Shown: piece after piece, positions 1 through 64,000 of the stretch | Position numbering within the stretch: position 1 is the first letter of the stretch | Layout of the letters: each line of letters starts with the position of its first letter | From: Parcubacteria group bacterium | Lineage (GTDB): Bacteria; Patescibacteriota; Minisyncoccia; Phycocordibacterales; WO2-35-19 | Assembly: GCA_012514175.1 (NCBI GenBank) | Contig: JAAZAU010000008.1 | Coordinates: 977 to 64,976 of the forward strand | Length of the DNA: 64,000 nucleotides | Reading direction: 5' to 3' | Made by a program: the position numbers and the translations under genes | Notes under the pieces: generated by a model | The model's input: only the letters and a program-made list of their open reading frames with translations | Told to the model about the DNA's origin: nothing | Databases searched by the model: none

Positions 1-2
1 TA

Positions 3-245
3 GCCAGAAACTATTTACGATTGCCGTCTAGAGTGGCTTCTTTAATTACAGGCGAAAGTCTGATATCCGAACGCGGTGGTGGACAATCCGCTAAATTTCA
101 AATTAAAGATTCTTCCTGGTCGGTTGCTTATGGTCTTTGTATTATTGGAAATCTGCCGGATGAAGAAGAGGGGCTTGGTTTGAAAAAATACAGTCGAAAT
201 TTTTTTGTTAAAATTTGGCAAGTTTTAAAACAGTTTTTACCTTAG
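3..245 (+). CDS. ftsA: 3' end of a cell-division gene, probably ftsA (partial, continues upstream of window)
   Basis: Frame open from window start. The tail ...SWSVAYGLCIIG... followed by an amphipathic C-terminus resembles the FtsA C-terminus. It sits directly upstream of ftsZ in the canonical order. Confidence 0.4.
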   Translation, partial: ARNYLRLPSRVASLITGESLISERGGGQSAKFQIKDSSWSVAYGLCIIGNLPDEEEGLGLKKYSRNFFVKIWQVLKQFLP

Positions 246-313
246 TTTTAAGACACAAATATACTTTTTGACAAGTTTTATAAATTTGATTTTTTTTGCT
301 ATTATACAGACGT

Positions 314-1510
314 ATGCCACAAATAAAACCAGAAATAGAAGTGTTTGCTAGAATAAAAGTTGTTGGTGTTGGTGGTTCCGGTGGAAACACCATAAACCAT
401 ATGATAAATTCCAAGGTCCGAGGAGTAGAGTTCATTACTGTTAACACAGACGCTCAAGACCTTATTAAATCTGAATCTAAGAAAAAAATTCATATAGGTA
501 AAAATCTAACTCGGGGACTTGGCACTGGTATGAATCCGGAGCTTGGAAGACGCGCGGTAGAAGAAACCAAAGAAGAAGTTCAGGAAGCTCTAAAAGGAGC
601 TGATATGGTTTTCGTAGCTTGCGGTATGGGTGGTGGCACAGGCACTGGGGCCGCTCCTGTGGTTGCTAAAACTGCTAAAGAACTTGAAGCTCTAACTGTA
701 GCGGTAGTGACTAAACCATTTTCATTTGAAGGACAACAAAAGATGCGTATAGCTGAAGCTGGTCTTGAAGAACTAAGACAATCAGTTGACGCTCTTATTG
801 TAATTCCTAACGACAGACTTTTGGCAACTATAGATAAAGACACTACAGCCAAAAATGCTTTTGCTATTTGTGATGATATTTTGAAATCAGCAGTGGAAGG
901 TATTTCAGACCTTATCACTATGCCAGGAATCATTAACATAGACTTTGCTGATGTCAGAGCCATTATGGAAGGTGCGGGAGGCGCTCTTATGGGTATTGGG
1001 CGAGCTTCTGGTGAAAAAAGAGCTGAAGAAGCCGCTAAAATGGCTATTAATTCCCCTCTTTTGGAGGTTTCTATCAATGGAGCTAAAGGAGTATTGTTCT
1101 CTATTGCTGGTGGTGACGATCTTACTATGTTTGAAATTCATGATGCCGCTAAAGTTATCACCGAATCAGTTGATCCAAACGCTAAAATTATTTTTGGAAC
1201 AGTCAGAGACGACAAACTCAAAAAAGGTGAAATTAAAATCACTGTCATCGCTTCTGGTTTTCCAGATAGTGTTATGAAAAAGAGTCTTTTTGGAGACAAA
1301 AACTTTTCTGAAAATATAGATACTGACGCAACCAAGGGTAAAATATTTAATTCTGTATTTAGTAGAAATGAAAAGGTTGAAAGAAAAGACGCACCACAAA
1401 CAGAAGAAGAACCAACTGAAGAACCTGAAGAAAAAAAGCAAAATGTTATAGAAGAAGATGACGAGTGGGGCGCTGTGCCAGCTTTTCTCAGGCGCTCAAA
1501 ATTAAAATAG
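314..1510 (+). CDS. ftsZ: Cell division GTPase FtsZ
   Basis: Tubulin signature GGGTGTG ([15 protein letters not shown]) and N-terminal GVGGSGGN motif. Acidic C-terminal tail. The track ORF starts at TTG 296; the ATG at 314 is the more plausible start. Confidence 0.95.
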
Positions 1511-1520
1511 TAAATAATAA

Positions 1521-1548
1521 AAAATCCTGATGTAAATCAGGATTTTTT
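1521..1548 (+). terminator. Rho-independent terminator after ftsZ
   Basis: Hairpin aaaatcctga-tgtaa-atcaggatttttt followed by a T-run. A TATAAT -10 element lies immediately downstream, ahead of trxB. Confidence 0.7.
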
Positions 1549-1563
1549 GGTATAATTACCTTT

Positions 1564-2493
1564 ATGTATGATTTAATTATTATAGGTGGCGGACCAGCTG
1601 GCGCGGCAGCGGGCGTTTATGCTGCCAGAAAACAAATAAAAACCGCCCTCATTACTGAAAATTTTAATGGTCAGAGTGTAGAATCTAATGAAATTCAAAA
1701 TTGGATAGGCACAATAGCTATTTCTGGAATAGATTTAGCTAAAAAATTGAAAGAGCATGTTAAATTTTACGCAGGCGATTTTGTTGATATAAAAGAAGGT
1801 GAAAGAGTTGAAAACATAGAATGTGTGGAGAATGATCTTTTTTTGGTTTCTACCAACAAAGCTTTTTACAAGACTAAAACTGTGCTTATCGCGAGTGGTA
1901 GTCGTAGAAAAAAATTAGACATTCCTGGAGCTAAAGAATTTGAAGGTAAAGGGATTACTTATTGCGCTTCTTGTGATGGACCATTTTTTGCTAAAAAAGA
2001 TGTAGCGGTTATCGGTGGCGGTAACGCTGGTTTTGAAGCTGCCGCTGAACTTTTAGCTTATTGCAAAAGTGTCACCCTTGTTTCTCGTAGTGAATTTCGC
2101 GCCGACCCAATTACCATAGAAAAAGTTTTGGAAAATCCAAAAATGACAGCTCTTACCTACGTTAAACCTCTAGAAATACAGGGTAATGATTGGGTTAAAG
2201 GTTTATTTTATAAAAAGACATATCCATTTGTAAGTGATGTAAAAATAGAAGTGCAAGGTATTTTCGTAGAAATAGGACACAACCCATCCACTGATTTTGC
2301 AGAAAATATAGGATTGGATATGGACGAACACAAACAAATAAAAATTGACCCTAGAACTCAAAGAACCAATGTAAAAGGTGTCTGGGCGGCTGGAGATTGC
2401 ACAGATGGTCTTTACCGTCAAAATAACATCGCGGTCGGTGACGCTATTAAAGCCTTGGAAGATATTTATCTAGAATTACAAAAAATGAAGTAA
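1564..2493 (+). CDS. trxB: Thioredoxin-disulfide reductase (FAD/NAD(P)-binding)
   Basis: N-terminal GGGPAG FAD motif, redox-active CASCDG (CxxC), second GGGNAG NAD(P) motif, length 309 aa. Confidence 0.9.
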   Translation: MYDLIIIGGGPAGAAAGVYAARKQIKTALITENFNGQSVESNEIQNWIGTIAISGIDLAKKLKEHVKFYAGDFVDIKEGERVENIECVENDLFLVSTNKAFYKTKTVLIASGSRRKKLDIPGAKEFEGKGITYCASCDGPFFAKKDVAVIGGGNAGFEAAAELLAYCKSVTLVSRSEFRADPITIEKVLENPKMTALTYVKPLEIQGNDWVKGLFYKKTYPFVSDVKIEVQGIFVEIGHNPSTDFAENIGLDMDEHKQIKIDPRTQRTNVKGVWAAGDCTDGLYRQNNIAVGDAIKALEDIYLELQKMK

Positions 2494-2529
2494 AATGTTT
2501 TTGTAATTTTTAATTATTACATATAAATC

Positions 2530-3786
2530 CTAAATAGCCTCAACCTTCACCTGATTAATAATCATAGAATTTTCATTGTTTAGAGGACTCCACATTTCTA
2601 AAGCAACTGTGCCAACAAGTGGCATTGGGAAAATAGCTTTATGTGTTACCTTAACTTCACCATTTGAAAAACAAGAAACGGTATCACCCACAACTTCAAT
2701 ACCCAGACTGTCAGTTGACGTCCATTTATATTTTCTTGTTTTTAAATAATTCGGTGAACTACCTAACTCTATTTGTTTACCATTTTGAAATTGATAAAGT
2801 ATCACATTCTTACCATCGTCAAAAAACGAACAAGAGAAAAAATTTTCGGGAGTATATCTGGCTAACAAATTTATAGAATCCCCTTCAGCCCAATCGGTAT
2901 AAATTGTATACCTATAATTGAACCAAAAATGTCCACCGTTTAATTTGAAAAAGGCATAATTGCTGTCTGTTGCGGTGTTCACACGCATTTTATTAAAAGT
3001 GTTTTCAATAATTCCATTTTCTGTTTTCCAATCATTTGGTTTATTATAAAAATCAGAAATGTAAGGAAGGTTTATGGGTTCAAAGTAGTCTGTCAATAAA
3101 TAGTCGGCATCGTAACTATCATTAGCCCACTTAGGGAATGATATATTTTCGTCACCAAATCTTATATCATCTAAAAAAATTACGGATGGTTCATTGCTTA
3201 TGATAGAAATCCCACCTATTTTTATATTGTTAGCATTAAGATTAGCTAAAGGTATAATTAAATCGTACCAAACGTTAGGTTTTAAAATCTTTTCGTCAGT
3301 GTACCAAGGTAATGGTTGATTCCCAATAGTTTTACCATCCACATCTGTAATTTCAATTAAGAGATCGTTTTTTGTCTTATCATTATCTACAAAAACCGAG
3401 AGTTTTATTGATTTGTATGGCGAAGTATTAAAATGAGGAGCGTGTATCATAAATCCCGAATTGGGTTTGTTAAATTCTACTCTTATAGAATTGTCACGTT
3501 CCAAAGAAACATACGATGAAAAATCTAAGTGAGTATCCCAAGACCAGTTTTCCCAACCACGGGTTAAAGTATCTGAATATATAGTAGGTAGTTCTACAAA
3601 GATATTTTCTCTAACCACCTCATCGGAAGCGCCCAGCACTAATTCAACAGGAGCATTTGTGATAGGACGATAAATGTTTGTATTTAAAATGATAACTATC
3701 CCAATAACTATGGACAATCCTACAAATGATATTATAGAAATATAACGTTTCCAGAATTTGTCTTTTCGCTTGTCTAACATCGGCAT
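2530..3786 (-). CDS. Hypothetical exported/membrane-anchored protein (N-terminal TM, beta-rich ectodomain)
   Basis: Long ORF with an N-terminal hydrophobic anchor (SIISFVGLSIVIGIVIIL). No recognisable catalytic motif. Neighbours a polysaccharide-synthesis gene. Confidence 0.5.
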   Translation of the reverse strand: MPMLDKRKDKFWKRYISIISFVGLSIVIGIVIILNTNIYRPITNAPVELVLGASDEVVRENIFVELPTIYSDTLTRGWENWSWDTHLDFSSYVSLERDNSIRVEFNKPNSGFMIHAPHFNTSPYKSIKLSVFVDNDKTKNDLLIEITDVDGKTIGNQPLPWYTDEKILKPNVWYDLIIPLANLNANNIKIGGISIISNEPSVIFLDDIRFGDENISFPKWANDSYDADYLLTDYFEPINLPYISDFYNKPNDWKTENGIIENTFNKMRVNTATDSNYAFFKLNGGHFWFNYRYTIYTDWAEGDSINLLARYTPENFFSCSFFDDGKNVILYQFQNGKQIELGSSPNYLKTRKYKWTSTDSLGIEVVGDTVSCFSNGEVKVTHKAIFPMPLVGTVALEMWSPLNNENSMIINQVKVEAI

Positions 3787-3823
3787 AGGATGCTACTATA
3801 AACTAAATTATTAAAAAAGTCCA

Positions 3824-4516
3824 ATGCGGATTATAAATAAAAAAATAATATATTTTGTCGTTTTGTTGTTCATTTTAGTCGGTTTAGGAGGGGTTTGGGA
3901 ACGCACAAAAGAAGAGCCAACAAGAGAAAAACAAGAAGAAGACATCTTGTATAAGAGTGTTATGACAACAGTTTTTTGGGTGGGAGAAAATTCAGACGAA
4001 AGCAACGGATTTATTCCAAATCATAAAAGTTATTGGGACTCTCTCTGGCTGGAACATTATGGTGGCATAGATGATCCAAACGATAGATGTGGTTATAATC
4101 CTTGCGCATTCATTCCCAAAGAAAATCCTTTCTATTTTGCCCTACCTTACGGTGATAGAAATGAAGATGGGACTCAGAAAGATTCTGTAAAACTCATTCC
4201 TTGGTACAAAAACATCTCAAATAAAGAATCTCAAATAAAAAATGTTTGGATAGAAATAAAATACAAAAACAAAATATGTTACGCACAATGGGAAGATGTG
4301 GGACCTTTTGAGGATGATGATTTTGATTACGTTTTTGGAAAATCTGAACCAAAAAATATTTTTGGAGTTTCTGCTGGTCTTGATATATCGCCTGCCACCT
4401 GGGATTGTCTTGGTATGACCGACAATGCGGTAACAAAATGGAGATTTGTTGAAGAAAAAGATGTCCCTGAAGGACCGTGGAAACTTATCATAACGAAAAG
4501 CAGTGTCAGTTTTTAA
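3824..4516 (+). CDS. Hypothetical exported protein (N-terminal TM/signal anchor)
   Basis: Hydrophobic N-terminus (IIYFVVLLFILVGLGGVW), Cys-containing ectodomain. No family recognised by eye. Confidence 0.5.
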   Translation: MRIINKKIIYFVVLLFILVGLGGVWERTKEEPTREKQEEDILYKSVMTTVFWVGENSDESNGFIPNHKSYWDSLWLEHYGGIDDPNDRCGYNPCAFIPKENPFYFALPYGDRNEDGTQKDSVKLIPWYKNISNKESQIKNVWIEIKYKNKICYAQWEDVGPFEDDDFDYVFGKSEPKNIFGVSAGLDISPATWDCLGMTDNAVTKWRFVEEKDVPEGPWKLIITKSSVSF

Positions 4517-6978
4517 GCTAGTTTTTCAAAACTTGAAAAATAGTATTTTTGACTGTCGCCTCTCTTTATAACTTTACCCCAGATTTCTTCACTACCTTCA
4601 ATAGCTTTGATTATACTTTTAATAACAACGTAACAAATAACCTGACGATAATAAAGCCTCTGAATAGGAACAAATAAAAGTTGACTCCAGTCCTTATTTT
4701 GTCTCACAAAAGCTAAAGAAGAATAAATTACATCAACGCCGGTAAATATAATATAAGTTATAATCACCTGTTTCCACGAACCAGTGATTATGGCAAAAAG
4801 AAAAACCGCGTCAATTATAGGATAAAAAAGAGGCATAATTATATTAAATAACAACGTATTTGGCATAATAACCAAACTAAATGAAGAGATTGGTTTTTTA
4901 ACAATATAACTCTTATATTTCCATGCACATTGAAAAGTGCCATAAATCCACCTAAAACGTTGCTTTAAGAAATCTTTTAAAGTGTGTGGAGTTTCGGTAT
5001 AGGCTATTGCTTTCGGTTCATATACAATTTTGTATCCGTTGGTTATCACAGCTAAAGTAAGATCCTGATCTTCAACCAAAGTTTCGTTACTGTAACCTCC
5101 ACACTTTATGACTACTGGTTTTCGCCACGCCCCAACTGGGCCAGGCACCACGCTTATCGCATTTACTGAAGCAAAAGCTTTTTTCTCTATATTTTGACCA
5201 ATTTCATATTCTATACTCTGAAAAATGTTCAAAATATTGTGTGATTTGGTGGTTTCTACTTTGCCAGCCACAGCTCCAACCGATTTATCGTTAAAATGTT
5301 TCATCAGATTACTTATGGTGTCTGGCGCAAATATTGTATCGGCATCCATAGCAATGAAAACATTGTATCTGCACGCTTTAATGCCAACGTTCAAAGCGTT
5401 GAACTTGCCACTGTTCATTATGTTTATTATTTTTATTTCCTTGGGGTATAAAACCTGCATCTTTTCAGCCACTTTTAGGGTGCCGTCAATTGAGCCATCA
5501 TTTATAACTATGATTTCTTTAAGGGGATAATCATTTTTTAAAACACTTCTGATAGATGATTCTATGTTTTCTTCCTCATTATAGGCAGGAATTAAAATAC
5601 TTACTCCACCTTTATATTGTGGAATTTTCTTGTTTTTTCTTTCTTTTATATTTTTTGTAATAGAAAAAATAAAAAGCCCAACAACAATAATTATTCTAAA
5701 AATAATAAAAACTATCGCAAATTTAAACACGTATTTGAAAACTGAAACAACCCAAGAAATTAAAGAGAGGTTAAAGCGTTGTAAAGCATCATTTGCATTA
5801 AAAGTATCCATTGTCTGTATTGCGGATATACTAAAAACTTTTGAATTGCTTGAAGTTGCAAATATAGCCTCACTTGTTTTTTTACCCACAGTTCCATATT
5901 CAGATTTATTTATGTCACCTATTGAGACAACTTTATTTTCAATTTGCCAATTCTTTAAAGCTTCCATAGTTACCGTATCAAACTTACCACCCACTGATTC
6001 ATAATCAAGAAAACCTTCGGAATATAAAAACCACTGAAGCAAAGAGACTTCATTATTGGTGTTTGCATCAACAGAGCCTAAAGAAAGCTGATTCTCTATG
6101 TTTATAAAAGATGGAGGCACAAAAAGATCTCTCAGGGACACAAATTCATAACCACTATCTTTTAAAATAACAATTATTTTTTCAAGAGCTTCCGCCATAT
6201 ATTTTGTATCAGCACTACCTCCCCCGTCATGAAGTAAAGCTATGTGTCCATTTGGGACCTCTTTTAGCATATTTTGTAAAAGTTCCTCTGAAGATTTGAC
6301 CGTCCAGTCTTTAGCATCTACGTCTGCCCCCACGGGTATATATCCATTTTGCAAAGCAAAATGGAGAGGTTTTTCTACTGGAGTGTCTGGATTTATAATA
6401 GGATCGGTGCCAATGTCTAGAAGATAAGGTGGCCGATAAAATAAGGGTGTCTTTTTTGTTGCTATTTCTATTATTTTACCACTAGTCCTAAGTTCATTTT
6501 CAAGTTTTTCGTTGGAATTATGCACGAGTGGTGAATGGGTAAAAGTGTGGCTACCAATTTCAAAGCCAGCGTCGGAAACTTCTCTAGCAATATTTGGATA
6601 TTTAAAAACATTTTCACCAACAAAAAAGAAAGTAGCTGGCACATTATGTTTTTTAAGTATAGAAACAATAATTGGAGTATAAATCGGATCGGGACCGTCA
6701 TCAAAAGTTAATGATATCTTTTTATTGTTTAAGGGAGTGTAATAATATCTATATGATTTAGTAATATCTAAACCGTCTATATTGTTACTTTTTTTAGAGG
6801 CAAAAAGAATACTAATGGCAAGACTCACGGTAAGGCTAAAAGCTAGCACAGCAGATATGACAAAAAAACCTCGTATATACTTTTTTCTTTTATCTTTTGA
6901 ATCGTAAAAAATCATGTAGAAAACCAACAAAAGGCTCAAAATAGACACCAGACCAGGGGAAAACAGTTGTAAAAGCAA
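4513..6978 (-). CDS. Bifunctional polysaccharide deacetylase (NodB/CE4) fused to a family-2 processive glycosyltransferase (PgaB/PgaC-like or chitin/PNAG-synthase-like)
   Basis: The N-terminal half has the NodB motif TFDDGPDP. A TM segment follows. The C-terminal half has GT2 hallmarks: a D,D,D...QRFRW arrangement (DADT, QRFRWIYG) and C-terminal TM helices. Confidence 0.85.
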   Translation of the reverse strand: MLLQLFSPGLVSILSLLLVFYMIFYDSKDKRKKYIRGFFVISAVLAFSLTVSLAISILFASKKSNNIDGLDITKSYRYYYTPLNNKKISLTFDDGPDPIYTPIIVSILKKHNVPATFFFVGENVFKYPNIAREVSDAGFEIGSHTFTHSPLVHNSNEKLENELRTSGKIIEIATKKTPLFYRPPYLLDIGTDPIINPDTPVEKPLHFALQNGYIPVGADVDAKDWTVKSSEELLQNMLKEVPNGHIALLHDGGGSADTKYMAEALEKIIVILKDSGYEFVSLRDLFVPPSFINIENQLSLGSVDANTNNEVSLLQWFLYSEGFLDYESVGGKFDTVTMEALKNWQIENKVVSIGDINKSEYGTVGKKTSEAIFATSSNSKVFSISAIQTMDTFNANDALQRFNLSLISWVVSVFKYVFKFAIVFIIFRIIIVVGLFIFSITKNIKERKNKKIPQYKGGVSILIPAYNEEENIESSIRSVLKNDYPLKEIIVINDGSIDGTLKVAEKMQVLYPKEIKIINIMNSGKFNALNVGIKACRYNVFIAMDADTIFAPDTISNLMKHFNDKSVGAVAGKVETTKSHNILNIFQSIEYEIGQNIEKKAFASVNAISVVPGPVGAWRKPVVIKCGGYSNETLVEDQDLTLAVITNGYKIVYEPKAIAYTETPHTLKDFLKQRFRWIYGTFQCAWKYKSYIVKKPISSFSLVIMPNTLLFNIIMPLFYPIIDAVFLFAIITGSWKQVIITYIIFTGVDVIYSSLAFVRQNKDWSQLLFVPIQRLYYRQVICYVVIKSIIKAIEGSEEIWGKVIKRGDSQKYYFSSFEKLA

Positions 6979-7055
6979 AATTAAAAACCTAACGTTAATT
7001 TAGGCTTTTACTGATTCGTATACTAATGATAATTAGTTAAATGTCAACTAATTTA

Positions 7056-7586
7056 TTATTCTAAAGGGGTGCCAAACATTTGCACCACAAAGACAGCTTC
7101 CCTACCTTTATATATGCCGGTGGAAGTAGCGATACCAATTTCGGTGTATTTTGGATTCATAATATTAAGAAAATGACCTCTAGAATTCATCCAAGCTGTC
7201 TGCACGTCTTCACTGTTTTGAAAATTAACCGCTAAATTTTCTCCAGCATAAGCATAACTATATCCCGCTTCTTTGAACCAGTGCCAAGGAGTAAGACCTT
7301 CAGGTGTGTTGTGCGCAAAATAACCTCTAGTAGCCATATCATCAGCTTTGAGTTGAGCCGCTTTTTCCAGTAAAGGATTAACTTTGAGTTCAGCAATATT
7401 TGCCGACGCCCTATTTTGATTGGTCAAATTAACTAAGACACTAGCATAAATAGCGGATAAAGAATCTAAAATATTGACTCTAAGTGTTGGAATGGCGCCA
7501 ATCAGAACTATCAAAACCACCAAAATAGAAACGTATATTTTTAATTTCATAATTTCTTTTTTATTTTTATTACTTTTTTTAGCCAT
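7056..7586 (-). CDS. CAP/SCP (YkwD-like) domain protein, membrane anchored
   Basis: N-terminal TM. CAP-domain motifs HYTQVVW-like (GHFLNIMNPKYTEIG) and GENLA. Confidence 0.75.
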   Translation of the reverse strand: MAKKSNKNKKEIMKLKIYVSILVVLIVLIGAIPTLRVNILDSLSAIYASVLVNLTNQNRASANIAELKVNPLLEKAAQLKADDMATRGYFAHNTPEGLTPWHWFKEAGYSYAYAGENLAVNFQNSEDVQTAWMNSRGHFLNIMNPKYTEIGIATSTGIYKGREAVFVVQMFGTPLE

Positions 7587-7683
7587 TATGTATAATTATC
7601 ACATTTTTCAAGAAAAAACACCACCAAATGTTAACAAAAAAACTCCCATTAAATGAGAGTTTTTTTGTTATCAAATTTCTAAC

Positions 7684-10600
7684 TTATGGAAGTGGTGGAA
7701 CTGGAGTGCTAGTAATCAATTCAGGGCATTTTAAGATGTTTATCCATCTCTGAGTAGTCTTGTAAACATAACCAGTTGGACCATTGGTAGGAAGTCCTGC
7801 AATTGACCAAGGAGTAAGAACTGCTGCTTCTTGGTGTGTTTGGAATTTATTAACCATATCTTGAGTTATAGGACCATAAAAGCCGGTAACTGGATTATTT
7901 ACTTCAAAGAATTGGTTAAGGAAAATCTGAAGTTTTTTAACCTCTTCAGGATCATTTTTGGCTCCAGCTTTGATGTAAGTTTTTAAGTATGGTTCACACA
8001 TTAAACTTCCATCAGTTGAAGCGCCCAAAACCTCTCCGATACTACCAGAACTATTACCCGAAACACTTCCTCCCCAAAAACTTCTTACCCCATGTCGTCT
8101 ACCACTACCCGATGACTGATTACTTGTTGGTTGGTCATTGTTGTTTGAAGAACCATTTTCTTCATTTCCGTTTCCATTTTCATTTTCATTTGAAGTATCA
8201 CCTTCTTCTTGACCGTCACCATTTGGAGGAGTTATGTCTGAAGAACCATCTCCTTCTTCTTGATCTTCTTGATCATCTCCATTTGGTGGAGTGGTTGACT
8301 CACCAGAATAGTCAGGTTTATCGCAATACTGGTTGACCACTACATTTGTATCAGCAGAACCTTCAAGATCTTTACCATTAGTTTTAGCTGTAAATGAAGC
8401 GGTGTTATCAACGCCACAAAGCGAAGGTAAGATGTTATAAGCCTCTACTGCATCTACATCATAACCGTCATCTGCTTTTCCAAAGAGATTAACGTTAGAA
8501 ATATCAGTAAGTTTTATAGCGGTGGTGTATCTGAGATTTGAACCAAAATCAATTGCGCCGTCTTTGTTCAAATCACCCAAAGACACCCATTCACCCTTGT
8601 CCGCATCCCAACCATCTACATGCACTCTTTCAATTGGATAATTAGGATTTCCAGCAAAGGTGGTCTCATAAACTTTTAAGTCGGCGCCATCACCATTAAA
8701 TATGGTGCCGTCAAAAGTCAGAACAATACTTCCACCAAATCCAAGTGAAAAGAATGTGTTGTTCAATGAATTATCCGCGTTAGAATCCCACTCTTCACCC
8801 AAAGTTTGAGCGGCTCCGAGAGCGTATTCAGGATTAGACCTGTCTACGAGAACATTCAAGCCATCTTTTCTCTTACCTTGATTGTTTTCCAAAACGTCAC
8901 TAGCCCACTTTAAGTTTGGGTTGTTGGTGAAAGCGTCAAGTGAAGCGACAAAGCTAATTGTGCCATTGCCAATACCTGTATTGCCAAGATTCCAAACAAC
9001 ACTATTCTCGTTTAAGGTTCCGCCATTATCAGCACTTACAAAGGTAAGCCCTTCCGGAATTACATCTGTTATTACAAAATCTGTTACTGGACCATCCAAC
9101 ACTTCCCAATCAATCTTGAAAGTTATTTCACCATTTTCAGTGTTATATTCACCAGATTTTTCTAAACTAACACGACCATCAACAACAGGAGGAGGCACTT
9201 CTCCGTTATCGCAAGTAACTATCCAAGAGAGATTATACAAAAGACCCCCTGGGTTTTGTTCTTGAGCAAGATTTGATCCAGCCCAATTACGAACTTCTAT
9301 CTTTAAATTATTTGAACCATCTTTAAGATAGCTAGACACATCCCAACTATCGGCAACCGAGTGATTGTCTTCTGTGCTATCTCCACCCACAAGCTCTTCA
9401 TTTACCCAAATTGTGTAAGAGTTATCGGTGGCAATTTTTAGATTCCCTGTCAAAGTGCCATTTTTAGCATCTATTTCAAAATCACGAGAAAAAGTTACCC
9501 ATTTATCTGTTTGCCAATCTGCATCATAAGGATCTTCTGACCAGACCCATTTAGCGTCAGCGTCCTCAACATCAGCATCCCAAACAGTCTCTCCTAAAGT
9601 CTGAATTTCTGAAATTTTAGTGACAAGTTTAGCGTTGAAATTACTCTCAACTGCTGGATCATCACCAACTCTTACAGAAGCAACCATTGTTTCTTCATCA
9701 CTAACAATGTTTCCAGATGAAGGGGTGCATATATTAGCAGTATCACGATTTACTACAGAGAAAGTTTCGTTTGCCTCGTCTACAACCACGCTACCCAAAC
9801 CAGACACACCTTCCCAACCGCTCTGCATTATTTCGTCAACGTTGTAAGTGCCGAGAGGAACATCTGTGAAAGTTACGCAACCACTTTCGTCTGTTAATCC
9901 CGCATATCCAGAATAAACCTCAACATTAATTGATCCAGAATTATCACCATATATGTCGTCTAAAATTCTGAATGAAAATTGACCGGCTTCGTTGGTGCTC
10001 GTTGCGTGAGCATAGACGTGTAATGGATTAAATATAGAACCCCAATCAGTATAAGATTCATTAACCTGAATACCGAGCCAACCCACACGTGATGGACTAA
10101 AATTATTTACTTTAACCCAAGGCAAAAATTGATGTTGATCACTTAGACTGCTATCAGCTTTGACAGCTAAATAAATAGGATCCGTAGGTAATCTCAAAGA
10201 ATAAGCAGCATCTGAAGTTGAAGCAGTAGGATTGTTCGGTCTATAAATATAACTACCTTTAGCTAAGAGCACATAAGGACCAACTTCTAAAGAGTTTGTA
10301 GTGCTGTAATTTTTACCATCAGGTAAAACATTTACTGTTTCAATTTTGTCTCCCAAAAGCATCATTGTCCAATTTGAGAGAGGATTTTGTTGTTCATCAG
10401 TCTTGCAAATCTTAACGGTAGCTGAATCTGGTTGAACTTCTTTTTTAACATTGAACGCCACACAATAATAATCTTTCCTTGCTTTCATATTTTCTACCCG
10501 ATCATAGTTGTCGTAATTGAAAATATCTGTATGACAATACATTTCTGCTGATTCATCTTGCCAACCATCGCTTGGATTTGTATCACCCGTAAATGGAATA

Positions 10601-11214
10601 TAATCTGGGTTTGCTTGTTCTCTCACCCAAACCTTACTGGTGCCTGTTGTCACAACTTTTGCACTTCCAGTTTTAAATGTAACCCAATTACCGCCTGCTT
10701 CAGCAATATTATCTCCAGGATTTTTTGTCCCATCTGGAGCCCATTCAAAAGTCCAAGAAGGTTCAATACGACAATTTGGATGCTTGTCTACAAAATCCTG
10801 AGCTGTGTTTTTATCAATCTTTGATTGTGAATTTCCATCACCCCAGTTTGGAAGATCGGTTTCAGATTCACAAATTATTTTTGTAGCATAGATTGTGGCA
10901 AGTTTTGAAGCATTGTTTTCACACCACCTATTACCATCTTTTGTTGGTTTGCCCTTTTTATCTAATGGTCCACTGTAAATAAAATCTCCGTGTGCTTCAT
11001 GAGCATCCCAAGCATTTTTGCTTATATTTATCGCTTCCCAAGGTTTCCTTTCGGAACCAGTAGCGTGACAAATATTTATTTTTTTATCATTATCAGGTTG
11101 AACTGCCAAAGCTACAGCTGGCACAAAAACTGCTCCCTGAAAAACGAGCATAGACAGAGACAAGAAAATAGATGTGAACTTCAAAAATCTTGTCTTGGAA
11201 GTTATGATTTTCAT
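7684..11214 (-). CDS. Large secreted multidomain surface/adhesin-like protein (DUF11-type repeat, Cna-B-like fold, jelly-roll/PA14-like region, acidic low-complexity linker, C-terminal PG_binding_1-like domain)
   Basis: Start moved to ATG 11214 (MKIITSK..., signal/TM). DUF11-like segment VITDVIPEGLTFVSADNGG...VVWNLG. Cna-B-like segment PLGTYNVDEIMQSGWE. C-terminal peptidoglycan-binding-like segment LQIFLNQ...GFYGPITQDMVNKFQ. Confidence 0.8.
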   Translation of the reverse strand: MKIITSKTRFLKFTSIFLSLSMLVFQGAVFVPAVALAVQPDNDKKINICHATGSERKPWEAINISKNAWDAHEAHGDFIYSGPLDKKGKPTKDGNRWCENNASKLATIYATKIICESETDLPNWGDGNSQSKIDKNTAQDFVDKHPNCRIEPSWTFEWAPDGTKNPGDNIAEAGGNWVTFKTGSAKVVTTGTSKVWVREQANPDYIPFTGDTNPSDGWQDESAEMYCHTDIFNYDNYDRVENMKARKDYYCVAFNVKKEVQPDSATVKICKTDEQQNPLSNWTMMLLGDKIETVNVLPDGKNYSTTNSLEVGPYVLLAKGSYIYRPNNPTASTSDAAYSLRLPTDPIYLAVKADSSLSDQHQFLPWVKVNNFSPSRVGWLGIQVNESYTDWGSIFNPLHVYAHATSTNEAGQFSFRILDDIYGDNSGSINVEVYSGYAGLTDESGCVTFTDVPLGTYNVDEIMQSGWEGVSGLGSVVVDEANETFSVVNRDTANICTPSSGNIVSDEETMVASVRVGDDPAVESNFNAKLVTKISEIQTLGETVWDADVEDADAKWVWSEDPYDADWQTDKWVTFSRDFEIDAKNGTLTGNLKIATDNSYTIWVNEELVGGDSTEDNHSVADSWDVSSYLKDGSNNLKIEVRNWAGSNLAQEQNPGGLLYNLSWIVTCDNGEVPPPVVDGRVSLEKSGEYNTENGEITFKIDWEVLDGPVTDFVITDVIPEGLTFVSADNGGTLNENSVVWNLGNTGIGNGTISFVASLDAFTNNPNLKWASDVLENNQGKRKDGLNVLVDRSNPEYALGAAQTLGEEWDSNADNSLNNTFFSLGFGGSIVLTFDGTIFNGDGADLKVYETTFAGNPNYPIERVHVDGWDADKGEWVSLGDLNKDGAIDFGSNLRYTTAIKLTDISNVNLFGKADDGYDVDAVEAYNILPSLCGVDNTASFTAKTNGKDLEGSADTNVVVNQYCDKPDYSGESTTPPNGDDQEDQEEGDGSSDITPPNGDGQEEGDTSNENENGNGNEENGSSNNNDQPTSNQSSGSGRRHGVRSFWGGSVSGNSSGSIGEVLGASTDGSLMCEPYLKTYIKAGAKNDPEEVKKLQIFLNQFFEVNNPVTGFYGPITQDMVNKFQTHQEAAVLTPWSIAGLPTNGPTGYVYKTTQRWINILKCPELITSTPVPPLP
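8150..8300 (-). repeat. Imperfect in-frame tandem repeat encoding an acidic Gly/Asn/Asp/Glu-rich linker
   Basis: Two units of roughly 60 nt (tcaccatttggaggagt... / tctccatttggtggagt...) encode PPNGD(G)QE(D)... within the adhesin gene. Confidence 0.6.
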
Positions 11215-11430
11215 ATACGATATAAGATTATTAATAAATTGATTAATAAAACTAAAAACCAAAATTATACACTAATAACTTATATTATATACTTTTTAAA
11301 ATACATTGTCAACAACACAATTTATAGACAATGACCACAAAAAACGTCCAAAAATAGACTTAAATTGGGTGTTTTCTTTCGGGGTTGCCGAGCGGAGCGA
11401 GGCGATTCATTCAGCGATTTTGGAAATAGG

Positions 11431-11503
11431 TGCGCGATAGAGGACTTGAACCTCTGACCCTCTCAACGTCAATGAGATGCTCTACCAACTGAGCTAACCG
11501 CGC
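11431..11503 (-). tRNA. tRNA-Val (anticodon GAC)
   Basis: Manual cloverleaf: acceptor GCGCGGU/AUCGCGC, D-stem GCUC/GAGC, anticodon stem UCUCA/UGAGA with loop UUGACGU, T-arm AGAGG-UUCAAGU-CCUCU. No encoded CCA. Confidence 0.8.
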
Positions 11504-11652
11504 AATTTTACTATTAAGATAACATGTTACTGAAAAAAAATCACCTTTGTGCAGATAATTTTTCAGTATTTTATAAAATAGGTTAAAAAAGAAATCAGCA
11601 AAATTAAACTAGCTTTCAGAACTAATTTAAGTTTTTAAATTTGAGTAATAAA

Positions 11653-12060
11653 TTATTCATAATTACCCTCGGCTTCAGGTTGATGTAAAATTTTCTCCAC
11701 TTTAAGTTTTTTCTTACCACCAGGAATATCAACTTCAATCAAATCACCTATTTTGTAACCCAACAAAGCGCAACCAATTGGAGAAAAGATTGATATTTTT
11801 TTCTGAGTAATATCGGCATCTTCAGGAAAAACCAACCAATATTCCAATTGGTTTCCTGATTGAGTATCGGAAAAAATGACTAATGAATTCATAGTTATAA
11901 CATCATTAGGAATTTCTTGAGACGCCACTATTGTCGCTCTACCTAATTCTGCCAACAAATTTTTGTCATGCTCATCGTAGCTTGATTTTTCGTTTATCAA
12001 ACTCATCAGTTTTTCATAATCGTTTTTTGTAATATAAATAGTATTCATAACCACAAACAA
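11653..12060 (-). CDS. GreA/GreB-family protein, short form (Rnk-like regulator of nucleoside diphosphate kinase)
   Basis: The C-terminal FKBP-like GreA domain motif SxxSPIGxALLGxxxGDxIEV..PGG is present. The 135-aa size matches Rnk rather than full GreA. Confidence 0.7.
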   Translation of the reverse strand: MFVVMNTIYITKNDYEKLMSLINEKSSYDEHDKNLLAELGRATIVASQEIPNDVITMNSLVIFSDTQSGNQLEYWLVFPEDADITQKKISIFSPIGCALLGYKIGDLIEVDIPGGKKKLKVEKILHQPEAEGNYE

Positions 12061-12149
12061 AAACCTTATACGAGCAAAAACCGCTATTTGGTTTAGCTCT
12101 AGTAATTACTATTCTAATATAAAAAAATAATAAAGCAAAAATACAAAAT

Positions 12150-12189
12150 AGCAATAAATAAAAAAGCGGCACCTCGTTTGGCACCGCTT
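12150..12189 (-). terminator. Rho-independent terminator of paralog 1
   Basis: On the minus-strand RNA: AAGCGGUGCC-AAACGA-GGUGCCGCUU (10-bp stem with two G-U pairs) followed by UUUUUUAUUUAUU. Confidence 0.6.
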
Positions 12190-12209
12190 AATGTGGCAAA
12201 AATGCACCA

Positions 12210-12674
12210 CTATTCTATTATAGGATAAGCAGAAAGAGTTTTCTGCATTTCCTCAAGAATCCTAATAACCTCAGAGGAACCGTTGGTTGCTTCTGTAGTT
12301 GCCTTCAGTTTAGCCACACTGTCCAACGTCTGTTGGTATGTATGACCAAACTTTTTGGCGTTACGCTCTTCATACTCCAAACACTTTTTCAGTTTGTCTA
12401 GAGTGGCAATGAGATTATCTGACGCACAATCAGACAACGTCAAGCCAAGACCTTCAAGTGTAGACACCATCTCCCGCACAGTTATACCGCCGGGGAAAAA
12501 TCCTTCCAAAGCTTCAATCATTGAATCTTTTGGTTTTGAGGCTTTGGAAGCTGAAAACCACTTATCCTCTATTTTTATGAGAACATTATATGCGTGAGGA
12601 TAAGAATATTCGCTTCGGCGACTCAAAAACAACTCTCCGTCACCAACAAAATGAGACGGTGGTTCTGTTTTCAT
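12210..12674 (-). CDS. Hypothetical protein, paralog 1 of a duplicated pair
   Basis: Start set at MKTEPP, preceded by SD aagggagga. Shares the core ...KWF(S/A)AS...MIEAL...GLTLSDCASD.L..TLDKLKKCLEYEERNAKK with 13255-13710. No known domain recognised. Confidence 0.6.
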   Translation of the reverse strand: MKTEPPSHFVGDGELFLSRRSEYSYPHAYNVLIKIEDKWFSASKASKPKDSMIEALEGFFPGGITVREMVSTLEGLGLTLSDCASDNLIATLDKLKKCLEYEERNAKKFGHTYQQTLDSVAKLKATTEATNGSSEVIRILEEMQKTLSAYPIIE

Positions 12675-12751
12675 AACATCCTCCCTTACCATCAGTGTGG
12701 TTATATTGCAGTTTATAAAAGAACTGACAACCTGCATTACTATACATTCAT

Positions 12752-12783
12752 TAAATTTTTTGTCGAGCATTTTTTGTGGTATT
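12752..12783 (-). promoter_or_regulatory. Conserved about-30-nt leader motif (ctcgacaaaaaatttaatgaatgtatagt) upstream of paralog 1
   Basis: Near-identical copies lie upstream of paralog 2 (13771-13798). A partial copy lies at 18734-18752 at the edge of repeat B. The motif is non-coding once SD-supported starts are used. Confidence 0.45.
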
Positions 12784-12869
12784 GCAAACATCATCTAATA
12801 AAACAAAAGAAATTAACCCGTTTGACTCGCAAGTTCAAATATGCTGTCATATTAAGCAGGAGGTGTAGG

Positions 12870-13118
12870 ATGAAATACTTGTTTTTTGGTTTGCTAATTT
12901 CCGCGGTTTTTTTGTTTTTTGGAGCGTTGGCCTTGCTGGTATTCGCTTTCAAATTGATGCAAACTATGCCACCAGAGTTGTTAATTTTGCTTGTGGCATA
13001 CATTATGATGAGAATATCAATTTTGCTCGTGTTCACTAGCATGGTTGTCGGGCTACTAATACCAATTAGGCAAGCCATCATTCAATGGGGAACCAAAAAT
13101 GCCATTGAGGAAAAATAA
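12870..13118 (+). CDS. Small two-TM membrane protein
   Basis: SD aggagg at 12858-12863, ATG 12870. 82 aa with two hydrophobic helices. Followed by a terminator. Confidence 0.5.
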   Translation: MKYLFFGLLISAVFLFFGALALLVFAFKLMQTMPPELLILLVAYIMMRISILLVFTSMVVGLLIPIRQAIIQWGTKNAIEEK

Positions 13119-13133
13119 TCCCGCTTTCTAACG

Positions 13134-13158
13134 AGACCCGTAGGAGGCGGGTCTTTTG
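13134..13158 (+). terminator. Rho-independent terminator
   Basis: agacccg-tagga-ggcgggtct followed by tttg/t-rich sequence. Confidence 0.6.
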
Positions 13159-13169
13159 TTTACATTTAC

Positions 13170-13213
13170 TAAAAACAAAAAAACAAAAAAAGCGGCACCT
13201 TGTTTGGTGCCGC
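13170..13213 (-). terminator. Rho-independent terminator of paralog 2
   Basis: Perfect 9-bp stem agcggcacc/ggtgccgct. On the minus strand it is followed by a long T-run. Confidence 0.7.
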
Positions 13214-13254
13214 TCGGTGCGACTGGTTGAAAACTTAAACTCCTTCCCCACCAT

Positions 13255-13710
13255 CTACAAATTACGAGACTTTACTGGATAAACCGAAAGAGTTTTTTGC
13301 ATCTCGTCTAGCAACTCAATGATTTCCGTAGGACCGCCTATGGCCGCTTCTTTCAATTTAACGAGATGAAACAGGATTAGTCGGTGCACATAACCGACTT
13401 TTTTAGCGTTACGTTCTTCATACTCCAGACACTTTTTTAATTTGTCCAAAGTGTCTGAAAGATCATCTGACGCGCAATCAGACAACGTTAAGCCCAGAGC
13501 GCAAAGCCCGCGTTCCAAAGAACAAATAGAACGACCGTAAGCTTCAACCAAGGCTTCAATCATTGAAACTTTTGGTTCGGAGCAATAGCTAGCCGCGAAC
13601 CACTTGTCCCCCATTTTGATAATAAAGGGAACATGAAATGAATAAAAAGGCCAAGACGTAGTCCTGCTACCTAAAAACAGTTGGCCGTCACCAGCATATC
13701 GTGTTTTCAT
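13255..13710 (-). CDS. Hypothetical protein, paralog 2 of a duplicated pair
   Basis: Start set at MKTRYAGDG, preceded by SD aaggagg. About 50% amino-acid identity to paralog 1, with a near-identical nucleotide stretch across the LTLSDCASD...EYEERNAKK core. Confidence 0.6.
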   Translation of the reverse strand: MKTRYAGDGQLFLGSRTTSWPFYSFHVPFIIKMGDKWFAASYCSEPKVSMIEALVEAYGRSICSLERGLCALGLTLSDCASDDLSDTLDKLKKCLEYEERNAKKVGYVHRLILFHLVKLKEAAIGGPTEIIELLDEMQKTLSVYPVKSRNL

Positions 13711-13779
13711 ATTGCCTCCTTGTGCCACTGGCACCGCATTGGAATTGTGTAAAAGAACTAATACCTTGCACTATACATT

Positions 13780-14020
13780 CATTAAATTTTTTGTCGAGTT
13801 TGAATATTATAAAATAAAAAGCCCCGCCTGTAATAGCGCGGGGCTTAGAGAAAGCGGAGTTAGGTTCTTATTCTCCAACTAAACCCTTCTTCCTTGAGGG
13901 TGAGTTGGAATTACCCTTTTAGGGAGCCTACTTAGGCCCCACTCTGGCTTTCTCGGACTGGCTTTACATCTCCCAACCATCGTGGTTGGGAGAGTTGGGC
14001 GAGAATATCACTTCCACCAA
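13780..14020 (-). repeat. Repeat copy A (about 241 bp; contains terminator-like hairpin, TATAAT, and three further conserved hairpins)
   Basis: About 95% identical to 18734-18970. Hairpins: gccccgcc...ggcggggc, tccaact...agttgga, ctcccaacc-atcgt-ggttgggag. Confidence 0.8.
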
Positions 14021-14331
14021 TTTACTATGAAAATTAAATTTCAGGATAAACTCAAACGATTTAACAAATTTCAGAAAACTGTACTGGGGTTGAATGAACC
14101 TAAAGTCATCCATGAAGGTACTGACCTAAAAGTCTGCGCCAAGTATATTTTGAAGGAAGGTTCGAACAAAGAAAAAAGGGAAATTATGGAGTATCTCAAG
14201 TTGAAAATAAAAATTTCCAAAGAATTTGTAAAAATTACAAACAGTTAACAATAATGAATAAATACTTATTATTGTGTCTAGACAGAGCATGCGCTCTACT
14301 GTTGTTTGAAACTCAATCAAGGAGGCCCAAA

Positions 14332-14523
14332 ATGGCTAAACCGAGAAATCCAAAAAAGGATATAACCAGCATCCGGCTCTGCGGTGTTCGAGGCTGCTGT
14401 CCTGTTGTGGAGGTCCATCACGGATACAACAAAATCGTCATTACTGATGATGACGGTGGTAAAGTTACGCTTACCAAGGAGCAGTGGCGGGAAGCGCTTA
14501 CTAAAGTCAATATTGATGACTAG
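14332..14523 (+). CDS. Small Cys-rich peptide (63 aa), candidate precursor/substrate of the adjacent radical SAM enzyme
   Basis: SD caaggagg 14318-14325, ATG 14332. Sequence MAKPRNPKKDITSIRLCGVRGCCPVVEVHHGYNK...; stop 14521-14523. Sits 80 nt upstream of the rSAM gene. Confidence 0.5.
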   Translation: MAKPRNPKKDITSIRLCGVRGCCPVVEVHHGYNKIVITDDDGGKVTLTKEQWREALTKVNIDD

Positions 14524-14603
14524 AGTCATCACAGAATCAACACTCCAACCCCTGCGCCGTAACAGACGCAGGGGTTTCCTTTCATTTGTTAAAGGAGAAA
14601 ACC

Positions 14604-16133
14604 ATGACAGATCTACATAACGCTTTGTATTGGTTCCTGTCGCGAACAAACCAGATCACTTGGAGAGCAAAACAATTTTACGCTTCTTGTTTTCTGCAAG
14701 TTTTCCGCAGAAATGGATTGGTGGCGCTTGTTCACCAACTTCACCCGGAACCAGTATATGTTTCGGAACGCACCTGGGCTGATATTCCCAAGAAAGTTAT
14801 CACGGGAACACCATCTGGAAAAATGGACGATCTTGTCCAAGAGCTTATCTCTCGCAAGGTATTCATCAGCAATCCCAACACCGATCTGCAAGAATTAAAT
14901 AATGCGCGTAAACGCACTTTGCAGATGATTAATCGTCCGACCATCCTATATCTTATGATGGCTCAAGGTTGCAACTTTGCTTGCAACTATTGTCCCATTC
15001 CAGATCTCGCCAAACAATATGGTGAGCACCTGTTATCTTTTGAAGATGCTATCGCTGGTATTAAACTCTGGCGGAAGCACATAGAAGAACAGCCACAAGA
15101 TAATAGTCCATACTTTCTAATCTTTTACGGGGGTGAGCCCTTGTTAAATCGGGAAGTGTTGGAAAAGTTACTGCCCCACATAGCCAAGGAAAAAAATGCT
15201 GGACATCTTCCTGCAAAGCTCGAACTTATGCTTTGTACCAATGGGTCTTTGGTGGACGCTGAACTTTCAAAGTTGCTAGCCCGTTACAAGGTTGTGGTAG
15301 CAATAGGTATAGATGGTCCGCAGAAACACAACGATCTCGTTCGTACAACCACCAGTGGCAGTTCTACTTTTACAAGGATCGAGCATTCGGTGAGACAACT
15401 TGTGAGCGATGGTGTTCGTGTCGTGGCCTCAGTGACTATCACTCCAGCAAATGTCAATGAAATTGATCAGTATCCACGCTTTTTGCAAAAACTAGGTTTC
15501 TCTCAATTTGGTTTTAACCTGATGAAGGGAAAAGTTTTGGTACAGCAGCTTGCCGGACAAAGCATGGAAAACTATTGTCGTGCTGCGGTTCGAGGTGTTT
15601 TGCAAGGGCTCGAAGACATTACTGCAGAGGGACAATGTTACGAGTATCAACTGGAAAAAAAATTGGTCGCTGTACGCAACGGTCTACCGTTTTCAGTTGA
15701 TTGCACTTGTTACGGTAATCAGTTGGTTATTCAAGCAGATGGACAGGTAAGCAACTGTCCATTTCTCCGATTCGACCAAGGACAAGTTAGGGAACTTCCT
15801 GATTCATTCAGGATTAGACAGACCAAAGCAGTAGAGACGTGGAGGCGCCGCCTGCCAATTCTCAATGCTTCAGTTAAAGTTGATGGCCACAAAGATATAT
15901 TCAGCGGTGGTGGATGTGCCCGAAGTTCTTTTGACCTCTATGGTGATATTGAAGCCGAAGACACCGCAAATACTATCTTCACAAAGGAGATAACACATGA
16001 ACTCATCTGGACACTCCTGCCTGGAGAACAAGCCAATGCTATTCGCCAAGAAAAAACCACTCATTGGAGTTATCGGCGGGTCAGGAATCTGTCAGTTACC
16101 GGAACTTGTGATTTCCGAAAACGTCGAAACTAA
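14604..16133 (+). CDS. Radical SAM enzyme with C-terminal SPASM/twitch auxiliary-cluster domain (peptide-modifying or anSME-like maturase)
   Basis: SD aaaggag, ATG 14604 (track start 14586 is TTG). Radical SAM motif CNFACNYCP (CxxxCxxC). C-terminal Cys pattern CTCYG...NCPF...GGGC. About 110-aa N-terminal extension before the core. Confidence 0.85.
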   Translation: MTDLHNALYWFLSRTNQITWRAKQFYASCFLQVFRRNGLVALVHQLHPEPVYVSERTWADIPKKVITGTPSGKMDDLVQELISRKVFISNPNTDLQELNNARKRTLQMINRPTILYLMMAQGCNFACNYCPIPDLAKQYGEHLLSFEDAIAGIKLWRKHIEEQPQDNSPYFLIFYGGEPLLNREVLEKLLPHIAKEKNAGHLPAKLELMLCTNGSLVDAELSKLLARYKVVVAIGIDGPQKHNDLVRTTTSGSSTFTRIEHSVRQLVSDGVRVVASVTITPANVNEIDQYPRFLQKLGFSQFGFNLMKGKVLVQQLAGQSMENYCRAAVRGVLQGLEDITAEGQCYEYQLEKKLVAVRNGLPFSVDCTCYGNQLVIQADGQVSNCPFLRFDQGQVRELPDSFRIRQTKAVETWRRRLPILNASVKVDGHKDIFSGGGCARSSFDLYGDIEAEDTANTIFTKEITHELIWTLLPGEQANAIRQEKTTHWSYRRVRNLSVTGTCDFRKRRN

Positions 16134-16875
16134 AACTCCTTACGGCAAACCATCCGGAATCATCAGAGTGGGAGAACTGTGCGGCGAAAGAGTTGCTTTC
16201 TTGCCAAGACATGGCGAGGATCATACCATTCCACCTCACAAAGTACCATACAAAGCAAACCTCTCTGCTCTGAAATCAATCGGTGTGCGACACGTAATCG
16301 CCACCTGTGTTGTCGGAAGCTTGCGGAAAGAAATTAGACCTGGTGCGTTTGTTGTCCCGGATCAGTTCATAAACTTTACGTGGGGCCGAGATGACACCTA
16401 CAGAGTTGATCGTCAACTCGTTCACTTACAGATGGCAGAATCATACTGCGAGCATGTACGAAACATTATCTCTCGCGAAATTAAAGCGATGAACGTTAAC
16501 TACCGGATCAAAGGTACAGTAGTTGTTATACAAGGTCCGAGATTTTCTACCGTCGCTGAAAGCAAGATGTTTGCACTTTGGGGAGGAGACATAGTAAATA
16601 TGACTCAATACCCAGAGTGCTTCTTCGCTCGCGAGCTCGGCATATGTTATGGGGTTGTCGCCACAGTAACCGATTACGATGTTGGTGTGCCAAGCTTGAT
16701 TTCAATGCGGACTGAATCCGTGGATGCAGTTCTGAAGGTATTCCACCGCAACACAAAGGCAACCCTATCACTGATTCAAAGGCTCGCTAGTGCCTCCAAA
16801 GAAATAACTGACTGCGTATGCGCAACCAATCGAATTGCCGAGTATTACAAATTGGCAAACATTGATAGTTCTTAA
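16036..16875 (+). CDS. mtnP: 5'-methylthioadenosine/purine nucleoside phosphorylase (MTAP/PNP family)
   Basis: Strong colinearity with MTAP: IGVIGGSG, FLPRHG..HTIPPHKV, VGSLR, VPDQFI, GPRFST.AES, GGDIVNMT.YPE. The ATG at 16036 overlaps the rSAM gene 3' end by about 98 nt. Confidence 0.85.
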   Translation: MLFAKKKPLIGVIGGSGICQLPELVISENVETKTPYGKPSGIIRVGELCGERVAFLPRHGEDHTIPPHKVPYKANLSALKSIGVRHVIATCVVGSLRKEIRPGAFVVPDQFINFTWGRDDTYRVDRQLVHLQMAESYCEHVRNIISREIKAMNVNYRIKGTVVVIQGPRFSTVAESKMFALWGGDIVNMTQYPECFFARELGICYGVVATVTDYDVGVPSLISMRTESVDAVLKVFHRNTKATLSLIQRLASASKEITDCVCATNRIAEYYKLANIDSS

Positions 16876-16912
16876 TGACCCTCGTGTTTTTGACACGAGG
16901 GTCATCTTTTTT
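16876..16912 (+). terminator. Rho-independent terminator after MTAP gene
   Basis: gaccctcgtg-tttttga-cacgagggtc followed by tcttttttc. Confidence 0.75.
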
Positions 16913-16916
16913 CAAA

Positions 16917-16945
16917 TTGACATTATATAAAAATTCTGTTAAATA
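16917..16945 (+). promoter_or_regulatory. Putative sigma70-type promoter of the ABC-F gene
   Basis: TTGACA at 16917-16922, 17-nt spacer, TAAATA at 16940-16945. A roughly 90-nt leader follows, containing a 5-codon uORF (ATG 17001-TAA 17018). Confidence 0.45.
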
Positions 16946-17036
16946 CAATAAGAGTCCTGGTGTTTCTAACATCAAGAAACGGTACTTTGACGTTTCCTGG
17001 ATGAAGAATCTAGGATAAAATAGGAGAAATATAGAT

Positions 17037-18677
17037 ATGGAGATAAAAGCGGATAAAATTCACAAAGCCTACGGCACCATTACCATACTCGATGATGTGT
17101 CCTTCTCTTTAGAGAAAGGTCAGAAAGTTGGTTTGGTGGGGTACAATGGCACTGGCAAAACTACGCTCCTTAAAATCATTGCTGGTGTTATTGAACCGGA
17201 TGGCGGAAAAATCAGTATCCGCAGAGGAGCGAAACTTGGTTACATGCCACAAGATACAAGCTTGGTCTCAGACGAGACCGTGAGCGACTATTTATGGTGC
17301 GTTTCCGGCATGAAAGAGTTGGAACAACGCATAGATGAGTCATTGGAAGCGTTGACTGATTACGAAAACAGAAACGGTTACGCATTCGATTATCGCATGG
17401 AGATGACCCTTGCAGGTTTCGGTTTGCAAAACATATCTAACAGAAATATCAATTCCCTTTCGTCTGGGCAAAAAAGCAAAGTGTTCATGGCTGGAGTCTT
17501 ACTTTCCGATCCGGATATTTTGGTGCTTGACGAGCCGACTAATAATCTCGATCTTCCAGCTCTGATCTGGCTTGAGAATTTCTTGATGCGTTGCGAGACC
17601 ACCTGTCTTATGGTTTCGCATGACCGCCTCTTCCTTGATCGGATAGTCAGAAAGATTTTTGAGATAGACTGGAACACCAGAAAACTCATAATTACGAACG
17701 GCAGATACTCAGATTATTTGGAGAGAAAGGAGAAAGAAACATCAAGACAACTCGCTGAACATAAAGCTCAGCAGGAAGAAATAAAAAGATTGACCGATCA
17801 AGCCAGGAAGAAAAAAGCTGAAGCGGTTCAAGGTTCTCGATATGTCGGCACGGACAATGACAAGTTTCTGCGCGGATTCAAACGTGACAGAGCTGCTAAG
17901 TCCGGGAAAACGGCGAAAGCAATCGAGAAACGCATTGAACAGATGGATGTGCTTGAAAAACCTGTTGAACGTGATGCTTTTCGTATCCACCTACAACCAA
18001 CCAAACCCGAAGGGTCGCGAGATATCAACTTGAAGGATGTGGTCGCCGGATATTCTGCTGATGGATTCCGTGTTGGTCCAATTTCTGCCCACATGTCATA
18101 CGGATCACGTACTCTAATTCTCGGTCTCAATGGATCGGGTAAATCCACTTTGCTTAAAACTCTAAGTGGAGAGCTTGACCTTATCAGTGGCGAAGTTACA
18201 GTTGGAAATGCCCTGGTTGTAGGAAATCTAACTCAAGAACACAACAACTTACCCCGAGAAGAAAGCATAAAAAACTTTCTAATAAGACGAGCTGGGGTTG
18301 AAGTTCAGATTGCTTACGCACTTGCTGTTAAATTTGGTTTCAAGGCCGAAGAAATAGACAAAGAAATTTCGTCTTTGTCTCCCGGTGGTAGGGCCAGACT
18401 GTTGTTTGCTTTATTTTCTGCCCTGTCGGTAAACGTCCTGTTGTTAGATGAGCCGACGAACCACCTGGATCTTGAAGCGCTCCAAGCGCTTGAAGAAGCT
18501 GTTTCGCAATACGAGGGCACTATCATTCTCGTATCGCATGATCGCCATTTCCTTGAAAAGTTCAAAGCTACCGATACCTATGTTCTTTTGGACGGAAAGC
18601 TTGAGCGTCAGCAAAGCTTCAGTCTGTACATGAAGAATGCTGAACATGAAGCAAAACGTCTAATCAGTATGTTATAG
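17037..18677 (+). CDS. ABC-F family ATPase (two tandem ABC domains, no TMD; EttA/ARE-type translation factor)
   Basis: NBD1: GYNGTGKTTLLK, LSSGQKSKV, ILVLDEPTNNLD. Charged helical linker. NBD2: GLNGSGKSTLLK, LSPGGRARL, VLLLDEPTNHLD. 546 aa. Confidence 0.9.
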   Translation: MEIKADKIHKAYGTITILDDVSFSLEKGQKVGLVGYNGTGKTTLLKIIAGVIEPDGGKISIRRGAKLGYMPQDTSLVSDETVSDYLWCVSGMKELEQRIDESLEALTDYENRNGYAFDYRMEMTLAGFGLQNISNRNINSLSSGQKSKVFMAGVLLSDPDILVLDEPTNNLDLPALIWLENFLMRCETTCLMVSHDRLFLDRIVRKIFEIDWNTRKLIITNGRYSDYLERKEKETSRQLAEHKAQQEEIKRLTDQARKKKAEAVQGSRYVGTDNDKFLRGFKRDRAAKSGKTAKAIEKRIEQMDVLEKPVERDAFRIHLQPTKPEGSRDINLKDVVAGYSADGFRVGPISAHMSYGSRTLILGLNGSGKSTLLKTLSGELDLISGEVTVGNALVVGNLTQEHNNLPREESIKNFLIRRAGVEVQIAYALAVKFGFKAEEIDKEISSLSPGGRARLLFALFSALSVNVLLLDEPTNHLDLEALQALEEAVSQYEGTIILVSHDRHFLEKFKATDTYVLLDGKLERQQSFSLYMKNAEHEAKRLISML

Positions 18678-18680
18678 CAA

Positions 18681-18716
18681 AGGAGGTTGGGTTTTCACTC
18701 GACCTCCTTTTTTTGT
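18681..18716 (+). terminator. Rho-independent terminator after ABC-F gene
   Basis: aggaggt-tgggttttcactcg-acctcct followed by ttttttt. Confidence 0.7.
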
Positions 18717-18733
18717 TTGGTTAAAGATCAAAG

Positions 18734-18970
18734 CATTAAATTTTTTGTCGAGTTTGAATATTGTAAAATAAAAAGCCCCGCCTGTAATAGCGCGGGGCTT
18801 AGAGAAAGCGGAGTTAGGTTCTTATTCTCCAACTAAACCCTTGTCTTGGGGAGTTGGAATTACCCTTTTAGGGAGCCTACTTGGGCCCCACTCTGGCTTT
18901 CTCGGTTGTCTGGCTACATCTCCCAACCACCGTGGTTGGGAGAGTTGGGCGAGAATATCACTTCCACCAA
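18734..18970 (-). repeat. Repeat copy B (about 237 bp), near-identical to copy A
   Basis: Same hairpins as copy A. Differences are confined to loops and short indels (for example atcgt to accgt in the ctcccaacc...ggttgggag hairpin loop). Confidence 0.8.
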
Positions 18971-19147
18971 TTCCCGCACCAACCCTTCTGCGAACGCCAT
19001 GGCTTCCTCGGTTGTGATGCCGAGGGCCTTGGCCCAGTTGCCGACCTGGCGCCGAAAGTCATTCGGCCTCAGTCGGACACCTTCTTCCTGAAGCTTAAGC
19101 TTCAGGAACATGAGAGCAATCTGCCCTCTCCTCTCTTCTGTCATCAT
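18914..19147 (-). CDS. Small hypothetical protein (77 aa) whose last about 19 codons are encoded by repeat B
   Basis: Strong SD (aaaggaggagga) immediately 5' of ATG 19147. Sequence MMTEERRGQIALMFLKLKLQEEGVRLRPNDFRRQVGNWAKALGITTEEAMAFAEGLVRELVEVIFSPNSPNHGGWEM. The same frame and stop are preserved in repeat A. Confidence 0.5.
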   Translation of the reverse strand: MMTEERRGQIALMFLKLKLQEEGVRLRPNDFRRQVGNWAKALGITTEEAMAFAEGLVRELVEVIFSPNSPNHGGWEM

Positions 19148-19179
19148 TCCTCCTCCTTTCTTTTTTATTTTTTTACAAC

Positions 19180-19216
19180 CTACTATATAGTAGAACAAAT
19201 ATACAGATTTAGTCAA
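19180..19216 (-). promoter_or_regulatory. Putative promoter with a 14-bp perfect palindrome overlapping the -10
   Basis: On the minus strand: TTGACT (19211-19216), 18-nt spacer, TACTAT. The palindrome CTACTATATAGTAG (19180-19193) overlaps the -10, as an operator would. Confidence 0.45.
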
Positions 19217-19387
19217 GTAAAATCTGTTTATATCTTTTTAAAATAGTTTTGCCTATTAGGTTCAAGCAAAAACCCCCGAACTCATATATTATTAACCTAT
19301 TAGTTTTATTTTTATAATATTGCTATAATTTAAATTACTTTAAGTATCCAGTTTACAAAAACAATCTGCGATTATAATTAAGATAGT

Positions 19388-20035
19388 ATGGAAAAATTAA
19401 AACCACACCAAGAAGAATTTCCCCACAAGAAACCATTGGTTGCTTCAGAGTATTCTTATCACATAAAAAATAAAGAAAAAGAGATTTTAGCAAATTTTAC
19501 ACCTGAACAACAAGCTGAAATTGAACATAAACGACAGATCCTTTCATCGTTAGCTTACTTCATTGGTAAAGATTTTCACATACCGGTTGAACTCAATAAG
19601 CCTGGAGCTGGTTGGCATTGGGATTTTGAAAAAAACGTAATCCGAATTGATCCGAAAGATCTTCTAGAAAAATCTATGGATTACTTAAGGTTTGTGATTT
19701 CTCACGAAGGAGGCCATCGCAGAATTAGCCGGGTTGACTTTGTTCCTCTTGAAGAATGGAGACAACCTGGATTTTCTTTTATGATGAATGCTATTGAAGA
19801 TCCTCGAGATAACAATTTTGTGGCAGAAGCGTATCCAACATTTCAAGAACAGATGAATCTTGCTTATAAACAAGATTTAGATTTTGAAGCAAAAACTAAA
19901 GAAAAAGCCGACCAAAAACTTGGATATCAACCACGCTTTATACAAGCGGGTTTTGAATATATAAAGCAGCGGAGGGTAAGAGATTCGAACTCTTGGTGGG
20001 TTTCCCCACACACGCTTTCCAAGCGTGCGCACTAG
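19388..20035 (+). CDS. HExxH-motif protein (putative zinc metallopeptidase-like); 3' end overlaps tRNA-Ser antisense
   Basis: Contains ISHEGGHRRI (HExxH). The last about 22 codons are antisense to tRNA-Ser, so the true C-terminus is uncertain. Confidence 0.5.
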   Translation: MEKLKPHQEEFPHKKPLVASEYSYHIKNKEKEILANFTPEQQAEIEHKRQILSSLAYFIGKDFHIPVELNKPGAGWHWDFEKNVIRIDPKDLLEKSMDYLRFVISHEGGHRRISRVDFVPLEEWRQPGFSFMMNAIEDPRDNNFVAEAYPTFQEQMNLAYKQDLDFEAKTKEKADQKLGYQPRFIQAGFEYIKQRRVRDSNSWWVSPHTLSKRAH

Positions 20036-20054
20036 ACCACTATGCGAACCCTCC
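19970..20054 (-). tRNA. tRNA-Ser (anticodon GGA)
   Basis: Acceptor GGAGGGU/ACCCUCC, anticodon stem CACGC/GCGUG with loop UUGGAAA, long variable arm UGUGGGGAAACCCAC, T-arm AAGAG-UUCGAAU-CUCUU. Confidence 0.8.
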
Positions 20055-20184
20055 CTTTAAAACCTTCAAGGTTTATAATTATAATTTAACATTTAATCTT
20101 GATTTTGAAAACTTTGTCTTAAAAAACCAAAACCTAGAAAGTAAGGTTTTAAGGTTTTCAGAAACAACAAAATTTGCGATTTTA

Positions 20185-20787
20185 TTATTTTTGACAAATC
20201 GTCACTTTGTTGCGTCCGGTTTCTTTAGATACATACAAGGCTTCATCGGCTCTTTTAATGAGTTCTTCAAAATTGGAAGCTATCTCTGAAGAAACAATGC
20301 CAATACTAACAGTAACTTGAAGGTCTGGAGCTTCGGGAAATCTTAGAGCTTCAACATTACTTCTTATCTCTTCAGCTTTGATTCTAGAGTCTTCTAAATT
20401 AGCGCCCAAAAGAGAAGCCACTATTTCTTCCCCGCCCCAACGCGCCACAGTATCTCCAACTCTAACACTTTGCATTACAGTTTGAGCCACTTTTTTCAAA
20501 ACCAAATCCCCCACATCGTGCCCATAAGTATCATTAACTTTTTTAAAATGATCAATATCTATAAACAGAAAGGAAATGTTTTTGAATCCAAACCATTGTC
20601 TTCTTTTTCCAGCGCTTAAATTATTGATCAAATCCAAATAAACTTTTGATTCTTCTTCAAAAAACATTCTGGTTTTTAGGCCAGTTAAGTGGTCGTGTAT
20701 AAGATCTTTCTCTAAACTCTGAACCTGAGATTCCAGATCAGCAATACGCGACAACAGTTCTTCTTGTTTTTTTTCTTCATCATTCAT
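20185..20787 (-). CDS. GGDEF-domain protein (diguanylate cyclase-like) with N-terminal coiled coil
   Basis: DHLTGL, DIDHFKKVNDTYGH..GD, and RWGGEEI (a GGEEF variant with Ile in place of Phe). Confidence 0.8.
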   Translation of the reverse strand: MNDEEKKQEELLSRIADLESQVQSLEKDLIHDHLTGLKTRMFFEEESKVYLDLINNLSAGKRRQWFGFKNISFLFIDIDHFKKVNDTYGHDVGDLVLKKVAQTVMQSVRVGDTVARWGGEEIVASLLGANLEDSRIKAEEIRSNVEALRFPEAPDLQVTVSIGIVSSEIASNFEELIKRADEALYVSKETGRNKVTICQK

Positions 20788-20788
20788 A

Positions 20789-21730
20789 TTACATACTTCT
20801 TAAAAGTCTAATGCGTTCCTCTATAGGAGGATGGGTATTGAATAAATTAGTCACAGGTTTGCCAGAGGCAGTTTTTTTGACGGGAACAGGGTTGGAAATA
20901 AAAAGGTGAGCTGTTGCGTTGCGAGCGTTTTTCATTGGCATATTGTAGTTTGAAATTTTTTCTAGCGCGCGAGCTAAACCTTCGGGATAACGAGTTAAAA
21001 GCGCGCTTGAGCTATCTGCTAAATATTCTCTCTTACGAGAAATAGCTAGCTGAATAAGAGTAGCAACAATTGGTGAAAGTATAATAAAAACTATTCCAAT
21101 AATTGCTAAAATTCCACCCGCTCCTCCATTTTTATTATCACGGCTACTGCTAAAAAATGAGGTTCTTAAAAACATATCAGAGATAATAGAAACAAAACCC
21201 ACCAAAACCACGACCACACTCATCAATAAAATATCACGATTGCCAATATGAGAAAGTTCGTGAGCAATCACTCCTTCTAGTTCGGGTCTTTCTAATTTTT
21301 GCAAAAGACCTGTGGTAACAGCTATCACGGCATGATCTTTGTTTCTGCCAGTTGCAAAAGCGTTTGGAGCAGGATCGTCAATAACGTAAACTTTGGGCAT
21401 CGGAAGCCCCGCGGTAATTGAAAGATTTTCGGTTACTGTGTAAAGATCAAAATATTCCTCGCGTTTAGCAGGTTTGGCTTTTGATAAACCTAAAACTATT
21501 TTATCTGACCACCAATAACTAGTGATATTCATCATTACACTAAAAATAATAGCAATGTAAAGTAGCCCGGGATTGCCATAATATTCAGAGACAAAATAAC
21601 CAAGCCCAACCACTACCACCAAAAATAAACCCATTAAAAGATAGGTTTTAAAAACATTGGAACTTCGTTGAGTGTAAACCGTGGCCATCGCGAAGATTAT
21701 AACACAATTTATTATAAACTGCTTAACCAC
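20789..21730 (-). CDS. htpX: Zinc metalloprotease HtpX (peptidase M48)
   Basis: Multi-TM protein with HELSH (HExxH) and a downstream E. Typical HtpX architecture. Confidence 0.85.
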   Translation of the reverse strand: MVKQFIINCVIIFAMATVYTQRSSNVFKTYLLMGLFLVVVVGLGYFVSEYYGNPGLLYIAIIFSVMMNITSYWWSDKIVLGLSKAKPAKREEYFDLYTVTENLSITAGLPMPKVYVIDDPAPNAFATGRNKDHAVIAVTTGLLQKLERPELEGVIAHELSHIGNRDILLMSVVVVLVGFVSIISDMFLRTSFFSSSRDNKNGGAGGILAIIGIVFIILSPIVATLIQLAISRKREYLADSSSALLTRYPEGLARALEKISNYNMPMKNARNATAHLFISNPVPVKKTASGKPVTNLFNTHPPIEERIRLLRSM

Positions 21731-21785
21731 AGCTTATTCATTTTTGGAAGTTTGAGAGAGGTTAAATTTTAGTTATCATAAGTAT

Positions 21786-23183
21786 ATGGTTCAGACTAAA
21801 AAAAATCATTTACGCGTGCCTCCCAACAACGTAGAAGCTGAAAAAGCTTTACTCGGTTCAATAATGCTAAAACCAGAAGTAATGTTTGAAATAACCGACA
21901 TAATACAAGCGCGCTCTTTTTATTCCGAAAAACACCGCATTATTTTTGAAAATATTTTAGAGCTTTTTTCCAAACGCAATCCGACTGATATGCTCTCGGT
22001 TTCAGCCAAACTCAAAGAGAAAAAAACTGGCGCAAACGGAAACTTGCTTGAGGAAATTGGTGGCAACGCATACCTCAGTGAATTAGTGAATTCAGTGCCT
22101 TCCGCTTCTAATGCTGTTTATTACGCTCAAATTATCCAAAAAAAATTCATCGCCCGCAATCTTATCAGCGCCGCCGATTTCATATCTTCTTTAGGTTATG
22201 ACGAAACAGCAGAATTAGAAGTTTTGTTAGATGAAGCTCAAAAGAAAATTTATGATGTGACCAATATTTCCAGCATTCATAAATTTGTAGAACTCAAAGA
22301 GGAACTTGATGAAGCTTGGGAAAGACTTGATAAACTTCACAATTCCGGCAATGGTTTGCGAGGTGTGCCAACTGGTTTCAAAGACATAGACGACAAACTT
22401 TCTGGTCTTCAAAAATCTGATCTGATTATCTTAGCTGCCAGACCTTCAGTCGGTAAAACCGCCTTAGCGCTTGATATTGCCCGCCAAGCTGCCGTTTATC
22501 ATAATGTGCCTGTTGGCATCTTTTCTTTAGAAATGAGCTCTCAACAGCTGGTAGATCGTATGCTGGCCTCTCAATCAAATGTTGACGCTTGGAAACTGCG
22601 CACTGGCAGATTGAGCCGTGAAGACGATTTTGCCGCCATCAGACAATCGCTTGATGTGCTTTCTAAAGCTCCCATCTTTATAGACGATCAACCCGGAAAT
22701 AATATTCTCAAAATGCGTTCAGTGGCTAGAAGACTCAAAAATGAAAAGGGTTTAGGGCTTGTAGTGGTGGATTATTTGCAATTGATGATGCCAACCAAAA
22801 ATTACGATTCTATGGTTAATCAAGTTACCGAAATATCTCGTTCACTCAAAAATTTGGCTCGTGAACTTGAGGTGCCAGTGTTAGCTCTTTCTCAACTTTC
22901 TCGCGCTGTTGAACAACGTGGTGGCAAACCAAAACTTTCAGACCTTAGAGATTCTGGTTCTATTGAACAAGACGCCGATGTAGTTATGTTTATTCACCGT
23001 GAAGATAAAACAAAAAGCTCTGAAGAAACAGAAAAAACCAACATCGCCGAGATTTTAATAGAAAAACATCGCAATGGCGCTACTGGTAAAGTGGATCTCT
23101 TTTTCAACGAGAAAAAAGCTTGTTTCCTGCCCCTGGAAAAAGCCGAATTTAGTGGCGCTGAGAGAGAGTTTAGAGAATTTTAA
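21786..23183 (+). CDS. dnaB: Replicative DNA helicase DnaB
   Basis: DnaB N-terminal domain (VPPNNVEAEKALLGS...), Walker A ARPSVGKTA, helicase motifs. No intein insertion. Confidence 0.9.
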   Translation: MVQTKKNHLRVPPNNVEAEKALLGSIMLKPEVMFEITDIIQARSFYSEKHRIIFENILELFSKRNPTDMLSVSAKLKEKKTGANGNLLEEIGGNAYLSELVNSVPSASNAVYYAQIIQKKFIARNLISAADFISSLGYDETAELEVLLDEAQKKIYDVTNISSIHKFVELKEELDEAWERLDKLHNSGNGLRGVPTGFKDIDDKLSGLQKSDLIILAARPSVGKTALALDIARQAAVYHNVPVGIFSLEMSSQQLVDRMLASQSNVDAWKLRTGRLSREDDFAAIRQSLDVLSKAPIFIDDQPGNNILKMRSVARRLKNEKGLGLVVVDYLQLMMPTKNYDSMVNQVTEISRSLKNLARELEVPVLALSQLSRAVEQRGGKPKLSDLRDSGSIEQDADVVMFIHREDKTKSSEETEKTNIAEILIEKHRNGATGKVDLFFNEKKACFLPLEKAEFSGAEREFREF

Positions 23184-23203
23184 CAGTGTGGATTTATAAG
23201 CAA

Positions 23204-23818
23204 ATGAATAGCATAGAAAAACTAACTCAAATATTTTCAAATTTTCCAGGTGTTGGACCGAGACAAGCTAGACGATTTGTTTATTATTTACTCACCAGAG
23301 CTAATAATTCGTTGGACGAACTGGCGCAAAATATCAAGGAACTCAAAAATGAAGTAACAATATGCGTTGATTGCAAGAGATTTTTTCAAAGTAATAATAA
23401 AACAAATCTATGCAAAATCTGTTCCGATTTAACCAGAGACAGATCAACTTTAATGTTGGTTCAGCGCGACACCGATTTAGAATCAGTAGAAAAAAACGGG
23501 AGTTTTAAAGGTATCTATTTTGTGCTTGGAGGTTCAGTGCCGATACTTGAAAAAGAGCCCGAAAAAAAGATCCGAATCAAAGAATTGAAAATTTTTGTAG
23601 ATAAAAAAATAAAAGAAGGATTAAAAGAAATAATCCTTGGCGTCAATTGGAATCCGGAAGGAGAAAATACCGCCGATTATGTAAAAAAATATTTAAAACC
23701 CACTTTAGAAAAACACAAAATTAAAACCTCTCATTTGGGTAAAGGGCTTTCTATGGGCACAGAACTGGAATATATAGATCCAGATACTTTAAAAAACGCT
23801 CTCCAAAACAGAGCTTGA
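23204..23818 (+). CDS. recR: Recombination protein RecR
   Basis: HhH GVGPRQARR, C4 zinc finger CVDCKRF...CKIC, Toprim domain. The ATG at 23204 is preferred over the GTG at 23186. Confidence 0.85.
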   Translation: MNSIEKLTQIFSNFPGVGPRQARRFVYYLLTRANNSLDELAQNIKELKNEVTICVDCKRFFQSNNKTNLCKICSDLTRDRSTLMLVQRDTDLESVEKNGSFKGIYFVLGGSVPILEKEPEKKIRIKELKIFVDKKIKEGLKEIILGVNWNPEGENTADYVKKYLKPTLEKHKIKTSHLGKGLSMGTELEYIDPDTLKNALQNRA

Positions 23819-23840
23819 TAAATGTTATAATAAATAAACT

Positions 23841-24482
23841 ATGTCAATTCAAAAATCTTATCCTTACATATTAATAATAGGCAGTATTATTGGACTTCTA
23901 GCTTCTTTCGTTTTAACCGTAGACACTATTAAATTTATTGAAAATCCAAATGTAGATGTTCTTTGCAACATCAACCCGTTTATTAGTTGCACTTCAGTGG
24001 CAAGTGAATGGCAAAGTTACATTTTTGGTTTTCCTAATTCTTTGTTGGGTATCGTAGCTTTCTCAATGCTTTTTGCTATGGGTATAATGCTCTATTTTGG
24101 TGGTCCCGATTCTTCCATTTTGGATAAAATCAGCGGTCAGAATAAAGCCCGAAAACCACTTTGGTGTTTAGTAAACTTAGGAACCGCTTTCGCTATGATT
24201 TTCGTAATGTGGTTCGTTTATGAAAGCGTGTATGTAATTAATTCGTTGTGCTTATATTGTATGATGGTTTGGGCTGTTACTTGGCCAATATTTCTCTACA
24301 CCACTATTTGGAATTTTAAAGAAGCCAATTTTTCTATCATAAAAGTTAAGCCGGGAAATTTTGCCAGCAAGGTTTTAGCAGTAATCTCTAAAAACCATAT
24401 CCAGATCTTAATTTTGTGGTATGTTGTTATAATTTTCTTAATTCTATTTCAATTTAAAGATTTCTTTTTCGCCTCGTTCTAG
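23841..24482 (+). CDS. Vitamin K epoxide reductase (VKOR) family membrane protein
   Basis: Loop Cys pair spaced by 7 residues (CNINPFISC) and the membrane CxxC (CLYC), as in VKOR. Multi-TM. Confidence 0.7.
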   Translation: MSIQKSYPYILIIGSIIGLLASFVLTVDTIKFIENPNVDVLCNINPFISCTSVASEWQSYIFGFPNSLLGIVAFSMLFAMGIMLYFGGPDSSILDKISGQNKARKPLWCLVNLGTAFAMIFVMWFVYESVYVINSLCLYCMMVWAVTWPIFLYTTIWNFKEANFSIIKVKPGNFASKVLAVISKNHIQILILWYVVIIFLILFQFKDFFFASF

Positions 24483-24535
24483 TTTTAGGAAAGCAATTGG
24501 TTTAATTAAAAAAACCGACACAAGTCGGTTTTTTG

Positions 24536-24967
24536 TTATCCTATTTTTTCAATCTTCACTTTAAAAAATGGTTGACGATGACCGCTCTTCTTAAAATAAC
24601 GACTTTTTGATTTGTATTTGATAACAGTCACTTTAGCATTTCGGCCAATTTCAACTAATTTACCAGAAACTTTAACGCCATTAATATAAGGGGTGCCGAT
24701 ATCAGTAAAATCACTTCCGTTATCAAACAAAAGAACCTTGTCAAAAACTACCGGATCTCCTTCTTTCAGTTCTGTGTTCAGTTTTTCAATTTTTATGGTA
24801 TCACCAACAATTACGCGATATTGTTTGCCTCCAGTTTCAATAACGGCAAAAGCGCCGTCTTCTGGCTTAGTCTTGACTGGGGCTGCTTTTTTGACAGTTT
24901 TTACAGCTTTTGAGGCCTTTGCGGGGCCTTTTTTTGATTCTTTTTTGGCTTCTTTTTTCTCTGCCAT
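24536..24967 (-). CDS. rplU: 50S ribosomal protein L21 with Lys/Ala-rich N-terminal extension
   Basis: L21 core AVIETGGKQYRV...GD. A roughly 40-aa KA-rich N-terminal tail. ATG at 24967. Confidence 0.85.
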   Translation of the reverse strand: MAEKKEAKKESKKGPAKASKAVKTVKKAAPVKTKPEDGAFAVIETGGKQYRVIVGDTIKIEKLNTELKEGDPVVFDKVLLFDNGSDFTDIGTPYINGVKVSGKLVEIGRNAKVTVIKYKSKSRYFKKSGHRQPFFKVKIEKIG

Positions 24968-25047
24968 AACAGATACTACTTTACAGGATTTACTTAAATA
25001 ATGCAATAGTTTAAAGCGGTTATCGTCCACCGCTCCTAAAAACCCCT

Positions 25048-26088
25048 TTATTTTTCGGTATCTGGTTTATCCAAAACTGAAGTTTCAAAAGATGGCGAAA
25101 CGCCAGTTATCCTAACGACATCTTTGTCTATTTTTTTAAATTCTTTACTAGAATTATTAAAATGATTGACTACTGTCTCTAAAGAATTCCCTAATTTGCC
25201 GTGATACACTTCATACTTTTTGAGATGTTCGCTAAGCTCACCAACCCGTTTGATAATGTCTTTAGCTGTCTCTTCTATTTGCATCGCTTTTAGACCTTGT
25301 AAGACAGTCTGAAGATATGCCAAGAAAGAAGTCGGGGAAACGATGATAACTTTGTATTTACCGGCCGCTCTTTGAATCAGATTTTCGGTGTCTTCAGCCA
25401 CTGCTCCAATTTTGTTTATTAATAAATCATAGTAAATAGCTTCGTGCGGAATAAACATAAAAGCAAAATCCATCGTCCCTTCAGTTGGTCTGATATATTT
25501 TGAAGTTTCTGTGATGCGCAATTTGAGATCGTTTACGAAAATTTTTTCCAATCTTTCTTTTTCAGCTGGATCGCTAGTTTCTGCCAAACGATTATAATTT
25601 TCTAAAGAAAACTTAGAATCAATCGGTATAATTTTATCTTTAACAAAAACCACCGCGTCCACAATTTCTCCATTGGTAAAAGCATACTGCATTTGATAAT
25701 TGCTCGGTGGCAAAACATTTCTGAGCAGTGTTTCTAAATAATATTCGCCAAGTATTCCCCGCTGTTTTGGATTTTTTAAAATATTTTGTAAATTTTGAAG
25801 CTGGTCAGCAAAAGTGATTACTTGCTTATTTGTCTCATCAAGTTTAGTTAAACCTTTAGTAACTTCTCTGATTAAATTAGCCGACTCACCAAGCTGAGCT
25901 TTGATAGTCTCATTTGTTTGTCTAGAATTTTCCCCAATCTTAGCATCCACAGTGCGATTGAGTTCGTTTATTTGTTGAAGAATTAATTTAAAACCAGTGT
26001 CGTCAGTTTTAACTTCTTTTTTGCGAAGTAAAGCAAAAATAGCGACCACTAAACCTATTGCTAAAATTACAATAACCAAATTTTCCAT
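25048..26088 (-). CDS. rmuC: DNA recombination protein RmuC
   Basis: N-terminal TM, long coiled coil, C-terminal RmuC domain. ATG 26088 (MENLVIV). Confidence 0.8.
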   Translation of the reverse strand: MENLVIVILAIGLVVAIFALLRKKEVKTDDTGFKLILQQINELNRTVDAKIGENSRQTNETIKAQLGESANLIREVTKGLTKLDETNKQVITFADQLQNLQNILKNPKQRGILGEYYLETLLRNVLPPSNYQMQYAFTNGEIVDAVVFVKDKIIPIDSKFSLENYNRLAETSDPAEKERLEKIFVNDLKLRITETSKYIRPTEGTMDFAFMFIPHEAIYYDLLINKIGAVAEDTENLIQRAAGKYKVIIVSPTSFLAYLQTVLQGLKAMQIEETAKDIIKRVGELSEHLKKYEVYHGKLGNSLETVVNHFNNSSKEFKKIDKDVVRITGVSPSFETSVLDKPDTEK

Positions 26089-26213
26089 AAAAGAAATTAT
26101 ACCAGAAAAAACAATCCATCCCCACCCCTTTTCAAAACAAAAATGAAGTGTAATAAAAAAAGGCGGCAGTTTGCGCACGCAAACTGCCGCCAAAAGACCA
26201 ACCGTCCCAACAA

Positions 26214-26510
26214 TTAACGGAACAGGTTGGTCATTGTCCCCGTCTCGGTCTCCTCATTAAAAAGGACACAGAGACTGTGCCCGCCATTGGCCCACACAAC
26301 TCGGCCACTATGGCGGACATACTTGACATCTTTCCCGAAATAATGCCCGTCGGGAAAGATGTCAACAATAACCTCTCCGTTAAAGGAGAGGGTACAAAGG
26401 GCATCTCTCCTGTCTCCATGCAGGAGATGGCGCCCCTCTTTGGGCCGTCTCCACTCAAACGGCCCAAACTTCTTTTCAACTTCCCGGACGAACCACACCA
26501 TGTCTTTCAT
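26214..26510 (-). CDS. Hypothetical protein in a GC-rich (about 50%) micro-island
   Basis: SD aaggag plus ATG (MKDMVWFVREVEKKFGPFEW...HGDRRD...GH..). The region's composition differs clearly from its flanks. The start is uncertain (alternative ATG at 26516). Confidence 0.4.
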   Translation of the reverse strand: MKDMVWFVREVEKKFGPFEWRRPKEGRHLLHGDRRDALCTLSFNGEVIVDIFPDGHYFGKDVKYVRHSGRVVWANGGHSLCVLFNEETETGTMTNLFR

Positions 26511-26805
26511 TTCCATCTCCTTTCCCATTTCTGGGACAAAAACTTCCAGTCGTAAAGGAACCATTCCTTCACAACAAAACGGTTCAAGGCATCCGACCCT
26601 GACCGATCCCATTTCTGGGTATTATGACAAAAAACTAACTATACTTATAGTATAGCATATTTGGATACTTAAGTCAAGTATTTTTATAATAAATACCTAG
26701 AAATAAGGTTATTTTGGATTTTTAGAATCAGAATTTCCTTTATTCCCTTTAATTTTCCGACCACAACTGATAAACTTTAAGAACTTTAAGATTAATTTAA
26801 AAAAT

Positions 26806-27255
26806 ATGCACGAAAAAATACAAAACCAAATACCTGAAGCTATGCGAGCTAAGGATCAAACCAGACTTACTACTTTGCGAGGGATACTTTCTGCTTTTGT
26901 AAACGAATCGGTGGCGCTTAAACGCACCCCTCAAGACAAACTTTCAGACACAGAAGCTACAGCTGTTATTCGCAGATTAGTCAAACAAAGAAAAGATTCC
27001 ATAGAACAATTTGAAAAAGGTAACAGACAAGATTTAGCTGATAATGAAAAAGCAGAACTGAAAATTTTGGAAGAATTTTTGCCTGCCCAAATGACTGAAG
27101 AGCAAATCAGAGAAATCGTTTTGAAGAAAAAAGCTGAATTAGGCGAAATTGACAAAACTAAAACAGGGCAATTTATGGGAGCAGTAATGAAAGAAACCAA
27201 AGGTAATGCTGACAGTGTTTTAGTAAAAAAGATTATAGAAGAAATATTGCAATAA
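26806..27255 (+). CDS. GatB/YqeY domain protein
   Basis: Full-length similarity pattern to YqeY (about 149 aa, ...TGQFMGAVMKETKG.AD...). Confidence 0.8.
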   Translation: MHEKIQNQIPEAMRAKDQTRLTTLRGILSAFVNESVALKRTPQDKLSDTEATAVIRRLVKQRKDSIEQFEKGNRQDLADNEKAELKILEEFLPAQMTEEQIREIVLKKKAELGEIDKTKTGQFMGAVMKETKGNADSVLVKKIIEEILQ

Positions 27256-27257
27256 AA

Positions 27258-27998
27258 TTAAAATTGAAGACTATTTTTAATTTGATAATCACCTACTCGG
27301 GTACGTTTGATAGAGAGAACGGTAGCACCACAACCCAAAGTATTACCCATATCATTCACTAAACTCCGAACATAAGTCCCACTAGAAACGTGAGCTTTAA
27401 AGTGACCAAGAAAAATTTTATTTTCAGGATGTTTGAAAAGTTTTTCTTGCCATAATTCTAAAATCTCAGCTTGTCTAAAATCGCCTTTGACTTTTGATAT
27501 ATCCATAAGAATGCGACCAAAAAACTCTTTATGCGAAAGTGTTTCTAATTTATTAGTTTGCAATTTATATATAAAAATTTTTCTTGAAAATTGAGAAGAA
27601 TCGCTTGCTAGAGAATAATTTTCCCAACCTTGTATTTTTGAAGAATATTTTGGATATTTCTGTTCCCTTTCTCCTTCATAAATCATCGCCACTTTTCTTA
27701 TTTCCATTTCATTTAAATCATCAACGTTTTCTTCTCTCACCACCTTTCCCATAATATCGTAGGTATCGGTTGCAAAACCAAAAACTGCCACGAAGTCATA
27801 TTCTTTGTCTAAAGCAAAAAATTTTTCCCGATTTTCTTGACTAGTATCTTCCCCACTACCAACTAGAAGCACTCCTTCTGCTAAAGGATCTAATCGTCCT
27901 AAATAAGTCATTTTGTCTTGAATATTCTTTGCTTTCCTAAACTTTTGCAGACACTCAAGCGGTGTTTCTCCTTTTTGTTTGTATAAATTAAAAATCAT
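27258..27998 (-). CDS. truB: tRNA pseudouridine(55) synthase TruB
   Basis: Catalytic motif GRLDPLAEGVLLV with the conserved Asp. Confidence 0.8.
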   Translation of the reverse strand: MIFNLYKQKGETPLECLQKFRKAKNIQDKMTYLGRLDPLAEGVLLVGSGEDTSQENREKFFALDKEYDFVAVFGFATDTYDIMGKVVREENVDDLNEMEIRKVAMIYEGEREQKYPKYSSKIQGWENYSLASDSSQFSRKIFIYKLQTNKLETLSHKEFFGRILMDISKVKGDFRQAEILELWQEKLFKHPENKIFLGHFKAHVSSGTYVRSLVNDMGNTLGCGATVLSIKRTRVGDYQIKNSLQF

Positions 27999-29194
27999 TT
28001 ATAGTTTTTTAAAAACTCTTCTTTAAATTCAGAAAAAGTGTCGTTTAAAATAGACGCCCTGATTTTCAACATTAAACTATTTAAAAAATAAACGTTATGG
28101 ATTGAAGCAAGAGTGCAACCAAGCATTTCTTTGGAACGAAAAAGGTGTGCCACATAGGCAACGCTAAAGTTTTGACAAGTATGACAACCGCAACCTTTTT
28201 CAATTGGCTCTAACAAGTCTCTGTATTTTGCGTTTAAAATGTGAATTTTCCCCGTGTGAGTAAAAAGAGTGCCATTACGACCAATACGCGTTGGCGAGAC
28301 ACAGTCAAAAGTATCACAACCATTTTCTACTCCTAAAATTAAATCAATCGGTTCGCCCACCCCTAAAAGATGCCGAGGTTTTTCTTCGGGTAAAATTTCG
28401 TTTACCCATTTAACCGCTGTCGCCATATCTTCCTTTACAAAAGAGCCACCGATACCAAAACCGGCAAAATCCATACTTCCTATTGTTTGGGCGCTTTCTC
28501 TTCTTAAATCTTTATGTCGACCACCTTGAACGATACCAAAAAGTTGCTGAAAATGTGCCGAGGAAGAATTTTGCAATTTGATATGTTCGTCCAAACTTCT
28601 CTTAGCCCAACGATGAGTTCTTTCCATAGCTTCGCGTAAATATTCTTTAGAAGCATGAGGCGAAGTGCATTCATCAAAAGCAAAAATAATGTCCGCTCCA
28701 ATATCGTTTTGAATTTGGATTGATTTTTCAGGAGTGAAAAAATGTTTACTGCCGTCAATGATAGACTGAAATTCAACTCCATCTTCAGTGATTTTCGCTT
28801 TTTTGATTTTCCTTTCATCATAAGCCTCTTCTATTTCTGTTGGTGTAGGAGCGTCGCTCGCGATAAATTTATTTAAATTATTGCCAAAAGCGACACCTAA
28901 CGAGAAGGCTTGAAAACCACCCGAATCGGTCATAGTTGGTCCAGACCAATTCATAAATTTATGCAACCCACCCGCCTTTTTGATTATTTTTTCTCCCGGT
29001 TCTAAATAAAGATGATAGGTGTTGGCTAAAACCACTTGAGAACCAGCCTCTTTCACTTGTTCTGATGAGAGCGATTTAACAGTAGCTTTAGTGCCGACAG
29101 CAGCAAAAGCGGGCGTCAAAATATCGCCGTGAGGTGTAGATAAAATACCAGCCCTACCCAAAGAATCCTTTAACTTTTTTTCAATTTTAAACAT
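27995..29194 (-). CDS. tgt: Queuine tRNA-ribosyltransferase
   Basis: TPAFxxVGT, the catalytic D of DECTSP, and Zn site GCGCHTCQNFSVAYVAHL. ATG 29194 (MFKIEKK). Confidence 0.85.
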   Translation of the reverse strand: MFKIEKKLKDSLGRAGILSTPHGDILTPAFAAVGTKATVKSLSSEQVKEAGSQVVLANTYHLYLEPGEKIIKKAGGLHKFMNWSGPTMTDSGGFQAFSLGVAFGNNLNKFIASDAPTPTEIEEAYDERKIKKAKITEDGVEFQSIIDGSKHFFTPEKSIQIQNDIGADIIFAFDECTSPHASKEYLREAMERTHRWAKRSLDEHIKLQNSSSAHFQQLFGIVQGGRHKDLRRESAQTIGSMDFAGFGIGGSFVKEDMATAVKWVNEILPEEKPRHLLGVGEPIDLILGVENGCDTFDCVSPTRIGRNGTLFTHTGKIHILNAKYRDLLEPIEKGCGCHTCQNFSVAYVAHLFRSKEMLGCTLASIHNVYFLNSLMLKIRASILNDTFSEFKEEFLKNYK

Positions 29195-29284
29195 CAAGAT
29201 TAGATTACCACAGAGACACAAAAGAAAAAACCAAACGAATTCGCTAGTCACACTTAAGCGTTGTTTGGTTTTTTAAATTTTTAA

Positions 29285-29791
29285 CTATTGGGTAGCTTGC
29301 TCAGGCGATTCAACATCCAAAAGTTCAATGGTAAAAACTAAAGTAGAGTTCGGAGGAATTGGGCCGACTTGATCAGAACCATAAGCTAAATCTGGAGGAA
29401 TGATTATAGTGCGGATACCGCCAACTTTCATACCATCAAAACCTTGTTCCCAACCTGGGATCACTTCGCCAGCACCTAAAGTGAAAGCAAAAGCACTGCC
29501 AAAATCTTTTGAATTTTGAATTACAGTGCCGTCAGCAAGAGTTAAAATGTAATTTACAGAGACTGTGTCGCCCACTTTCGCCTCTGCTCCACTACCCACC
29601 GCTAAATCAGTTATGGTTACTCCACTCGCTGTCCTAATATTTTCGCCAAGGTTGATATTTGCATTTGCATTTTCGCTCATTGTATTAGTTGCTTGAAATA
29701 AATTTATAATATGACCGCCAAATAAAGCATAGGCCACAAAAACGCTAGCTACCACTACTGCAACCCACTCTTTTTTTGATAATTTTTTCAT
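29285..29791 (-). CDS. FKBP-type peptidyl-prolyl cis-trans isomerase, membrane anchored
   Basis: FKBP domain GDTVSVNYILTLADGTVIQNS...GAGEVIPGWEQG..GMKVGG.R...IPP.LAYG. Confidence 0.8.
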   Translation of the reverse strand: MKKLSKKEWVAVVVASVFVAYALFGGHIINLFQATNTMSENANANINLGENIRTASGVTITDLAVGSGAEAKVGDTVSVNYILTLADGTVIQNSKDFGSAFAFTLGAGEVIPGWEQGFDGMKVGGIRTIIIPPDLAYGSDQVGPIPPNSTLVFTIELLDVESPEQATQ

Positions 29792-29867
29792 AGAATTTGA
29801 TTTAATTTATAAAATCACCTTTTGACCAACATTATCATATTGCCTTATTATTTAAAACCGCTACAAT

Positions 29868-30644
29868 GTGGATATGGATTCTGCTGAAAGTAATAACCCG
29901 CTCACTCTTAATGAAATAACTGAAGCTCTTCAAAAGCGAGTTAATTTTATTTCTGAAGAGTTTAAAAATGGTTTTGAATTCGTTAAAAATTACCCGCGTT
30001 CGGTTACTTTTTTTGGCTCAGCTCGCACCAAAGAAGACGAACTTTATTACCAAAAAGCCAGAAGTCTCGCTGGACGCATTGTTTCTGAACTGCATTATTC
30101 GGTAATGACTGGTGGTGGTCCTGGTATTATGGAAGCTGCTAATCGTGGCGCTTTTGAAGCGGGTGGTAACTCGCTCGGATTAACTATTGAACTTCCGCAG
30201 GAACAAAAAGATAACCCTTACCTAACAGACAAAGAAGACTTCCATTATTTTTTTAGTCGCAAAGTTTGTCTTTCGTTTTCCGCAGAAGCTTATATTTTTT
30301 TCCCGGGTGGTTTCGGCACTTTAGATGAATTTATAGAAATACTAACACTAGTTCAAACCAATAAGATACCTAAAGCGCCTATTATTTTGATTGGCGATTT
30401 CTTTTGGCAACCTCTTGAAAATTTCTTTAAAGAAGTATTAGTTAAAGCGAAAACTATCGCGCCAGAGGATACTTTGCTCTATACAATCACCGAAGACGAA
30501 GATCAAATCCTAGATATCATCAAAAAAGCTCCGGTGCGTTTAGGACTCAGGTATAATAAAAATTTAGAAAATAAAAAACGAAAAAGTAGCACCCACAGGG
30601 CCCACAATCCTTTAGATAGTCTCTTCAAAAAAATCAAGTGGTAA
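29868..30644 (+). CDS. LOG-family nucleotide 5'-monophosphate nucleosidase (TIGR00730 / Lonely-guy)
   Basis: VTFFGSAR, TGGGPGIMEAANRGA, PGGFGTLDE motifs. Confidence 0.8.
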   Translation: MDMDSAESNNPLTLNEITEALQKRVNFISEEFKNGFEFVKNYPRSVTFFGSARTKEDELYYQKARSLAGRIVSELHYSVMTGGGPGIMEAANRGAFEAGGNSLGLTIELPQEQKDNPYLTDKEDFHYFFSRKVCLSFSAEAYIFFPGGFGTLDEFIEILTLVQTNKIPKAPIILIGDFFWQPLENFFKEVLVKAKTIAPEDTLLYTITEDEDQILDIIKKAPVRLGLRYNKNLENKKRKSSTHRAHNPLDSLFKKIKW

Positions 30645-30736
30645 GTTAGTGATAATACGAATAGCTATTATTTTATTTATCACATTTTAATCTCCACTTT
30701 GCGATCCCAAATTTTTCATAGACTTTATACCAATAA

Positions 30737-31033
30737 TTATTTTTTTGAATTAGTATTAGAGAAATGTCGCGTTATTTTTAAAAATATATACATAATTACA
30801 AATATAATTAAAGAAGGAACACCTAAAGACGACATGTTAACATAAAGAACTCCGAGAATTGGACGCTGTATTAATAATGTAAAAGGATTCTCACCGGCGA
30901 TTCCCCATAAAGCACAAACAACAAATATTACAAGAACAAAATACTGAATACTAAAAGTAAATATTAACGCGTCTCTCATTAAACGATTTTTATCATCAGG
31001 TTTTGCCAAACCTTTCAATTCCAAATTTTTCAT
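30737..31033 (-). CDS. Small two-TM membrane protein
   Basis: 98 aa with two hydrophobic helices. Immediately downstream of the nucleotidyltransferase gene. Confidence 0.35.
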   Translation of the reverse strand: MKNLELKGLAKPDDKNRLMRDALIFTFSIQYFVLVIFVVCALWGIAGENPFTLLIQRPILGVLYVNMSSLGVPSLIIFVIMYIFLKITRHFSNTNSKK

Positions 31034-31160
31034 AGATCTAAAATTAATACACTAATTACTTTTATAAACTTAGTTATATCTATATAATTATAGCAAAAAC
31101 AAAAAAAACCAACTCTGTTACCCTCAGTGCAATCTTTTTGAATAAATCTAGGTTTTATTT

Positions 31161-31943
31161 TCATATAGTTAAACTGTCCCAAAACTTATTTAAGTTTTGG
31201 TCATATTGATCTTTACTTGAAATTGCGATGACAAAATCATCATCCCACTTTTGATATTCACCAAAGAAAATAGCGTGAAATAATTCACTATACCATTTCA
31301 TTTTCTCCGTTAAAGAATTGCTGTTTGTGTATTTTTCAAAAATGGAAAGAAGATCTTTGTCATTCAACTCAAGATACTTTATGGCCGATTTTTCTCCACG
31401 CCATGGAATATCGCGAAAAGAAAAATAAGCCGTGATTAGTTCAATCACACTGTAAAGCAACCTTAATTCAAGAGCTTTGTGATAAATATCATCCTTTGAA
31501 TTGTAATATCTAGAATTAGCTATAAAGTTATAATTTGTTTTAATCCAGAGATCTCTTTTTTCTGAATCATCTATTTTTTGTTTGGGTGAAGTTTCTCCAA
31601 TTTTATCTTTAAGATTTGACAGCAGATTTTCGGGATCATATTCTATTTTTCCTTTTCTCAACCATTCCAAAAAAATTCCGTCAAAATTATTTCCAGAAAC
31701 TTCACTCTTATCTTTTAGCTGATTTAGGAAATCAATATCAAAGAAGTAAATATCAGCAAAACGATTCTCAATTGTTGTAAAAATTGATTTGATTTCCTCT
31801 GAATTTTTATCAATAATCACAATCAAATCAATATCGCTGGATAGCGTAAGGGATGTCGCGGTTGTGCCAGTAGAAAAAATACCTTTCACCCTCGGTGAAT
31901 TTTTCAATTTTTCTATTAGTTTTTCAAGAGAAGGATATCTCAT
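31161..31943 (-). CDS. Nucleotidyltransferase-domain protein (Pol-beta superfamily; ANT(6)/AadK-like architecture)
   Basis: N-terminal G(I)FSTGTTATSLTLSSDIDLIVI (GS..h[DE]h[DE]h). The C-terminal helical domain has an LWIKT segment reminiscent of YWIKRP in ANT(6). Confidence 0.55.
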   Translation of the reverse strand: MRYPSLEKLIEKLKNSPRVKGIFSTGTTATSLTLSSDIDLIVIIDKNSEEIKSIFTTIENRFADIYFFDIDFLNQLKDKSEVSGNNFDGIFLEWLRKGKIEYDPENLLSNLKDKIGETSPKQKIDDSEKRDLWIKTNYNFIANSRYYNSKDDIYHKALELRLLYSVIELITAYFSFRDIPWRGEKSAIKYLELNDKDLLSIFEKYTNSNSLTEKMKWYSELFHAIFFGEYQKWDDDFVIAISSKDQYDQNLNKFWDSLTI

Positions 31944-31994
31944 ATCTATTTCAAAAGCTCATCAGACGCGACTAATTCCGCTGTAAATAAACTT

Positions 31995-32068
31995 TGGTGG
32001 ACTCACGGGGAGTTGAACCCCGAACTCATCCATGCCATGGATGCGTATTACCGCTATACTATGAGCCC
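31995..32068 (-). tRNA. tRNA-Ala (anticodon GGC), CCA encoded
   Basis: Acceptor GGGCUCA/UGAGUCC with a G3:U70 wobble (the Ala identity element). Anticodon stem CAUCC/GGAUG with loop AUGGCAU. T-arm CGGGG-UUCAACU-CCCCG. 3' ACCA present. Confidence 0.8.
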
Positions 32069-32156
32069 TGACACTAATAAATATAACCCAAAATCACCCA
32101 AAATAAAACCTCTATAATCTATAAACAGAGTAGTTTTGAGTTTTGGTTTTTAGTCA

Positions 32157-32438
32157 TCACAATTGCTCAGTTATTTCTGGTTCCGACTCTGGTTCTTCTG
32201 TTGTTTTGTTTAATTTTTTGCTGAAAATATAGATATATAAAATTTCTAAGACACCAACAGTATTGACAACCAAAAGAAATACAAACCAAGATTTGCTTTT
32301 ATTTTGAGCAGCCTTCCAAAGGGATATACCTTTCCAAACAAAAGACCACAAGCCCAAAATAAAAAACCATACCCCCATTTGTTCTATTAAATTTAAAGAG
32401 GCAGAAGTAAGATCATTAATATAATTTTGCCAATCCAT
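32157..32438 (-). CDS. Small two-TM membrane protein with acidic C-terminal tail
   Basis: 93 aa with two hydrophobic helices and a C-terminus EEPESEPEITEQL. Confidence 0.4.
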   Translation of the reverse strand: MDWQNYINDLTSASLNLIEQMGVWFFILGLWSFVWKGISLWKAAQNKSKSWFVFLLVVNTVGVLEILYIYIFSKKLNKTTEEPESEPEITEQL

Positions 32439-32637
32439 AATGTTTAATAAATTATCAATAAAAATTCATTATTATTTTACAATAAAAAACTGTTTGTAAC
32501 AAATAAAAACCCCTTTTTACCACGCACAAATACATTTGACAGCAAATCTGTATATGGTATAATTAGGGGTAGGTAATAGAAAATTGTCTTTTTTCTTCTT
32601 TTTCTTCCCCTCTCTCCCAAAAAAGAAAGGAGGTTTT

Positions 32638-32877
32638 ATGGGTAAAAAACCCAACAGGCGTGTTGAGGAGGCTCTCAACAAGCTCCGCTCAGGAGATGAG
32701 AGCGCCCGAAAAACCCTCCAAAAGCTAGGTCAGAAAGGGGCCCAGAAAAGATGGGCCAAGGAAAGGGAGAAGTCTGAGTTGCAAGAAGAACTCAGACTTC
32801 TTAAGGAAGAAAAAAACCTGGAGGAGGTGTTGGAAAGGCTCCACCAGGGGAACGAAATTAAGTTTCCTCCACACTAG
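32638..32877 (+). CDS. Small basic coiled-coil protein in a GC-rich insert
   Basis: SD aaaggagg plus ATG 32638. 79 aa (MGKKPNRRVEEALNKLRSGDESARK...). Local GC is far above the flanks. Confidence 0.45.
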   Translation: MGKKPNRRVEEALNKLRSGDESARKTLQKLGQKGAQKRWAKEREKSELQEELRLLKEEKNLEEVLERLHQGNEIKFPPH

Positions 32878-32900
32878 GTCCTTTCCCCTAGCTGATGGAG

Positions 32901-32937
32901 GGGCGCTCAAGATGCTACGGCATCTTGGGCGCTTTTT
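32901..32937 (+). terminator. Rho-independent terminator
   Basis: gggcgctcaagatgc-tacg-gcatcttgggcgc followed by ttttt. Confidence 0.7.
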
Positions 32938-32943
32938 AAATAT

Positions 32944-35706
32944 TTAACAAAATCTATATTTTTCTAAAATTAATTCTTCTACTTCTGCTAAAGGTTTGCC
33001 ATATTTGAGATATGAGATTTCTTTAAGTTTTTCTATTTGGTCTCTGTTACCTTTTGGTGGCGGTGGCACTTCTATGTTGAAAGGTGTTGCTGGTCTACCA
33101 TTAACTAAAAGACGCAAATAAGCATTTCTGTTATCTATATTTATTAAATCACTTGGTTCAAAAGTTGGCATAAAATGGCTCTTCAAATCTTCAGCGTCCT
33201 CGGCACCCACTCTGAAAGCGCACATTGAACCGACGTTACCAAAAACCGAATCTTTTATTTTTTCATCAAGCTGGGCGATAAATTGGTGAGCAATAATCAA
33301 AGAAAGTTTATATTTTCTAGCCTCAGAAAGAATGGTGGAGATTGAATCGGTTGTAATATTTTGAAACTCGTCAATGTAAAGATAGAACGGAGGGAAATTT
33401 TTACCAAACGAGTCGGTGCGAGAAAGAGCCGCTATTAAAATCTTGCCCACCAAAATGAGTCCAATGAGGTTAGCGTTAATATCACCCAGTCTACCTTTGG
33501 AAAGATTTACCAAAAAGATTTTCTTGTTATCCATTATTTCACGGAAATTGAAAGAAGATTTTTCTTGAGCGATCACTGGACGCATAATTTCGTTAGCCAA
33601 AAAGATATCAAATTTACTGGTGATATATTGCGTGTAGTTGGACAAACCATAATCACCAGAAGTTTTTTCGGCGTTAGACCAAAATTGGTTAAGCAGAGGA
33701 TTTTTGCATTTAGATAATTTGTAATCTCGATATCTTTTGTCTGAAAGCACTCGTGATATATCAATGAGAGTGTTCCCTGAAGCCGGATCTTCCATCACTA
33801 GAAGCGCCGAGTTTCTAAAATATTGTTCAAAAGCTGGCCCCATTGATTCTGGAAGAGCGGCAAACAACTTTCTAAAAATACTAAGAAGTTCATTAACGAC
33901 AAAAGTTTTTTGTTCTGGATAATTTTCGTCAAATTCAAGCATATTAAGAGCCATTGGTCTGGCAGTATAGGCCGGATCAAAATAAATTAAATCATCATAT
34001 CTTTCGGGAGGAATACTGGCTAAAACGTCTTGAATATCCGAACCGTGCGGGTCAATCATACAAACACCATTTCCCATTTCAATATCTTGAATAATCATTT
34101 CTTTAAGCAAAGTAGATTTACCAGTACCTGTTTGTCCGATACAGTAAAAATGTCGCAAACGATCATCTTCAGTCATTCTAATTTCGGTAGAAACATTGCG
34201 ATATTTATTTATCCCAAGCAACAAACCTTCTTTTGATTTGGTGATATCTAGCGGGGGTGGAGCTGAGGCGCTTTTCAGCTTTTTCAAACTATCACCAGAT
34301 TTCAAAGCTTTCGTGTGGAAATGCATAAAAGAAGTAACTTCTCTTAAATTCAAAGGCAGAGCAGTAGAATCATCAAATATTCTAAAACTGAAATTTCTAA
34401 CTAATTTGCGTAGATCACCTTTTTCAAATTTGTGCCATTTAAAAGAATTACCAGTCGTGTTATCAAATTGGTTAAAACTAGATTTCATACTCTCTAAAAT
34501 TTCTTCAGCTTCAGCTCTGTTGTTTGAAGAAGCCATAAGACGAATATTGCACTTAACGATCGGGGCTTCAATTTTAGCGTTGATTTCAGCGACCGCTTTT
34601 TCATCAATTGGTTCTGGTTTTTCAGGTTCGTTTTTTTCTTGGTTTTTTTCTTTTTCAGATTTGGTAAAAATAGTTTTGAATGTGTGAAATATTTCTTCTG
34701 AAAAACTGTCGGGGATATTTATAGCCTCCTTTAAAGGCACTCCTTTTCTTATTTTATTTAAAGCTTCTTTATATCTAGCTAAATATTTATCACCAACAGG
34801 AGACCAAATCAGTTGGATAGCGGCGCCTTCTCCATCTCGGTTAACCTTAGAAAAAGAAGAAAGAATAACGTTTAAAGGATCGTGGGAAAATTTATCGTAA
34901 GTTTTGATCGGATAAATTGGATTTTTAACAAGATCAGCGCAAGCACCAACAGTAAATCCAAATTCATTAAAAATATTATAATCGTCTATTTTTTCGGAAA
35001 TTTTAGCATTATGAAATATCGATAGAATATGTTCTTCAAAAAGATTTTTTTTAGACACCGGCACCGCAACATAAAAAACCACTTCCTGCGAAAAATTAGC
35101 ATTGGCAATCTCAAGCGCCATCCAATTCTCTGAAGGTTTTTTCGGATCACTAATGGAAAGCATACCCGCATAAAATTGCTCCATACTGGATATAACTTCT
35201 TTCAAGTTGGAATCATCGTTATGATCAAAATCTTCTGGAATTAAAACTTCATAAAGTGCCATATTAAGCCCTTTAGAAAGTTTCTCTTTCTTATCCAAGC
35301 CCGGTAAAGTAAAACCTTCTTTTAAATATTCAGACAAAAAACGATGAAAATCGTCAGTCAAATGAAAGTTTTGCATTTTTTCAACGACCGAGAGTGCGTT
35401 TCTTATTCCCTTCCCTTTGGCTATTTTTAGAAGCTCAAGAACTTGTTTATCGTGTTTTTCTGGAGAAAGATTAAGAACGATATTTTCCACTTCAGTATCA
35501 GCCATTTTGTATTTTGGATCAAGAGCTTGTTCTGCTGGAGTAGTTTTGTATTGCGCCAAAGTTTCCTTAGTAGAAGCTAAAGATTCTTTCTTTAGACCGA
35601 CAGCTTCCAGATGTTTCTCTTTCTCGGCTATTAGAGCACGCAAATGAGATATCTCATCTTCTGGATTTTTGAAAGGAGTTTCTGGTAAAGGAAATTTGTA
35701 TTCCAT
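32944..35706 (-). CDS. Large P-loop NTPase of the FtsK/HerA/TraD(VirD4)-like (DUF87-type) superfamily
   Basis: 920 aa. Walker A GQTGTGKST at about aa 520, Walker B FYLYIDEFQN, and a downstream AHQ. Roughly 450-aa helical N-terminal region of unknown function. Confidence 0.6.
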   Translation of the reverse strand: MEYKFPLPETPFKNPEDEISHLRALIAEKEKHLEAVGLKKESLASTKETLAQYKTTPAEQALDPKYKMADTEVENIVLNLSPEKHDKQVLELLKIAKGKGIRNALSVVEKMQNFHLTDDFHRFLSEYLKEGFTLPGLDKKEKLSKGLNMALYEVLIPEDFDHNDDSNLKEVISSMEQFYAGMLSISDPKKPSENWMALEIANANFSQEVVFYVAVPVSKKNLFEEHILSIFHNAKISEKIDDYNIFNEFGFTVGACADLVKNPIYPIKTYDKFSHDPLNVILSSFSKVNRDGEGAAIQLIWSPVGDKYLARYKEALNKIRKGVPLKEAINIPDSFSEEIFHTFKTIFTKSEKEKNQEKNEPEKPEPIDEKAVAEINAKIEAPIVKCNIRLMASSNNRAEAEEILESMKSSFNQFDNTTGNSFKWHKFEKGDLRKLVRNFSFRIFDDSTALPLNLREVTSFMHFHTKALKSGDSLKKLKSASAPPPLDITKSKEGLLLGINKYRNVSTEIRMTEDDRLRHFYCIGQTGTGKSTLLKEMIIQDIEMGNGVCMIDPHGSDIQDVLASIPPERYDDLIYFDPAYTARPMALNMLEFDENYPEQKTFVVNELLSIFRKLFAALPESMGPAFEQYFRNSALLVMEDPASGNTLIDISRVLSDKRYRDYKLSKCKNPLLNQFWSNAEKTSGDYGLSNYTQYITSKFDIFLANEIMRPVIAQEKSSFNFREIMDNKKIFLVNLSKGRLGDINANLIGLILVGKILIAALSRTDSFGKNFPPFYLYIDEFQNITTDSISTILSEARKYKLSLIIAHQFIAQLDEKIKDSVFGNVGSMCAFRVGAEDAEDLKSHFMPTFEPSDLINIDNRNAYLRLLVNGRPATPFNIEVPPPPKGNRDQIEKLKEISYLKYGKPLAEVEELILEKYRFC

Positions 35707-35892
35707 ATTCTTTTATTATAACAAAACAGAGGCACTAATATAGAGTATTGTTATTCACATCACTAATTAATTTTGATTTACACTTAAAAATCAGGCAAAA
35801 ACCTATCCTAGAATTAAAACAGGGTTGAAAAAAATAATTTTTTGTAAATTAAAATGATTTTTTGTGAAAATATGTTATAATTTGCGCACAAA

Positions 35893-35964
35893 CGGCCCTA
35901 TCGTCTAACGGTTAGGACGTCGCCTTCTCAAGGCGGTAATCAGGGTTCGATTCCCTGTAGGGTC
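35893..35964 (+). tRNA. tRNA-Glu (anticodon CUC)
   Basis: Acceptor GGCCCUA/UAGGGUC, D-stem GUCU/GGAC, anticodon stem UCGCC/GGCGG with loop UUCUCAA, T-arm AGGGU-UCGAUUC-CCUGU. Confidence 0.8.
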
Positions 35965-35974
35965 ATGGGTAGAA

Positions 35975-36002
35975 AAAATACCAGCACTGAGCTGGTATTT
36001 TT
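35975..36002. terminator. Bidirectional hairpin terminator between tRNA-Glu and ftsI
   Basis: aaaataccagc-actg-agctggtatttttt. A-run and T-run flank the stem. Confidence 0.65.
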
Positions 36003-37714
36003 TACAAAGCCACATCTTCAGGTCTATCTGGAGGAATTTGGTAATAGTTTATGAGAAATTTGGCTATGTTAAGAAAAGGATCGGTAAGTGTCTCTGAAGC
36101 ATATCTAACACCTTTAGGATGGGTATGGAGCATAAATACTAAAAATTTAGGATCATAAGCTGGAAAATAACCAAAGAAAGAGTGTAGATACTTCCCCTCT
36201 ACGTATCCCGCATGACCTTCTTCGGTCATTTGAGCTGTTCCAGTTTTAGCGGCAACAGAATAGCCGGGTATTTTACCATTACCTCCACGTAAAGCTTTGT
36301 CTACAACTTCTACAAGCATTCTAGATATTTCTTCAGAAGTTTCTTTTTTTATAACTTGTTTACCTGGTGCAAACGACATTTTTTTATAAAGACCGTTTTG
36401 GTATTCTATTTTTTTAACAAGATGCGGAGTAACCAAAGTGCCGCCATTAGCTAAAGCAGCTAACGCTCTAACGGTAGCAACTGGTGTAAAAGCTACTCCT
36501 TGACCATAAGAAGCGGTAGCTATTTCAATCTCTCTCTTGCTATCTAAGTTACTTATAAGACCAATACCTTCATTTGGCAAATCAATACCGGTTTCAGTGC
36601 CTACCCCAAAATTTTTCATATATTCAACAAATTTTTCACCGCCAACTTTTTGAGCAATATGCGCCACACCCAGGTTTAAAGATTGACTCAAAACTTGTTG
36701 CATCGGAGTCGTGCCTCGAGCCACACCATCATAATTACAAAATCTTTTATTATTCAAAACTGCGCAACCCGTATCATAATAAGTAGAATTAGAGTTTACT
36801 GCGCCACTATCAAGACCAATAGCCATTGTAATCGCTTTAATAATAGAACCCATTTCGTATCTACTTTCCACTAAAGGATTGTTAAAAAGACGAACACTAC
36901 TATCTTTGAAATTGTTTAAATCAAAGGAGGGCGACCAAGCCATAGCGACTATTTCACCAGTCTTGGGATCCATAATAATACCTCCCGCTTCATCACTCCC
37001 CCATTTTTCTCTAGTGGCTTTAAGTTCGTTTTCAAGAAAAAGTTGTGCTGAAGGTTCAATAGAAGTGACAATGCTACCTTCTTCTTGAGGGTAATCGCTC
37101 ATAGATTCTTTAACGGTTGAAAAAAATTCAGCAAAAAAATTGTTGTAAGCCTTAGAAGGATCTATCTTAAGGATGTCTTCGTAATATCTTTCTAAACCGT
37201 AACGTCCAGCTAGTTCATCTCCATTAAAAGCCACAAAACCTATTGTGTTAGCAGCCAATTTGCCACCTGGGTAAAACCTCCATTTATCTTTGGATATAGT
37301 GACACCAACAAAATTTAACTCTTTTATTTTTTCCATAGTTTCAGAATTTAAATGTTCCGCAAGTTTTTCGTAGGTGCGAGATTTATTTGAAATTTTTGAA
37401 AAAAAATCCTCTTTATCTAAAACTATAATCTGGCTCAAAGAGTTGTATATTAATTCTGGATCTTTAATAATTTGCGGATTGATAGCAACGGTAAAACCAG
37501 AACGCGAAATAGCTGCTGGGATACTATCTCCGTCTTTATTTTCAAAATATATTTCTCCCCGATTATAAGAAATTGTGTTTTCGTTAACATTTTGTCTTTC
37601 TGCTTCAGACACAAAAGAGTCGCCATGAACTATTTGCACAAAATATAAGCGCACTATCATAAGTAACGCCACTAAAATTATAATACCGGATAAAAAACGG
37701 ATTCTTGCAGTCAT
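36002..37714 (-). CDS. ftsI: Penicillin-binding protein (class B transpeptidase, FtsI-like)
   Basis: N-terminal TM. SxxK (GSIIKA), SxN-like (SQS.N), and KTGTA motifs. Sits in the dcw cluster. Confidence 0.85.
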   Translation of the reverse strand: MTARIRFLSGIIILVALLMIVRLYFVQIVHGDSFVSEAERQNVNENTISYNRGEIYFENKDGDSIPAAISRSGFTVAINPQIIKDPELIYNSLSQIIVLDKEDFFSKISNKSRTYEKLAEHLNSETMEKIKELNFVGVTISKDKWRFYPGGKLAANTIGFVAFNGDELAGRYGLERYYEDILKIDPSKAYNNFFAEFFSTVKESMSDYPQEEGSIVTSIEPSAQLFLENELKATREKWGSDEAGGIIMDPKTGEIVAMAWSPSFDLNNFKDSSVRLFNNPLVESRYEMGSIIKAITMAIGLDSGAVNSNSTYYDTGCAVLNNKRFCNYDGVARGTTPMQQVLSQSLNLGVAHIAQKVGGEKFVEYMKNFGVGTETGIDLPNEGIGLISNLDSKREIEIATASYGQGVAFTPVATVRALAALANGGTLVTPHLVKKIEYQNGLYKKMSFAPGKQVIKKETSEEISRMLVEVVDKALRGGNGKIPGYSVAAKTGTAQMTEEGHAGYVEGKYLHSFFGYFPAYDPKFLVFMLHTHPKGVRYASETLTDPFLNIAKFLINYYQIPPDRPEDVAL

Positions 37715-37724
37715 CCCCTTAATC

Positions 37725-38048
37725 TTAATCCATTTTAAGAGAAAGTGCAGTATTTTTGCCTTTTATTATAAAAGTAGGGTTGCTCACTTCAACAAAACCG
37801 GCTTGCAAAGCTTTTTCAATACTGATATTAGTTTCTACCGCCAAACGTTTGGATTCCATATCGCTAACTTTAATACTTAAAGATTGCATTTCTGACTTAC
37901 TTTTTTCTAGAGCGGTTAAAGTTCGCACCGTCATATGGGCAAAATAAATATAAAATAAAGCCGCCAAAGCTATCATAAGAGAAAGTGTATAGATAGTTGA
38001 TTTTCTCAAACTTAACACTGCGATATTTCGTCCTACTGTTTTAATCAT
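37725..38048 (-). CDS. ftsL: Small bitopic membrane protein, FtsL-like (dcw cluster position)
   Basis: 107 aa, single TM plus coiled-coil. Position between rsmH and ftsI. Confidence 0.5.
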   Translation of the reverse strand: MIKTVGRNIAVLSLRKSTIYTLSLMIALAALFYIYFAHMTVRTLTALEKSKSEMQSLSIKVSDMESKRLAVETNISIEKALQAGFVEVSNPTFIIKGKNTALSLKMD

Positions 38049-38073
38049 GGCTTTTATTTTTATTTAATAATTT

Positions 38074-38970
38074 TTATATTGAAATTTTTTTAATAATTCT
38101 AAGTTTTGCGCTTCTAGCTCTAGGGTTTCGGATTAACTCTTCTTCGGTCGCTACTATTGGTTTTTTAGTTATAATTTCCGCTTGGTCTTCTGAAGAAAGT
38201 AATTTAAAGAAATTTTTGACTATTCTATCTTCAAGACTATGAAAAGAAATCACTGCCATTCGTCCATCTTGCTTTAAAATTTGAAAACCTTTTTTTAAAC
38301 CTTCTTGTAAAGCATTCAACTCATCATTAACCGCTATTCTAATCGCTTGAAAAGTTCTAGTAGCCGGATGAATGCGACCAAAACGATAAAATACAGGAAC
38401 TGCATTTTTTACAATCTCAGCTAACGTTTTTGAGGTCTCAATGGGTTTTAACTTTCTTGCACTGACAATGCTTTTAGCAATTCTTTTAGCGTATCTTTCC
38501 TCGCCATAACCTTGTAAAATGCTTACCAAACTATCTTCGCTCCATTTATTAACAACATCGTATGCTGTGGTGTCTTCCTCGTCTGTGTTGCTCTTGAAAG
38601 TCATTATGAGTGGTTCATCTTTTTGAAAACTAAAACCTCTACCACCTTCTTCAAACTGATCAGAACTCCAACCAAGATCAAATAATATTTTAGTTGGGAC
38701 TATTCCAAACACCTCAGGCGCTCTTTCTATATTTTTAAAATTAAGCACCATTAGTTTCGGTTTAGCACCAGCCAATTCAAGTTTCTCCTTGCTTATAGCC
38801 ACCGACATTTCATCAGCGTCAATGCCATAAAGCTGAACTTTGCCTTTGGTTGCTTCCCAAACAGCATGCATATGTCCTCCACTACCAACAGTAGCGTCAA
38901 AATAGACGTCACCATCTTGCAAATCAAGACCCTCTATTACTTCTTTTAAAAGAACACTCTCGTGGGCCAT
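38074..38970 (-). CDS. rsmH: 16S rRNA (cytosine1402-N4)-methyltransferase RsmH (MraW)
   Basis: DATVGSGGH motif. Full-length MraW pattern. Confidence 0.9.
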   Translation of the reverse strand: MAHESVLLKEVIEGLDLQDGDVYFDATVGSGGHMHAVWEATKGKVQLYGIDADEMSVAISKEKLELAGAKPKLMVLNFKNIERAPEVFGIVPTKILFDLGWSSDQFEEGGRGFSFQKDEPLIMTFKSNTDEEDTTAYDVVNKWSEDSLVSILQGYGEERYAKRIAKSIVSARKLKPIETSKTLAEIVKNAVPVFYRFGRIHPATRTFQAIRIAVNDELNALQEGLKKGFQILKQDGRMAVISFHSLEDRIVKNFFKLLSSEDQAEIITKKPIVATEEELIRNPRARSAKLRIIKKISI

Positions 38971-38976
38971 AATTTT

Positions 38977-39414
38977 TTACATTATGCCGAGACCTGATAG
39001 TTTTTCGGCCAAACCATCAGCCTGTTTCTCTACCTGTCTCTTATAATCGGTCCACGACTTCTCGTTCCATATTTCCAAACGATTTTGCACTCCAATCAAA
39101 ACCACTTTAGTTTTGAGATTGGCGCGCTCTCTCAGGAAATCCGGAACCAGAATTCGTCCGATATTGTCCACGTCAACTTCGCTTGCTCCACCAAACATAT
39201 ATCTAGTAAAACTTCTCATATCACCACTAAGCATTGAAGCATTTTCTGAAAGTCGGCCAGCAATCTTTTCCCATTCTTTTAAAGTGAAAACGAAAAGACA
39301 TCTATCTAAACCTGGTGTAATAACAATCTTTTTACCCATAAGAGATCTAAATTTAGACGGCAGAGAAACTCTGTTTTTGTCATCTATGGTGTGTGTATAT
39401 TCTCCTATAAGCAT
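38977..39414 (-). CDS. mraZ: Transcriptional regulator MraZ
   Basis: MLIGEYTHTIDDKNRVSLPSKFR and a duplicated DxxxR motif. ATG 39414. Confidence 0.85.
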   Translation of the reverse strand: MLIGEYTHTIDDKNRVSLPSKFRSLMGKKIVITPGLDRCLFVFTLKEWEKIAGRLSENASMLSGDMRSFTRYMFGGASEVDVDNIGRILVPDFLRERANLKTKVVLIGVQNRLEIWNEKSWTDYKRQVEKQADGLAEKLSGLGIM

Positions 39415-39546
39415 ATTATTGTATCCCACTTTTTCCCACTTGGTTCCATTCTATACCACTCGGATACACAAGTCCACCACTTTACTGCTGTGGATAACAA
39501 AAAAGCCCTGATTAGGGCCTTTTTTTAATTAAATTTTTATGTTGGT

Positions 39547-41022
39547 CTATTCTTTTGGACGCATAAGAGGAAAAGTTTGAAGATCGCGAAGAGGTTTACC
39601 AGCTAAGATAGCGAAAAGTCTTTCGCCAAAACCAAAACCGCAAGTTGGAGGCATACCATATTCAAGCATTTCTACAAACTCAAAATCTGGCATCATTGCT
39701 TCCTCATCACCAGCCTCTATCAGTTTACCTTGAACTTCAAATCTTTCTCTTTGGTCTATTGGGTCATTAAGTTCAGAATAACCCCTACCCACTTCACTGC
39801 CAGCAATTATTGGCTGAAACTCTTGGACCACTTCCCGACCTTCTACTTTTTTTGCTAAAGGCGCCACCAAAACCGGATGGCCCACTAAAAACGCCGGCCC
39901 AGAAATATTTTTACGACAATACTTCCAAAGTGTGTCTAGCAAACGTTCACGGTTAGCACCCTTATAATCAACACGTAGTTCGTTTAATTTGTTTTTGATA
40001 GTTTGGTCATCGGCTGTATTGATATCTATATTAGTTTGCTTTTTGATCTCTTCAGCGTAATCAATTATTCGCCATTCCCCTCCCAAATCAAATTTATGAC
40101 CATTATACTCAAATTCAGTTTTACCAAAAACCTTCAAAGCAATTTCTTTATAAAGCTCTTCAGCCAACTTCATACCATCTTTATAATCTGCGTAACTCCA
40201 ATAAAATTCCATATTGGTAAATTCTTGTAGATGCTCGGGAGATGTGCCTTCATTTCTATACACTCGCCCAATTTCAAAAGTTTTCGGAAATCCCCCAGCC
40301 ATCAATCTTTTCTGCCACAGTTCACCTACCGAAATACGCAGATAAACATCCAAATCAAAATCATTATGGTGAGTCTGAAATGGTCTAGCTTCTGCGCCAC
40401 CAGTGGTAATTTCTAGAGTTGGAGTTTCTACTTCTAAAAAACCTTTTTCTTTCAAAAAATTTCTAGTCACATCCCAAAATTGAGATTTTTTAACGATGAG
40501 TTCACGCAATTCTTGATTCGTGACAAAGTCAAGATAACGTTTACGATAACGCTCTTCTACATCTTGAAGACCGTGCCATTTTTCAGGTAACGGACGTAAA
40601 CTTTTGGTAAGCATCTTCCACCTATTTACCTGAAGAGTTTTTTCTTCTTTTTTGGTAACAAAAAGCGTTCCTGAAGTTTCTATAAAATCACCAATATCCA
40701 CTGTTTCCATAAACAAATCAAAATCCTCGTCAGAAATACCATCACCTTTTCTGAGCAAAATTTGAAACTTGCCAGTTTGCGCAGAAACACTAGAGCCATC
40801 AAACAAATCCGCGAAAGCCACCTTACCTTGAGCGCGCAAAGCCATCACTCTACCAGCAATAGTAACTGTGCGATTTTCTTTCTGAAGATCTTGAAACTCA
40901 GCGACAAGTCTACTTATTTCAAAATCTCTCGCGGTTTTGGCAGGATAAGGATCCATACCAACATCACGCAACTTTTTCAGTTTTTTCAAACGCGTTTCTC
41001 TTATTTCTTCTAAAGAAGCCAT
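39547..41022 (-). CDS. lysS: Lysine--tRNA ligase (class II)
   Basis: N-terminal OB anticodon-binding domain. Class II motifs 1-3 (for example FEIGRVYRNEG). 491 aa. Confidence 0.9.
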   Translation of the reverse strand: MASLEEIRETRLKKLKKLRDVGMDPYPAKTARDFEISRLVAEFQDLQKENRTVTIAGRVMALRAQGKVAFADLFDGSSVSAQTGKFQILLRKGDGISDEDFDLFMETVDIGDFIETSGTLFVTKKEEKTLQVNRWKMLTKSLRPLPEKWHGLQDVEERYRKRYLDFVTNQELRELIVKKSQFWDVTRNFLKEKGFLEVETPTLEITTGGAEARPFQTHHNDFDLDVYLRISVGELWQKRLMAGGFPKTFEIGRVYRNEGTSPEHLQEFTNMEFYWSYADYKDGMKLAEELYKEIALKVFGKTEFEYNGHKFDLGGEWRIIDYAEEIKKQTNIDINTADDQTIKNKLNELRVDYKGANRERLLDTLWKYCRKNISGPAFLVGHPVLVAPLAKKVEGREVVQEFQPIIAGSEVGRGYSELNDPIDQRERFEVQGKLIEAGDEEAMMPDFEFVEMLEYGMPPTCGFGFGERLFAILAGKPLRDLQTFPLMRPKE

Positions 41023-41038
41023 TACTTAATATAATACA

Positions 41039-41506
41039 CTATTTTATATTAATTATCTTGTATGTGATAGAACCAGAGGGTGCTTCATAAGAAAATTTCT
41101 GACCTTTTTTCTTTCCAATTACAGCTTTACCAAAAGGAGAATGAACTGAAATTTTAGCATTAGCTAAATCAGATTCTTCTCCGCCAACAATTTCGTAAAC
41201 TTTCTCATTTTTATCACCTTCCCTCACAACCGTCACTTTTGAACCGAGAGCCACTACATCAGTGCTACGTGGAGAAGCCACGATAATCGCGCTTTTGAGA
41301 ATGAGTTCTAATTTATTTATTCTGTCTTCTACCATACCTTGCACATCACGAGCTTCGTGATATTCAGCATTTTCAGAAAGATCTCCTAAAGACTTAGCAT
41401 ACTCTAACTGCTCAGCCACCTCCTTGCGTCTGGTTTTCTTAAGATACTCAAGCTCATCAGAGAGTTCTTTGTGTTTTTCTTTTGTAATATATTCTTCTCC
41501 GTTCAT
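41039..41506 (-). CDS. greA: Transcription elongation factor GreA
   Basis: N-terminal coiled-coil with the GDLSENAEY acidic tip. C-terminal FKBP-like domain. Confidence 0.9.
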   Translation of the reverse strand: MNGEEYITKEKHKELSDELEYLKKTRRKEVAEQLEYAKSLGDLSENAEYHEARDVQGMVEDRINKLELILKSAIIVASPRSTDVVALGSKVTVVREGDKNEKVYEIVGGEESDLANAKISVHSPFGKAVIGKKKGQKFSYEAPSGSITYKIINIK

Positions 41507-41622
41507 TTTATTTATTTGAAATAGAAGTGTATTGTATTAGTTTCTAATTAAAAGTCAACCTTGAAACAAGGTTTTAATGCTTATTTTGCTTTATACTTTT
41601 AATATTATGCCAAAATACACTG

Positions 41623-42885
41623 TTAAACCAATCCTTTCTTTTTCATCCATTCAGCATCTTGACGAACTAATTTAGAAATGTCCGACTGATTAGCCAATAA
41701 AGGCTTGATGGCCTCTTCAGCAAACACCCCGTTTTGAGAACCTTTAGCTAATATAAAAGCTCCTGTTTTTACCTTGTCTCGCAAAAAGATACCAGCCTCC
41801 GTAGAATTTTTGGCTTCATAGACTTCACAGCCGGCTTTTCTAGCTTCAGGAGCTAAAAAATTATTGGCGTCTTTACCTATTGTCACCACTAAATCCAAAA
41901 GTTTCGGATTACAGTATTGACCTATTTTTTTATGTTCATTTTCTGAGATTTCACCCAACTCGTTCATCATTCCTAAAATAGCAATCCTTTGGGGAGCCTC
42001 AAAAGAGTAAAGAGTGTCCAGAGCCATCTTAACCGCATCGGGACTAGCGTTGTATGTGTCATCTATAATTGTAGAATTTTTGAGACCTTGCAACCTTCTC
42101 ATTCGTCCAGAAAAACTAATTTCCCCACAAATATTTTTCTTAATTTCTTCAAGAGGTAATTTGAGAACATCCGCGATAGAAACAGCGACACAAATTGAAT
42201 ACAACTGAACTTCTGACAAAGCTTCACAGGAAGAATTAAATATTTCCTTGCCTTCGCGCGAAATACTAAAAGCAAAACCGTTTTTGGTTTTGGAAATATT
42301 TTCTATTTTATAAAAAGAACCAAAATCTTTACCATAAAACAGAACTTTTTTATAATCTATATTTTCTGGAATTATTTGGCAAAGATCTTTATTAACAAAA
42401 ACTTTGTCGCTGAAAAAACTCACTGACCATTCTTCTTCAGCCACTTTATGCAAAGTTTCAAAAAATTCCATATGTTCTAGCGCTACGGATGTAAGCACAG
42501 CAATATCCAAATGTAAATATTTACGAAATTGACTTATCTGACCAGGCGCATCAGTGCCAAGCTCAACCAGCACTATGTCAAAAGGATAATTAAAAAATAT
42601 TTGAAATTCGTTTTTTATAAAAATACGAAACCAAGCTAAAAAGTTCCAAATTGGAGGCATTTTGTGACCAAAAAACACTAACGGCACACTTACGATATCA
42701 TTATAATTACCTTCTTGATAACGCACTCTTTTACAAGACATCAAAGCTTTGGCAATAGCAATTTTAGTTGAAGTTTTACCCATACTGCCAACAACACCGA
42801 TTATTTTAAAATCATGCTTTTTGCGCAATCTTTTAACTTGCCCCCCTAAAATCTTAACTAATATTTTTTTTAGAATTGATTTCAT
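41623..42885 (-). CDS. Mur ligase family protein (MurF-like)
   Basis: ATP-binding GVVGSMGKTST. The Mur ligase middle and C-terminal domain organisation is present. Short (420 aa). Confidence 0.65.
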   Translation of the reverse strand: MKSILKKILVKILGGQVKRLRKKHDFKIIGVVGSMGKTSTKIAIAKALMSCKRVRYQEGNYNDIVSVPLVFFGHKMPPIWNFLAWFRIFIKNEFQIFFNYPFDIVLVELGTDAPGQISQFRKYLHLDIAVLTSVALEHMEFFETLHKVAEEEWSVSFFSDKVFVNKDLCQIIPENIDYKKVLFYGKDFGSFYKIENISKTKNGFAFSISREGKEIFNSSCEALSEVQLYSICVAVSIADVLKLPLEEIKKNICGEISFSGRMRRLQGLKNSTIIDDTYNASPDAVKMALDTLYSFEAPQRIAILGMMNELGEISENEHKKIGQYCNPKLLDLVVTIGKDANNFLAPEARKAGCEVYEAKNSTEAGIFLRDKVKTGAFILAKGSQNGVFAEEAIKPLLANQSDISKLVRQDAEWMKKKGLV

Positions 42886-42968
42886 AAGATCAATAAATTT
42901 TAACTCAAAATTTCAGTAAAATAAAGGGGTGGAAATCCGCCACTTTATAGAAAGAGTTTAGAAATCAA

Positions 42969-44675
42969 CTATTCTAAATACTCGGGAGTATTTACTGCCA
43001 TCCAATCTAAAAGAGTGCGCATTACGAAAGTGCCCCCAATAAGATTTGTAACAGGACCTTTTTCCATTACTACGGTAAAAGCATACTTGGGATTTTCGTA
43101 AGGCCAAAAACCAATAATCCAAGAGTTTACAAATTGTTTATAAGCGCCAAGTTCGGCGGTCCCAGTCTTGCCCGCCACTTTAATCGCAGAAGTGTTGAGT
43201 CCAGAAGCCGCTCCTTCTGTAATAGACATTCTCATACCTTCTCTAGCTATTTGAAAATTCTTTTCTTCTCCTGATACTTTTTTCCCAGAAGCAACAGTGC
43301 TGGTGCTAGTAAACAAAATAGAAGGGGTTAAAAGTTTACCACCATTAGCTAAAGCTGAAGTGGCTACCACCGCTTGTATGGGAGTAATTTGGGTTCCATA
43401 TTGACCAATAGCGGTATGATAAGTATTCCCAACTCTCCAAACATCACCTTCAAAAGTTTTTTCTTTCCACTCCGGGTCTGGAATAACTCCAGTTTCTTCT
43501 TTTTGAGAATCAAAACCAGTTTTTTTAGTAAAACCAAAAGCTTCTAAATATTTTTTTATATTTGCGATTCCTAAACCTTTTTGATCACCAAAACCGCCCC
43601 CTATTTGGTAAAAATAAATATCTGAAGAAACAGCAATAGCTCTCCTCATATCTACAGCACCATGGACTTTCCAGTCTTTAAAAATAGTAGGTTTATCTGG
43701 ATTGTAAGGATTAGGCACAACCAATTGACCAGTGCTCATTATTTCTTTCTCTGGGGTAATAATATTTTCCTCCAAAGCAGCGAAAGCCAAAAAAGGTTTG
43801 ACTATGGAACCCGGAGTATAAAGACCAGAAATAATTCTGTTTAAAAAAGGATTACGACTATCTTTATAATAACTTTCAATTTTTTCTACATCCTTACCTT
43901 CCGTCATTATTTCAGAATTGTATTCAGGAAAACTGATTAAAGCCAAAAGTTCGCCCGATTCAACATCCATAATAACTCCCGCGCCACCCTGAAAACCAGA
44001 TGAACCAGCAAGATTTTTGATAATATCAAAAAGTTTAGCTTGCACCCTAGAGTCAATTGACAAAACCACATCTTCACCATCTTTAGCAGGCCTCACCACA
44101 CTTTGAGAAACAATACTACCGTCAACCGCAGTTTCTACAAGCTTAGAACCGTTACGTCCTGTGAGTATTTCGTTCAAATATAATTCAACACCATCTTTAG
44201 GTGAAAATTCTTCTTCGTAATAAAAACCTGATTTATCCTTAGCGGGATATTTTACGAAACCGAGTAAGTTAGAAAAACCTGATTCTTCATAATATTTTCG
44301 CAGGGGAAAATCAGCATCTGCGTCAGTCTTGTCATTCCAAATTAATTTTTGTCCTTCTCGACTATAAACAGCGCCCCTAGGAGCAACAAGAAGTATTTGT
44401 TTAAGTTTGTTGTTTTCACTTCTATTTTTATAAAATTCTCCATTTGCTATCTGCAAGGAACCAAATTTAAACAAAAAAACACCAGCAATAACAAGACAAA
44501 CAAAACCTAGAATCGGAAATACTTTGGGAGAAATAGACTTTTCTAAACGACCTTCAAATTGGTAAATATCAAAATGTGGCAAATTTTTAGAATCAATAAA
44601 AATATCTTCAGGATCTATCGCCTCGTATCGCTTTTTTTTCCACTTTCCTATTAACTTATTTAAATAACCGAGCAT
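42969..44675 (-). CDS. mrdA: Penicillin-binding protein 2 (elongasome transpeptidase)
   Basis: SxxK (GSIVKP), SSD, and KTGTAE motifs. Adjacent to mreBCD. Confidence 0.8.
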   Translation of the reverse strand: MLGYLNKLIGKWKKKRYEAIDPEDIFIDSKNLPHFDIYQFEGRLEKSISPKVFPILGFVCLVIAGVFLFKFGSLQIANGEFYKNRSENNKLKQILLVAPRGAVYSREGQKLIWNDKTDADADFPLRKYYEESGFSNLLGFVKYPAKDKSGFYYEEEFSPKDGVELYLNEILTGRNGSKLVETAVDGSIVSQSVVRPAKDGEDVVLSIDSRVQAKLFDIIKNLAGSSGFQGGAGVIMDVESGELLALISFPEYNSEIMTEGKDVEKIESYYKDSRNPFLNRIISGLYTPGSIVKPFLAFAALEENIITPEKEIMSTGQLVVPNPYNPDKPTIFKDWKVHGAVDMRRAIAVSSDIYFYQIGGGFGDQKGLGIANIKKYLEAFGFTKKTGFDSQKEETGVIPDPEWKEKTFEGDVWRVGNTYHTAIGQYGTQITPIQAVVATSALANGGKLLTPSILFTSTSTVASGKKVSGEEKNFQIAREGMRMSITEGAASGLNTSAIKVAGKTGTAELGAYKQFVNSWIIGFWPYENPKYAFTVVMEKGPVTNLIGGTFVMRTLLDWMAVNTPEYLE

Positions 44676-44681
44676 AATTAA

Positions 44682-44975
44682 TTAAAGAAATCGACGCCAG
44701 TAAATTTTGTCACTCATAAACATCACCAACATCACAAGACAAATAGAAAATATCAAAAATAAATATGTATGTATAAACCCATCTCCAAGATAATAAACCA
44801 TATCAAGCAACACTCCTACAAAAATTATTTCATAAGGCGAATTAACAAAGCAGGCAAAAATAAAAGCCAACGGGAAAAAAAGCCACCAACCAAACATAAT
44901 TGGAATCACAACCACAGCTAAAGAAGATAATATTCTAAAAACCAAAAACATTGATCTATTGATTTTGACACACAA
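44682..44975 (-). CDS. mreD: Small polytopic membrane protein, MreD-like by position
   Basis: 97 aa, about 3 TM segments. Lies between mreC and PBP2. Confidence 0.4.
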   Translation of the reverse strand: MCVKINRSMFLVFRILSSLAVVVIPIMFGWWLFFPLAFIFACFVNSPYEIIFVGVLLDMVYYLGDGFIHTYLFLIFSICLVMLVMFMSDKIYWRRFL

Positions 44976-45747
44976 AAACTATACCGATTTTTGAAATATC
45001 AACCGGTAAAGACATCATAGCATTTTTGAATCCCGAAGAACTATCTTCATCTACAACACCAACAACAGCTATAAGATACTCGGAAGAACCACCTACCATT
45101 ATTTTGTCTCCAACAATTATATCAAAATCAATAGGCACTCTAACTTCCAAATTACCACCCCCCACACCTTCTACTTCTACAGGTTCATTAGTGCGAGCCA
45201 CATAACCGTAAGAAATCTGACCAACAAAAGAATTTAGTTTTACAATTGCTTGATTACCAGATTTTTCTGCAATTTTCCCTATCATAACTCTGTCACTCGC
45301 TAAAACCAACCCTCCTTCTTCAAGATTATTATCAAAATTTGTATCAATAAATATAGAATCTAAAGGAACTTGCGGAGGTTTTGCTGTCACAGCAACAGCA
45401 ACAAAATTATCTATGGGTTTTAATTTAAGTTCCTCTCGTAATTTTTGATTTTCATATTTTAAAGATTCATAATCTAAAACAGCGAGACGCCAATCTTCAG
45501 ACTGAGATCTTAATAAATTATTTTCTTCAACAAGATCATCTTTATCAGAAAAATATTTTGGTATTTGACCAAATTTATCATAAAAATAATTACCAGATTT
45601 AAACAAAGGAGAAAATATATTTGAAAAAACAGAGCGCACTGGTTTCAACGTGCCAAGCACAACCAAAAGACCAGCCACAATTAAAACTATAAAAAACTTG
45701 GTGGGAGTTTTTTTAGGTCTTTTAGTGGTTTGTATTAGGTACGTCAT
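44956..45747 (-). CDS. mreC: Rod shape-determining protein MreC
   Basis: N-terminal TM, coiled coil, C-terminal beta-rich domain. Immediately downstream of mreB. Confidence 0.7.
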   Translation of the reverse strand: MTYLIQTTKRPKKTPTKFFIVLIVAGLLVVLGTLKPVRSVFSNIFSPLFKSGNYFYDKFGQIPKYFSDKDDLVEENNLLRSQSEDWRLAVLDYESLKYENQKLREELKLKPIDNFVAVAVTAKPPQVPLDSIFIDTNFDNNLEEGGLVLASDRVMIGKIAEKSGNQAIVKLNSFVGQISYGYVARTNEPVEVEGVGGGNLEVRVPIDFDIIVGDKIMVGGSSEYLIAVVGVVDEDSSSGFKNAMMSLPVDISKIGIVFVCQNQ

Positions 45748-46789
45748 TTTCGTCAGCGATTAATATATCTTTAAATTCTTCTAATTTTTCCAAAATAATA
45801 CCAGTGCCACGAACTACACAAGTAAGCGGATCATCAGCTATATAAACCGGCATTTTTATTTCTTCTTTTAGTATTTCCGCAAATCCTTTAATCAAAGCAC
45901 CGCCACCAGCTAAATAAACACCTCTATGCATTATGTCGGAAAGAACTTCTGGTGGTGTCACTTCCAAAACTTCTTTAACTGCTTCAACTAATATTTCTAT
46001 AGAATGAGAAATAGCTTCTCGCACATCAGAATCGGTTACAACAACCTCTTTAGGTAAACCAGTTATAAGATCTCTACCTCTCGCTTGTGTTTCTAGTGGG
46101 TTTTCTGTAGGTAAAAGAGAAGTTATAGAAACTTTAATATTTTCTGATGTTTTTTCACCAATAATAATTTTAAATTCACTTCTTACATAAGCAGAAATAT
46201 CAGAATTGAGTTTATCTCCCGCAATACGCACATTTTTAGTGCTAACCACACCGCCAAGTGAAATAACCGCAATATCGGCAGTGCCTCCACCCATATCTAT
46301 AACCATATTACCGACTGGCTCTTTTATTGGTAAATGCATACCTATGGCAGCAGCCATCGGCTCTTCTACAACATGCACTATACTAGCACCAGCATTTTTG
46401 GTAGCATCTCTGACCGCTCTGGTCTCAACATTAGTAATACTTGAAGGCACCCCGACAACTACCCGAGGACCTAGAAACTTTCTTGAAACCTTCTGAGCTT
46501 TGTTAAGAAGATAACGGAGCATTTCTTCGGTTACTTCAAAATCCGAAATAACTCCACCAACAATTGGTCTTACAGCAACAATGTGTGGAGGGGTGCGACC
46601 AAGCATTCTTTTAGCCTCAGTGCCCACAGCAACCACCTGACCTGTCTTTTGATTAACAGCAACAACCGAAGGCTCATTCAAAATAATGCCTTTACCTTTC
46701 ACATAAAGCAGTGTATTGGTTGTTCCTAAATCAATACCAATATCGTTGCGCAAAACTCGCATCCATTGCTCTAATTTCTCTTTTAACAT
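45722..46789 (-). CDS. mreB: Rod shape-determining protein MreB
   Basis: Actin-fold phosphate motifs DLGTTNT and GGGTADIAV. Confidence 0.9.
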   Translation of the reverse strand: MLKEKLEQWMRVLRNDIGIDLGTTNTLLYVKGKGIILNEPSVVAVNQKTGQVVAVGTEAKRMLGRTPPHIVAVRPIVGGVISDFEVTEEMLRYLLNKAQKVSRKFLGPRVVVGVPSSITNVETRAVRDATKNAGASIVHVVEEPMAAAIGMHLPIKEPVGNMVIDMGGGTADIAVISLGGVVSTKNVRIAGDKLNSDISAYVRSEFKIIIGEKTSENIKVSITSLLPTENPLETQARGRDLITGLPKEVVVTDSDVREAISHSIEILVEAVKEVLEVTPPEVLSDIMHRGVYLAGGGALIKGFAEILKEEIKMPVYIADDPLTCVVRGTGIILEKLEEFKDILIADENDVPNTNH

Positions 46790-46847
46790 ACGTACGAATA
46801 ATTTAACACAAATTTCTGAATTCGTCGCTGTTTTGTTTTTTAGGTTT

Positions 46848-48092
46848 TTATTTCAAAAGATTGTCAATTTCACTTTCGGAAATCATTTTAACTTCACCGG
46901 TCTTTCTATTTTTGAATTCTAATTTTCCAGAAGCAACATTTTTTTCGCTAACAATAATTTGGTAAGGCATCCCAAGCAGATCTGCATCTGCAAACTTTTC
47001 TCCAGCTCTTGCGTCTCTGTCATCATACAAAACGTTATTTTCGCCAAGTTTTTTATAAATCTTTTCTGACATTTCTTTCACTTCAGGTTTTTCTGAAGGT
47101 ATTTCAACTAAACTAAATTTAAAAGGCGCCACGCTCTCCGGCCAAACAATTCCTTTGTCATCAGAAAACACTTCAACAATAGTCCCCATAAGTCTCCCTA
47201 ATCCAATACCATAACAACCCATAAAGACTGATTCAAATTCTCCTTTTTCATTTTTGTATTTTAAATCAAATGGTTCTGAAAATTTAGTGCCAAGATTAAA
47301 TATATTTCCAACTTCAACAGCCTTTTTTTCAATAAGTTCATCTTTTTTCAACCCCAAACTTTCTATCGCCTCATCAGTATAAACTTCCTTATTGATAGCT
47401 ATTCTTTGTTGTTCATCAACATATATAGTGTCTTCGCCAGCTTCTGTTAAAGTTTGAAATTCGTGAGAAGATTTAGAAAAAGTGCCTCCAGACGAAAGAG
47501 TTATGTAAGTTGAGTTACCAATACCAACTCTTTCAAATATGTTTTGATATGCAACCTTTGCTTTCTCATAAAAAACATTATGCTCAGCTTCGTTTTTAGA
47601 AAATGAATACAGAGCTTTCCAATAAAATTCTCTACCTCTCATTATTCCAGATTTACTTCTGGCTTCATTCCTGAAAATCTCTTTAAAGTCATAAGGATAG
47701 ATCGGTAAATCTTTATAAGAGTTGATATATTGTTTTAAAATGTTGGAATAAGCTTCTTCATTAGTCCAGGACAAACCAACATCTGTCCCATTTTTTAATT
47801 TTGTTTTAAACCAGTTGTCCACCACACCATCATCCCACCTGTTTGTTTTTTCCCAAACTTCTTTGTTTTGAAGTATAGATGTTTTCATTTCGGTACCTCC
47901 GATAGCGTTCATTTCCTCTCTAATAATACCTTCTATTTTTTTAATCACACTCAAACCAAGTGGTAAATATGAATACACTCCCGCCATCTCTTTATGAACA
48001 TAACCGCCACGTATCAAAAATTGTGCATTTTTAGCGGTTTCATCTGCTGGCGCTTCGCGTCTGGTTTTTGTAAAAAGTCGTGATTGTCTCAT
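46848..48092 (-). CDS. proS: Proline--tRNA ligase (short form without editing insertion)
   Basis: Colinear with ProRS: RGGY...AGVYSYLPLG, class II motifs, REFYWKALYSF. Confidence 0.8.
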   Translation of the reverse strand: MRQSRLFTKTRREAPADETAKNAQFLIRGGYVHKEMAGVYSYLPLGLSVIKKIEGIIREEMNAIGGTEMKTSILQNKEVWEKTNRWDDGVVDNWFKTKLKNGTDVGLSWTNEEAYSNILKQYINSYKDLPIYPYDFKEIFRNEARSKSGIMRGREFYWKALYSFSKNEAEHNVFYEKAKVAYQNIFERVGIGNSTYITLSSGGTFSKSSHEFQTLTEAGEDTIYVDEQQRIAINKEVYTDEAIESLGLKKDELIEKKAVEVGNIFNLGTKFSEPFDLKYKNEKGEFESVFMGCYGIGLGRLMGTIVEVFSDDKGIVWPESVAPFKFSLVEIPSEKPEVKEMSEKIYKKLGENNVLYDDRDARAGEKFADADLLGMPYQIIVSEKNVASGKLEFKNRKTGEVKMISESEIDNLLK

Positions 48093-48140
48093 TTTTTTAT
48101 CTTACCTTAAACATTTATTTTTTGCATCAAAATAAAATTT

Positions 48141-49301
48141 TTAAAAAAGTTTCAAGATATCACGGTAAGTGATGACAACCATAAGAGCAATAAGTAAAAA
48201 GAAGCCGATAGTGTTAAGAGTGTTAGCCACCTTAGGGTTGATAGGTTTTCTAGTAATACTTTCTATTATCACAAAAAGCACTCTACCCCCATCAAGCGCG
48301 GGAAATGGAACTAAATTGATGACCGCTAGATTAATAGATATTAAAGCTGTAAAAGTTAAAAGATAAGCAAAACCGAGTCTGCTCGCGTCGCCCACCAAAC
48401 CAATAATACCAACTGGACCAGAAACTTGAGAAATATTAGCTTGACCTTTCACAGCGTCTTTTATGAGCCCCGCTATGCCTTTCACGGTCAAGACAGAAAT
48501 CTCAGCAGTGCTTCTACCACCTTGATAAATTGCTTTATGAACGGGTAAAGAAAGTGTTCCTACCATATCCATATTGATACCTATCATTTTTTTACTTTGT
48601 GAATCATCAACTTTAGGAACAATTTCAAAATCTAAAATTTCCCCACCACGATCAACCCGAATAGACATCTCCCCAGAAGAATCATTTATAAAATTAGGCA
48701 CGTTATCTAAAGTTGGTAACTCTAATGTGCCAATATTTGAAGAAAGTTCTTTAATTTTATCACCAGCTTTAAGACCAGTCTCTTGAGCTGGCCAACCATC
48801 AATCGTTTCTATTATAGTCAACGAAGGATCTTTCACGTCACCACCAAAATTATTGTCAACTGAAACCGGCACCCCAAACATAAAACTGATGGAAAAAAGA
48901 AACCAAGCAAAAAGAACATTAAACGCAACACCCGCGCAAAGCACCGCAGCCTGCCACTTTTTAGAAACTTGAGTGAATCTTTTACCCACAGAAACATCTC
49001 CCGAAGAAAGTTTATCTGAGCTTTGTAAAGAAATCTGAGTATTTTCTGAAAAAGAATTTTCTTTTGAATCTGGCTCATCTTCTTCATAATCTTCTCCAAA
49101 AATTTTGACAAAACCTCCAAATGGAATCCAATTTAAAGTAAACAAAGTCCCCCATTTCTTACCAAGAATTTTAGCGCGTGGCGGAAACCCGAGGCCAAAT
49201 TCATCCACCCTAATCCCAGCTTTTTTGGCAACCAAAAAATGCCCAAGTTCATGGACAAAAACCAGCACCCCTAAAATAATCAGAAAAATTAAAAATGTCA
49301 T
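48141..49301 (-). CDS. rseP: RIP site-2 metalloprotease RseP (M50)
   Basis: HELGHFLV in TM1, a PDZ-like middle region, and the LDGG motif near the C-terminus. Confidence 0.85.
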   Translation of the reverse strand: MTFLIFLIILGVLVFVHELGHFLVAKKAGIRVDEFGLGFPPRAKILGKKWGTLFTLNWIPFGGFVKIFGEDYEEDEPDSKENSFSENTQISLQSSDKLSSGDVSVGKRFTQVSKKWQAAVLCAGVAFNVLFAWFLFSISFMFGVPVSVDNNFGGDVKDPSLTIIETIDGWPAQETGLKAGDKIKELSSNIGTLELPTLDNVPNFINDSSGEMSIRVDRGGEILDFEIVPKVDDSQSKKMIGINMDMVGTLSLPVHKAIYQGGRSTAEISVLTVKGIAGLIKDAVKGQANISQVSGPVGIIGLVGDASRLGFAYLLTFTALISINLAVINLVPFPALDGGRVLFVIIESITRKPINPKVANTLNTIGFFLLIALMVVITYRDILKLF

Positions 49302-49306
49302 TAAAA

Positions 49307-49855
49307 CTAATTTCTTATTTCAGACTCTTTCTTGTCAGTTAATTCTTGTAATTTGGTATTAGCGGCATCTATTATTTTTTGCATTTCTTCCTTCAGTCTA
49401 AATTTGTCATCTTCACCCATACCACCAGCTTTTTCTTTTTCGTCTATCGCCTTGCTTGTTTTATCACGCAAAGCTCTAATAGAAACTTTAGCTTCTTCAA
49501 ATTTTTGTTTAGCAACTTTTACAAATTGGAGCCTTCTTTCTTCAGTTAAATCTGGAAAAATGATACGCAAACCTTTTTCAAAGGGCGCCACCGATAGACC
49601 TAAATTTGAATCATTGATTGCTCTTTCAATGTTCTTACCAATAGTAGCATCCCAAGGTTCCACCCTTACAGTTTTAGCATCTTCGGTTGTTATGTTGGCC
49701 AATTCCCTGACAGGCATACGTGAACCATAAGCCTCAACTTGAACTGTATCAAGAATAGCGGACGTAGCACGACCAGTGCGAATAGAAGTAAACTCTTTCG
49801 CGAGCCATTTTTCTATATCTTGGCACTTTTCTTTTAATTCTGAAAAATCAAACAT
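49307..49855 (-). CDS. frr: Ribosome recycling factor
   Basis: Full-length RRF pattern (182 aa, IRTGRA..LD.V.VE.YG). Confidence 0.9.
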   Translation of the reverse strand: MFDFSELKEKCQDIEKWLAKEFTSIRTGRATSAILDTVQVEAYGSRMPVRELANITTEDAKTVRVEPWDATIGKNIERAINDSNLGLSVAPFEKGLRIIFPDLTEERRLQFVKVAKQKFEEAKVSIRALRDKTSKAIDEKEKAGGMGEDDKFRLKEEMQKIIDAANTKLQELTDKKESEIRN

Positions 49856-49859
49856 AATA

Positions 49860-50558
49860 CTATTGTAACATACAAGCCAACCATTCCAAAAGCACCTTTG
49901 GAGAACTGCCTTTGTTTGAAGCTAATATCTTAGCTTTTAATAAATAATCTAAATTCTTCGCGTCAGTTTTATTTAATTGTGAATTTTTGGTCAAATGTTG
50001 ACGATACACTTCCTCTAAATTTTTCAAAACTTCTCTAGCATCGGTTTTGTCAGCATTTTTCGTGAGTGTTTTTATCATTGTAAACTTGTCATTTATATCT
50101 GAATTTAAAAACTTCAGAGCTCTTTTTTGAGCGAGAGAAACTGTAGAATTATTCTCTTGTTCAGAAAAATTTTCTATAATCCTAACTCTGGAAAGAAAAG
50201 TCGGCAGGACGCCACCTAAACTGGCGAGATTTATAAAGATGTAAGTCCCAAATGGTGGTTCCTCTAAAGTTTTAAGCAAAGCGTTTTGAGCTTCGTGAGT
50301 AATAGACTCCACATAAATAAAAGAGGCTTTTATTTTCCCCACGAGAGGCTTGCCGATAACCCAATTTTCAAAATCACGCACATCGCTTATACCAAAAGAT
50401 TTATTTTCAATTAACAAAAAATCGGGATTGGCGTGAATGTCAAAATTTACCCTTTCTTTCAATATTTTATAAACAAAATTACGGCCATCTCCCCCTACCA
50501 CTAAGTTAGCGTGATGTAATTTTATTTCCTGATCCATTTTTATATTATCTTTTCGCAA
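49860..50558 (-). CDS. holB: DNA polymerase III delta' subunit-like clamp-loader protein
   Basis: The sensor-1 region ALLKTLEEPP is typical of the delta'/tau family. No Walker A and short length, consistent with delta'. Confidence 0.65.
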   Translation of the reverse strand: MRKDNIKMDQEIKLHHANLVVGGDGRNFVYKILKERVNFDIHANPDFLLIENKSFGISDVRDFENWVIGKPLVGKIKASFIYVESITHEAQNALLKTLEEPPFGTYIFINLASLGGVLPTFLSRVRIIENFSEQENNSTVSLAQKRALKFLNSDINDKFTMIKTLTKNADKTDAREVLKNLEEVYRQHLTKNSQLNKTDAKNLDYLLKAKILASNKGSSPKVLLEWLACMLQ

Positions 50559-51558
50559 CCATTACTCTTTTGTAAGAATCTAAATGCTCCAAAGCGATAC
50601 CTGTGCCCTTAGCCACACAATAGAGTGGTTTTTCCGCCAATCTAGTTTTAACACCAACTCTTCTAAAAACAAGTTCTGGCAAATTACGAAGAGCAGAAGT
50701 GCCACCAGTCATAATGATGCCGTAATCTATAATATCCGCCGCAAGTTCTGGAGGAGTCTCTTGTAAAACATCTTTGATGGCTTTTATTATTTCTCTTAAT
50801 TCTCTTGAGATAGCTTTAACAATTTCGTTGGTTTTAATTTCCACCGATCTAGGAAGTCCCGAAACAAGATCTCTCCCCTTAATCACCATAGAAAATTCTT
50901 CATCTACCGGCAAAGCTGAGCCAATTTTTATTTTTATTTCTTCAGCGGTTTTATCACCAATAGCCAAGTTAAAAGTTTTTTTGATGTAATCAGCAATACT
51001 TTCATCTATTTTATTGCCAGCACATTTAACTGAAGTAGAAGAAACAATACCACCAAGAGAAATAACCGCCGCATCAGTCGTCCCACCGCCTATGTCCACC
51101 ACAATGTAACCTTTAGCTTCATAAATAGGAATACCAGCACCGATAGCCGCAAGTATAGGTTCTTTTACAACAAAAGCATTTTTTGCTCCAGCTTTAATCG
51201 CTGCTTCTATCACGGCACGTCTCTCAGTGGAGGTAACACCCGCCGGAACCGATATGAGCACTTCTGGCTTCACAAAACTAAATCTACCTAAAGCTTTTTT
51301 CATATAATAAGAAAGCATAGCTTCGGTCACTTTGTAATCGGCAATGACACCATCTTTCATGGGTCTGTAAGCCATAATGGCTTCGGGAGTTCGCCCAATC
51401 ATCACTTTAGCTTCATTACCCACAGCCAAAATTTTGTTGTTTTCAAGCAAAACCGCAACAACTGAAGGTTCATTTAAAACCACCCCTTTACCCGGCAAAA
51501 AAACCAGAGTATTTACGGTGCCTAAATCAATACCAAGTTTTTTATAAAAAAGTTTCAT
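50545..51558 (-). CDS. MreB-family actin homolog (second paralog in window)
   Basis: DLGTVNT, DIGGGTTD. About 45% identity to the mreB at 45.7-46.8 kb. Confidence 0.85.
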   Translation of the reverse strand: MKLFYKKLGIDLGTVNTLVFLPGKGVVLNEPSVVAVLLENNKILAVGNEAKVMIGRTPEAIMAYRPMKDGVIADYKVTEAMLSYYMKKALGRFSFVKPEVLISVPAGVTSTERRAVIEAAIKAGAKNAFVVKEPILAAIGAGIPIYEAKGYIVVDIGGGTTDAAVISLGGIVSSTSVKCAGNKIDESIADYIKKTFNLAIGDKTAEEIKIKIGSALPVDEEFSMVIKGRDLVSGLPRSVEIKTNEIVKAISRELREIIKAIKDVLQETPPELAADIIDYGIIMTGGTSALRNLPELVFRRVGVKTRLAEKPLYCVAKGTGIALEHLDSYKRVMVAKR

Positions 51559-51657
51559 TACACTAGAATTGAATAATATAATGATTTTATCTTTATTTCA
51601 AATATATAAGGCTTTGAAAAACTTGCGACTTTTTGATTTTTGTTTTTTACTTAAAGT

Positions 51658-53577
51658 ATGTTCCTAATTAACTGTCTACCATTTTTAAAAGGTCTGAATA
51701 AGGAGTCCCTTTCTTATTTTGGCCCAAAGTATATCAAACCAGGTTCTCTTGTAAAAATAAATGTAAGAGGAAAAGGTTTGCCTGCATTGGTGTTGGAAAG
51801 TAAAAATATAGTTGAGAAAAAAGCGGAGATAAAATCAGCGGATTTCAAATTGAAAAAAATCTCGGCAGTTTCTGCTAAACCTTTTCTACAAGAAGAATTT
51901 TTTGAATCTATCAAACAAATTTCAGAATATTTTGCATCACCATCAAGTGGTATTCTCGCTCATCTTATCCCAGTTTTTATTTTAGAAAATCCAGAAATTC
52001 TTTCTATATTAAAAGAACGTTCTACCAACAAAAAAAAGTTTGTAGAAAATGTTAAAAGTGAAGTCTCAGTTTTACAGGCTTCAGAAGATGAAAGATATAT
52101 ACATTACCGTTCTCTAATTAGAGAAGAATTTGCCAAAAAAAAATCAGTTTTTCTTTGTTTGCCTCAAAATGAGGATATCAAACATGCTAAAGAAAGATTG
52201 GGGCGTGGTATAGAAACTTACGTTTGCGCTTTTCATAAAGATATGAACACAAAAGAACTCAAGAAAGAGTGGAAGAAAGTGGTTTCTATGTCACATCCCG
52301 TTCTGATAATTGCTACCGGAAGATGGCTTTTTATACCTCGCGATGATATGGGCACCATTATCATAGACAAAGAAAATAGTAATGGTTGGAAAACTCTTTC
52401 GCGTCCATTTATAGATCTTAGATATTTTGCAGAAACACTAGCCAGCAAAAAAAATAGTCGCCTTATAATCGGTGACACATTTTTAAGAACAGAAACTTTA
52501 TACCGATACAAAAAAGGTGAAATCTCTGAATTTGAAAACGTTAAATGGCGTCTGCTGTCAGAAGTCCAAACCTTTATAATAGATTTAAAAAAGAACACAA
52601 AAAAAGAAAAGGAATTCAAAGCGGTATCAAACGAGTTACATAATCTTATTAAAGAGACAATAGAAAAAGGTTCGCGTATGTTTATTTTTGCAGCAAGAAA
52701 AGGTTTGTCGCCGATAACTATATGTAGAGATTGTGGCGAACAAGTAAAATGTTCCAATTGTGAATCTCCGGTAGTTTTATATAAAATCCGCTCAACTAAA
52801 GACGGAACAAGTAATGGTGCTTTTAAATGTCACCAATGTGGAGAAACTAGAGACGCCGCTGAAGTTTGTCAAAATTGCCGTAGCTGGAAACTAGCTGCTT
52901 TTGGTTCAGGCATTGATAGAATAGCAGAAGAAATAAAAAAAGAGCATCCTAATATAAAATTTTTTGAAATCCATAAAGACGCAGTTAGCACTGCCACTAA
53001 AGCCACTAATATTGCGGAAGATTTTTATAAAAACCGAGGGGCTATATTGCTGGGCACCGAGATGGCTTTTTCTTATTTAAATAAAAAAGTAACCAATTCT
53101 GCCATCGCTTCTTTTGATTCGCTTTTTTCTATACCGGATTTTCGCATTAGAGAAAAAATTTTCAGCACCATATTACAAACCAGAAATTTAGCAAAAAAGA
53201 ATTTTTTGATTCAAAGCCATAACCCAGAAGACCAAACGATTAAACTCGCCACAGCTGGTAATTTAGCGGATTTTTACAAAATAGAAATGGAAGATCGCGA
53301 AACTTTAGGTTATCCGCCTTTTGGTATATTTATAAAAATAACAGTAAGAGGCACCAGAAGTTTTGCTATCAAAGAAGCTGAAAAAACCAAAGTCATTCTG
53401 CAAGACTGGAATCCTGCCATTTTTTCCTCAGTTCACGAAAAAAAAGGTGAACAATTAGCGATCAATATAGTCATCAAAATATCTAGAGAAAATTGGCCAA
53501 ACAACGATTTAAAAAATATTTTGAAACTTTTACCACCGCATTTTGAAATAAAAATTGATCCAGATAACATCTTATAA
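51658..53577 (+). CDS. priA: Primosomal protein N' (PriA)-like protein with degenerate helicase motifs
   Basis: PriA-type N-terminal 3'-DNA-binding domain. Cys-rich zinc insert CRDCGEQVKCSNCESP...CHQCGETRD...CQNC. No recognisable Walker A, and the DExH box is degenerate. Confidence 0.6.
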   Translation: MFLINCLPFLKGLNKESLSYFGPKYIKPGSLVKINVRGKGLPALVLESKNIVEKKAEIKSADFKLKKISAVSAKPFLQEEFFESIKQISEYFASPSSGILAHLIPVFILENPEILSILKERSTNKKKFVENVKSEVSVLQASEDERYIHYRSLIREEFAKKKSVFLCLPQNEDIKHAKERLGRGIETYVCAFHKDMNTKELKKEWKKVVSMSHPVLIIATGRWLFIPRDDMGTIIIDKENSNGWKTLSRPFIDLRYFAETLASKKNSRLIIGDTFLRTETLYRYKKGEISEFENVKWRLLSEVQTFIIDLKKNTKKEKEFKAVSNELHNLIKETIEKGSRMFIFAARKGLSPITICRDCGEQVKCSNCESPVVLYKIRSTKDGTSNGAFKCHQCGETRDAAEVCQNCRSWKLAAFGSGIDRIAEEIKKEHPNIKFFEIHKDAVSTATKATNIAEDFYKNRGAILLGTEMAFSYLNKKVTNSAIASFDSLFSIPDFRIREKIFSTILQTRNLAKKNFLIQSHNPEDQTIKLATAGNLADFYKIEMEDRETLGYPPFGIFIKITVRGTRSFAIKEAEKTKVILQDWNPAIFSSVHEKKGEQLAINIVIKISRENWPNNDLKNILKLLPPHFEIKIDPDNIL

Positions 53578-53616
53578 CCTCTTTTTTATCAAGTAATTTT
53601 GTGTTAAAATAAAGAG

Positions 53617-54192
53617 ATGAATGAGATAGTCCAAAAAGAAAATAAAGTCTTGAGACAAATTGCTCAAGAAGTATCTGTTGAAGATATAAGAAGTCGCAAA
53701 ATAGAAACTATCATTAGAAGAATGATTAAAGCTCTCAACAATCAAGATGATGGAGTAGCTATTGCCGCCCCACAGATCGGAGAAAATCTTCGCATTTTTG
53801 TGATATCTAAAAAAATTTTTGAAATAATAGAAGAAGAACAAAAAAGCAACGGGAAGAAATCAAAAAGAGAAAATTTAGACGAGTTTGAAAACTCAAACAA
53901 AAAAAAGGAATATAAAGATTTAATTTTTATAAATCCAGAGATAATTAAAATTTCAAAAAAGAAAATGAAGGTTGATGAAGGTTGCTTGTCAGTGCGTTGG
54001 CTTTACGGCAAAGTAGAAAGAGCGGAAAAAATCACCGTGCGAGCTTATGATGAAAATGGCAAACCCTTCACTATGGGTGCCTCCGGTCTTCTCGCCCAAG
54101 CTTTTCAGCACGAAATAGACCATTTAAATGGCATACTTTTTATAGACAAAGCAACCGATTTGAAAGAAATGATTCCAGAAGAAACCGAGTAA
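53617..54192 (+). CDS. def: Peptide deformylase
   Basis: Motifs GVAIAAPQIG, EGCLSV, HEIDHLNG. Carries a charged insertion (about 40 aa, K/E-rich). Confidence 0.9.
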   Translation: MNEIVQKENKVLRQIAQEVSVEDIRSRKIETIIRRMIKALNNQDDGVAIAAPQIGENLRIFVISKKIFEIIEEEQKSNGKKSKRENLDEFENSNKKKEYKDLIFINPEIIKISKKKMKVDEGCLSVRWLYGKVERAEKITVRAYDENGKPFTMGASGLLAQAFQHEIDHLNGILFIDKATDLKEMIPEETE

Positions 54193-54216
54193 TAATAAAT
54201 ATTTAGCTGAAATAAA

Positions 54217-55083
54217 ATGGAAAAAGAAAAAATAAAATTTGTTTTTTTTGGCAGTTCAGATTTTTCAGTCCACGCATTAAATGAATTAAAAATCCACAAC
54301 ATTCTACCTAATCTAATTATAACGACTCCAGACAAACCTAAAGGGCGAAAGTTGACGCTCACTCCAACCCCAGTAAAGATTTGGGCTAAAGAAAATAATG
54401 TTGAAGTTATGGAACCTGTTTCTCTTAAAAATTCTGATCTTGTTTCAAATCTCGTGTCTCGTAAATCTGATTTATTTTTAGTCGCCTCTTATGGCAAAAT
54501 AATTCCCCCTGAAATCTTTAAAATACCGGAACACAAAACCTTAAACCTCCATCCTTCACTGCTTCCAAAATATCGTGGCGCTTCCCCTGTTCAAAGTCAG
54601 ATTTTAAATAACGAAAAAAATATCGGTGTGTCTATTATGCAAATAGATGAAGGTATGGATACGGGACCAGTGGTGGTGCAAAAGAAAAGCAATTTTAATA
54701 ATTGGCCTCTTGGTAGAAAAGAGCTAGAAAAAGAGTTAGCAGTAGAAGGTGCCAGACTTTTGATTTATGTATTACCAGAATGGATTCAAGGGGTTATTGA
54801 ACCTATAATGCAAAATGAAAGAGAAGCCACTTACTGTAACAAAATAGAAAAGAAAGACGGAGAATTAGATATAGATTTAAACGATTTAGAAAAAAATGCG
54901 CTTGAAAATTTACTTAAAATTAAAGCTTTTGAAGAATGGCCGACCGCTTATTTCTTTTTAAAGAATAAGCGAATTATAATTACTGACGCCGAAATTCAAA
55001 ATAATAAATTAGAAATCTTGCGCGTAAAACCTGAGGGCAAATCTGAAATGCTTTTCGTGGATTTTCTGCGAGGAATCAAATAG
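54217..55083 (+). CDS. fmt: Methionyl-tRNA formyltransferase
   Basis: Formyltransferase N-terminal domain with NLHPSLLPKYRG and the SPVQ.QIL motif. C-terminal domain present. Confidence 0.9.
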   Translation: MEKEKIKFVFFGSSDFSVHALNELKIHNILPNLIITTPDKPKGRKLTLTPTPVKIWAKENNVEVMEPVSLKNSDLVSNLVSRKSDLFLVASYGKIIPPEIFKIPEHKTLNLHPSLLPKYRGASPVQSQILNNEKNIGVSIMQIDEGMDTGPVVVQKKSNFNNWPLGRKELEKELAVEGARLLIYVLPEWIQGVIEPIMQNEREATYCNKIEKKDGELDIDLNDLEKNALENLLKIKAFEEWPTAYFFLKNKRIIITDAEIQNNKLEILRVKPEGKSEMLFVDFLRGIK

Positions 55084-55091
55084 TCAACTGT

Positions 55092-55460
55092 CTATTTTTT
55101 TCTTTTAATACCTCGCAATATTTTTTTGATTTTAGCACCACCCTGTCTTAACTTACGAACATTTTTCTTTTTCACAGAAGAAAGCTCATAACTGATTTTG
55201 TCTTTTACAATGTCAATAGCGGCATAAAGATCATCAGTTTTAGCTTCTGCATAATAAGTTTCCCCGCCACAAACAACTTGAATTTCTGCTCTAAAAATAT
55301 TTCCAGACTTATGGCGTTCAGAAGTTTTTCCTACCTCAACATTTATTAAAACCTCTTCAGGTTTTGGAAAAAATTTTTTTAACATTTTTATTTTTTTGTC
55401 CAAATAGCCAGAAATTGAAGGGGTCAGAGATATGCCTGTAGCTTTTGTGTTGATCTTCAT
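55092..55460 (-). CDS. hpf: Ribosome hibernation promoting factor (HPF/RaiA, short form)
   Basis: 122 aa. Ribosomal_S30AE-type sequence including FRAEIQV...Y.AEA..DDLYAAID. Confidence 0.85.
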   Translation of the reverse strand: MKINTKATGISLTPSISGYLDKKIKMLKKFFPKPEEVLINVEVGKTSERHKSGNIFRAEIQVVCGGETYYAEAKTDDLYAAIDIVKDKISYELSSVKKKNVRKLRQGGAKIKKILRGIKRKK

Positions 55461-55500
55461 TTTTTATGTTATTAACATTAATAATTAAACTGATAAACTT

Positions 55501-56352
55501 TTAATTAAAAATATTGATAAGATAAGAATCTATCGTGCGCTGATCTAAATCATAAAAATATTCTCCATCTTCATAAAGTCTTTTGGCTAGACCCTTGCCT
55601 ACAAAACGCCAATGCCAAGGTTCAAATTGATAATAATTGTTACCTTCTGGGTAAGAAATAACAAAACCATATTTATAAGCGTTACTCAAAAGCCAATCAT
55701 ACGCTGAACTACTTTTAAAATTGTCAAAATTGGCTCCTAATTCAGGAGTAGTAAAATCAATTGTCGTTCCTAATTGATGTTCGGAGAATCCTTGATCAGC
55801 AGAAAATTGATTAGCACCGCTTCCATAAGTAACCAAATAAGCATTTTTTAAAGCCCCCTGTTCACCAAACGAACGAAATCCAGAAATTATTTTCAAATTA
55901 ATACCATTTCTTTTGGCAGACACCAACATTTCTTGAAGATAAGGAAAAGCTTTCGTGTGAAATTTGATTTTCTTACCTTCTTCATAAACATAATCAGGCG
56001 GAATATTTACTAAATCTTCAGGTATATAATTTTCATTCAAAAAATAGACTTTGGAATATTTTTGTAAAAGTTCTTTGTCGGTTTTAGATAATATGTCTAG
56101 TTTGCCAACTGTGCCGGCGATTTGTTTAATCTGACTTGCAAATTCACTATTTTTTTGTTGCTCTTTATAAAGAGCATCGGCTAAAAACATATTTTGATCT
56201 TCTAAATCTGAAATTTTTGCCTCCAAAGCAATAGCATTCTGAGCTACTTCTTTTTGAAATAAATAATAAAAATAACCCAAAACTACAAGCTCTGCGAGCA
56301 ACACCACAAGCAACACAAACGAGATTATTTTTTTATTAAAACGCCCTTCCAT
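55501..56352 (-). CDS. D-alanyl-D-alanine carboxypeptidase, VanY / peptidase M15B family
   Basis: N-terminal TM. SGFRS...Q, SEHQLGTTIDF, EPWHWRFVG motifs. Confidence 0.8.
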   Translation of the reverse strand: MEGRFNKKIISFVLLVVLLAELVVLGYFYYLFQKEVAQNAIALEAKISDLEDQNMFLADALYKEQQKNSEFASQIKQIAGTVGKLDILSKTDKELLQKYSKVYFLNENYIPEDLVNIPPDYVYEEGKKIKFHTKAFPYLQEMLVSAKRNGINLKIISGFRSFGEQGALKNAYLVTYGSGANQFSADQGFSEHQLGTTIDFTTPELGANFDNFKSSSAYDWLLSNAYKYGFVISYPEGNNYYQFEPWHWRFVGKGLAKRLYEDGEYFYDLDQRTIDSYLINIFN

Positions 56353-56382
56353 AGAGTAATTTTATCACAGAAATGGAAAAAG

Positions 56383-56409
56383 GGGGCAAGACCCGAAGGT
56401 CTGCCCCCA
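56383..56409 (-). terminator. Hairpin terminator closing the GC-rich operon
   Basis: gggggcaagacc-cgaa-ggtctgccccc. The T-run follows on the minus strand. Confidence 0.6.
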
Positions 56410-56634
56410 TAATGCACTAAGTGCGTCTCTTAATCGCTATTGATTTGATTAATTTTCCAAAACATCTTTAGGTTTTGTAAACGCTCATTGAGCGGTCAGT
56501 TAATCTAACTGACAAGGATATCATCCCTTTTCAACACTGATCCAGTGTTGCACAAAACAAAAATTGTTTGGGAAAATTTCACTATTTCCAAAAACGATTA
56601 AGAGAAAGAACAATCCAGTCCCCTGAATTAAAAA

Positions 56635-57303
56635 CTAAATGGGGACTTCAAAATAACAGTAGGAAGCGTTGGCGACAAAATCACCACCATCCCCTACCAT
56701 TTGAGCCTGAAAGACAGATTGAGATTCTGTCTCTGAGACTCCGATTATTCTCTCTGGAGTGGAGGAGAAATTCCCCTCCTCATCCTTCAAGAATTCGTGG
56801 ACGAAAAGGTTACCCTCTTCGTCCTCCGCCAGGATGGGCGCGAGTTTGTCAACCACCGCCACCCGAACCTCTCCGCCAAACTTCCAGTCAATATAACCGG
56901 CTCGTTTGGCGATATTTGTCGCTTGTGCCTCAGCCCACTGAGTCACAGCGACCATGTCAGTCACATCACCCTCAAACCGATACTTCTTAAAAGTTTGGGG
57001 TGAGGCAAGCAACTGTTTGGTGAAGGAACTTACGTAACCTCCACCAAGACCAATGGTTGCCACTGACAACCTCTCGGTCTTTGTAACCCCCGTTTCCGTT
57101 TTTGCAACAACGGGAGTCACCGGGCCGGTAGCGGTAACTTCTGTTGAGACTTCCATTCTGGTGGAAGCCTCCGCTGTCACCACCAAAAGCTGTTTTCTCA
57201 GCTGGTGGTTCTGGACGGCAACCGTCACAACCATTGCTACCATAACAATGTTGGCAACGGCGCGCGTCCAGATTTTCATCCGAGACAAAAAACTTGCTCT
57301 CAT
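56635..57303 (-). CDS. Hypothetical exported protein (GC-rich island)
   Basis: N-terminal hydrophobic anchor. No recognised domain. The fourth gene of a co-directional GC-rich cluster. Confidence 0.5.
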   Translation of the reverse strand: MRASFLSRMKIWTRAVANIVMVAMVVTVAVQNHQLRKQLLVVTAEASTRMEVSTEVTATGPVTPVVAKTETGVTKTERLSVATIGLGGGYVSSFTKQLLASPQTFKKYRFEGDVTDMVAVTQWAEAQATNIAKRAGYIDWKFGGEVRVAVVDKLAPILAEDEEGNLFVHEFLKDEEGNFSSTPERIIGVSETESQSVFQAQMVGDGGDFVANASYCYFEVPI

Positions 57304-58205
57304 CTCCCTCCTCCCTCAAAAAAAATTGTTTCTTTCCTATCTCTATCGGCCATTTTAAAAAAAATAGGCCGATAATAAGTGCTTCGCTTTTCACCAACGA
57401 AGCACCTTTTTAGATTCCTGACAATCTCTTTCGGACTGTTTCCGTGCACAGTCTTCCAAACAGTGCTCTTGGAAACGTCCATCAGAGGAATGGGAGAGAG
57501 CCAAACCCCATTGGTGTCTTTTCTGACCTCAACCAAATATCGGAGGTCCTTTTCCGCATCAGACACCTGGATAAATTGCTTTTCTCCCTTGGAAACAAAA
57601 GGGAAATTTAATATATCCTTCCTGTTTCCGTTTATTTTTTTTGGAGGGTCGTTGCGGACAATGAGCCTACTAAAAAAATAGACTCCCAGCCCGACAACCA
57701 AAACCCAGAGAAAGACCACTCCCCATTTGTTCCTCACGGACATCTGGGACATCTGGGGCATCTGAGGAGGCGCCTCTGCTTCTGCCTCTGCCACCAAAGT
57801 GCAAATCACTCTGATGGCTCTGTTATTTCCCGCATCACCAACTGTCCTGGTGGTGATGTTGTTCGGAGGAATAACAGCGAGCTTCTCGCTGATGAAGGCT
57901 TTAGCTTGCAATGCCCTCCTGTCTCCGAGGTCTTGGTTCAGATTTCGGCTTCCCGTGGTGTCGGTGTAGCCGATAACGGAAATCCGAATCTGCTCTTCTC
58001 CAACTTTTTTTTGGAGAAGTTTTTGGATCGGAGAGATAACCCTCCTTTCCAAATTTTTGGACACTTCGCCACCGTCCACGATAGCGAATTGCCCAACCTC
58101 AAATCCAACAACAACCTCATCAATTATGGTTTCGGTTTTTGGAGCCGAAACCAAACTCATTGACGAAAAAGAAAAAAATGCGAACAACCAGAAAAATTTT
58201 TTCAT
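57300..58205 (-). CDS. OmpA/MotB-like domain protein with internal TM segment
   Basis: Signal peptide MKKFFWLFAFFSF. OmpA-C-like segment ISVIGYTDTTGSRNLNQDLGDRRALQAKAF. Internal TM VVFLWVLVVGLGVYFF. ATG 58205. Confidence 0.6.
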   Translation of the reverse strand: MKKFFWLFAFFSFSSMSLVSAPKTETIIDEVVVGFEVGQFAIVDGGEVSKNLERRVISPIQKLLQKKVGEEQIRISVIGYTDTTGSRNLNQDLGDRRALQAKAFISEKLAVIPPNNITTRTVGDAGNNRAIRVICTLVAEAEAEAPPQMPQMSQMSVRNKWGVVFLWVLVVGLGVYFFSRLIVRNDPPKKINGNRKDILNFPFVSKGEKQFIQVSDAEKDLRYLVEVRKDTNGVWLSPIPLMDVSKSTVWKTVHGNSPKEIVRNLKRCFVGEKRSTYYRPIFFKMADRDRKETIFFEGGGR

Positions 58206-58308
58206 CTCTCCCCCCCCTTGCCCATCGGGCAAAAAAGTCTACCGCACTGATCCAGCACAGTAGATAAAAGAAGTTTCTGGAGGGCCCCACAGGAGCCCCC
58301 CAGGAGAA

Positions 58309-59607
58309 TTATTCACCAGCAGATGATTGCCCAACAACACGGACAATCACCCTCCGATCCTGAGGATTGTGTTCGGAGCGGGATTTGTCCTCGCTTAGCG
58401 AGACAAATTGCTTCATATTCTCTGCCCCGAACTCAACCAGCTGGTTATAAACCTTCTTGGCGCGACTTCGCGCCAAGACCGCATTATATTCCGGCGACCC
58501 CGCAGAGCAGGCGTGTCCCTCCACTTGTAGAAGGCACGCGCTTTTGCTGCGCTCTGCGAAGTTTTTGATCTCTGACAAGTATTCCGACTTTATGTCGGAC
58601 TTGTCGAAATCAAAAAAAACTTCAAGTGGAGGCAGATTGCATTCCTCCACTGACTCCCGAACCGCGACAGGTTCCGCCACCGCTTGGGCAACGGTGGGAG
58701 TCGGTAGGGGTTGAGGTTCTGGCTTGCTCATATTTGCTATGAGCGCCTTAGCCACCTCTTCCCAAGGGTTGACTTCCGGCTCCGCCGGTTGCGAAGGGGC
58801 CGAAACGATTTCCACTTCCTTTTCAGGAGGCGGTTTCGGTCCTTCAATTGGCCCGTCATTCATACAGTAAAAACTGTATTCGGGCCAATCTTCTGGGGAG
58901 GTTATTGATGTTCCTTTGCCATAACCCAAGGCAGAGCCAAGGGCTACGTCATTGGAACCGTTCACGCTAGCCCCTCCCAAACTCAAACCTTTGATGCTGG
59001 TTTGAGTTTTGGAAGCCATAATAACCTTCCCGAACATAGCAACCCGGTTGGCGCCGGTTTGCTTCTTGCACTCTTTGGCACCTTCAGCCTGGAATCGGCT
59101 TTCGGGCCAAAGAGGCAACCCTTTGACGGTGACCTCGCCCAGGATTTGGTCTTGGATGACCGCATCCTGGATAAAGGCCAGCTTGCCGGGGTTGTAGTCC
59201 ATAAATTCTACAAACCCCTTGTCCTTTACCTTTCCTTTCTGGTATCGGACAAAGAAGACTCTCTTTTCCCTGGCCAAATGTTTTACAGGGAAAAGAATGT
59301 CGGACAAGCCGACCCCGTCTCCCTTTGCCATTTGGTTGATCTGTTCAACAGACCAACGTTTTGCCAAAGGGACACTTTGGCTTTCCTTACTCATCCCAGA
59401 ACTCCCAGGTCCTGGAATGACGTAAGTGGAAGGTCCCGCCGGCATTGCCGGCGAAAACTGCCTTGGGATCCCACCGCCCCCACTACTACTACCGGGATTA
59501 TTGTAAATAATCGCGGTAGCTTCGCTAGTGGCACTTGCCAACGGATCTGCTTCTTGAGCAAATCCAAACGTTGGCAAAAGAAGCAAAACACTGAAAATCT
59601 TTTTCAT
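58309..59607 (-). CDS. OmpA-family protein (signal peptide, Gly/Pro-rich linker, C-terminal OmpA-like peptidoglycan-associating domain)
   Basis: Signal peptide plus AQEA. C-terminus: FFDFDKSDIKSEY...VEGHACSAGSPEYNAVLARSRAKKV...RRVIV. Confidence 0.7.
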   Translation of the reverse strand: MKKIFSVLLLLPTFGFAQEADPLASATSEATAIIYNNPGSSSGGGGIPRQFSPAMPAGPSTYVIPGPGSSGMSKESQSVPLAKRWSVEQINQMAKGDGVGLSDILFPVKHLAREKRVFFVRYQKGKVKDKGFVEFMDYNPGKLAFIQDAVIQDQILGEVTVKGLPLWPESRFQAEGAKECKKQTGANRVAMFGKVIMASKTQTSIKGLSLGGASVNGSNDVALGSALGYGKGTSITSPEDWPEYSFYCMNDGPIEGPKPPPEKEVEIVSAPSQPAEPEVNPWEEVAKALIANMSKPEPQPLPTPTVAQAVAEPVAVRESVEECNLPPLEVFFDFDKSDIKSEYLSEIKNFAERSKSACLLQVEGHACSAGSPEYNAVLARSRAKKVYNQLVEFGAENMKQFVSLSEDKSRSEHNPQDRRVIVRVVGQSSAGE

Positions 59608-59661
59608 TGGATCCTCCCTTTCTGGGAGCGACGGTTTTTACCGTCGCCCCCAAACATTAGG

Positions 59662-60504
59662 TTAATCGCAAACAGAGCCTCCGCAGGCCCCGCCGTTGAC
59701 GACGGAACTGGAGGCATTGTGGGCTCCAGCGGACATAAAGTCCGCGCCCAAATTAATGAAGGAATCCCCCACACTCTGCAGGGATCCCGAAAGGGGCCCC
59801 GCGTCACTGGCTTTGTAATTGGCAAAGCCATTGAAACCAGCGACGCCAGAAAAATTTTGGTCAGCTCCTCCCATCTGAATCCAGGAGCCAACCGCACCGA
59901 CTCCCTCCACAAAGGAGGTAGTTCCGCCGGCCGTGTTGGGGGTTACTATGGCAAAGGATGAATCCTTTGTCATAGCATTCGCCTTCTTGGAAACGGCGTC
60001 CCCCGAAAGCGATACGGCTGTATTGCCATTGGCACCAGCCTTGCCGCTATCACTCACAGAGCCGGTTCCGGAGATAAAGTTTCCATAACCGGCGAGGGTA
60101 TTCCCCCAGCCGCTAGAAAACTCATCCCCCCTGTTGATAGAAGCCTCGTTAAACTGATTAACGAGACCCTCCGCCCCAACCTCGGCCTTGGTTGTTCCCT
60201 TAGCCCACGATTGAAACTCGTTGTAGGCTTTGGAAAACGACGATGCCGAGTCGGCACCCTGATGGCTAGCCCCAGTGGACCAACCATTGTTCAGGGTGTC
60301 TCCAGAGGCATCACAAGGACCCTCGGAGTTGAAAAATGAGAACGACACCTCGCTGGCAATGCCGCCAGTAAATTCGTTCCCATGCTCCCAGGATGTCTCC
60401 TGGAAAGCGTTCCCGGACGCCTGCTGGGTAGGAGCGGCCTCCTGAGCCAGAGCCATCCCCCCAGCGAACACTCCTAAAAACAGGCAAAACAACAAATTTC
60501 TCAT
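59662..60504 (-). CDS. Secreted Gly/Ser/Ala/Asn-rich protein
   Basis: Signal peptide (ALA-QEA). Low-complexity G/S/N-rich sequence with recurring (N/S)GW motifs. C-terminal CGGSVCD. Strong SD aaggagg. Confidence 0.55.
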   Translation of the reverse strand: MRNLLFCLFLGVFAGGMALAQEAAPTQQASGNAFQETSWEHGNEFTGGIASEVSFSFFNSEGPCDASGDTLNNGWSTGASHQGADSASSFSKAYNEFQSWAKGTTKAEVGAEGLVNQFNEASINRGDEFSSGWGNTLAGYGNFISGTGSVSDSGKAGANGNTAVSLSGDAVSKKANAMTKDSSFAIVTPNTAGGTTSFVEGVGAVGSWIQMGGADQNFSGVAGFNGFANYKASDAGPLSGSLQSVGDSFINLGADFMSAGAHNASSSVVNGGACGGSVCD

Positions 60505-60649
60505 TTTTCTTTCCTCCTTTTTTCTTTTTTGTTGGTTTGTGCTAGTTTTAAAAAACCAAAACTAGCACCAAAAAGCGCGTAATGTCAAAGGACACTTACG
60601 CGCTAGTGATACCATATTTTGGATAAAATTGCAAGTCCTAACTCGTGTT

Positions 60650-60919
60650 TTAATCTTTTTTACTTACCCGCTTACTTTTCTTTGTTGGAGGAGGAGAAAA
60701 AAGCCTAAAGAGTAAATTATTTTCTAGCTTTTCTTTTAGGTCTTCTATGAACTCTTCAGAGCCGATTCTAACAGTATTTTTAATCACTCTGGTGATAGCT
60801 TGAAGATTTCTGCTAGCCTTGATCAAATTAATTAGAACTATAGAAAAAAGAATTGTCAATATGATAGTAGCTATTGACGCTATGAAAAAAAAGATTTCTG
60901 ATTTCATCAGTGGTTCCAT
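60650..60919 (-). CDS. Small membrane protein
   Basis: 89 aa, one N-terminal TM, charged C-terminus. Confidence 0.35.
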   Translation of the reverse strand: MEPLMKSEIFFFIASIATIILTILFSIVLINLIKASRNLQAITRVIKNTVRIGSEEFIEDLKEKLENNLLFRLFSPPPTKKSKRVSKKD

Positions 60920-61027
60920 ATTTATCTTACATTATATCTAGTCTATTTTCGTGGTCAAACCAAAAAGTTGATAAGCTCATATCTTAAAACTTCGGTTTTT
61001 TGTTTTTTCCGCTTTATTCCAAACCCA

Positions 61028-61474
61028 TCATTTCTCAACTAATCTTTTGAGTTCATCTATAACAGCTTTCTCCCAATATTTCATAGAGTACCAACTAATC
61101 AATGGTTTAGCGACAACACGAAGCCAAGGTTTACGAATAAAAACTTTATACGTGTAGTTTATTACAGTCTCCTCCTGATTTTCAGAAAGTAAAAATTCCT
61201 CATGACCAGAAATGCCGAGTTTAGAATTTTCGTTATCTGAAATAAAACCTCTCTCAGGAAGTATTTGGTATTTCATTTTTACTAAAAATTTTTGACCAAA
61301 CGACTTGACGATCGCTTCTATTTTCAAATTGTTTCCATCACGATTTATAACTCGTATAGATTCCGCGACTCTGGGAAAATATTCAGGCCATTTTTCAAAA
61401 TCCGTCATAATGGTAAAAACTTTTTTAAGGGGTGCTTTGATTAACCATGAGGCACGAAGAGTAATATTTTTCAT
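61028..61474 (-). CDS. SRPBCC (Bet v1/START-like, polyketide cyclase/RatA-like) family protein
   Basis: 148 aa with the SRPBCC pattern (W.ikAP...VF.....E.WPEYFP...). Confidence 0.55.
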   Translation of the reverse strand: MKNITLRASWLIKAPLKKVFTIMTDFEKWPEYFPRVAESIRVINRDGNNLKIEAIVKSFGQKFLVKMKYQILPERGFISDNENSKLGISGHEEFLLSENQEETVINYTYKVFIRKPWLRVVAKPLISWYSMKYWEKAVIDELKRLVEK

Positions 61475-61563
61475 ACAAAAATATTACCACAAAATTGATC
61501 AATTTTTCGTATAAACAAAAAAGAATTTAACACATTGCACAATGACTCCAATTTCTGCTATAA

Positions 61564-61637
61564 TGCAAAGTATTCCGCGGTGGCGCAGCGGTAGCGCAGT
61601 CGCCTGTTAAGCGATTGGTCGTAGGTTCGAATCCTAC
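61564..61637 (+). tRNA. tRNA-Asn (anticodon GUU)
   Basis: Acceptor UCCGCGG/CCGCGGA (U1:A72 as in E. coli tRNA-Asn). D-stem GCGC/GCGC. Anticodon stem GUCGC/GCGAU with loop CUGUUAA. T-arm GUAGG-UUCGAAU-CCUAC. Confidence 0.8.
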
Positions 61638-63130
61638 CCGCGGAGCAAAGTAGGATGGTTAGACGCTTTTGCGATGCAAGAAAACGGTTCTCGCATTGTA
61701 AATACTGGCTTTTTACCATCAACAACAGAGTTCTGAAGTAGAAACTTCATAAACTGATTTTTTTCAGCTACTTCCGAACTTTCAAATATCTCTTCAGCTT
61801 TTTGAGCTATATTCAGTACCGTTTTAGCAACGATATGGTAGTTTTCGTCTGCTTGTGTAAGCTCATCTTTTTGGATGCCTAAATCGTACTGCTGTTCCTT
61901 GTACTCTTTTAGTTTTGCGTCATATATGTCCTTAGTAATACTACCGTCAGCAAGCAAGTCAAAAGACCTGCTTATTCTGTTTTGGATTTCATCGTACTTC
62001 TGATTGATTTCTTTTATTTTCTTCGTGTGGTACAGAGCCTGATTTTCGTGGTTCTTTTTGAGATACGTTACAAGCTGAGCTATCTGCTCGTCATCCAGTT
62101 TTATTTGCCCCAAAAATCGCTTTATAGGCTTTAGAAGCACCTCTTCCTTCACATACTCTCGCTTGCAGTTTTTCTTCCCATTTGAACAACTGTAATAGAT
62201 ATATTTGCCTTTCTTCAGCTCTGCACTCATTGAGCATCCACATCTCGCACACTTCAGAAGTCCACTAAATATAAACTCCTTTCTTCCAGTGGTTTTTATT
62301 GGATTACTGTTCTTCTTTTCTAATTCATCCTGAACCTTAAGAAACAGCTTCTTAGTAATAAGTGGCTGGTATCTATGTTCGTAGTACTCATCATATTTCT
62401 TAGAATATGCCATTCCATAGTAGAAAGTGTTTTTGAGAATGTTGTGAATAACACTTTGATACAAAGGTTTGCCGTGTGCTGTTTTTATCTTTCTTTTAGA
62501 CATTTCATCAGCCAACTTCCGGCAAGAGTAATTACCTGTTGAGTATTTTTCAAAAAGCTCAACAACAATATGGCTCATCTCAGGATGCGGAATAATATCC
62601 TTTCTAAGGCGCTTATTCTCGTCCAGAGGCACATTTTTATAGCCAAATGGTATTCCGCCTATCCATTCGCCTTTCTTGCGTTTCTGCTCAAAAGCTCGTT
62701 TTACATTGTCGCTGATAGCATCGGAATAGTACTTTGCTAAACCTAAACTCATTCCAAATTGAAATTTCTCAACTGCGGACATTTTGGAGTTTATGATTTG
62801 TCCATCCGAGACAAAATGAAGCTCAATTTCATCAGCAACCGCTTTTTCATAAAGTAGTGATACTCTCTTATCAAAAACATTTCTTGAAAGCCTATCTACC
62901 TTGTCAAAACAAATCGCAACCTTCCCTTTACTTTCTTTCAGGTACTCTAAAACCCTGTCAAACTCATCTCGCTTAACTTTGTAGGCACTTTCATCAAAGC
63001 TGAAGGTTTCGTCTATTTTGAAATCCTTTCTCTTACAGTAGTCCTCAATACGCCTAATTTGAGCTGGTAGCGAGTTACCGGCATCCTTTTGCTCTTCTGT
63101 TGATACTCTGGCTAATATTACTGCTTTCAT
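61634..63130 (-). CDS. Large serine recombinase (resolvase-domain integrase)
   Basis: N-terminal resolvase domain with the catalytic Ser in ARVSTEEQ, plus DRLSR. Recombinase domain and Cys-rich zinc ribbon CARCGCS...YYSCSNGKKNC. Coiled-coil C-terminus. The 3' end abuts or overlaps the tRNA-Asn 3' end. Confidence 0.9.
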   Translation of the reverse strand: MKAVILARVSTEEQKDAGNSLPAQIRRIEDYCKRKDFKIDETFSFDESAYKVKRDEFDRVLEYLKESKGKVAICFDKVDRLSRNVFDKRVSLLYEKAVADEIELHFVSDGQIINSKMSAVEKFQFGMSLGLAKYYSDAISDNVKRAFEQKRKKGEWIGGIPFGYKNVPLDENKRLRKDIIPHPEMSHIVVELFEKYSTGNYSCRKLADEMSKRKIKTAHGKPLYQSVIHNILKNTFYYGMAYSKKYDEYYEHRYQPLITKKLFLKVQDELEKKNSNPIKTTGRKEFIFSGLLKCARCGCSMSAELKKGKYIYYSCSNGKKNCKREYVKEEVLLKPIKRFLGQIKLDDEQIAQLVTYLKKNHENQALYHTKKIKEINQKYDEIQNRISRSFDLLADGSITKDIYDAKLKEYKEQQYDLGIQKDELTQADENYHIVAKTVLNIAQKAEEIFESSEVAEKNQFMKFLLQNSVVDGKKPVFTMREPFSCIAKASNHPTLLRG

Positions 63131-63133
63131 ACG

Positions 63134-64000
63134 CTAACTTATAAGCTTATCGTAAGCTTCAGTAAATTCTTTAGTGTCCTTTTTATTGAACAGTGGTAAG
63201 CCAATCAAGCTATAATCCTTGCCCTCTATTTTTAGGATTTTATTATCGGAATATTTCTCAGTAATCTTTTTAAGGAAATCATTCTTCCATTTATCAGCAT
63301 CCAAAAGGTTATCTCCTTTCGGTTCAATGAAAATCTGATAGTAGAGCTTTGATTTATCTTTTAGGAAAAGGATAAAGTCAGGCTGGAAACCCTGTCCGGT
63401 AGTGAAGTCATATATCTTGTACTGCTCTTCATTTCTTAACAGATACACCTCTTTATATTTACCTTGCAGATTGACTATAGTTTCTTGTATAAACTCAATC
63501 AGCCCTTTTTCCTCACTTGTTCCATAAAACTGGTCTAATACATACCAGTCCTGATATTTAAGTTCATCTTCAATTCGCTTACTTTCCTCATCTTTTTTCA
63601 CACTCTTTCTAACCTCTTCGTCAAAAAACTCTTGCAACTTGTACGCACTAAACTCAGTACCAATATGCGGATTGATGTTCTGCTTAAGCTCAATAAGCAA
63701 GGTGTCAAAAAACTTCACTAATACATCAAGCTTCTCTTTATTGCTTACTTCATCAATGCTCTTTTTGGTGGTAACAAGTTTGATTTCAAAATCTCCTACA
63801 ATCTTTTCTCTGAAATCCTCAATACTTTTTATTTGTAGCTCTTCCTTCAGTAGCTCAAACCTCAGCAAAGACTTATCGCTCTTTGCCTTTATGTTTATAG
63901 CTTTTTGGAAGATATGTTTTTCAAAATCTTTTACCTTTACTGGAATAGTTTTCTTGTTTTGTTCGTTTATATTCAAGCGTTCTGTATCAGCGTCATCGCT
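63134..64000 (-). CDS. Hypothetical protein (5'-partial; frame open to window end)
   Basis: Long minus-strand ORF immediately upstream of the recombinase. No recognised motif. Confidence 0.4.
   Translation of the reverse strand, partial: SDDADTERLNINEQNKKTIPVKVKDFEKHIFQKAINIKAKSDKSLLRFELLKEELQIKSIEDFREKIVGDFEIKLVTTKKSIDEVSNKEKLDVLVKFFDTLLIELKQNINPHIGTEFSAYKLQEFFDEEVRKSVKKDEESKRIEDELKYQDWYVLDQFYGTSEEKGLIEFIQETIVNLQGKYKEVYLLRNEEQYKIYDFTTGQGFQPDFILFLKDKSKLYYQIFIEPKGDNLLDADKWKNDFLKKITEKYSDNKILKIEGKDYSLIGLPLFNKKDTKEFTEAYDKLIS

What the first reader, a model, noticed from the sequence alone, without database searches (positions are those of the whole stretch)
11431..20054. GC-enriched genomic island of about 7 kb between tRNA-Val and tRNA-Ser
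The segment from about 12.15 to 19.25 kb is roughly 43-52% GC in sampled 60-nt stretches. The flanking housekeeping DNA is about 30-38%. It starts about 650 bp from tRNA-Val(GAC) and ends about 800 bp before tRNA-Ser(GGA). It contains duplicated genes, repeats and the rSAM cassette. An HExxH ORF at the right edge runs antisense across the tRNA-Ser 3' end. tRNA-proximal compositional islands are the classic signature of horizontally acquired DNA. No integrase is present inside, so this may be a decayed or fixed island.
Basis: partly seen in the sequence, partly recalled or inferred. Interest (0 to 1): 0.65.

Follow-up and report, generated by a model that had tools for sequence, protein, structure and literature searches.

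The report
Mosaic acquired islet in CPR genome
The GC-rich stretch between tRNA-Val and tRNA-Ser is real and is mostly foreign DNA: a four-gene radical-SAM cassette shared among ultra-small (CPR) bacteria, inserted next to a conserved small gene and its structured RNA.

Summary
Window 12.15-19.25 kb is 41-46% GC against 35.6 +/- 2.6% background, between tRNA-Val(GAC) and tRNA-Ser(GGA), with no recombinase gene.

It is a mosaic, not one island.
1. A 4.95-kb insertion carries a small Cys protein, a radical-SAM enzyme, MTAP and an ABC-F ATPase. Direct repeats of about 240 nt bound it.
2. The repeat duplicates the last 58 nt of a small gene (geneX) plus a conserved, covarying structured RNA with its terminator. 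GeneX and the RNA are ancestral, and geneX is GC-rich in every lineage examined.
3. Two diverged copies of an orphan gene (geneA, geneA') lie to the left.
4. The HExxH ORF is the N-terminal 194 aa of a ~360-aa protein, cut at the tRNA-Ser 3' end. Full-length relatives sit beside recombinases.

The one syntenic relative keeps both tRNAs, geneX and the RNA but carries other cargo. The cassette occurs in at least seven other CPR lineages in different neighbourhoods. Its GC3 tracks the host in five and deviates about 4 SD in three, including this one. Only those three have flanking repeats.

Horizontal acquisition is therefore supported for the cassette. The insertion mechanism is unresolved. This is a new member of a known kind, of moderate interest.

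The parts
11429..11503 (-). tRNA-Val(GAC). Left anchor of the variable interval; its 5' end faces the island.
   Evidence: ARAGORN; Rfam 67.8 bits. It is 88% identical to the L018 tRNA-Val, and the homology covers only the tRNA.
11653..12048 (-). Rnk (nucleoside diphosphate kinase regulator, GreA/GreB-like). Host-like composition, so it lies outside the island.
   Evidence: NF004396 at 125 bits against a cutoff of 109; Pfam GreA_GreB and Rnk_N; GC 0.32, GC3 0.27.
12164..12766 (-). geneA unit: promoter-like TCGACA-16-TATAGT (12739-12766), orphan gene geneA (12210-12674, 154 aa) and intrinsic terminator (12164-12189).
   Evidence: In 5.8e9 proteins only the gene itself and its paralogue are found, and only 13 distant representatives in 1.84e9. 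GC3 is 0.37.
12870..13155 (+). Small hydrophobic ORF (82 aa, 12870-13118) with its own terminator (13133-13155), lying between the two geneA units.
   Evidence: Called as a gene on conspecific contig L005; ORF list; terminator; no Pfam family.
13190..13797 (-). geneA' unit: promoter (13770-13797), geneA' (13255-13710, 151 aa) and terminator (13190-13215). It is a diverged tandem paralogue of geneA, about 1040 nt away.
   Evidence: Repeat families D2, D3, D6, D7, D8 and D10. 53% aa identity. dN/dS 0.26 and dS 1.2. GC3 0.41.
13780..14022 (-). Repeat copy R1: the last 58 nt of geneX, the structured RNA, an intrinsic terminator and the -35 box of the geneA' promoter. It forms the left boundary of the 4.95-kb insertion.
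   Evidence: Repeat families D1, D4 and D5. 94% identical to R2 including indels. Fold z = -6.1. The core motif occurs only twice in the window.
14023..14331 (+). AT-rich (32% GC) junction and leader: orphan ORF of 73 aa (14027-14248) and a promoter-like site (14245-14272) ahead of the cassette.
   Evidence: No similarity elsewhere in the window or in other loci.
14332..14523 (+). Small Cys protein (63 aa, LCGxxGCCPxV ... DDxGxxVxLTxEQ), the presumed substrate or partner of the rSAM enzyme. A hairpin with a T-run at about 14549-14589 follows it.
   Evidence: Found upstream of the rSAM gene in all 8 other loci. 36-73% identity, with Cys17, Cys22 and Cys23 invariant. AF2 pLDDT 78, four strands and a helix. 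The hairpin is read from the sequence.
14604..16133 (+). Radical-SAM enzyme (509 aa) with CX3CX2C and four conserved C-terminal Cys, i.e. SPASM/twitch-like. It belongs to a CPR-wide family.
   Evidence: Pfam Radical_SAM and Fer4_12. NCBIfam best hits are peptide maturases, all far below their cutoffs. PDB best hit is anSME at 2.7e-13. 416 homologues, and the named ones are almost all CPR. Invariant Cys.
16036..16905 (+). MTAP-type phosphorylase (S-methyl-5'-thioadenosine phosphorylase family) with a strong terminator at 16875-16905.
   Evidence: TIGR01694 at 275.3 bits against a cutoff of 274.85; Pfam PNP_UDP_1 at 1.4e-39; terminator. The GGSG motif lies upstream of the start that gene callers chose (16108), so the start is placed at 16036 by inspection of the ORF.
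17037..18710 (+). ABC-F ATPase (546 aa) with its own promoter-like site and a terminator (18679-18710).
   Evidence: NF000355 'ribosomal protection-like ABC-F' at 401.5 bits against a cutoff of 380; Pfam ABC_tran x2 and ABC_tran_Xtn.
18734..18972 (-). Repeat copy R2: the same structured RNA and terminator, here attached to the intact geneX. It forms the right boundary of the insertion.
   Evidence: 86% nt identity to L018 14752-14882. Covariation in the 8-sequence alignment: 8 of 39 pairs show double compensatory changes.
18914..19216 (-). geneX (77 aa, 18914-19147) with a promoter-like site at 19187-19216. This is an ancestral small gene that always precedes the RNA.
   Evidence: Homologues (44-60% aa) lie directly upstream of the RNA in L018 and L100-L105. 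GC 0.57 and GC3 0.71 here, but geneX is GC-richer than its host in all lineages.
19388..19969 (+). Truncated HExxH gene: the N-terminal 194 aa of a family of about 355-367 aa. The ORF runs on to 20035 only by reading tRNA-Ser antisense.
   Evidence: Homology to the full-length proteins P0133 and P0125 ends at residue 194, which is nt 19969. Full-length genes sit in HExxH-VWA-AAA_5 operons near an rve integrase, a serine recombinase, FtsK and HTH_17. GC3 is 0.28.
19969..20054 (-). tRNA-Ser(GGA). Its 3' end is the exact right-hand breakpoint of synteny with L018 and the truncation point of the HExxH gene.
   Evidence: 93.5% identical to the L018 tRNA-Ser, and the homology stops at the 3' end.

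Best explanation
The interval between tRNA-Ser(GGA) and tRNA-Val(GAC) in this CPR/Patescibacteria genome is a variable hotspot. The genome comes from an anaerobic-digester population. Three layers of accessory DNA sit around one ancestral module.

The ancestral module is geneX, a 77-aa protein, followed by a structured RNA of about 110 nt and a terminator.

The main GC-rich block is a 4.7-kb cassette with two transcription units. The first encodes a 63-aa Cys protein, a radical-SAM enzyme and MTAP. The second encodes an ABC-F ATPase. The cassette was acquired horizontally from another CPR lineage of roughly 43-47% GC. It now lies between two ~240-nt copies of [geneX 3' end + RNA + terminator + -35 of the geneA' promoter].

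The most economical route is recombination within that sequence. One version is a single crossover of a circular DNA carrying one copy. The equivalent version is insertion of a geneX-RNA-cassette block into the resident geneX, 58 nt before its stop. This step is inferred, not shown.

To the left are two old tandem paralogues of an orphan gene (geneA and geneA'), moderately GC-enriched and under purifying selection.

To the right is the stump of an HExxH-VWA-AAA_5 mobile-element module, deleted up to the tRNA-Ser 3' end. That marks the tRNA as a past recombination junction.

Inferred cargo function: the rSAM enzyme modifies the conserved small Cys protein, and MTAP removes the inhibitory 5'-deoxyadenosine or MTA by-product. 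The ABC-F acts on the ribosome, either as a housekeeping factor or as protection.
For: Composition. GC is 44.3% against 35.6%. GC3 is 0.41-0.46 against 0.275 +/- 0.04, z = +4.0.

The bias is not intrinsic to the cassette. In L112 the same cassette has GC3 0.25 in a host at 0.205. In L093, L095, L097 and L099 it lies within 1 SD of the host. In L098 it is 3.8 SD below the host.

Boundary repeats coincide with compositional outliers.
- Window: direct repeat of about 240 nt.
- L098: 37-nt repeat of the tRNA-Gln 3' end. GC drops from 57-62% to 44-50% between the two copies.
- L091 and L111: 48-nt perfect direct repeat plus 177-nt perfect inverted repeats beside tRNA-Ser(gct), with 56-57% GC against 41-43%.

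Synteny. L018 (DnaB 86%, RmuC 81%, HtpX 73%) keeps RecR-DnaB-HtpX-tRNA-Ser ... geneX-RNA ... tRNA-Val. It lacks the cassette, geneA and the HExxH gene. Instead it has a PRTase, a GrpB protein, an HTH protein and a 381-aa protein with a weak EVE-domain hit.

The cassette sits in a different neighbourhood in each lineage.

The arrangement is reproduced at 99.9-100% identity in at least 5 independent assemblies.

The HExxH truncation at nt 19969, and the mobile-element context of full-length homologues, are shown.

The RNA is real: fold z = -6.1, 8 covarying pairs, and 86% nt identity where geneX is only 47% identical at the aa level.
Against: Only one syntenic relative was available, and it is fairly distant (housekeeping proteins 46-86% identical). 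No island-free strain of the same species was found, so no empty site has been seen.

Both repeat copies include the -35 box of the geneA' promoter. The duplicated segment therefore derives from this lineage's own geneX-RNA-geneA' arrangement. A foreign circle carrying it needs an earlier step in a sister strain. An in-situ duplication is equally possible.

In L112 the cassette lies 0.6 kb from L21-RecR-DnaB. The same block lies 3 kb from the cassette here. This hints at an old linkage and possibly vertical descent with loss in L018.

The cassette is widespread in CPR and GC-richer than the host in most loci. No donor has been identified. No recombinase is present to explain site-specific insertion.

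No phylogenetic incongruence test could be run.
Confidence: 0.62

Rival explanations
1. The whole block is native and vertically inherited. Its GC-richness reflects gene-intrinsic constraints such as RNA structure, conserved protein sequence or expression level. The relative L018 simply lost the cassette.
For: geneX is 5-14 points GC-richer than its host in all seven lineages, and the RNA is GC-rich by structure. The cassette is a widespread CPR operon and is richer than its host in 7 of 8 host lineages. In L112 it lies beside L21-RecR-DnaB, as it does here. All conspecific assemblies carry it.
Against: Synonymous-site GC of the cassette follows the host when resident (0.25 in L112, 0.39 in L099) and is lower than the host in L098. 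There is therefore no set-point that would explain 0.43 in a 0.275 host. The cassette is bracketed by a duplicated segment that truncates a copy of geneX. It sits in a different neighbourhood in nearly every lineage.
Confidence: 0.17
2. This is one classical tRNA-Ser-integrated island. An integrase-bearing element covering about 12.15-19.97 kb entered at the tRNA-Ser 3' end as a unit. It later lost its integrase and far attachment site by deletion.
For: Synteny with L018 breaks at the tRNA-Ser 3' end. The HExxH gene is cut at the same point. HExxH homologues travel with recombinases and an excisionase-like HTH_17 protein. The same cassette is a textbook tRNA-Gln island in L098.
Against: Composition is heterogeneous. 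GC3 is 0.28 for the HExxH fragment (host-like), 0.41-0.46 for the cassette and 0.37-0.41 for geneA and geneA'. geneX and the RNA in the middle are ancestral to the interval. No copy of the tRNA-Ser or tRNA-Val 3' end is present anywhere else in the window, allowing up to 3 mismatches. The repeats that do exist bound only the cassette.
Confidence: 0.15
3. It is a metagenome assembly chimera. A 4.7-kb piece from a different, GC-richer organism was spliced in at a shared 240-nt repeat.
For: The source is a metagenome assembly. The insert is bounded by a repeat longer than typical k-mers. Short Logan contigs break inside the repeats.
Against: The same arrangement is recovered at 99.9-100% identity by at least 5 independent assemblies from different samples and assemblers (contigs of 241, 64, 23, 12.8 and 9 kb), all spanning both junctions. 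The two repeat copies differ by SNPs and two indels spaced closer than k = 127-141, so they can be threaded unambiguously. L006 joins R1 to the cassette directly.
Confidence: 0.03

Closest known systems
tRNA-associated genomic islands or islets (pathogenicity-island type)
   Same: Deviant GC and codon usage. Location beside tRNA genes. Flanking direct repeats. Absence from a related genome. A synteny break at a tRNA 3' end.
   Different: It is only about 7 kb, so an islet. It has no integrase. The direct repeats derive from the 3' end of a protein gene plus its structured RNA, not from a tRNA. It is a mosaic of at least three layers rather than one element.
CIMEs (cis-mobilizable elements): elements that have lost their integration and transfer genes but keep attL and attR (definition in PMC6323972)
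   Same: A cargo-only segment bounded by direct repeats, with no recombinase or transfer genes. The L098 copy has a tRNA-Gln 3'-end repeat at both ends and no integrase.
   Different: No cognate ICE or integrase is known. The 240-nt repeats here are much longer than typical att cores and may simply be substrates for homologous recombination. Mobilisation was not demonstrated.
Radical-SAM/SPASM peptide-maturase gene pairs: RiPP clusters such as the FibroRumin system and PapB ranthipeptides, and QhpD, which matures the small subunit of quinohemoprotein amine dehydrogenase
   Same: A small Cys-containing ORF lies immediately upstream of an rSAM enzyme with an N-terminal extension and C-terminal auxiliary-cluster cysteines. 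A hairpin separates the small gene from the enzyme gene. The best NCBIfam hits are these maturases.
   Different: All scores are far below the family cutoffs (113 against 400; 103 against 453). Only four conserved C-terminal Cys are present, and Pfam detects no SPASM domain. The small protein is conserved over its whole length in the closer cassettes (67-73% identity, falling to 36% in the most distant) and is predicted to fold, unlike a leader-plus-variable-core precursor. There is no protease or exporter.
ARE-type ABC-F ribosomal-protection genes in antibiotic producer clusters (TlrC/CarA/OleB/SrmB class)
   Same: An ABC-F that passes the NCBIfam 'ribosomal protection-like ABC-F' cutoff lies next to a putative peptide-modification unit.
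   Different: It fails every specific resistance-family cutoff (for example ABCF_producer, 308 against 800). It is separately transcribed and is missing from the Giovannonibacteria version of the cassette (L095). It may be an ordinary translation factor.

Membership tests
tRNA-associated genomic island | Base composition or codon usage deviating from the host genome | tested here: met
   GC 41-46% against 35.6 +/- 2.6%. Cassette GC3 z = +4.0. Raised tetranucleotide distance. The geneX and RNA parts are GC-rich intrinsically.
tRNA-associated genomic island | Insertion at or next to a tRNA gene | tested here: met
   The interval is bounded by tRNA-Ser and tRNA-Val. Synteny with L018 and the HExxH gene both break at the tRNA-Ser 3' end. 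The GC-rich core itself begins about 720 nt from tRNA-Ser.
tRNA-associated genomic island | Flanking direct repeats derived from the tRNA 3' end (attL/attR) | tested here: not met
   No second copy of either tRNA 3' end in the window, allowing up to 3 mismatches. The repeats present (13780-14022 and 18734-18972) derive from geneX and its RNA.
tRNA-associated genomic island | Mobility genes (integrase, transposase) inside | tested here: not met
   Pfam, NCBIfam and PHROGs on the main ORFs, plus tBLASTn with an rve integrase and a serine recombinase, found none.
tRNA-associated genomic island | Absent from the same site in related genomes | tested here: met
   L018, the only syntenic relative found, lacks the cassette, geneA and the HExxH gene between the same tRNAs and holds different cargo. 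This rests on a single relative. No conspecific empty site was found.
CIME (cis-mobilizable element) | Intact attL and attR recognised by an integrase supplied in trans, with no integration or transfer genes of its own | not testable with these tools
   Direct repeats are present and mobility genes are absent. Whether the repeats are functional att sites needs an excision assay. Definition from PMC6323972.
rSAM/SPASM RiPP maturase system | Radical-SAM CX3CX2C core | tested here: met
   C123, C127 and C130 are invariant in 8 homologues. Pfam Radical_SAM at 6.5e-14.
rSAM/SPASM RiPP maturase system | Full SPASM domain (seven-Cys motif) or membership of a curated maturase family | tested here: not met
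   No Pfam SPASM hit. Only four conserved C-terminal Cys. Every NCBIfam maturase model scores far below its cutoff.
rSAM/SPASM RiPP maturase system | Adjacent small precursor gene with a variable core peptide | tested here: inconclusive
   A 58-64-aa ORF always lies directly upstream. However, it is conserved over its whole length and predicted to fold. This fits a modified small protein (as QhpD matures the amine dehydrogenase small subunit) better than a RiPP precursor.
S-methyl-5'-thioadenosine phosphorylase (MTAP) | Score at or above the TIGR01694 equivalog cutoff | tested here: met
   275.3 bits against a cutoff of 274.85, which is marginal.
Ribosomal-protection-like ABC-F | Score at or above the NF000355 cutoff; two ABC domains plus linker | tested here: met
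   401.5 bits against 380. ABC_tran x2 plus ABC_tran_Xtn. All specific resistance subfamilies (Msr, Vga, Lsa, Sal, OptrA, producer type) are far below their cutoffs.

The most novel reading that the evidence does not exclude
CPR bacteria exchange a self-contained, integrase-less cassette of four genes: a small Cys protein, an rSAM enzyme, MTAP and an ABC-F. The cassette lands by recombination at conserved structured-RNA loci. In one lineage the site is the tRNA-Gln 3' end; here it is a previously undescribed RNA in the geneX 3' UTR. On this reading the cassette makes an rSAM-modified small protein that acts on translation. It carries its own by-product salvage (MTAP) and its own ribosome-protecting ABC-F.
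Probability: 0.18. Interest if true: 0.68.

Novelty: new member of a known kind. Interest (0 to 1): 0.4.

Why it matters
Gene flow in CPR/Patescibacteria is poorly documented, because their genomes are small, uncultured and usually fragmented. This locus gives a clean, reproducible example of a compositionally foreign cassette. It sits in a tRNA-bounded hotspot, has no recombinase and is bounded by a duplicated RNA-bearing segment.

The comparison across nine loci from eight other lineages shows the same operon both as an ameliorated resident and as a recent arrival with three kinds of boundary. That makes the cassette a usable marker for studying horizontal transfer within CPR.

The work also flags two uncharacterised but conserved items. 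One is the pairing of a small Cys protein with an rSAM enzyme. The other is the geneX gene with its 3' structured RNA.

None of this overturns current ideas. It is an ordinary kind of feature in an unusual group of organisms.

Tried and rejected
- Repeats of the tRNA 3' ends inside the window: none, allowing up to 3 mismatches.
- Circular element hypothesis for the 4.8-5.0-kb Logan contigs seen in 17 samples: rejected. They start and end inside R1 and R2 with no terminal overlap, so they are assembly breaks.
- Rfam for the repeat RNA: no hit at gathering threshold, and nothing credible at E <= 10 on the window or E <= 1 on L018.
- PHROGs and PADLOC on the unknown ORFs: nothing significant. The rSAM and ABC-F hits are generic superfamily matches.
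- Similarity of the insertion to phage or plasmid records: none beyond short ABC-F motifs. The RNA motif is absent from viral contigs.
- Search for an island-free conspecific strain, using exact rSAM and geneX proteins: all contigs carry the island.
- Intrinsic 'GC set-point' of the cassette: considered, then rejected after L112 (GC3 0.25) and L098 (below its host).
- Association of the RNA motif with other cassettes: none.
- geneA homologues next to other cassettes: none.
- Structure. The geneA model has low confidence (pLDDT 62) and was not used. The 63-aa protein model (pLDDT 78) has no significant PDB fold match, best E = 0.3.
- Literature on CPR rSAM/MTAP cassettes or CPR genomic islands: nothing relevant found.

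Full report
**OBSERVATION**

The compositional anomaly is real.
- One-kb windows from 13001 to 19000 are 40.7-45.8% GC. The 99 background windows average 35.6% (sd 2.6, maximum 41.1).
- Tetranucleotide distance to the rest of the window is about twice the background.
- tRNA-Val(gac) at 11429-11503(-) and tRNA-Ser(gga) at 19969-20054(-) are confirmed by ARAGORN and Rfam.
- A second, stronger GC-rich block lies at 56.5-60.6 kb (50% GC) and is not rRNA.

**ORGANISM AND REPRODUCIBILITY**

The exact rSAM protein is found on more than 20 contigs from anaerobic-digester metagenomes. Five long contigs (241, 64, 23, 12.8 and 9 kb) come from different samples and assemblers. All reproduce the whole region at 99.9-100% identity.

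Relatives of the flanking HtpX gene are Patescibacteria/CPR MAGs, labelled Parcubacteria, Paceibacterota or Minisyncoccia. The short 4.8-5.0-kb Logan contigs are assembly breaks inside the repeats, not circles.

**ANATOMY**

Reading the minus strand from tRNA-Ser to tRNA-Val, the order is as follows.

1. tRNA-Ser.

2. A truncated HExxH ORF, antisense to the tRNA.

3. geneX (77 aa, 18914-19147).

4. Repeat copy R2 (18734-18972).

5. The cassette, on the opposite strand:
   - ABC-F at 17037-18677.
   - MTAP at about 16036-16875.
   - The rSAM enzyme at 14604-16133.
   - The 63-aa Cys protein at 14332-14523.
   - An AT-rich leader with an orphan 73-aa ORF.

6. Repeat copy R1 (13780-14022).

7. 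geneA' (13255-13710).

8. A small hydrophobic ORF on the plus strand.

9. geneA (12210-12674).

10. Rnk.

11. tRNA-Val.

R1 and R2 are 94% identical, with differences concentrated in loop regions. They lie about 4950 nt apart. Each contains four elements:
- the last 58 nt of geneX;
- a strongly structured segment (fold z = -6.1);
- an intrinsic terminator;
- the -35 box of the promoter-like element TCGACA-16-TATAGT, which also precedes geneA.

geneA and geneA' are 53% identical, with dN/dS 0.26 and dS 1.2. They are therefore real genes and an old duplication. They are close to orphans in 5.8e9 and 1.84e9 protein collections.

**THE REPEAT IS AN ANCESTRAL GENE-RNA MODULE**

The only syntenic relative is L018 (DnaB 86%, RmuC 81%, HtpX 73%). 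It contains geneX at 47% aa identity. Directly after the geneX stop codon it has the same RNA at 83-86% nt identity.

A metagenome scan with the RNA core found six more loci, and every one has geneX directly upstream. RNAalifold on eight sequences gives 39 pairs, of which 8 show double compensatory changes. The outer stem pairs the geneX stop-codon region.

The RNA has no Rfam match. geneX is 5-14 GC points richer than its host in all seven lineages. That part of the island's GC signal is therefore intrinsic and not evidence of transfer.

**SYNTENY TEST**

In L018 the same two tRNAs bracket about 4 kb holding a PRTase, a GrpB protein, an HTH protein and a 381-aa protein with a weak EVE-domain hit, then geneX and the RNA. 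There is no cassette, no geneA and no HExxH gene.

Nucleotide homology between the two genomes stops at the tRNA-Ser 3' end and covers only the tRNA at tRNA-Val. The interval is a variable hotspot. The tRNAs are not adjacent in the relative.

**THE CASSETTE ELSEWHERE**

The rSAM family has 416 detectable relatives. The named ones are almost all CPR.

In nine other loci from eight lineages the order is conserved: small Cys protein, rSAM enzyme, MTAP-like PNP and usually ABC-F. The neighbourhoods differ. They include IF2/RbfA, Ddl/PheS/GyrB, DnaK/DnaJ, DnaG/sigma-70, DNA polymerase III tau/tRNA-Gln, NDK/Suf, a restriction-modification system, and L21-RecR-DnaB.

**COMPOSITION ACROSS HOSTS**

Cassette GC3 compared with host ORFs:

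| Locus | Cassette GC3 | Host GC3 | z |
|---|---|---|---|
| Window | 0.43 | 0.275 | +4.0 |
| L091 | 0.68 | 0.39 | +4.4 |
| L111 | about 0.68 | 0.42 | +6.2 |
| L098 | 0.44 | 0.61 | -3.8 |
| L093, L095, L097, L099 | – | – | within 1 SD |
| L112 | 0.25 | 0.205 | +2.1 |

L091 and L111 belong to the same lineage (87% nt identity over 5.8 kb).

The cassette can be AT-rich, and it can be poorer in GC than its host. No intrinsic set-point therefore explains the window's value.

The three strongly discordant lineages are the only ones with boundary repeats.
- Window: the ~240-nt repeat.
- L098: a 37-nt repeat of the tRNA-Gln 3' end, with the GC step located between the copies.
- L091 and L111: a 48-nt perfect direct repeat plus perfect inverted repeats of 177 nt (L091) or 77 nt (L111), beside tRNA-Ser(gct).

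This is the main evidence that the cassette moves horizontally among CPR bacteria and arrived recently here.

**THE tRNA-Ser EDGE**

The HExxH ORF matches full-length proteins of 355-367 aa only through residue 194, which corresponds to nt 19969. The remaining 21 codons read tRNA-Ser antisense.

Full-length genes head HExxH-VWA/CobT_C-AAA_5 operons. These lie beside an rve integrase, a serine recombinase, FtsK, an HTH_17 protein or a retroelement.

The fragment has host-like GC3 (0.28). It is a separate, older remnant of a mobile element, deleted up to the tRNA 3' end.

**MECHANISM**

Shown:
- A duplication of about 240 nt flanks the cassette.
- One copy carries only the 3' stump of geneX.
- No recombinase gene is present.

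Inferred: recombination occurred within this segment. Three routes cannot be separated without an empty site.
- A single crossover of a circular DNA carrying one copy.
- Insertion of a foreign geneX-RNA-cassette block into the resident geneX.
- Insertion into a pre-existing tandem duplication.

Both copies include the geneA' promoter -35 box. The duplicated segment therefore originated in this lineage or in a very close one.

**CARGO**

The rSAM enzyme has the CX3CX2C motif and four invariant C-terminal Cys. It resembles the FibroRumin, QhpD and PapB maturases but falls far below their cutoffs. Its best solved relative is anSME.

The 63-aa protein is conserved throughout, with three invariant Cys, and is predicted to fold. 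No fold match was found.

MTAP just passes TIGR01694 and the ABC-F passes NF000355. A terminator after MTAP and a promoter-like site before the ABC-F indicate two transcription units.

The functional model is an inference from established knowledge that 5'-deoxyadenosine inhibits radical-SAM enzymes and is cleared by MTA-type nucleosidases or phosphorylases. In the model:
- the rSAM enzyme modifies the small protein;
- MTAP clears the 5'-deoxyadenosine or MTA by-product;
- the ABC-F acts on the ribosome.

**CAVEATS**

- Only one syntenic relative was found, and no empty site.
- No phylogenetic test could be run.
- In L112 the cassette lies next to L21-RecR-DnaB, as it does here, which hints at an old linkage.

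**VERDICT**

This is a mosaic acquired islet in a tRNA-bounded hotspot, a new member of a known kind. It has two uncharacterised conserved components worth a separate look.

Noticed in passing
window 18734-19147 (-) and 13780-14022 (-); L018 14514-14882; L100-L105: A conserved CPR module: a 77-aa gene (geneX) is always followed, starting at its stop codon, by a structured RNA of about 110 nt plus a terminator. The RNA has invariant CCUAAAAGGGUAAUUCCAACUC and GGAGNAUAAGAACCU, and 8 of 39 pairs covary. It has no Rfam family. A further hairpin lies inside the last ~25 nt of the coding sequence.
   Followed up: partly
window 56500-60600: A second, stronger GC-rich block (47-54% GC, the largest tetranucleotide deviation in the window). 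It holds four minus-strand genes, two with OmpA-like domains and two without a family, and ends about 1 kb from tRNA-Asn(gtt) at 61574-61646. It is not rRNA and may be another acquired block.
   Followed up: partly
L098 9224-14999: A textbook integrase-less tRNA island in another CPR genome. tRNA-Gln(ctg) and a 37-nt repeat of its 3' end bracket the same cassette plus a PRK/uridine-kinase-like gene. GC drops from 57-62% to 44-50% between the two copies.
   Followed up: yes
L091 6737-6943 / 12278-12453 and L111 1-77 / 5411-5487: Perfect inverted repeats (177 nt in L091, 77 nt in L111) bracket [2OG-Fe(II) oxygenase + cassette]. The unit is 56-57% GC in a host of 41-43%, and L091 adds a 48-nt perfect direct repeat. 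It may be an invertible or transposon-like unit. Two related genomes share it at 87% nt identity with different right flanks.
   Followed up: partly
window 31167-31943 (-), next to tRNA-Ala 31995-32068: A 259-aa nucleotidyltransferase-like protein is 69% identical to the gene that directly follows the MTAP gene in the Giovannonibacteria version of the cassette (L095 12303-13082). In this genome it sits 13 kb away.
   Followed up: no
L112 9723-17093: In a distant relative (DnaB 52% identical) the cassette lies 0.6 kb from L21-RecR-DnaB. The same housekeeping block lies 3 kb from the cassette in the window, though inverted. This may be an old linkage or a favoured landing region.
   Followed up: partly
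window 14549-14589: A hairpin (CCCCTGCG...CGCAGGGG) followed by a T-rich run lies between the 63-aa gene and the rSAM gene. It looks like a partial terminator, which would raise the ratio of small-protein to enzyme transcript.
   Followed up: no
table (contig lengths of rSAM homologues): The longest contigs carrying rSAM homologues are spread evenly from 2 to 6 kb and then drop sharply above 6 kb (about 17, 14, 16, 17, 4 and 4 per kb bin). Assemblies may often break at the cassette borders in other genomes too.
   Followed up: no
window 8000-10500: The 1192-aa surface-protein gene (7684-11262, minus strand) reaches 40-41% GC, the top of the background range. It has strongly negative GC skew and a low-complexity Asn/Gly/Ser/Glu-rich C-terminal region.
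   Followed up: no
L099 15394-18405: SufB in this CPR contig carries an intein with a LAGLIDADG endonuclease domain (Pfam hits precomputed).
   Followed up: no

What the first reader, a model, noticed from the sequence alone, without database searches (positions are those of the whole stretch)
13780..18970. Two about-95%-identical 240-bp repeats with conserved hairpins bracketing the rSAM/MTAP/ABC-F block
Copy A (13780-14020) and copy B (18734-18970) share four stem-loops: gccccgcc/ggcggggc, tccaact/agttgga, ctcccaacc/ggttgggag, plus flanking sequence. Their differences fall in loops. One is atcgt to accgt. Another is a 7-nt deletion inside the tccaact...agttgga loop, and the indels lie between stems. 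That pattern indicates selection on RNA or DNA secondary structure rather than on coding. On the minus strand each copy ends with hairpin plus U-run (terminator-like), followed by a TATAAT/TACAAT and then the conserved leader motif. Both copies also preserve a short ORF end (VIFSPNSPNH(D/G)GWEM-stop).

This could be a structured sRNA or 3'UTR module, a MITE-like element, or recombination substrates that could loop out the 4.7-kb cassette between them. I cannot assign it to a known RNA family by eye.
Basis: seen in the sequence. Interest (0 to 1): 0.65.

Follow-up and report, generated by a model that had tools for sequence, protein, structure and literature searches.

The report
Duplicated small-gene tail with novel RNA
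The two 240-bp repeats are two copies of the end of a tiny conserved gene plus a strongly structured RNA that follows that gene in more than a hundred Parcubacteria (CPR) species and matches no RNA family in Rfam 15; one copy is the native one and the other is a truncated duplicate left when a 4.7-kb gene cassette was inserted.

Summary
Copy A is 13780-14022 and copy B is 18734-18972, 93.9% identical with sharp borders. They are the only two copies in the window and occur in five independent assemblies.

Read on the minus strand, each copy holds:
- the last 19 codons of a 77-aa gene (ORF77, intact only at copy B);
- a ~105-nt multi-helix RNA;
- an intrinsic terminator;
- the -35 box and spacer of the next gene's promoter.

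ORF77 belongs to an uncharacterised three-helix protein family of ~65-70 aa (1,175 clusters at 50% identity). In 104 of the 110 non-chance RNA-pattern hits among Patescibacteria species genomes, a gene of this family ends just upstream of the same RNA. In 14 of 18 loci retrieved by protein alone, the RNA follows the gene. Neighbouring genes are not conserved.

The RNA covaries strongly: 89% of cells pair against 38-62% in slid controls, and 18 of 23 pairs show compensatory changes. It matches no Rfam 15 family.

So this is a new Parcubacteria-wide "small gene + 3' RNA + terminator" module. Copy A is a lineage-specific partial duplicate flanking a higher-GC RiPP-like cassette (rSAM maturase, MTAP, ABC-F). 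It is not a MITE, and not a riboswitch for a downstream gene. The RNA's function is unknown. My best guess is that it is the cis partner of the ORF77 protein.

The parts
18734..18972 (-). Repeat copy B: the native copy, contiguous with the intact ORF77.
   Evidence: ORF77 reads through the repeat's 5' border.
13780..14022 (-). Repeat copy A: a partial duplicate that carries only the last 19 codons of ORF77.
   Evidence: The DNA on the 5' side of the border (minus strand) is unrelated to copy B's ORF77 sequence, and no minus-strand ORF of 50 aa or more ends here.
18914..19147 (-). ORF77, a member of an uncharacterised ~65-70-aa three-helix protein family ('ORF69 family'). An SD sequence GGAGG lies upstream.
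   Evidence: Homologs at 63-74% identity. 223 clusters by profile search. 1,175 representatives at 50% identity. AlphaFold2 pLDDT 85, three helices. No Pfam, NCBIfam, PHROG or PDB relative.
19187..19216 (-). Predicted sigma-70-type promoter of ORF77 (TTGACT, 18 nt, TACTAT).
   Evidence: Consensus scan only.
18802..18903 (-). RNA motif, copy B. Layout: P1, P1b, P2 hairpin, CUAAA junction, P2a, internal loop (GUAA / AAUAAGAA), P3.
   Evidence: Covariance model hit of 89.2 bits, E 3e-23. Coordinates checked.
13848..13954 (-). RNA motif, copy A. Same architecture as copy B, with a P3 tip 5 nt longer.
   Evidence: Covariance model hit of 83.6 bits, E 1e-21. Feature map.
18765..18798 (-). Intrinsic terminator of copy B (GCCCCGCGC-loop-GCGGGGC, then UUUUUAUUUU).
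   Evidence: A hairpin plus T-run follows the motif in 97 of 108 species.
13811..13844 (-). Intrinsic terminator of copy A, identical in sequence to that of copy B.
18920..18942 (-). Hairpin H1 inside the last codons of ORF77. It lies in a lineage-specific C-terminal extension.
   Evidence: By eye, the closest relatives L048, L026 and L101 have a comparable hairpin in the ORF tail (sequences).
13970..13992 (-). Hairpin H1 of copy A, within the orphan ORF tail 13964-14022.
13770..13797 (-). Predicted promoter of paralog 2 (TCGACA, 16 nt, TATAGT). Its -35 box and spacer are the last 18 nt of repeat A.
   Evidence: The same 19-mer CTCGACAAAAAATTTAATG lies upstream of paralog 1 at 12749-12767.
14023..18733 (+). 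Cassette between the repeats, 43.5% GC against 37% for the window. Contents: an AT-rich stretch with a doubtful 73-aa ORF; a Cys-rich 63-aa ORF (14332-14523); a radical SAM/SPASM peptide maturase (14586-16133); MTAP (15997-16875); an ABC-F gene (17037-18677) with its terminator (18679-18710).
13255..13710 (-). Paralog 2, a 151-aa protein of unknown function, directly downstream of copy A. Paralog 1 (154 aa) lies at 12210-12674. They form a ~1,040-bp tandem unit at 71-83% identity.
   Evidence: No family hits.

Best explanation
Each repeat, read on the minus strand, holds the last 57 nt of a small conserved gene (ORF77, here called the 'ORF69 family'). This is followed by a ~105-nt structured RNA that is co-transcribed with the gene, then an intrinsic terminator, then 47 nt that run into the -35 box of the next promoter.

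The 'SD - small ORF - RNA - terminator' module appears to be a self-contained, normally single-copy unit. It is found across Parcubacteria/ABY1 (Patescibacteria), and its RNA is a structured class absent from Rfam 15.

Shown:
- The family exists.
- The RNA is tightly linked to the ORF.
- The fold is supported by covariation.
- Copy B is attached to the intact gene.
- Copy A is attached to the paralog promoter.

Inferred (origin of the duplicate): the ancestral order was ORF77 - RNA - paralog promoter - paralog 2. A 4.7-kb higher-GC RiPP-like cassette then entered with duplication of the 243-bp segment, either by Campbell-type single crossover of a circular intermediate or by a long target duplication. 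As a result copy B kept the native 5' flank and copy A kept the native 3' flank.

Inferred, about 0.35-0.4 (function of the RNA): it is the cis-encoded binding partner of the ORF77 protein, acting either as an autoregulatory 3' element or as a stable RNP. The invariant internal loop (GGUAA opposite AAGAACC, loop-E-like) would be the recognition site.

Copy A has no ORF and no obvious promoter. It is most likely a recent, still intact, by-product whose terminator insulates the paralog 2 promoter.
For: Repeat borders.
- The 5' border of the repeat falls inside the conserved C-terminal helix of the protein (ELVE|...).
- The 3' border falls inside the paralog promoter, whose 19-mer recurs upstream of paralog 1.

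Linkage of RNA and ORF.
- All loci of ORF77 homologs have the RNA directly after the stop codon.
- The pattern CCTAAANGGGTAATT-N(25-55)-AAGAACC hits 113 species genomes, almost all Patescibacteria, with one hit per locus.
- 104 of those loci have an ORF69-family gene ending 14-65 nt upstream of the CCUAAA junction, so the stop codon lies a few nt before P1 or inside it. Three hits are chance, and three lie at contig ends.
- Retrieval by protein alone gives the RNA in 14 of 18 loci.
- Flanking genes are not conserved.

The RNA fold.
- On a MAFFT alignment not fitted to any structure, 89.1% of cells pair against 38-62% in slid controls.
- The covariation score is 0.567 against at most 0.195, and 0 of 500 shuffles reach it.
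- One pair (columns 69:127) reads AU 69, CG 29, GC 9, GU 4, UA 3.
- An invariant U.G pair and many G.U pairs fix the strand.
- A terminator follows in 97 of 108 loci.
- No Rfam match was found.

The insertion.
- The closest syntenic relative, L048, has the order tRNA-Ser(GGA) ... ORF-RNA ... tRNA-Val(GAC). About 600 nt separate the RNA from tRNA-Val, with no cassette and no paralogs.
- Cassette GC is 43.5% against 37% for the window.
- Both copies are intact by covariance model, at 89 and 84 bits.
- All A/B differences avoid core positions.
Against: - No expression data exist, so co-transcription and the 3' end are inferred from sequence alone.
- The function of the RNA and of the protein is unknown. 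Protein-RNA binding is a guess, based on obligatory cis linkage, a basic N-terminal half of the protein, and a loop-E-like internal loop recognised from memory.
- Three of 17 informative protein-retrieved loci lack an intact RNA (L142 truncated, L150 absent, L153 deleted). The RNA is therefore not indispensable to the gene everywhere.
- The insertion mechanism is unresolved. The cassette has no integrase, and neither an empty site nor a circle junction has been observed.
- The invariance of 21 motif nucleotides in the 116-sequence alignment is partly forced by the search pattern. The pattern-independent set does confirm UAAANGGGUAAUU and AAGAACC.
Confidence: 0.75

Rival explanations
1. The structured element is a riboswitch-type cis-regulator. 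A ligand-binding aptamer plus terminator would control the gene downstream of it, which here is paralog 2 at copy A.
For: The element has a three-way-junction architecture with invariant junction and internal-loop nucleotides, followed by an intrinsic terminator. Copy A sits upstream of paralog 2.
Against: - Across 110 species the downstream genes are unrelated and often convergent. The only constant neighbour is the ORF upstream.
- By eye, the terminator stem does not overlap P1, so I saw no alternative pairing. This was not tested formally.
- Paralog 2 has its own predicted promoter downstream of the terminator.
- Copy B faces the end of a convergent gene.
- A ligand-sensing RNA that acts on the upstream ORF's mRNA is not excluded.
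Confidence: 0.1
2. The RNA is an independent trans-acting small RNA, or the regulatory 3' domain of a dual-function mRNA as in RNAIII or SR1. Both window copies would be functional genes, giving the organism a double dose.
For: - The structure is conserved, ends in its own terminator, and lies at the 3' end of a small-protein mRNA.
- Both copies are intact by covariance model.
- A/B differences avoid the core.
Against: - Among about 125 examples, no RNA copy occurs without the ORF except window copy A.
- There is no room for a promoter between the stop codon and P1 (0-30 nt).
- Copy A has only weak consensus promoters upstream, inside antisense DNA.
- No target complementarity was tested.
Confidence: 0.2
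3. The repeats are attL/attR-like ends of an integrative or excisable element. Alternatively they are a recombination substrate that the cell actively uses to loop out the 4.7-kb cassette.
For: - Direct repeats of 240 bp flank a compositionally distinct cassette.
- Copy A is a truncated 3' gene segment, as at islands inserted into tRNA or tmRNA genes.
- The closest relative lacks the cassette.
Against: - No integrase, recombinase, transposase or replication gene lies in or beside the cassette.
- No empty-site junction was found in JGI metagenome contigs.
- All five long assemblies have the occupied state.
- There is no similarity to phage or plasmid records or to viral contigs.
- RecA-mediated deletion between 94%-identical 240-bp repeats remains possible, but only as a passive property.
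Confidence: 0.15
4. The repeats are copies of a MITE-like, non-autonomous mobile element.
For: A short, structured, non-coding-looking repeat occurs twice within 5 kb.
Against: - The only inverted repeats are the internal hairpins; there are no terminal inverted repeats.
- There are only two copies in 64 kb.
- Each pattern-hit locus in 110 other species held one copy, always in the same position after the same gene.
- The 5' border lies inside a conserved coding sequence.
Confidence: 0.02

Closest known systems
Dual-function RNAs and 3'UTR-embedded regulatory RNAs (S. aureus RNAIII/hld, B. subtilis SR1/SR1P, 3'UTR-derived sRNAs such as CpxQ). Comparison from my own knowledge.
   Same: One transcript carries a small-protein ORF, a conserved structured RNA domain at its 3' end, and an intrinsic terminator.
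   Different: - No target base-pairing has been shown or suggested.
- The fold is a three-way junction with invariant junction and internal-loop bases, more like a protein- or ligand-binding RNA than a seed-bearing sRNA.
- Both the protein family and the RNA family are new, and both are restricted to Patescibacteria.
Autoregulatory mRNA structures bound by the protein they encode (ribosomal-protein leaders such as S15, L20 and L1). Comparison from my own knowledge.
   Same: There is an obligatory cis linkage between a small basic or helical protein gene and a conserved structured RNA on the same mRNA. A protein-binding-type internal loop is present.
   Different: - Known examples lie in the 5' UTR or between cistrons and occlude the ribosome-binding site. 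This element lies after the stop codon.
- ORF77 matches no ribosomal-protein family.
- Binding has not been tested.
Riboswitch aptamers with three-way junctions (for example purine and TPP).
   Same: Similar size (~105 nt), a multi-helix junction, invariant unpaired nucleotides, strong covariation, and a terminator immediately 3'.
   Different: - The conserved gene association is upstream, not downstream.
- I saw no competing antiterminator pairing.
- There is no match to any Rfam riboswitch model.
Direct repeats at genomic islands inserted into the 3' ends of tRNA or tmRNA genes (attL/attR).
   Same: An inserted, compositionally distinct block is flanked by a direct repeat. The repeat contains the 3' part of a gene plus a structured RNA, and only one copy is joined to the intact gene.
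   Different: - No integrase is present.
- The repeat is much longer (240 bp) than typical att cores.
- The target is a protein gene's 3' end plus its 3' RNA, not a tRNA.
- Excision has not been observed.

Membership tests
Any Rfam 15 family | A covariance-model score at or above the family's gathering threshold. | tested here: not met
   Only tRNAs were found in the window at gathering thresholds. The best sub-threshold hit on the element is sX13 at 27.9 bits against a threshold of 50, driven by the terminator. None of 17 representative loci has a hit on the motif, while RNase P and tRNAs in the same loci were found.
ORF69-RNA module (new family defined here) | A match to the covariance model of the RNA (P1, P1b, P2, CUAAA, P2a, internal loop, P3). 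| tested here: met
   Copy B scores 89.2 bits and copy A 83.6 bits, both full length. These two sequences were in the seed alignment, but 114 others were as well.
ORF69-RNA module (new family defined here) | A complete ORF69-family gene ending a few nt before P1 or inside it, on the same strand. | tested here: met
   Met for copy B: ORF77 at 19147..18914, with 10 nt between the stop codon and P1. Not met for copy A, which has only the last 19 codons. In the family the feature holds in 104 of the 110 non-chance pattern hits.
Intrinsic (Rho-independent) terminator | A G+C-rich hairpin immediately followed by a U-run on the transcribed strand. | tested here: met
   GCCCCGCGC-UAUUACAG-GCGGGGC, then UUUUUAUUUU, in both copies. 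The simple scanner missed it because of the bulged stem. Termination activity itself was not tested.
Riboswitch | A conserved aptamer located 5' of a conserved set of regulated genes. | tested here: not met
   Downstream genes are unrelated across 110 loci. The only conserved neighbour lies upstream.
Riboswitch | Specific binding of a small-molecule ligand that switches an expression platform. | not testable with these tools
   This needs in-line probing, ITC or reporter assays. By eye, the terminator does not overlap P1.
MITE | Terminal inverted repeats, target-site duplications and many dispersed copies. | tested here: not met
   No terminal inverted repeats. Two copies in 64 kb. One copy per pattern-hit locus in other species.
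Integrative element att sites | Direct repeats flanking an element that encodes or adjoins a site-specific recombinase. | tested here: not met
   The repeats are present, but no recombinase was found by Pfam, NCBIfam or PHROGs in 12210-20035.
Integrative element att sites | Existence of the unoccupied site or the excised circle in the population. | tested here: inconclusive
   The empty-site pattern gave 0 hits in JGI metagenome contigs. Few samples there contain this organism, and the circle junction was not searched.

The most novel reading that the evidence does not exclude
The small ORF69-family protein and the RNA encoded directly after its stop codon form a previously unknown, phylum-wide ribonucleoprotein of Parcubacteria/ABY1 bacteria, or a self-regulating protein-RNA pair. 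It would be a lineage-specific core component comparable in status to Ro/Y RNA or CsrA/CsrB, possibly connected with translation or tRNA biology, since the module is often embedded in tRNA gene clusters.
Probability: 0.35. Interest if true: 0.85.

Novelty: new variant of a known kind. Interest (0 to 1): 0.7.

Why it matters
CPR/Patescibacteria make up a large share of bacterial diversity. They have tiny genomes full of unknown genes, and almost no lineage-specific non-coding RNAs have been described for them.

This analysis gives three things:
- a ~105-nt RNA with riboswitch-grade covariation, present in more than 100 species;
- its obligatory partner, a 65-70-aa protein family with more than 1,000 clusters at 50% identity and no annotation;
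- a covariance model and a simple DNA pattern with which to find both.

That makes a concrete, testable system: does the protein bind the RNA, what does the pair do, and why does it sit at the 3' end of the gene? It would also improve annotation of thousands of MAGs.

The duplication itself is a minor point. It illustrates how a conserved RNA segment can end up flanking an acquired biosynthetic cassette, and it supplies a natural experiment: an RNA copy without its gene.

Tried and rejected
- **Rfam.** Run at gathering and at permissive E-values, on the window, on the element alone, and on 17 homologous loci. No family was found.
- **ORF77 annotation.** Pfam, NCBIfam and PHROGs on ORF77 and on 37 family members gave nothing. 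PDB by fold had best E 2.2; PDB by profile had best E 0.022, to designed repeat proteins.
- **Mobile-element origin.** 0 hits of the RNA pattern in IMG/VR. No blastn match of the repeat in phage or plasmid collections.
- **MITE.** Rejected: no terminal inverted repeats, and single copy elsewhere.
- **Housekeeping RNA.** I considered RNase P, SRP, tmRNA and 6S, because the motif occurred once per locus and is widespread. Rejected because Rfam finds RNase P elsewhere in one of the same loci, none of these models matches, and the architecture differs.
- **Conserved neighbour genes.** None were found.
- **Paralogs or cassette genes next to the module in other genomes.** Only incidental rSAM and ABC-F hits.
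- **Empty-site junction in metagenomes.** 0 hits.
- **The search for related loci with the broad protein alignment.** Failed because no conserved stretch was available. It was repeated with the narrow alignment.
- **Literature.** Searches for a described Parcubacteria or CPR RNA motif found nothing relevant. This does not prove absence.
- **Similarity to rRNA.** From memory, the motif resembles the 23S GTPase-associated-centre sequence and the sarcin-ricin or loop-E motif. I noted this as a lead only; it was not tested.

Full report
**1.

The repeat finder, MAFFT and blastn agree on the repeat. Copy A (13780-14022, 243 nt) and copy B (18734-18972, 239 nt) are direct repeats. They are 93.9% identical over 246 columns, and similarity stops abruptly at both ends. 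No other full copy exists in the 64-kb window by blastn or by a covariance model built later.

Both strands fold far better than shuffled sequence.

The block between the copies encodes:
- a radical SAM/SPASM enzyme;
- an MTAP (TIGR01694, 275 bits);
- an ABC-F protein (NF000355 'ribosomal protection-like', 401 bits against a cutoff of 380).

Five independent long contigs from NCBI, ENA and JGI carry both copies with the same sequences. Short Logan contigs (assumed assembly k-mer 31) end exactly 30 nt beyond the last A-specific SNP, at 13809. This is what a de Bruijn assembler does when a second copy is present. The arrangement is therefore not an assembly artefact.

**2. Anatomy on the minus strand**

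Each copy reads, from 5' to 3':
- the last 19 codons and stop codon of a small ORF (...LVEVIFSPNSPNH[D/G]GWEM*);
- within that tail, hairpin H1;
- a 9-10-nt linker;
- a ~105-nt multi-helix domain closed by GAGAAAGC/GCUUUCUC;
- 3 nt;
- a GC-rich hairpin followed by UUUUUAUUUU;
- TATAAT (A) or TACAAT (B);
- the 19-mer CTCGACAAAAAATTTAATG.

The full ORF is intact only at copy B. It is ORF77 (19147..18914), with an SD sequence GGAGG and a predicted promoter at 19216..19187.

At copy A the 5' flank on the minus strand is unrelated AT-rich DNA, antisense to a doubtful 73-aa ORF.

The 19-mer occurs a third time at 12749-12767. There and at copy A it forms the -35 box (TCGACA) and spacer of a predicted promoter (16 nt, then TATAGT). 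That promoter drives two tandem paralogous genes of unknown function: paralog 2 (13710..13255) and paralog 1 (12674..12210).

Copy B therefore keeps the native upstream context, and copy A keeps the native downstream context.

**3. ORF77 is a real, conserved gene, and the repeat border lies inside it**

A sequence search found six clusters of ~69-70-aa proteins at 63-74% identity. The alignment shows that the repeat begins within the conserved C-terminal helix (RELVE|...).

A profile built from divergent members found 223 clusters in the word-indexed database. It found 1,175 representatives at 50% identity in the exhaustive search, 522 of them at E<=1e-10 and some with two tandem domains.

All are 'hypothetical'. 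There is no Pfam, NCBIfam or PHROG match. AlphaFold2 gives a confident three-helix bundle (pLDDT 85). It has no significant fold or sequence relative in the PDB.

**4. The structured region belongs to a conserved RNA that always follows this gene**

Every locus encoding an ORF77 homolog has the same architecture immediately after the stop codon, followed by a terminator. Relative to the window's version, these show clear compensatory changes. For example, P1 is GAACGA/UCGUUC in the homologs and GAGAAAGC/GCUUUCUC in the window.

I scanned the GTDB species genomes with the pattern CCTAAANGGGTAATT-N(25-55)-AAGAACC. About 8 chance hits were expected, by my own estimate from database size. The scan returned 113 loci:
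- Almost all are Patescibacteria. Named Parcubacteria and ABY1 lineages include Moranii-, Yonath-, Nealson-, Komeili-, Kerfeld- and Campbellbacteria. Many are MAGs labelled only 'Saccharibacteria'.
- A few hits are labelled Woesearchaeota or Nanoarchaeota, which may be mis-binned contigs.
- Each locus has exactly one hit.
- IMG/VR gave none.

In 104 of the 113 loci an ORF69-family gene ends 14-65 nt upstream of the CCUAAA junction. The stop codon is therefore a few nt before P1 or inside it. Of the other nine loci:
- three are evident chance hits in non-CPR genomes;
- three lie at contig ends;
- two (L068, L112) carry only an unconfirmed, divergent ORF69-like C-terminus on a longer upstream protein, judged by eye;
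- one (L105) has no upstream ORF of 40 aa or more.

Genes further upstream and downstream are not conserved.

A pattern-independent test used 18 metagenome loci retrieved by protein alone:
- 14 have the full RNA right after the ORF;
- 1 has a truncated RNA (L142);
- 1 has no RNA (L150);
- 1 has a deletion removing the ORF end and the RNA (L153);
- 1 is cut by the contig end (L151).

In these 14, UAAANGGGUAAUU and AAGAACC are still invariant.

A hairpin plus T-run follows the motif in 97 of 108 species.

**5. The fold is supported by covariation**

The test used a MAFFT alignment of 116 distinct sequences that was not fitted to any structure (A6). RNAalifold predicts 23 pairs in five helices, and 18 of them show compensatory changes.

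| Measure | Named structure | Controls |
|---|---|---|
| Cells that pair | 89.1% | 38-62% when 3' partners are slid by 1-3 columns |
| Covariation score | 0.567 | at most 0.195 |
| Double-change cells | 582 | at most 172 |
| Shuffles reaching the observed values | n/a | 0 of 500 |

The single variable base in CCUAAA-N-GGG pairs with the base after AAGAACC. The counts are AU 69, CG 29, GC 9, GU 4, UA 3, with 2 non-pairs.

The consensus layout, from 5' to 3', is:
- P1;
- P1b (GGG/CCC, with A-U variants);
- the P2 hairpin;
- the junction CUAAA;
- P2a (NGG/CCN');
- an internal loop, 5' GUAA and 3' AAYAAGAA;
- P3, which begins with an invariant U.G pair and a U-A pair.

G.U pairs, including the invariant one, fix the transcribed strand as that of the ORF. 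From memory, the internal loop resembles a loop-E or bulged-G motif, a common protein-binding site. This was not tested.

No Rfam 15 family matches, in the window or in 17 representative loci where RNase P and tRNAs were detected normally. Three literature searches found no description. That does not prove that none exists.

**6. What the duplication is**

Among about 125 examples of the module, window copy A is the only RNA copy without a complete ORF. No other locus has two copies within 8 kb.

The closest relative, L048, has the same P3 type and the same C-terminally extended ORF. It shares the synteny tRNA-Ser(GGA) ... ORF-RNA ... tRNA-Val(GAC). It has only ~600 nt between the RNA and tRNA-Val, with no cassette and no paralogs.

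In the window the interval 12250-19150 is 40-55% GC against a background of 30-38%. The cassette itself is 43.5% GC against 37% for the window.

The A/B pair at 94% identity is much younger than the paralog 1/paralog 2 duplication at 71-83%.

Copy B keeps the native 5' flank and copy A keeps the native 3' flank. The simplest history is therefore ORF77 - RNA - promoter - paralog 2, into which the cassette was inserted with duplication of the 243-bp segment. A Campbell-type single crossover of a circular intermediate carrying that segment would produce exactly this. So would a long staggered target duplication. I cannot tell them apart.

There is no recombinase. No empty site was found in JGI contigs. 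There is no phage or plasmid similarity. The repeats could support RecA-dependent deletion of the cassette, but that is a general property of such repeats, not a finding.

**7. Do the two copies show selection on structure?**

All 21 differing columns fall outside the 119 stem, junction and terminator positions of 243. The differences are:
- the H1 loop;
- the stop codon, TAA against TAG;
- the linker;
- the P2 loop;
- the tip of P3, including the 5-nt indel;
- the TATAAT box.

With about six independent events, the chance of this is roughly 0.02. That is suggestive but weak. These are also the positions that vary across the family. The case for structure rests on the family, not on the pair.

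Copy A has no ORF. Upstream of it there are only weak consensus promoters inside antisense DNA. It is probably a young, still intact by-product. Its terminator would shield the paralog 2 promoter from upstream transcription.

**8. How the module probably works (inference)**

The facts are:
- The RNA is tied in cis to one gene and sits after the stop codon. P1 starts a few nt after the stop codon or overlaps it, so a terminating ribosome must melt it.
- It ends in a terminator.
- It is independent of neighbouring genes.
- Its unpaired nucleotides are invariant across lineages in which the protein has diverged to about 30-40% identity.
- By my count of charged residues in a typical homolog, the protein's N-terminal half is basic and its C-terminal helix acidic. 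This was not computed.
- Some family members are tandem two-domain proteins.

The reading I favour (about 0.35-0.4) is that the RNA is the cognate binding site of the protein. It would act either as a feedback element on its own mRNA or as a stable RNP.

Alternatives are:
- a trans-acting or dual-function RNA (about 0.2);
- a ligand-sensing element acting on the upstream mRNA (about 0.1);
- a protective 3' structure only, which seems unlikely given the invariant junctions.

Same-strand tRNA genes lie within 500 nt upstream of the module in 17 of 110 loci. That is about tenfold more than my rough estimate from an assumed genome-wide tRNA density. It hints at high expression or a link with translation.

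**9. Verdict**

- The duplication is an ordinary by-product of a cassette insertion.
- The duplicated element contains a member of a widespread, strongly supported and apparently undescribed structured RNA class of Parcubacteria, coupled to an uncharacterised small-protein family.

That is the valuable part of the finding.

Noticed in passing
window 14332-18710 (+): The cassette looks like a RiPP-type cluster in a Parcubacterium. It holds a Cys-rich 63-aa ORF (MAKPRNPKKDITSIRLCGVRGCCPVV...), a radical SAM/SPASM peptide maturase (best NCBIfam hits are RiPP maturases, all below their cutoffs), MTAP, and an ABC-F protein that passes the 'ribosomal protection-like' NCBIfam cutoff (401 against 380 bits). 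This could mean self-immunity to a ribosome-targeting peptide. GC is 43.5% against 37% for the window.
   Followed up: partly
window 16877-17036 (+): After MTAP there is a strong terminator hairpin (TGACCCTCGTG...CACGAGGGTCA followed by a T-run). It is followed by TTGACA, 17 nt, TAAATA, and then a leader of roughly 90 nt before the ABC-F start codon. ABC-F therefore has its own promoter and leader, and attenuation control typical of ARE ABC-F genes is possible. There is a weak sub-threshold Rfam hit to EF3314_EF3315 (30 bits against 100).
   Followed up: no
window 12150-13800 (-): Tandem ~1,040-bp units each carry a promoter, a 151- or 154-aa gene of unknown function (71-83% DNA identity in blocks) and a terminator. 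A small membrane-protein ORF on the opposite strand (12873-13118) lies between them. No family hits were found in Pfam, NCBIfam or PHROGs.
   Followed up: partly
L024-L136 (110 loci): ORF69-RNA modules are often embedded among tRNA genes. A same-strand tRNA lies within 500 nt upstream in 17 of 110 loci, and overall tRNA density is 0.114 per kb. That is about twice my rough estimate from an assumed genome-wide average. In the window the module lies between tRNA-Ser(GGA) and tRNA-Val(GAC), as it does in L048.
   Followed up: partly
P0121, P0122, P0124 and others: Some ORF69-family proteins are 130-170 aa long with two tandem copies of the domain. This suggests that the single-domain protein may act as a dimer.
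   Followed up: no
L142:1714-1786; L150:1700-1800; L153:570-600: These are natural decay variants of the module. L142 keeps P1, P1b and P2 but has lost the whole P2a/P3 arm. L150 has the ORF but no RNA. L153 has a deletion running from the ORF's C-terminal helix to just past the terminator.
   Followed up: partly
L037, L055, L056, L081, L091 (about 20-130 nt after AAGAACC): One subgroup has no terminator directly after P1. Instead it has a further ~100-nt conserved-looking stretch (...AAAUCGUA...GGAGAG...AAUCUUUCCAG...), which may be an extra 3' domain. In L029, L108 and L062, P1 itself is followed directly by a U-run and may serve as the terminator stem.
   Followed up: no
window 13970-13992 and 18920-18942 (-); L048, L026, L101: The window's ORF and its closest relatives have a 10-20-aa C-terminal extension. 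Its coding sequence forms hairpin H1 just before the stop codon. It is unclear whether the constraint acts on the peptide (an NPD-like motif) or on the RNA.
   Followed up: no
L039:444-478 (-): There is an Rfam DUF805b RNA hit above the gathering score (47.5 against 35.6 bits) in a contig labelled Woesearchaeota that also carries the ORF69-RNA module. The contig may be a mis-binned CPR sequence.
   Followed up: no

Follow-up and report, generated by a model that had tools for sequence, protein, structure and literature searches.

A GC-rich predicted cell-envelope operon and its putative structured 3' RNA in Parcubacteria

Parcubacteria are tiny uncultured bacteria. In a 64,000-nucleotide stretch of DNA from one of them (here termed the window), a GC-rich region probably represents a cell-envelope operon typical of the Parcubacteria (CPR) lineage, obtained long ago from a GC-richer Parcubacteria donor and partly ameliorated since, rather than a newly inserted foreign module. 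We put the probability of this reading at about 60%. The first-pass annotation had proposed a horizontally acquired envelope module; the envelope operon and its host-foreign codon composition were borne out, whereas recent foreign insertion was not, the cassette being typical of Parcubacteria. Four co-directional open reading frames (ORFs) occupy positions 56635-60504 of the minus strand in the order P1-P2-P3-P4: P1 (59662-60504, 280 aa), P2 (58309-59607, 432 aa), P3 (ORF 57300-58232; the likely start ATG at 58205 yields 301 aa beginning MKKFFW), and P4 (56635-57303, 222 aa). The annotated four-gene operon of exported and OmpA-like proteins is therefore real, with Pfam OmpA domains in both P2 and P3.

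Predicted products of P1 to P4

P1 is predicted to be a secreted protein rich in Gly, Ser, Asn, and Ala, with a signal peptide and, at its C terminus, a CxxxxC(D/E/Q) motif; it ends in CGGSVCD, as previously noted. No P1 family was found in Pfam, NCBIfam, PHROG, or PADLOC, and the P1 family profile gave no sequence match in the PDB. In the related contigs L043, L008, L044, L006, L045, and L046, a P1 homologue (23-75% identity) immediately precedes the P2 homologue, and L048 has a 289-aa gene in the P1 position.

P2 starts with a signal peptide and an uncharacterized N-terminal domain (residues ~46-262), which a Pro-rich linker connects to an OmpA-like domain at the C terminus (residues 331-418; PF00691, E 2e-10, 41.3 bits, cutoff 27.2). 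The latter has GHACS in place of GHTD, and because a Cys thus occupies the canonical diaminopimelate-binding Asp position, peptidoglycan binding by P2 is not assured. The N-domain family comprised 129 representative clusters among 1.84e9 proteins. When 80 family members were scanned with Pfam, OmpA was found in 48, no family covered the N-domain, and the only other match was one chance-level GRP. In the AF2 model (pLDDT 83, pTM 0.75), strands at model residues 143-167 and 180-204 form a hairpin along which large hydrophobic and small residues alternate family-wide. A PDB fold search with the N-domain returned insignificant matches only (best E 0.012, TM ~0.1). As modeled, the N-domain bears a long amphipathic beta-hairpin, and its small family lies outside Pfam and significant PDB matches.

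P3 (57300-58205) combines a signal peptide, an extracytoplasmic OmpA-like domain (residues 63-133; E 5e-7, 30.4 bits) that retains the canonical GYTD...N..L....RA motif, one transmembrane (TM) helix (WGVVFLWVLVVGLGVYFF), and a small conserved cytoplasmic domain. The shorter versions in L044 and L045 (141-152 aa) lack the OmpA-like part and retain the TM helix and the cytoplasmic domain. The P3 stop codon and the P4 start overlap by 4 nt, and the identical overlap precedes a partial P4 gene in L048. P4 is predicted to be anchored in the membrane at its N terminus and to continue into a conserved extracytoplasmic domain; it matched no family in Pfam, NCBIfam, PHROG, or PADLOC, and homologues were found in L043 (54%), L047 (62%), and L044 and L008 (~33% each).

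From these sequence features we infer envelope functions for P1 to P4, which together may build a wall-anchored surface or trans-envelope assembly. P1 is a candidate abundant surface subunit, i.e., a Gly/Ser/Asn-rich secreted protein made in large amounts. P2 would be tethered to peptidoglycan via its OmpA-like C terminus, and its amphipathic beta-hairpin of ~25 residues could assemble as an oligomeric ring or barrel or provide a docking site for P1. P3 would connect peptidoglycan, membrane, and cytoplasm, and P4 would act as a membrane-anchored outer partner.

Base composition and descent of the cassette

The GC content of 56635-60504 is 0.509 (50.9%) versus 0.363 (36.3%) in the remaining window; the elevation reported earlier is thus real, but the figure of ~55% was slightly high, as P1 alone among the four genes reaches 0.55. 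GC3 is 0.50-0.60 in P1 to P4 versus 0.22-0.29 in VanY, HPF, fmt, g89, PKcyc, priA, and mreB, which fits a horizontal origin. Every codon family is affected, C- and G-ending codons alike: 4-fold sites contain 0.54 C+G in the operon versus 0.28, and G in A/G-ending 2-fold families reaches 0.51 versus 0.17. As described before, long antisense reading frames accompany the operon; we regard the 319-aa ORF at 59002-59961 as spurious.

The locus was 100% identical in at least 22 contigs from independent ENA, JGI, and Logan assemblies, and P2 was listed in 40 blocks of the collection. All six locus proteins were 100% identical in L001 to L004, and the L005 copy was error-laden. Beyond these, the P1-P2-P3-P4 cassette recurs in Parcubacteria-like contigs of 38-56% GC. 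Together with the promoter, leader motif, internal hairpins, and 3' RNA described below, it was found among L008, L043, L044, L047, and L048 (L008 and L048 with four genes), and its core also in L045 and L046. In L043, g89 (84% identity), P1 (74%), P2 (71-77%), P3 (58%), and P4 (54%) are followed by the same RNA and VanY, and in L047, P4 (62%) is followed by the RNA and then VanY at 83%. These two closest low-GC relatives hold the cassette between the same neighbors, g89 and VanY, with a smaller GC excess. In L044, P1, P2, and P4 are 31-33% identical, the adjoining PKcyc, VanY, and def are 74%, 66%, and 71% identical, and the cassette lies within ~3.5 kb of the same VanY-HPF-fmt-def block. In each pair examined, the proteins of the operon were evolving two to three times faster than those of the flanks; low identity by itself is thus no proof of replacement.

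GC3 of the operon versus its flanks was 0.41-0.49 versus 0.13-0.32 in L043, 0.37 versus 0.27 in L047, and 0.35-0.41 versus 0.29-0.37 in L044. In L008, L045, L046, and L048 it was broadly comparable to the flanks, with overlapping ranges; two operon genes of L008 exceeded the single flank gene seen. Since the excess in L044 is only ~0.06 and the GC-rich relatives have no clear excess, the anomaly is specific to the window clade; GC at the orthologous locus is therefore not similar in all relatives, and the claim of foreign composition stands in this respect.

A search for the donor lineage retrieved relatives in Parcubacteria-like contigs but no donor, the nearest P2 beyond the window clade being only 42% identical. 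Because P2 relatives outside CPR-like contexts match the generic OmpA domain alone (26-41% identity), the likely donor is another, GC-richer Parcubacteria lineage and not a Gram-negative bacterium. The cassette would have been acquired, or an existing copy replaced, from such a donor with a GC3 of ~0.6-0.75 prior to the divergence of the lineages of the window, L043, and L047, with partial amelioration afterwards. At 4-fold sites of identical residues, divergence was 0.45-0.46 for VanY and g89 and 0.50-0.62 for operon genes, with 0.60-0.74 for fully randomized sites; about half of any original excess has thus persisted in each lineage. Ancestral GC4 values from amelioration estimates disagree (~0.8 for the window versus ~0.6 for L043).

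Alternatively, the high GC could have been kept in place by selection (for mRNA structure, expression or stability, or for the codon demands of surface proteins made at very high levels) or lag behind a genome-wide AT drift, with no horizontal transfer. Operon GC3 does exceed that of the flanks in all four low-GC lineages (by ~0.28, 0.17, 0.10, and 0.06), the cassette stayed in the same chromosomal neighborhood, and it is rich in conserved RNA hairpins. We nevertheless consider this explanation unlikely. The codon shift across all families, in both C- and G-ending codons, is as expected from a different mutational background, and the numbers are compatible with decay from a GC-rich ancestor. 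Unrelated housekeeping genes nearby in the same genome, SerRS (GC3 0.63) and an archaeal-type MetK (0.57), are equally GC-rich whereas their neighbors are not, which suggests repeated imports, and a 1192-aa surface protein inside the window has a GC3 of only 0.26. Moreover, the position of the cassette in the window clade (between g89 and VanY) differs from that in L044 and L008 (next to Aminotran_5), as expected of a newly placed copy.

Transcript signals and the 3' RNA

Upstream of P1, a sigma-70-type promoter was predicted on the minus strand at 60606-60634 (-35 box TTGCAA at 60629-60634, a 17-nt spacer ending in TGG, and -10 box TATCAC at 60606-60611). The arrangement TTGCA(A/T)-17 nt-TAnnAn is also present upstream of P1 in L043, L044, L008, and L048. 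Downstream of it, a leader hairpin (CGCGTAA...TTACGCG, 60576-60602, minus strand) exposes the loop motif TGTCCTTTGACA (60583-60594; family consensus YTTTGWCAA), which is conserved in L043, L044, L008, L045, and L048 and occurs as a single copy in the window. This hairpin may act as an operator or a leader RNA element, or may represent a second -35 box. The 5' leader further contains a perfect, lineage-specific 11-bp inverted repeat, GTGCTAGTTTT / AAAACTAGCAC (60539-60568, minus strand). Its function is doubtful because it is not conserved, being absent from the homologous leader of the closest relative, L043. The upstream spacer (60505-60649) folds with z = -3.6, and the Shine-Dalgarno sequence assigned to the first gene was confirmed as GGAGG at 60513-60517 on the minus strand.

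Between P2 and P3 (spacer folding z = -4.2), a GC-rich hairpin with a U-rich tract and a terminator-like match (58277-58303, minus strand) directly follows the P2 stop codon, and an equivalent hairpin is present after P2 in L043, L008, L044, L045, L048, and L049. It is a candidate internal attenuator or partial terminator and would fix a stoichiometry of P1/P2 >> P3/P4. Two GAU-triloop hairpins follow on the same strand (58213-58264). The first (58238-58264) has CUGGAUCAG in common with H1, a hairpin of the 3' RNA, and the second (58213-58237, GCCC-GAU-GGGC) adjoins the P3 Shine-Dalgarno sequence; relatives have hairpins at the same place with lineage-specific loops.

Downstream of P4, a putative RNA of ~180 nt (56426-56605, minus strand) consists of four tandem hairpins set within nested AU-rich closing helices: H1 (56532-56550), H2 (56514-56528), H3 (56495-56513), and H4 (56482-56494). 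The spacer containing it (56353-56634, 282 nt) folds at -104 kcal/mol versus -61.2 +/- 4.6 for shuffles, and z-scores were -9.2 (the window), -5.8, and -5.6. Covariance-model matches in L008 (E 3e-4) and L044 (E 8e-3) lay immediately 3' of P4. Five lineages share this topology, each with a sense strand that is stabler than its antisense by 4.5-19 kcal/mol. In the alignment, 83.3% of cells were paired versus 76.4 +/- 1.2% in shuffles (reached by 0 of 500), with 36-48% in slid controls. Changes on both sides occurred at 20 pairs versus 11.4 +/- 2.3, in an alignment of five sequences of which three are close and from which the structure itself was derived. Between the window and L043 the core retains 95% identity, against a divergence of ~0.5 at 4-fold sites of conserved residues. 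Comparison with Rfam gave no match, with nothing beyond noise even at E <= 10. Judged by sequence comparison, this is a previously undescribed conserved folded RNA belonging to the operon. Its loops match those of the P2-P3 hairpins, both changing together between lineages, and it may serve as a binding platform or stabilizer that targets the mRNA of the operon itself. A small hairpin (56414-56424) precedes the intrinsic terminator at 56383-56409 (GGGGGCAGACC-UUCG-GGUCUUGCCCCC, then UUUUU), whose earlier assignment holds when hairpin and T-run are read from the minus strand. Equivalent terminators lie 3' of the RNA in L043, L047, and L044.

As the terminator ends just 30 nt ahead of the VanY start codon in the window, L043, and L047, and the layout recalls an aptamer followed by an expression platform, the element might instead be a leader or riboswitch of VanY (an M15 peptidase), or a set of nonspecific stabilizing hairpins, and not an operon component. 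We rate this as improbable. The element also follows P4 in L044 and L008, with different downstream genes in L044, where VanY is preceded by tRNA-Asn without such an element. The loop motifs shared and co-changing with the operon-internal hairpins point the same way, and the 95% core identity reflects more constraint than simple stabilizers need.

Flanking element and likeness to known systems

All inverted repeats reported at the two borders are present, and they recur nowhere else within the window. They had been proposed as regulatory sites or recombination scars. The idea of island borders or scars was rejected: one end is a conserved promoter and leader, the other the structured 3' RNA (which contains all three palindromes of 56482-56550) and terminator, so the repeats belong to the operon's own transcript, with the exception in L043 noted above.

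The strong compositional contrast, OmpA-like domains typical of diderm bacteria, and a tRNA-Asn and large serine recombinase within ~1.1 kb would all suit a classical recent genomic island from a Gram-negative donor, brought in by that recombinase, in which case the palindromes would be att sites or scars. This scenario is very improbable. Between strains, homology is lost right past the 3' end of the tRNA (61651 and 61654), on the operon-distal side; L001 has the operon without the recombinase, and L002 has a different element at that place. The recombinase is part of a distinct element at tRNA-Asn that varies between strains. At the operon itself, no mobility genes, presence/absence polymorphism, phage or viral relatives, or flanking direct repeats above chance were found, the palindromes are conserved transcript parts in relatives, and the OmpA-only P2 matches outside CPR-like contexts likewise speak against such a donor. 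An assembly or binning chimera joining a GC-rich fragment to a low-GC contig, as the sharp GC steps at both ends might suggest, has a negligible probability, since the junctions are identical in the independent assemblies (contigs up to 442 kb), two other species share the synteny, the steps fall at coding-sequence ends, and the cassette includes low-GC conserved regulatory sequences.

Among known systems, P2 and P3 pass the Pfam threshold for OmpA-like peptidoglycan-binding proteins (PF00691: Pal, the OmpA C-terminal domain, MotB, YiaD, and YfiB), and the modeled P2 C-domain superposes on those of Pal, OprF, and OmpA (Foldseek E ~1e-7, target TM 0.75). Unlike these systems, the operon has no beta-barrel, lipobox, or MotA/TolQ partner, the P2 N-domain is unrelated to Pfam families, and GHACS stands where GHTD is expected; NCBIfam equivalog scores were all far under cutoffs. 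The host phylum is usually described as having no outer membrane. With ring and pore formers bearing long beta-hairpins (the TraT decamer 9fs5, gamma-hemolysin, CDTb, perforin-2, and conceptually CsgG), the P2 model shares an alpha/beta core and a very long amphipathic Gly/Ser/Thr-rich beta-hairpin. The first four were the top but weak PDB fold matches of the N-domain; however, these are not significant (E >= 0.012, probability <= 0.3, TM ~0.1), and the host is presumed monoderm. The 3' RNA resembles multihairpin RNAs (CsrB/RsmZ-type sponges, REP-like stabilizers, and 3'-UTR-derived sRNAs) in its tandem hairpins, repeated loop motif, mRNA 3' end, and intrinsic terminator, but its loops are RAU or AYUU rather than GGA, long conserved closing helices enclose the hairpins, and it is single copy without dispersed repeats or an Rfam match. 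With atypical genomic islands and xenologous gene replacement, the operon shares host-divergent GC and codon usage, sharp boundaries, and a nearby tRNA; in contrast to islands, it has no integrase, direct repeats, or presence/absence polymorphism, and the cassette is native to this phylum, with common descent accounting for its presence across the clade.

Organization and distribution of the P1-P4 operon

Outside the region the GC content of the window is 0.363, and a block of 0.48 to 0.52 stands out at 57 to 60 kb; at finer scale, the composition steps at ~56.65 kb and 60.5 kb are the ends of coding sequences. The GC-rich four-gene block described in the first-pass annotation is real: it is filled by four minus-strand ORFs with raised GC3, namely, P1 (59662-60504), P2 (58309-59607), P3 (57300-58232, with a probable ATG at 58205), and P4 (56635-57303), the start of which overlaps the P3 stop by 4 nt. 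Both C-ending and G-ending codons are increased in every codon family. The Shine-Dalgarno sequence, the terminator at 56383-56409, and all inverted repeats listed in that annotation were also found in the sequence. An antisense ORF of 319 aa (59002-59961, plus strand) spans the P1/P2 junction, of the kind that chance would produce in GC-rich DNA. Immediately before the operon lies g89 (60650-60919; 6606-6875 in the close relative L043), which encodes a small membrane protein that is 84% identical in L043; its GC is host-like, and it has a weak holin-like PHROG match (E 0.004).

The exact P2 protein was present in 40 blocks of a public collection, and 22 contigs of up to 442 kb from ENA, JGI, and Logan assemblies were examined. 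All six locus proteins were 100% identical in four contigs carrying the same locus (L001 to L004), while a fifth, L005, is a copy full of errors. The window and L003 were identical across 15.7 kb, and the NCBI protein names NLE07194 to NLE07198 belong to the "Parcubacteria group bacterium" MAG. The operon locus is no artefact.

A word-indexed search with P2 returned six proteins only, and a full HMMER scan with its N-terminal domain returned 129 representative clusters among 1.84e9 proteins, mostly of 400 to 480 aa. Among 80 scanned members of this family, 48 contained Pfam OmpA, and no Pfam family covered the N-terminal domain. A third homologue search, with a profile of the 80 sequences, added nothing, as OmpA words swamped the result. 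Among GTDB representative genomes, a set that does not include the source species, P2 matched other phyla (Acidobacteriota, Burkholderiales, Flavobacterium, and others) at the level of the OmpA domain only. Metagenome contigs scanned with protein alignment and with a degenerate motif yielded no match, and a literature search found nothing on the operon or the RNA.

All fetched genomic contexts of P2 relatives resembled small CPR genomes, with a repeated gene order. In L043, one of the two closest relatives, the order is g89, P1, P2 (broken), P3, P4, the structured 3′ RNA, and VanY; the other, L047, shows P4, the RNA, and VanY, and the position of the operon between g89 and VanY is common to the three members of the window clade. 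Two further contigs, L044 and L008, have Aminotran_5 next to the operon: L044 reads Aminotran_5, P1, P2, a short P3, P4, and the RNA, with PKcyc, RsgA, tRNA-Asn, VanY, HPF, fmt, and def farther along, and L008 reads Aminotran_5, P1, P2, P3, P4, and the RNA. P1 to P4 are also found in L048, with the same 4-nt overlap as in the window, and L045, L046, and L051 carry a P1-like gene, P2, and a third gene, which was confirmed as P3-like in L045 and L046. The L043 orthologue of P2 (GCA_964459755.1, 7929-9035) is split into pieces that correspond by tblastn to residues 1-171 and 277-432, with a single 142-aa OmpA gene called in the region; the split points to a pseudogene or to an error of assembly.

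Flanking proteins of the window and L044 share 55 to 74% identity, versus 31 to 33% for P1, P2, and P4, and between L044 and L008 the values are 65% for Aminotran_5 and 30 to 40% for operon proteins. Since the ratio of flank to operon identity is the same in both comparisons, the cassette evolves fast. It is native to the phylum.

Origin of the raised GC content

The GC3 excess of the operon over its flanks is large and graded in the window clade: 0.50 to 0.60 versus 0.22 to 0.29 in the window, 0.41 to 0.49 versus 0.13 to 0.32 in L043, and 0.37 versus 0.27 in L047. In the GC-rich contigs L045, L046, and L048 (contig GC of 0.53 to 0.56; L048 genes 0.47 to 0.63), the GC3 ranges of operon and flanks overlap. 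In L008 (GC 0.51), two operon genes lie above the sole flank gene seen, and in L044 (GC 0.38) the operon is just slightly above its flanks. At conserved residues, 4-fold sites differ between the window and L043 or L047 at a proportion of 0.45 to 0.62, versus 0.60 to 0.74 if randomised, and are thus unsaturated. About half of an initial excess should therefore survive in each lineage, and an ancestral GC4 of ~0.6 to 0.8, a range seen in GC-rich Parcubacteria, would account for the data. With moderate confidence, we infer that the ancestor of the clade took up the cassette, or had its own version replaced, from a GC-richer lineage of Parcubacteria. The main rival explanation is that selection holds GC high. 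One argument in its favor was that synonymous sites are saturated (Nei-Gojobori pS of 0.68 to 0.75), so that retained GC3 would need selection; it was withdrawn after 4-fold sites only were counted.

The genome itself is a GC mosaic that includes housekeeping genes, with those for SerRS and AdoMet synthase as GC rich as the operon. In L001, a contig of the same genome, at 4894-7479 and past the window's integrated element, SerRS has a GC3 of 0.63 and the archaeal-type MetK (AdoMet synthase) one of 0.57, beside 0.28 for the adjoining PKcyc. A second block of raised GC (14586-18677 of the window; GC 0.43 to 0.45, GC3 0.40 to 0.46), with genes for a radical SAM protein, a PNP_UDP_1 phosphorylase, and an ABC-F-type ATPase, may likewise have been imported. 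Judging by SerRS, MetK, and the second block, imports from GC-richer relatives seem recurrent in this genome. The operon is a clear example of how a codon-level GC anomaly can arise in a CPR genome when lineages of different GC exchange a native cassette, without import of a foreign function, a distinction that matters for reading islands in metagenome-assembled genomes. An envelope module of plausibly horizontal origin, as first annotated, is retained, but the transfer would be old and from inside the phylum, and the reading of the palindromes was wrong.

The region does have the atypical base composition and codon usage of a mobile island. No integrase or mobility genes were found inside it, flanking direct repeats (att sites) were present at chance level only, and there was no presence/absence polymorphism among the contigs read, the operon being present and identical in every one. 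In L043 and L047, the operon occupies the same site as in the window. The large serine recombinase at 61634-63130 is part of a separate element that starts after the 3′ end of tRNA-Asn (61574-61646). Homology between the window and L001, which lacks the recombinase and has SerRS in its place, stops at 61651, and that with L002, the element of which differs (Bro-N, HTH, DNA methylase, and recombinase), stops at 61654; both break points lie just beyond the tRNA-Asn 3′ end, away from the operon. At this place (61574-64000 in the window), a strain-variable integrated element starts directly after the tRNA in L002 and L003 as well, and the site is empty in L001. Its cargo in the window and L003 is the serine recombinase and a Type III restriction-enzyme-like ORF (63134-63976; PADLOC REase_III, E 2e-21). 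In L044, tRNA-Asn (~9048-9120) lies immediately upstream of VanY, and in the window the two are separated by PKcyc, g89, and the entire operon; the tRNA-Asn/VanY junction looks like a rearrangement hotspot. A phage or defense system was rejected, since PHROGs and PADLOC models matched only a generic OmpA/MotB domain and no relatives of the operon were found in phage (INPHARED) and IMG/VR collections.

A structured 3′ RNA, repeated hairpin loops, and the leader

The spacer that separates P4 from VanY (282 nt) has a folding energy of −104 kcal/mol, versus −61.2 ± 4.6 for shuffled sequences (z = −9.2). The same element (56426-56605, minus strand) is present in L043 and L047; the window and L043 cores are 95% identical, and substitutions fall mostly in loops or preserve pairing. 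A covariance model built from two sequences matched directly 3′ of the P4 homologues in L008 (E 3e-4) and L044 (E 8e-3), the spacers of which fold with z = −5.8 and −5.6. One topology was found in all five sequences: nested AU-rich closing helices with four tandem hairpins (H1 to H4) inside, followed by a small hairpin and an intrinsic terminator. Each of the five favors the sense over the antisense strand in stability, by 4.5 to 19 kcal/mol, as expected for an RNA with G-U pairs. In an unguided MAFFT alignment, 83.3% of cells pair, versus 76.4 ± 1.2% after shuffling (reached by 0 of 500 shuffles), and 20 pairs changed on both sides, versus 11.4 ± 2.3 in shuffles; slid controls pair at 36 to 48%. 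Rfam (release 15) recognized tRNAs only over the window, and on 56300-56700 no family was matched (best score of 18 bits versus gathering scores of 41 to 166). Small ORFs in the spacer were short and unsupported and were rejected.

Each lineage has hairpin loops of its own, which it repeats: the window clade uses GAU or AAU, L008 CCC-ACUU-GGG, and L044 CC(C)-AUUU-GG(G). The loop types of the P2-P3 spacer match those of the 3′ RNA. In the window, a GC hairpin right after the P2 stop is followed by two GAU-loop hairpins, one of which has CUGGAUCAG in common with H1; comparable arrangements are found in L043, L008, and L044 and, for the most part, in L045, L046, L048, and L049. Chance alone yields many RAU-triloop hairpins with short AT stems in the AT-rich window, and only those with long stems cluster in the operon. 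Within the P2 coding sequence (59434-59456, minus strand) lies a 10-bp GC-rich hairpin, UUUCGCCGGC-AAU-GCCGGCGGGA, with the AAU triloop type of the intergenic hairpins.

Upstream of P1, the predicted promoter at 60606-60634 (TTGCAA, 17 nt, TATCAC, with a TGG extension) is kept in L043, L044, L008, and L048, as is a leader motif, YTTTGWCAA, which also occurs in L045. The first-pass annotation had placed the palindromes at both borders of the island and suggested regulatory sites or recombination scars. Those at 56482-56494, 56496-56512, and 56532-56550 turned out to be hairpins H4, H3, and H1 of the 3′ RNA; upstream, the palindrome at 60576-60602 surrounds the conserved leader motif, and that at 60539-60568 is missing from L043. 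Within the window, the border repeats did not recur elsewhere. Together, the comparisons show a conserved operon with conserved cis-elements. With its covariation and lineage-specific repeated loops, the 3′ element is a candidate new structured RNA tied to an envelope module.

Proteins of the module and their possible assembly

P1 carries a signal peptide and is rich in Gly, Ser, Asn, Ala, and Thr, with invariant glycines; its closer relatives have a C-terminal CxxxxC in common. P4 is membrane anchored with a conserved ectodomain. Neither protein matched Pfam, NCBIfam, PHROGs, or PADLOC, and sequence profiles of P1, P4, and the P3 C-terminal domain had no significant hit in the PDB (best, 6xi3 with E 0.008 and 5bxg with E 0.05). 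The OmpA-like domains noted at first pass were borne out, with Pfam PF00691 matching the C terminus of P2 (41.3 bits) and the N-terminal part of P3 (30.4 bits; cutoff, 27.2). P3 consistently has one transmembrane helix and a small cytoplasmic domain, and its OmpA-like ectodomain is optional across lineages.

The OmpA-C-like fold is an alpha/beta fold of the order beta-alpha-beta-alpha-beta-beta, in which a conserved Asp and Arg bind the diaminopimelate of peptidoglycan, as in the structures of Acinetobacter baumannii OmpA and Pal. Residues ~325 to 425 of P2 were modeled by AF2 at a pLDDT of ~89 to 98 and have this fold (Foldseek to Pal structures 5n2c and 4b5c, E ~1e-7, target TM score of 0.75). 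By direct reading, P3 contains GYTDTTG...NQDLGDRRA, with both Asp and Arg. P2 contains GHACSAGSPEYNAVLARSRA, in which Arg is there and Cys replaces Asp (GHACS versus the canonical GHTD); the family consensus is GHTC. The P2 N-terminal domain (pLDDT 83, pTM 0.75) was modeled as an alpha/beta core with a hairpin of two ~25-residue strands, the center of which alternates large hydrophobic residues with Gly, Ser, Thr, or Ala across the family in an amphipathic pattern. New in the locus are the structured RNA and this uncharacterised P2 domain family.

Elsewhere in the window, a 1,192-aa protein (7684-11262, minus strand; host-like GC3 of 0.26) with weak SpaA-like, DUF11, GH2-N, and PG_binding_1 matches is probably another large wall-associated surface protein. 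Two neighboring minus-strand ORFs of 194 and 159 aa (12210-12794 and 13255-13734), without a Pfam family, have near-identical C-terminal halves (…GLTLSDCASD.L..TLDKLKKCLEYEERNAKK…) and suggest that an unknown gene was duplicated locally.

P1 to P4 may form a wall-anchored surface or trans-envelope assembly, of which P1 and P2 would be made in excess owing to the hairpin after P2; the 3′ RNA and internal hairpins could be recognized by a single factor or have a stabilising role. A far more specific reading, to which we give only about one chance in ten, is that the long amphipathic, Gly-rich hairpin mediates oligomerisation of P2 into a beta-barrel ring, which is tethered to the peptidoglycan of the symbiont itself and penetrates an unrecognised outer layer or the membrane of the host cell to which the bacterium attaches. 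P1 would be its partner, secreted or on the surface, and the membrane base would consist of P3 and P4; a dedicated RNA-binding factor would read the loops, specific to each lineage, that recur in the hairpins of the P2-P3 spacer and the four-hairpin 3′ RNA for post-transcriptional control. If true, the locus would encode a wall-anchored pore or attachment machine of a new type, together with a new RNA class of its own. The envelope and host contact of the tiny CPR/Patescibacteria symbionts are largely unknown, and the locus offers a concrete conserved four-protein module to test, with two OmpA-like domains of the peptidoglycan-binding type, a new domain whose hairpin is pore-like, and a secreted partner rich in Gly and Ser.

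Set beside known systems, the OmpA-like proteins fall outside the Pal, OmpA, MotB, and YiaD equivalogs of NCBIfam: the best score was 40.9 bits against a cutoff of 125 (Pal), and all others were far below their cutoffs. The best PDB fold matches of the P2 N-terminal domain were the TraT decamer, gamma-hemolysin, CDTb, and perforin-2, all insignificant, so that its likeness to beta-barrel pore and ring formers (TraT, beta-PFTs, and CsgG) is one of resemblance rather than membership.
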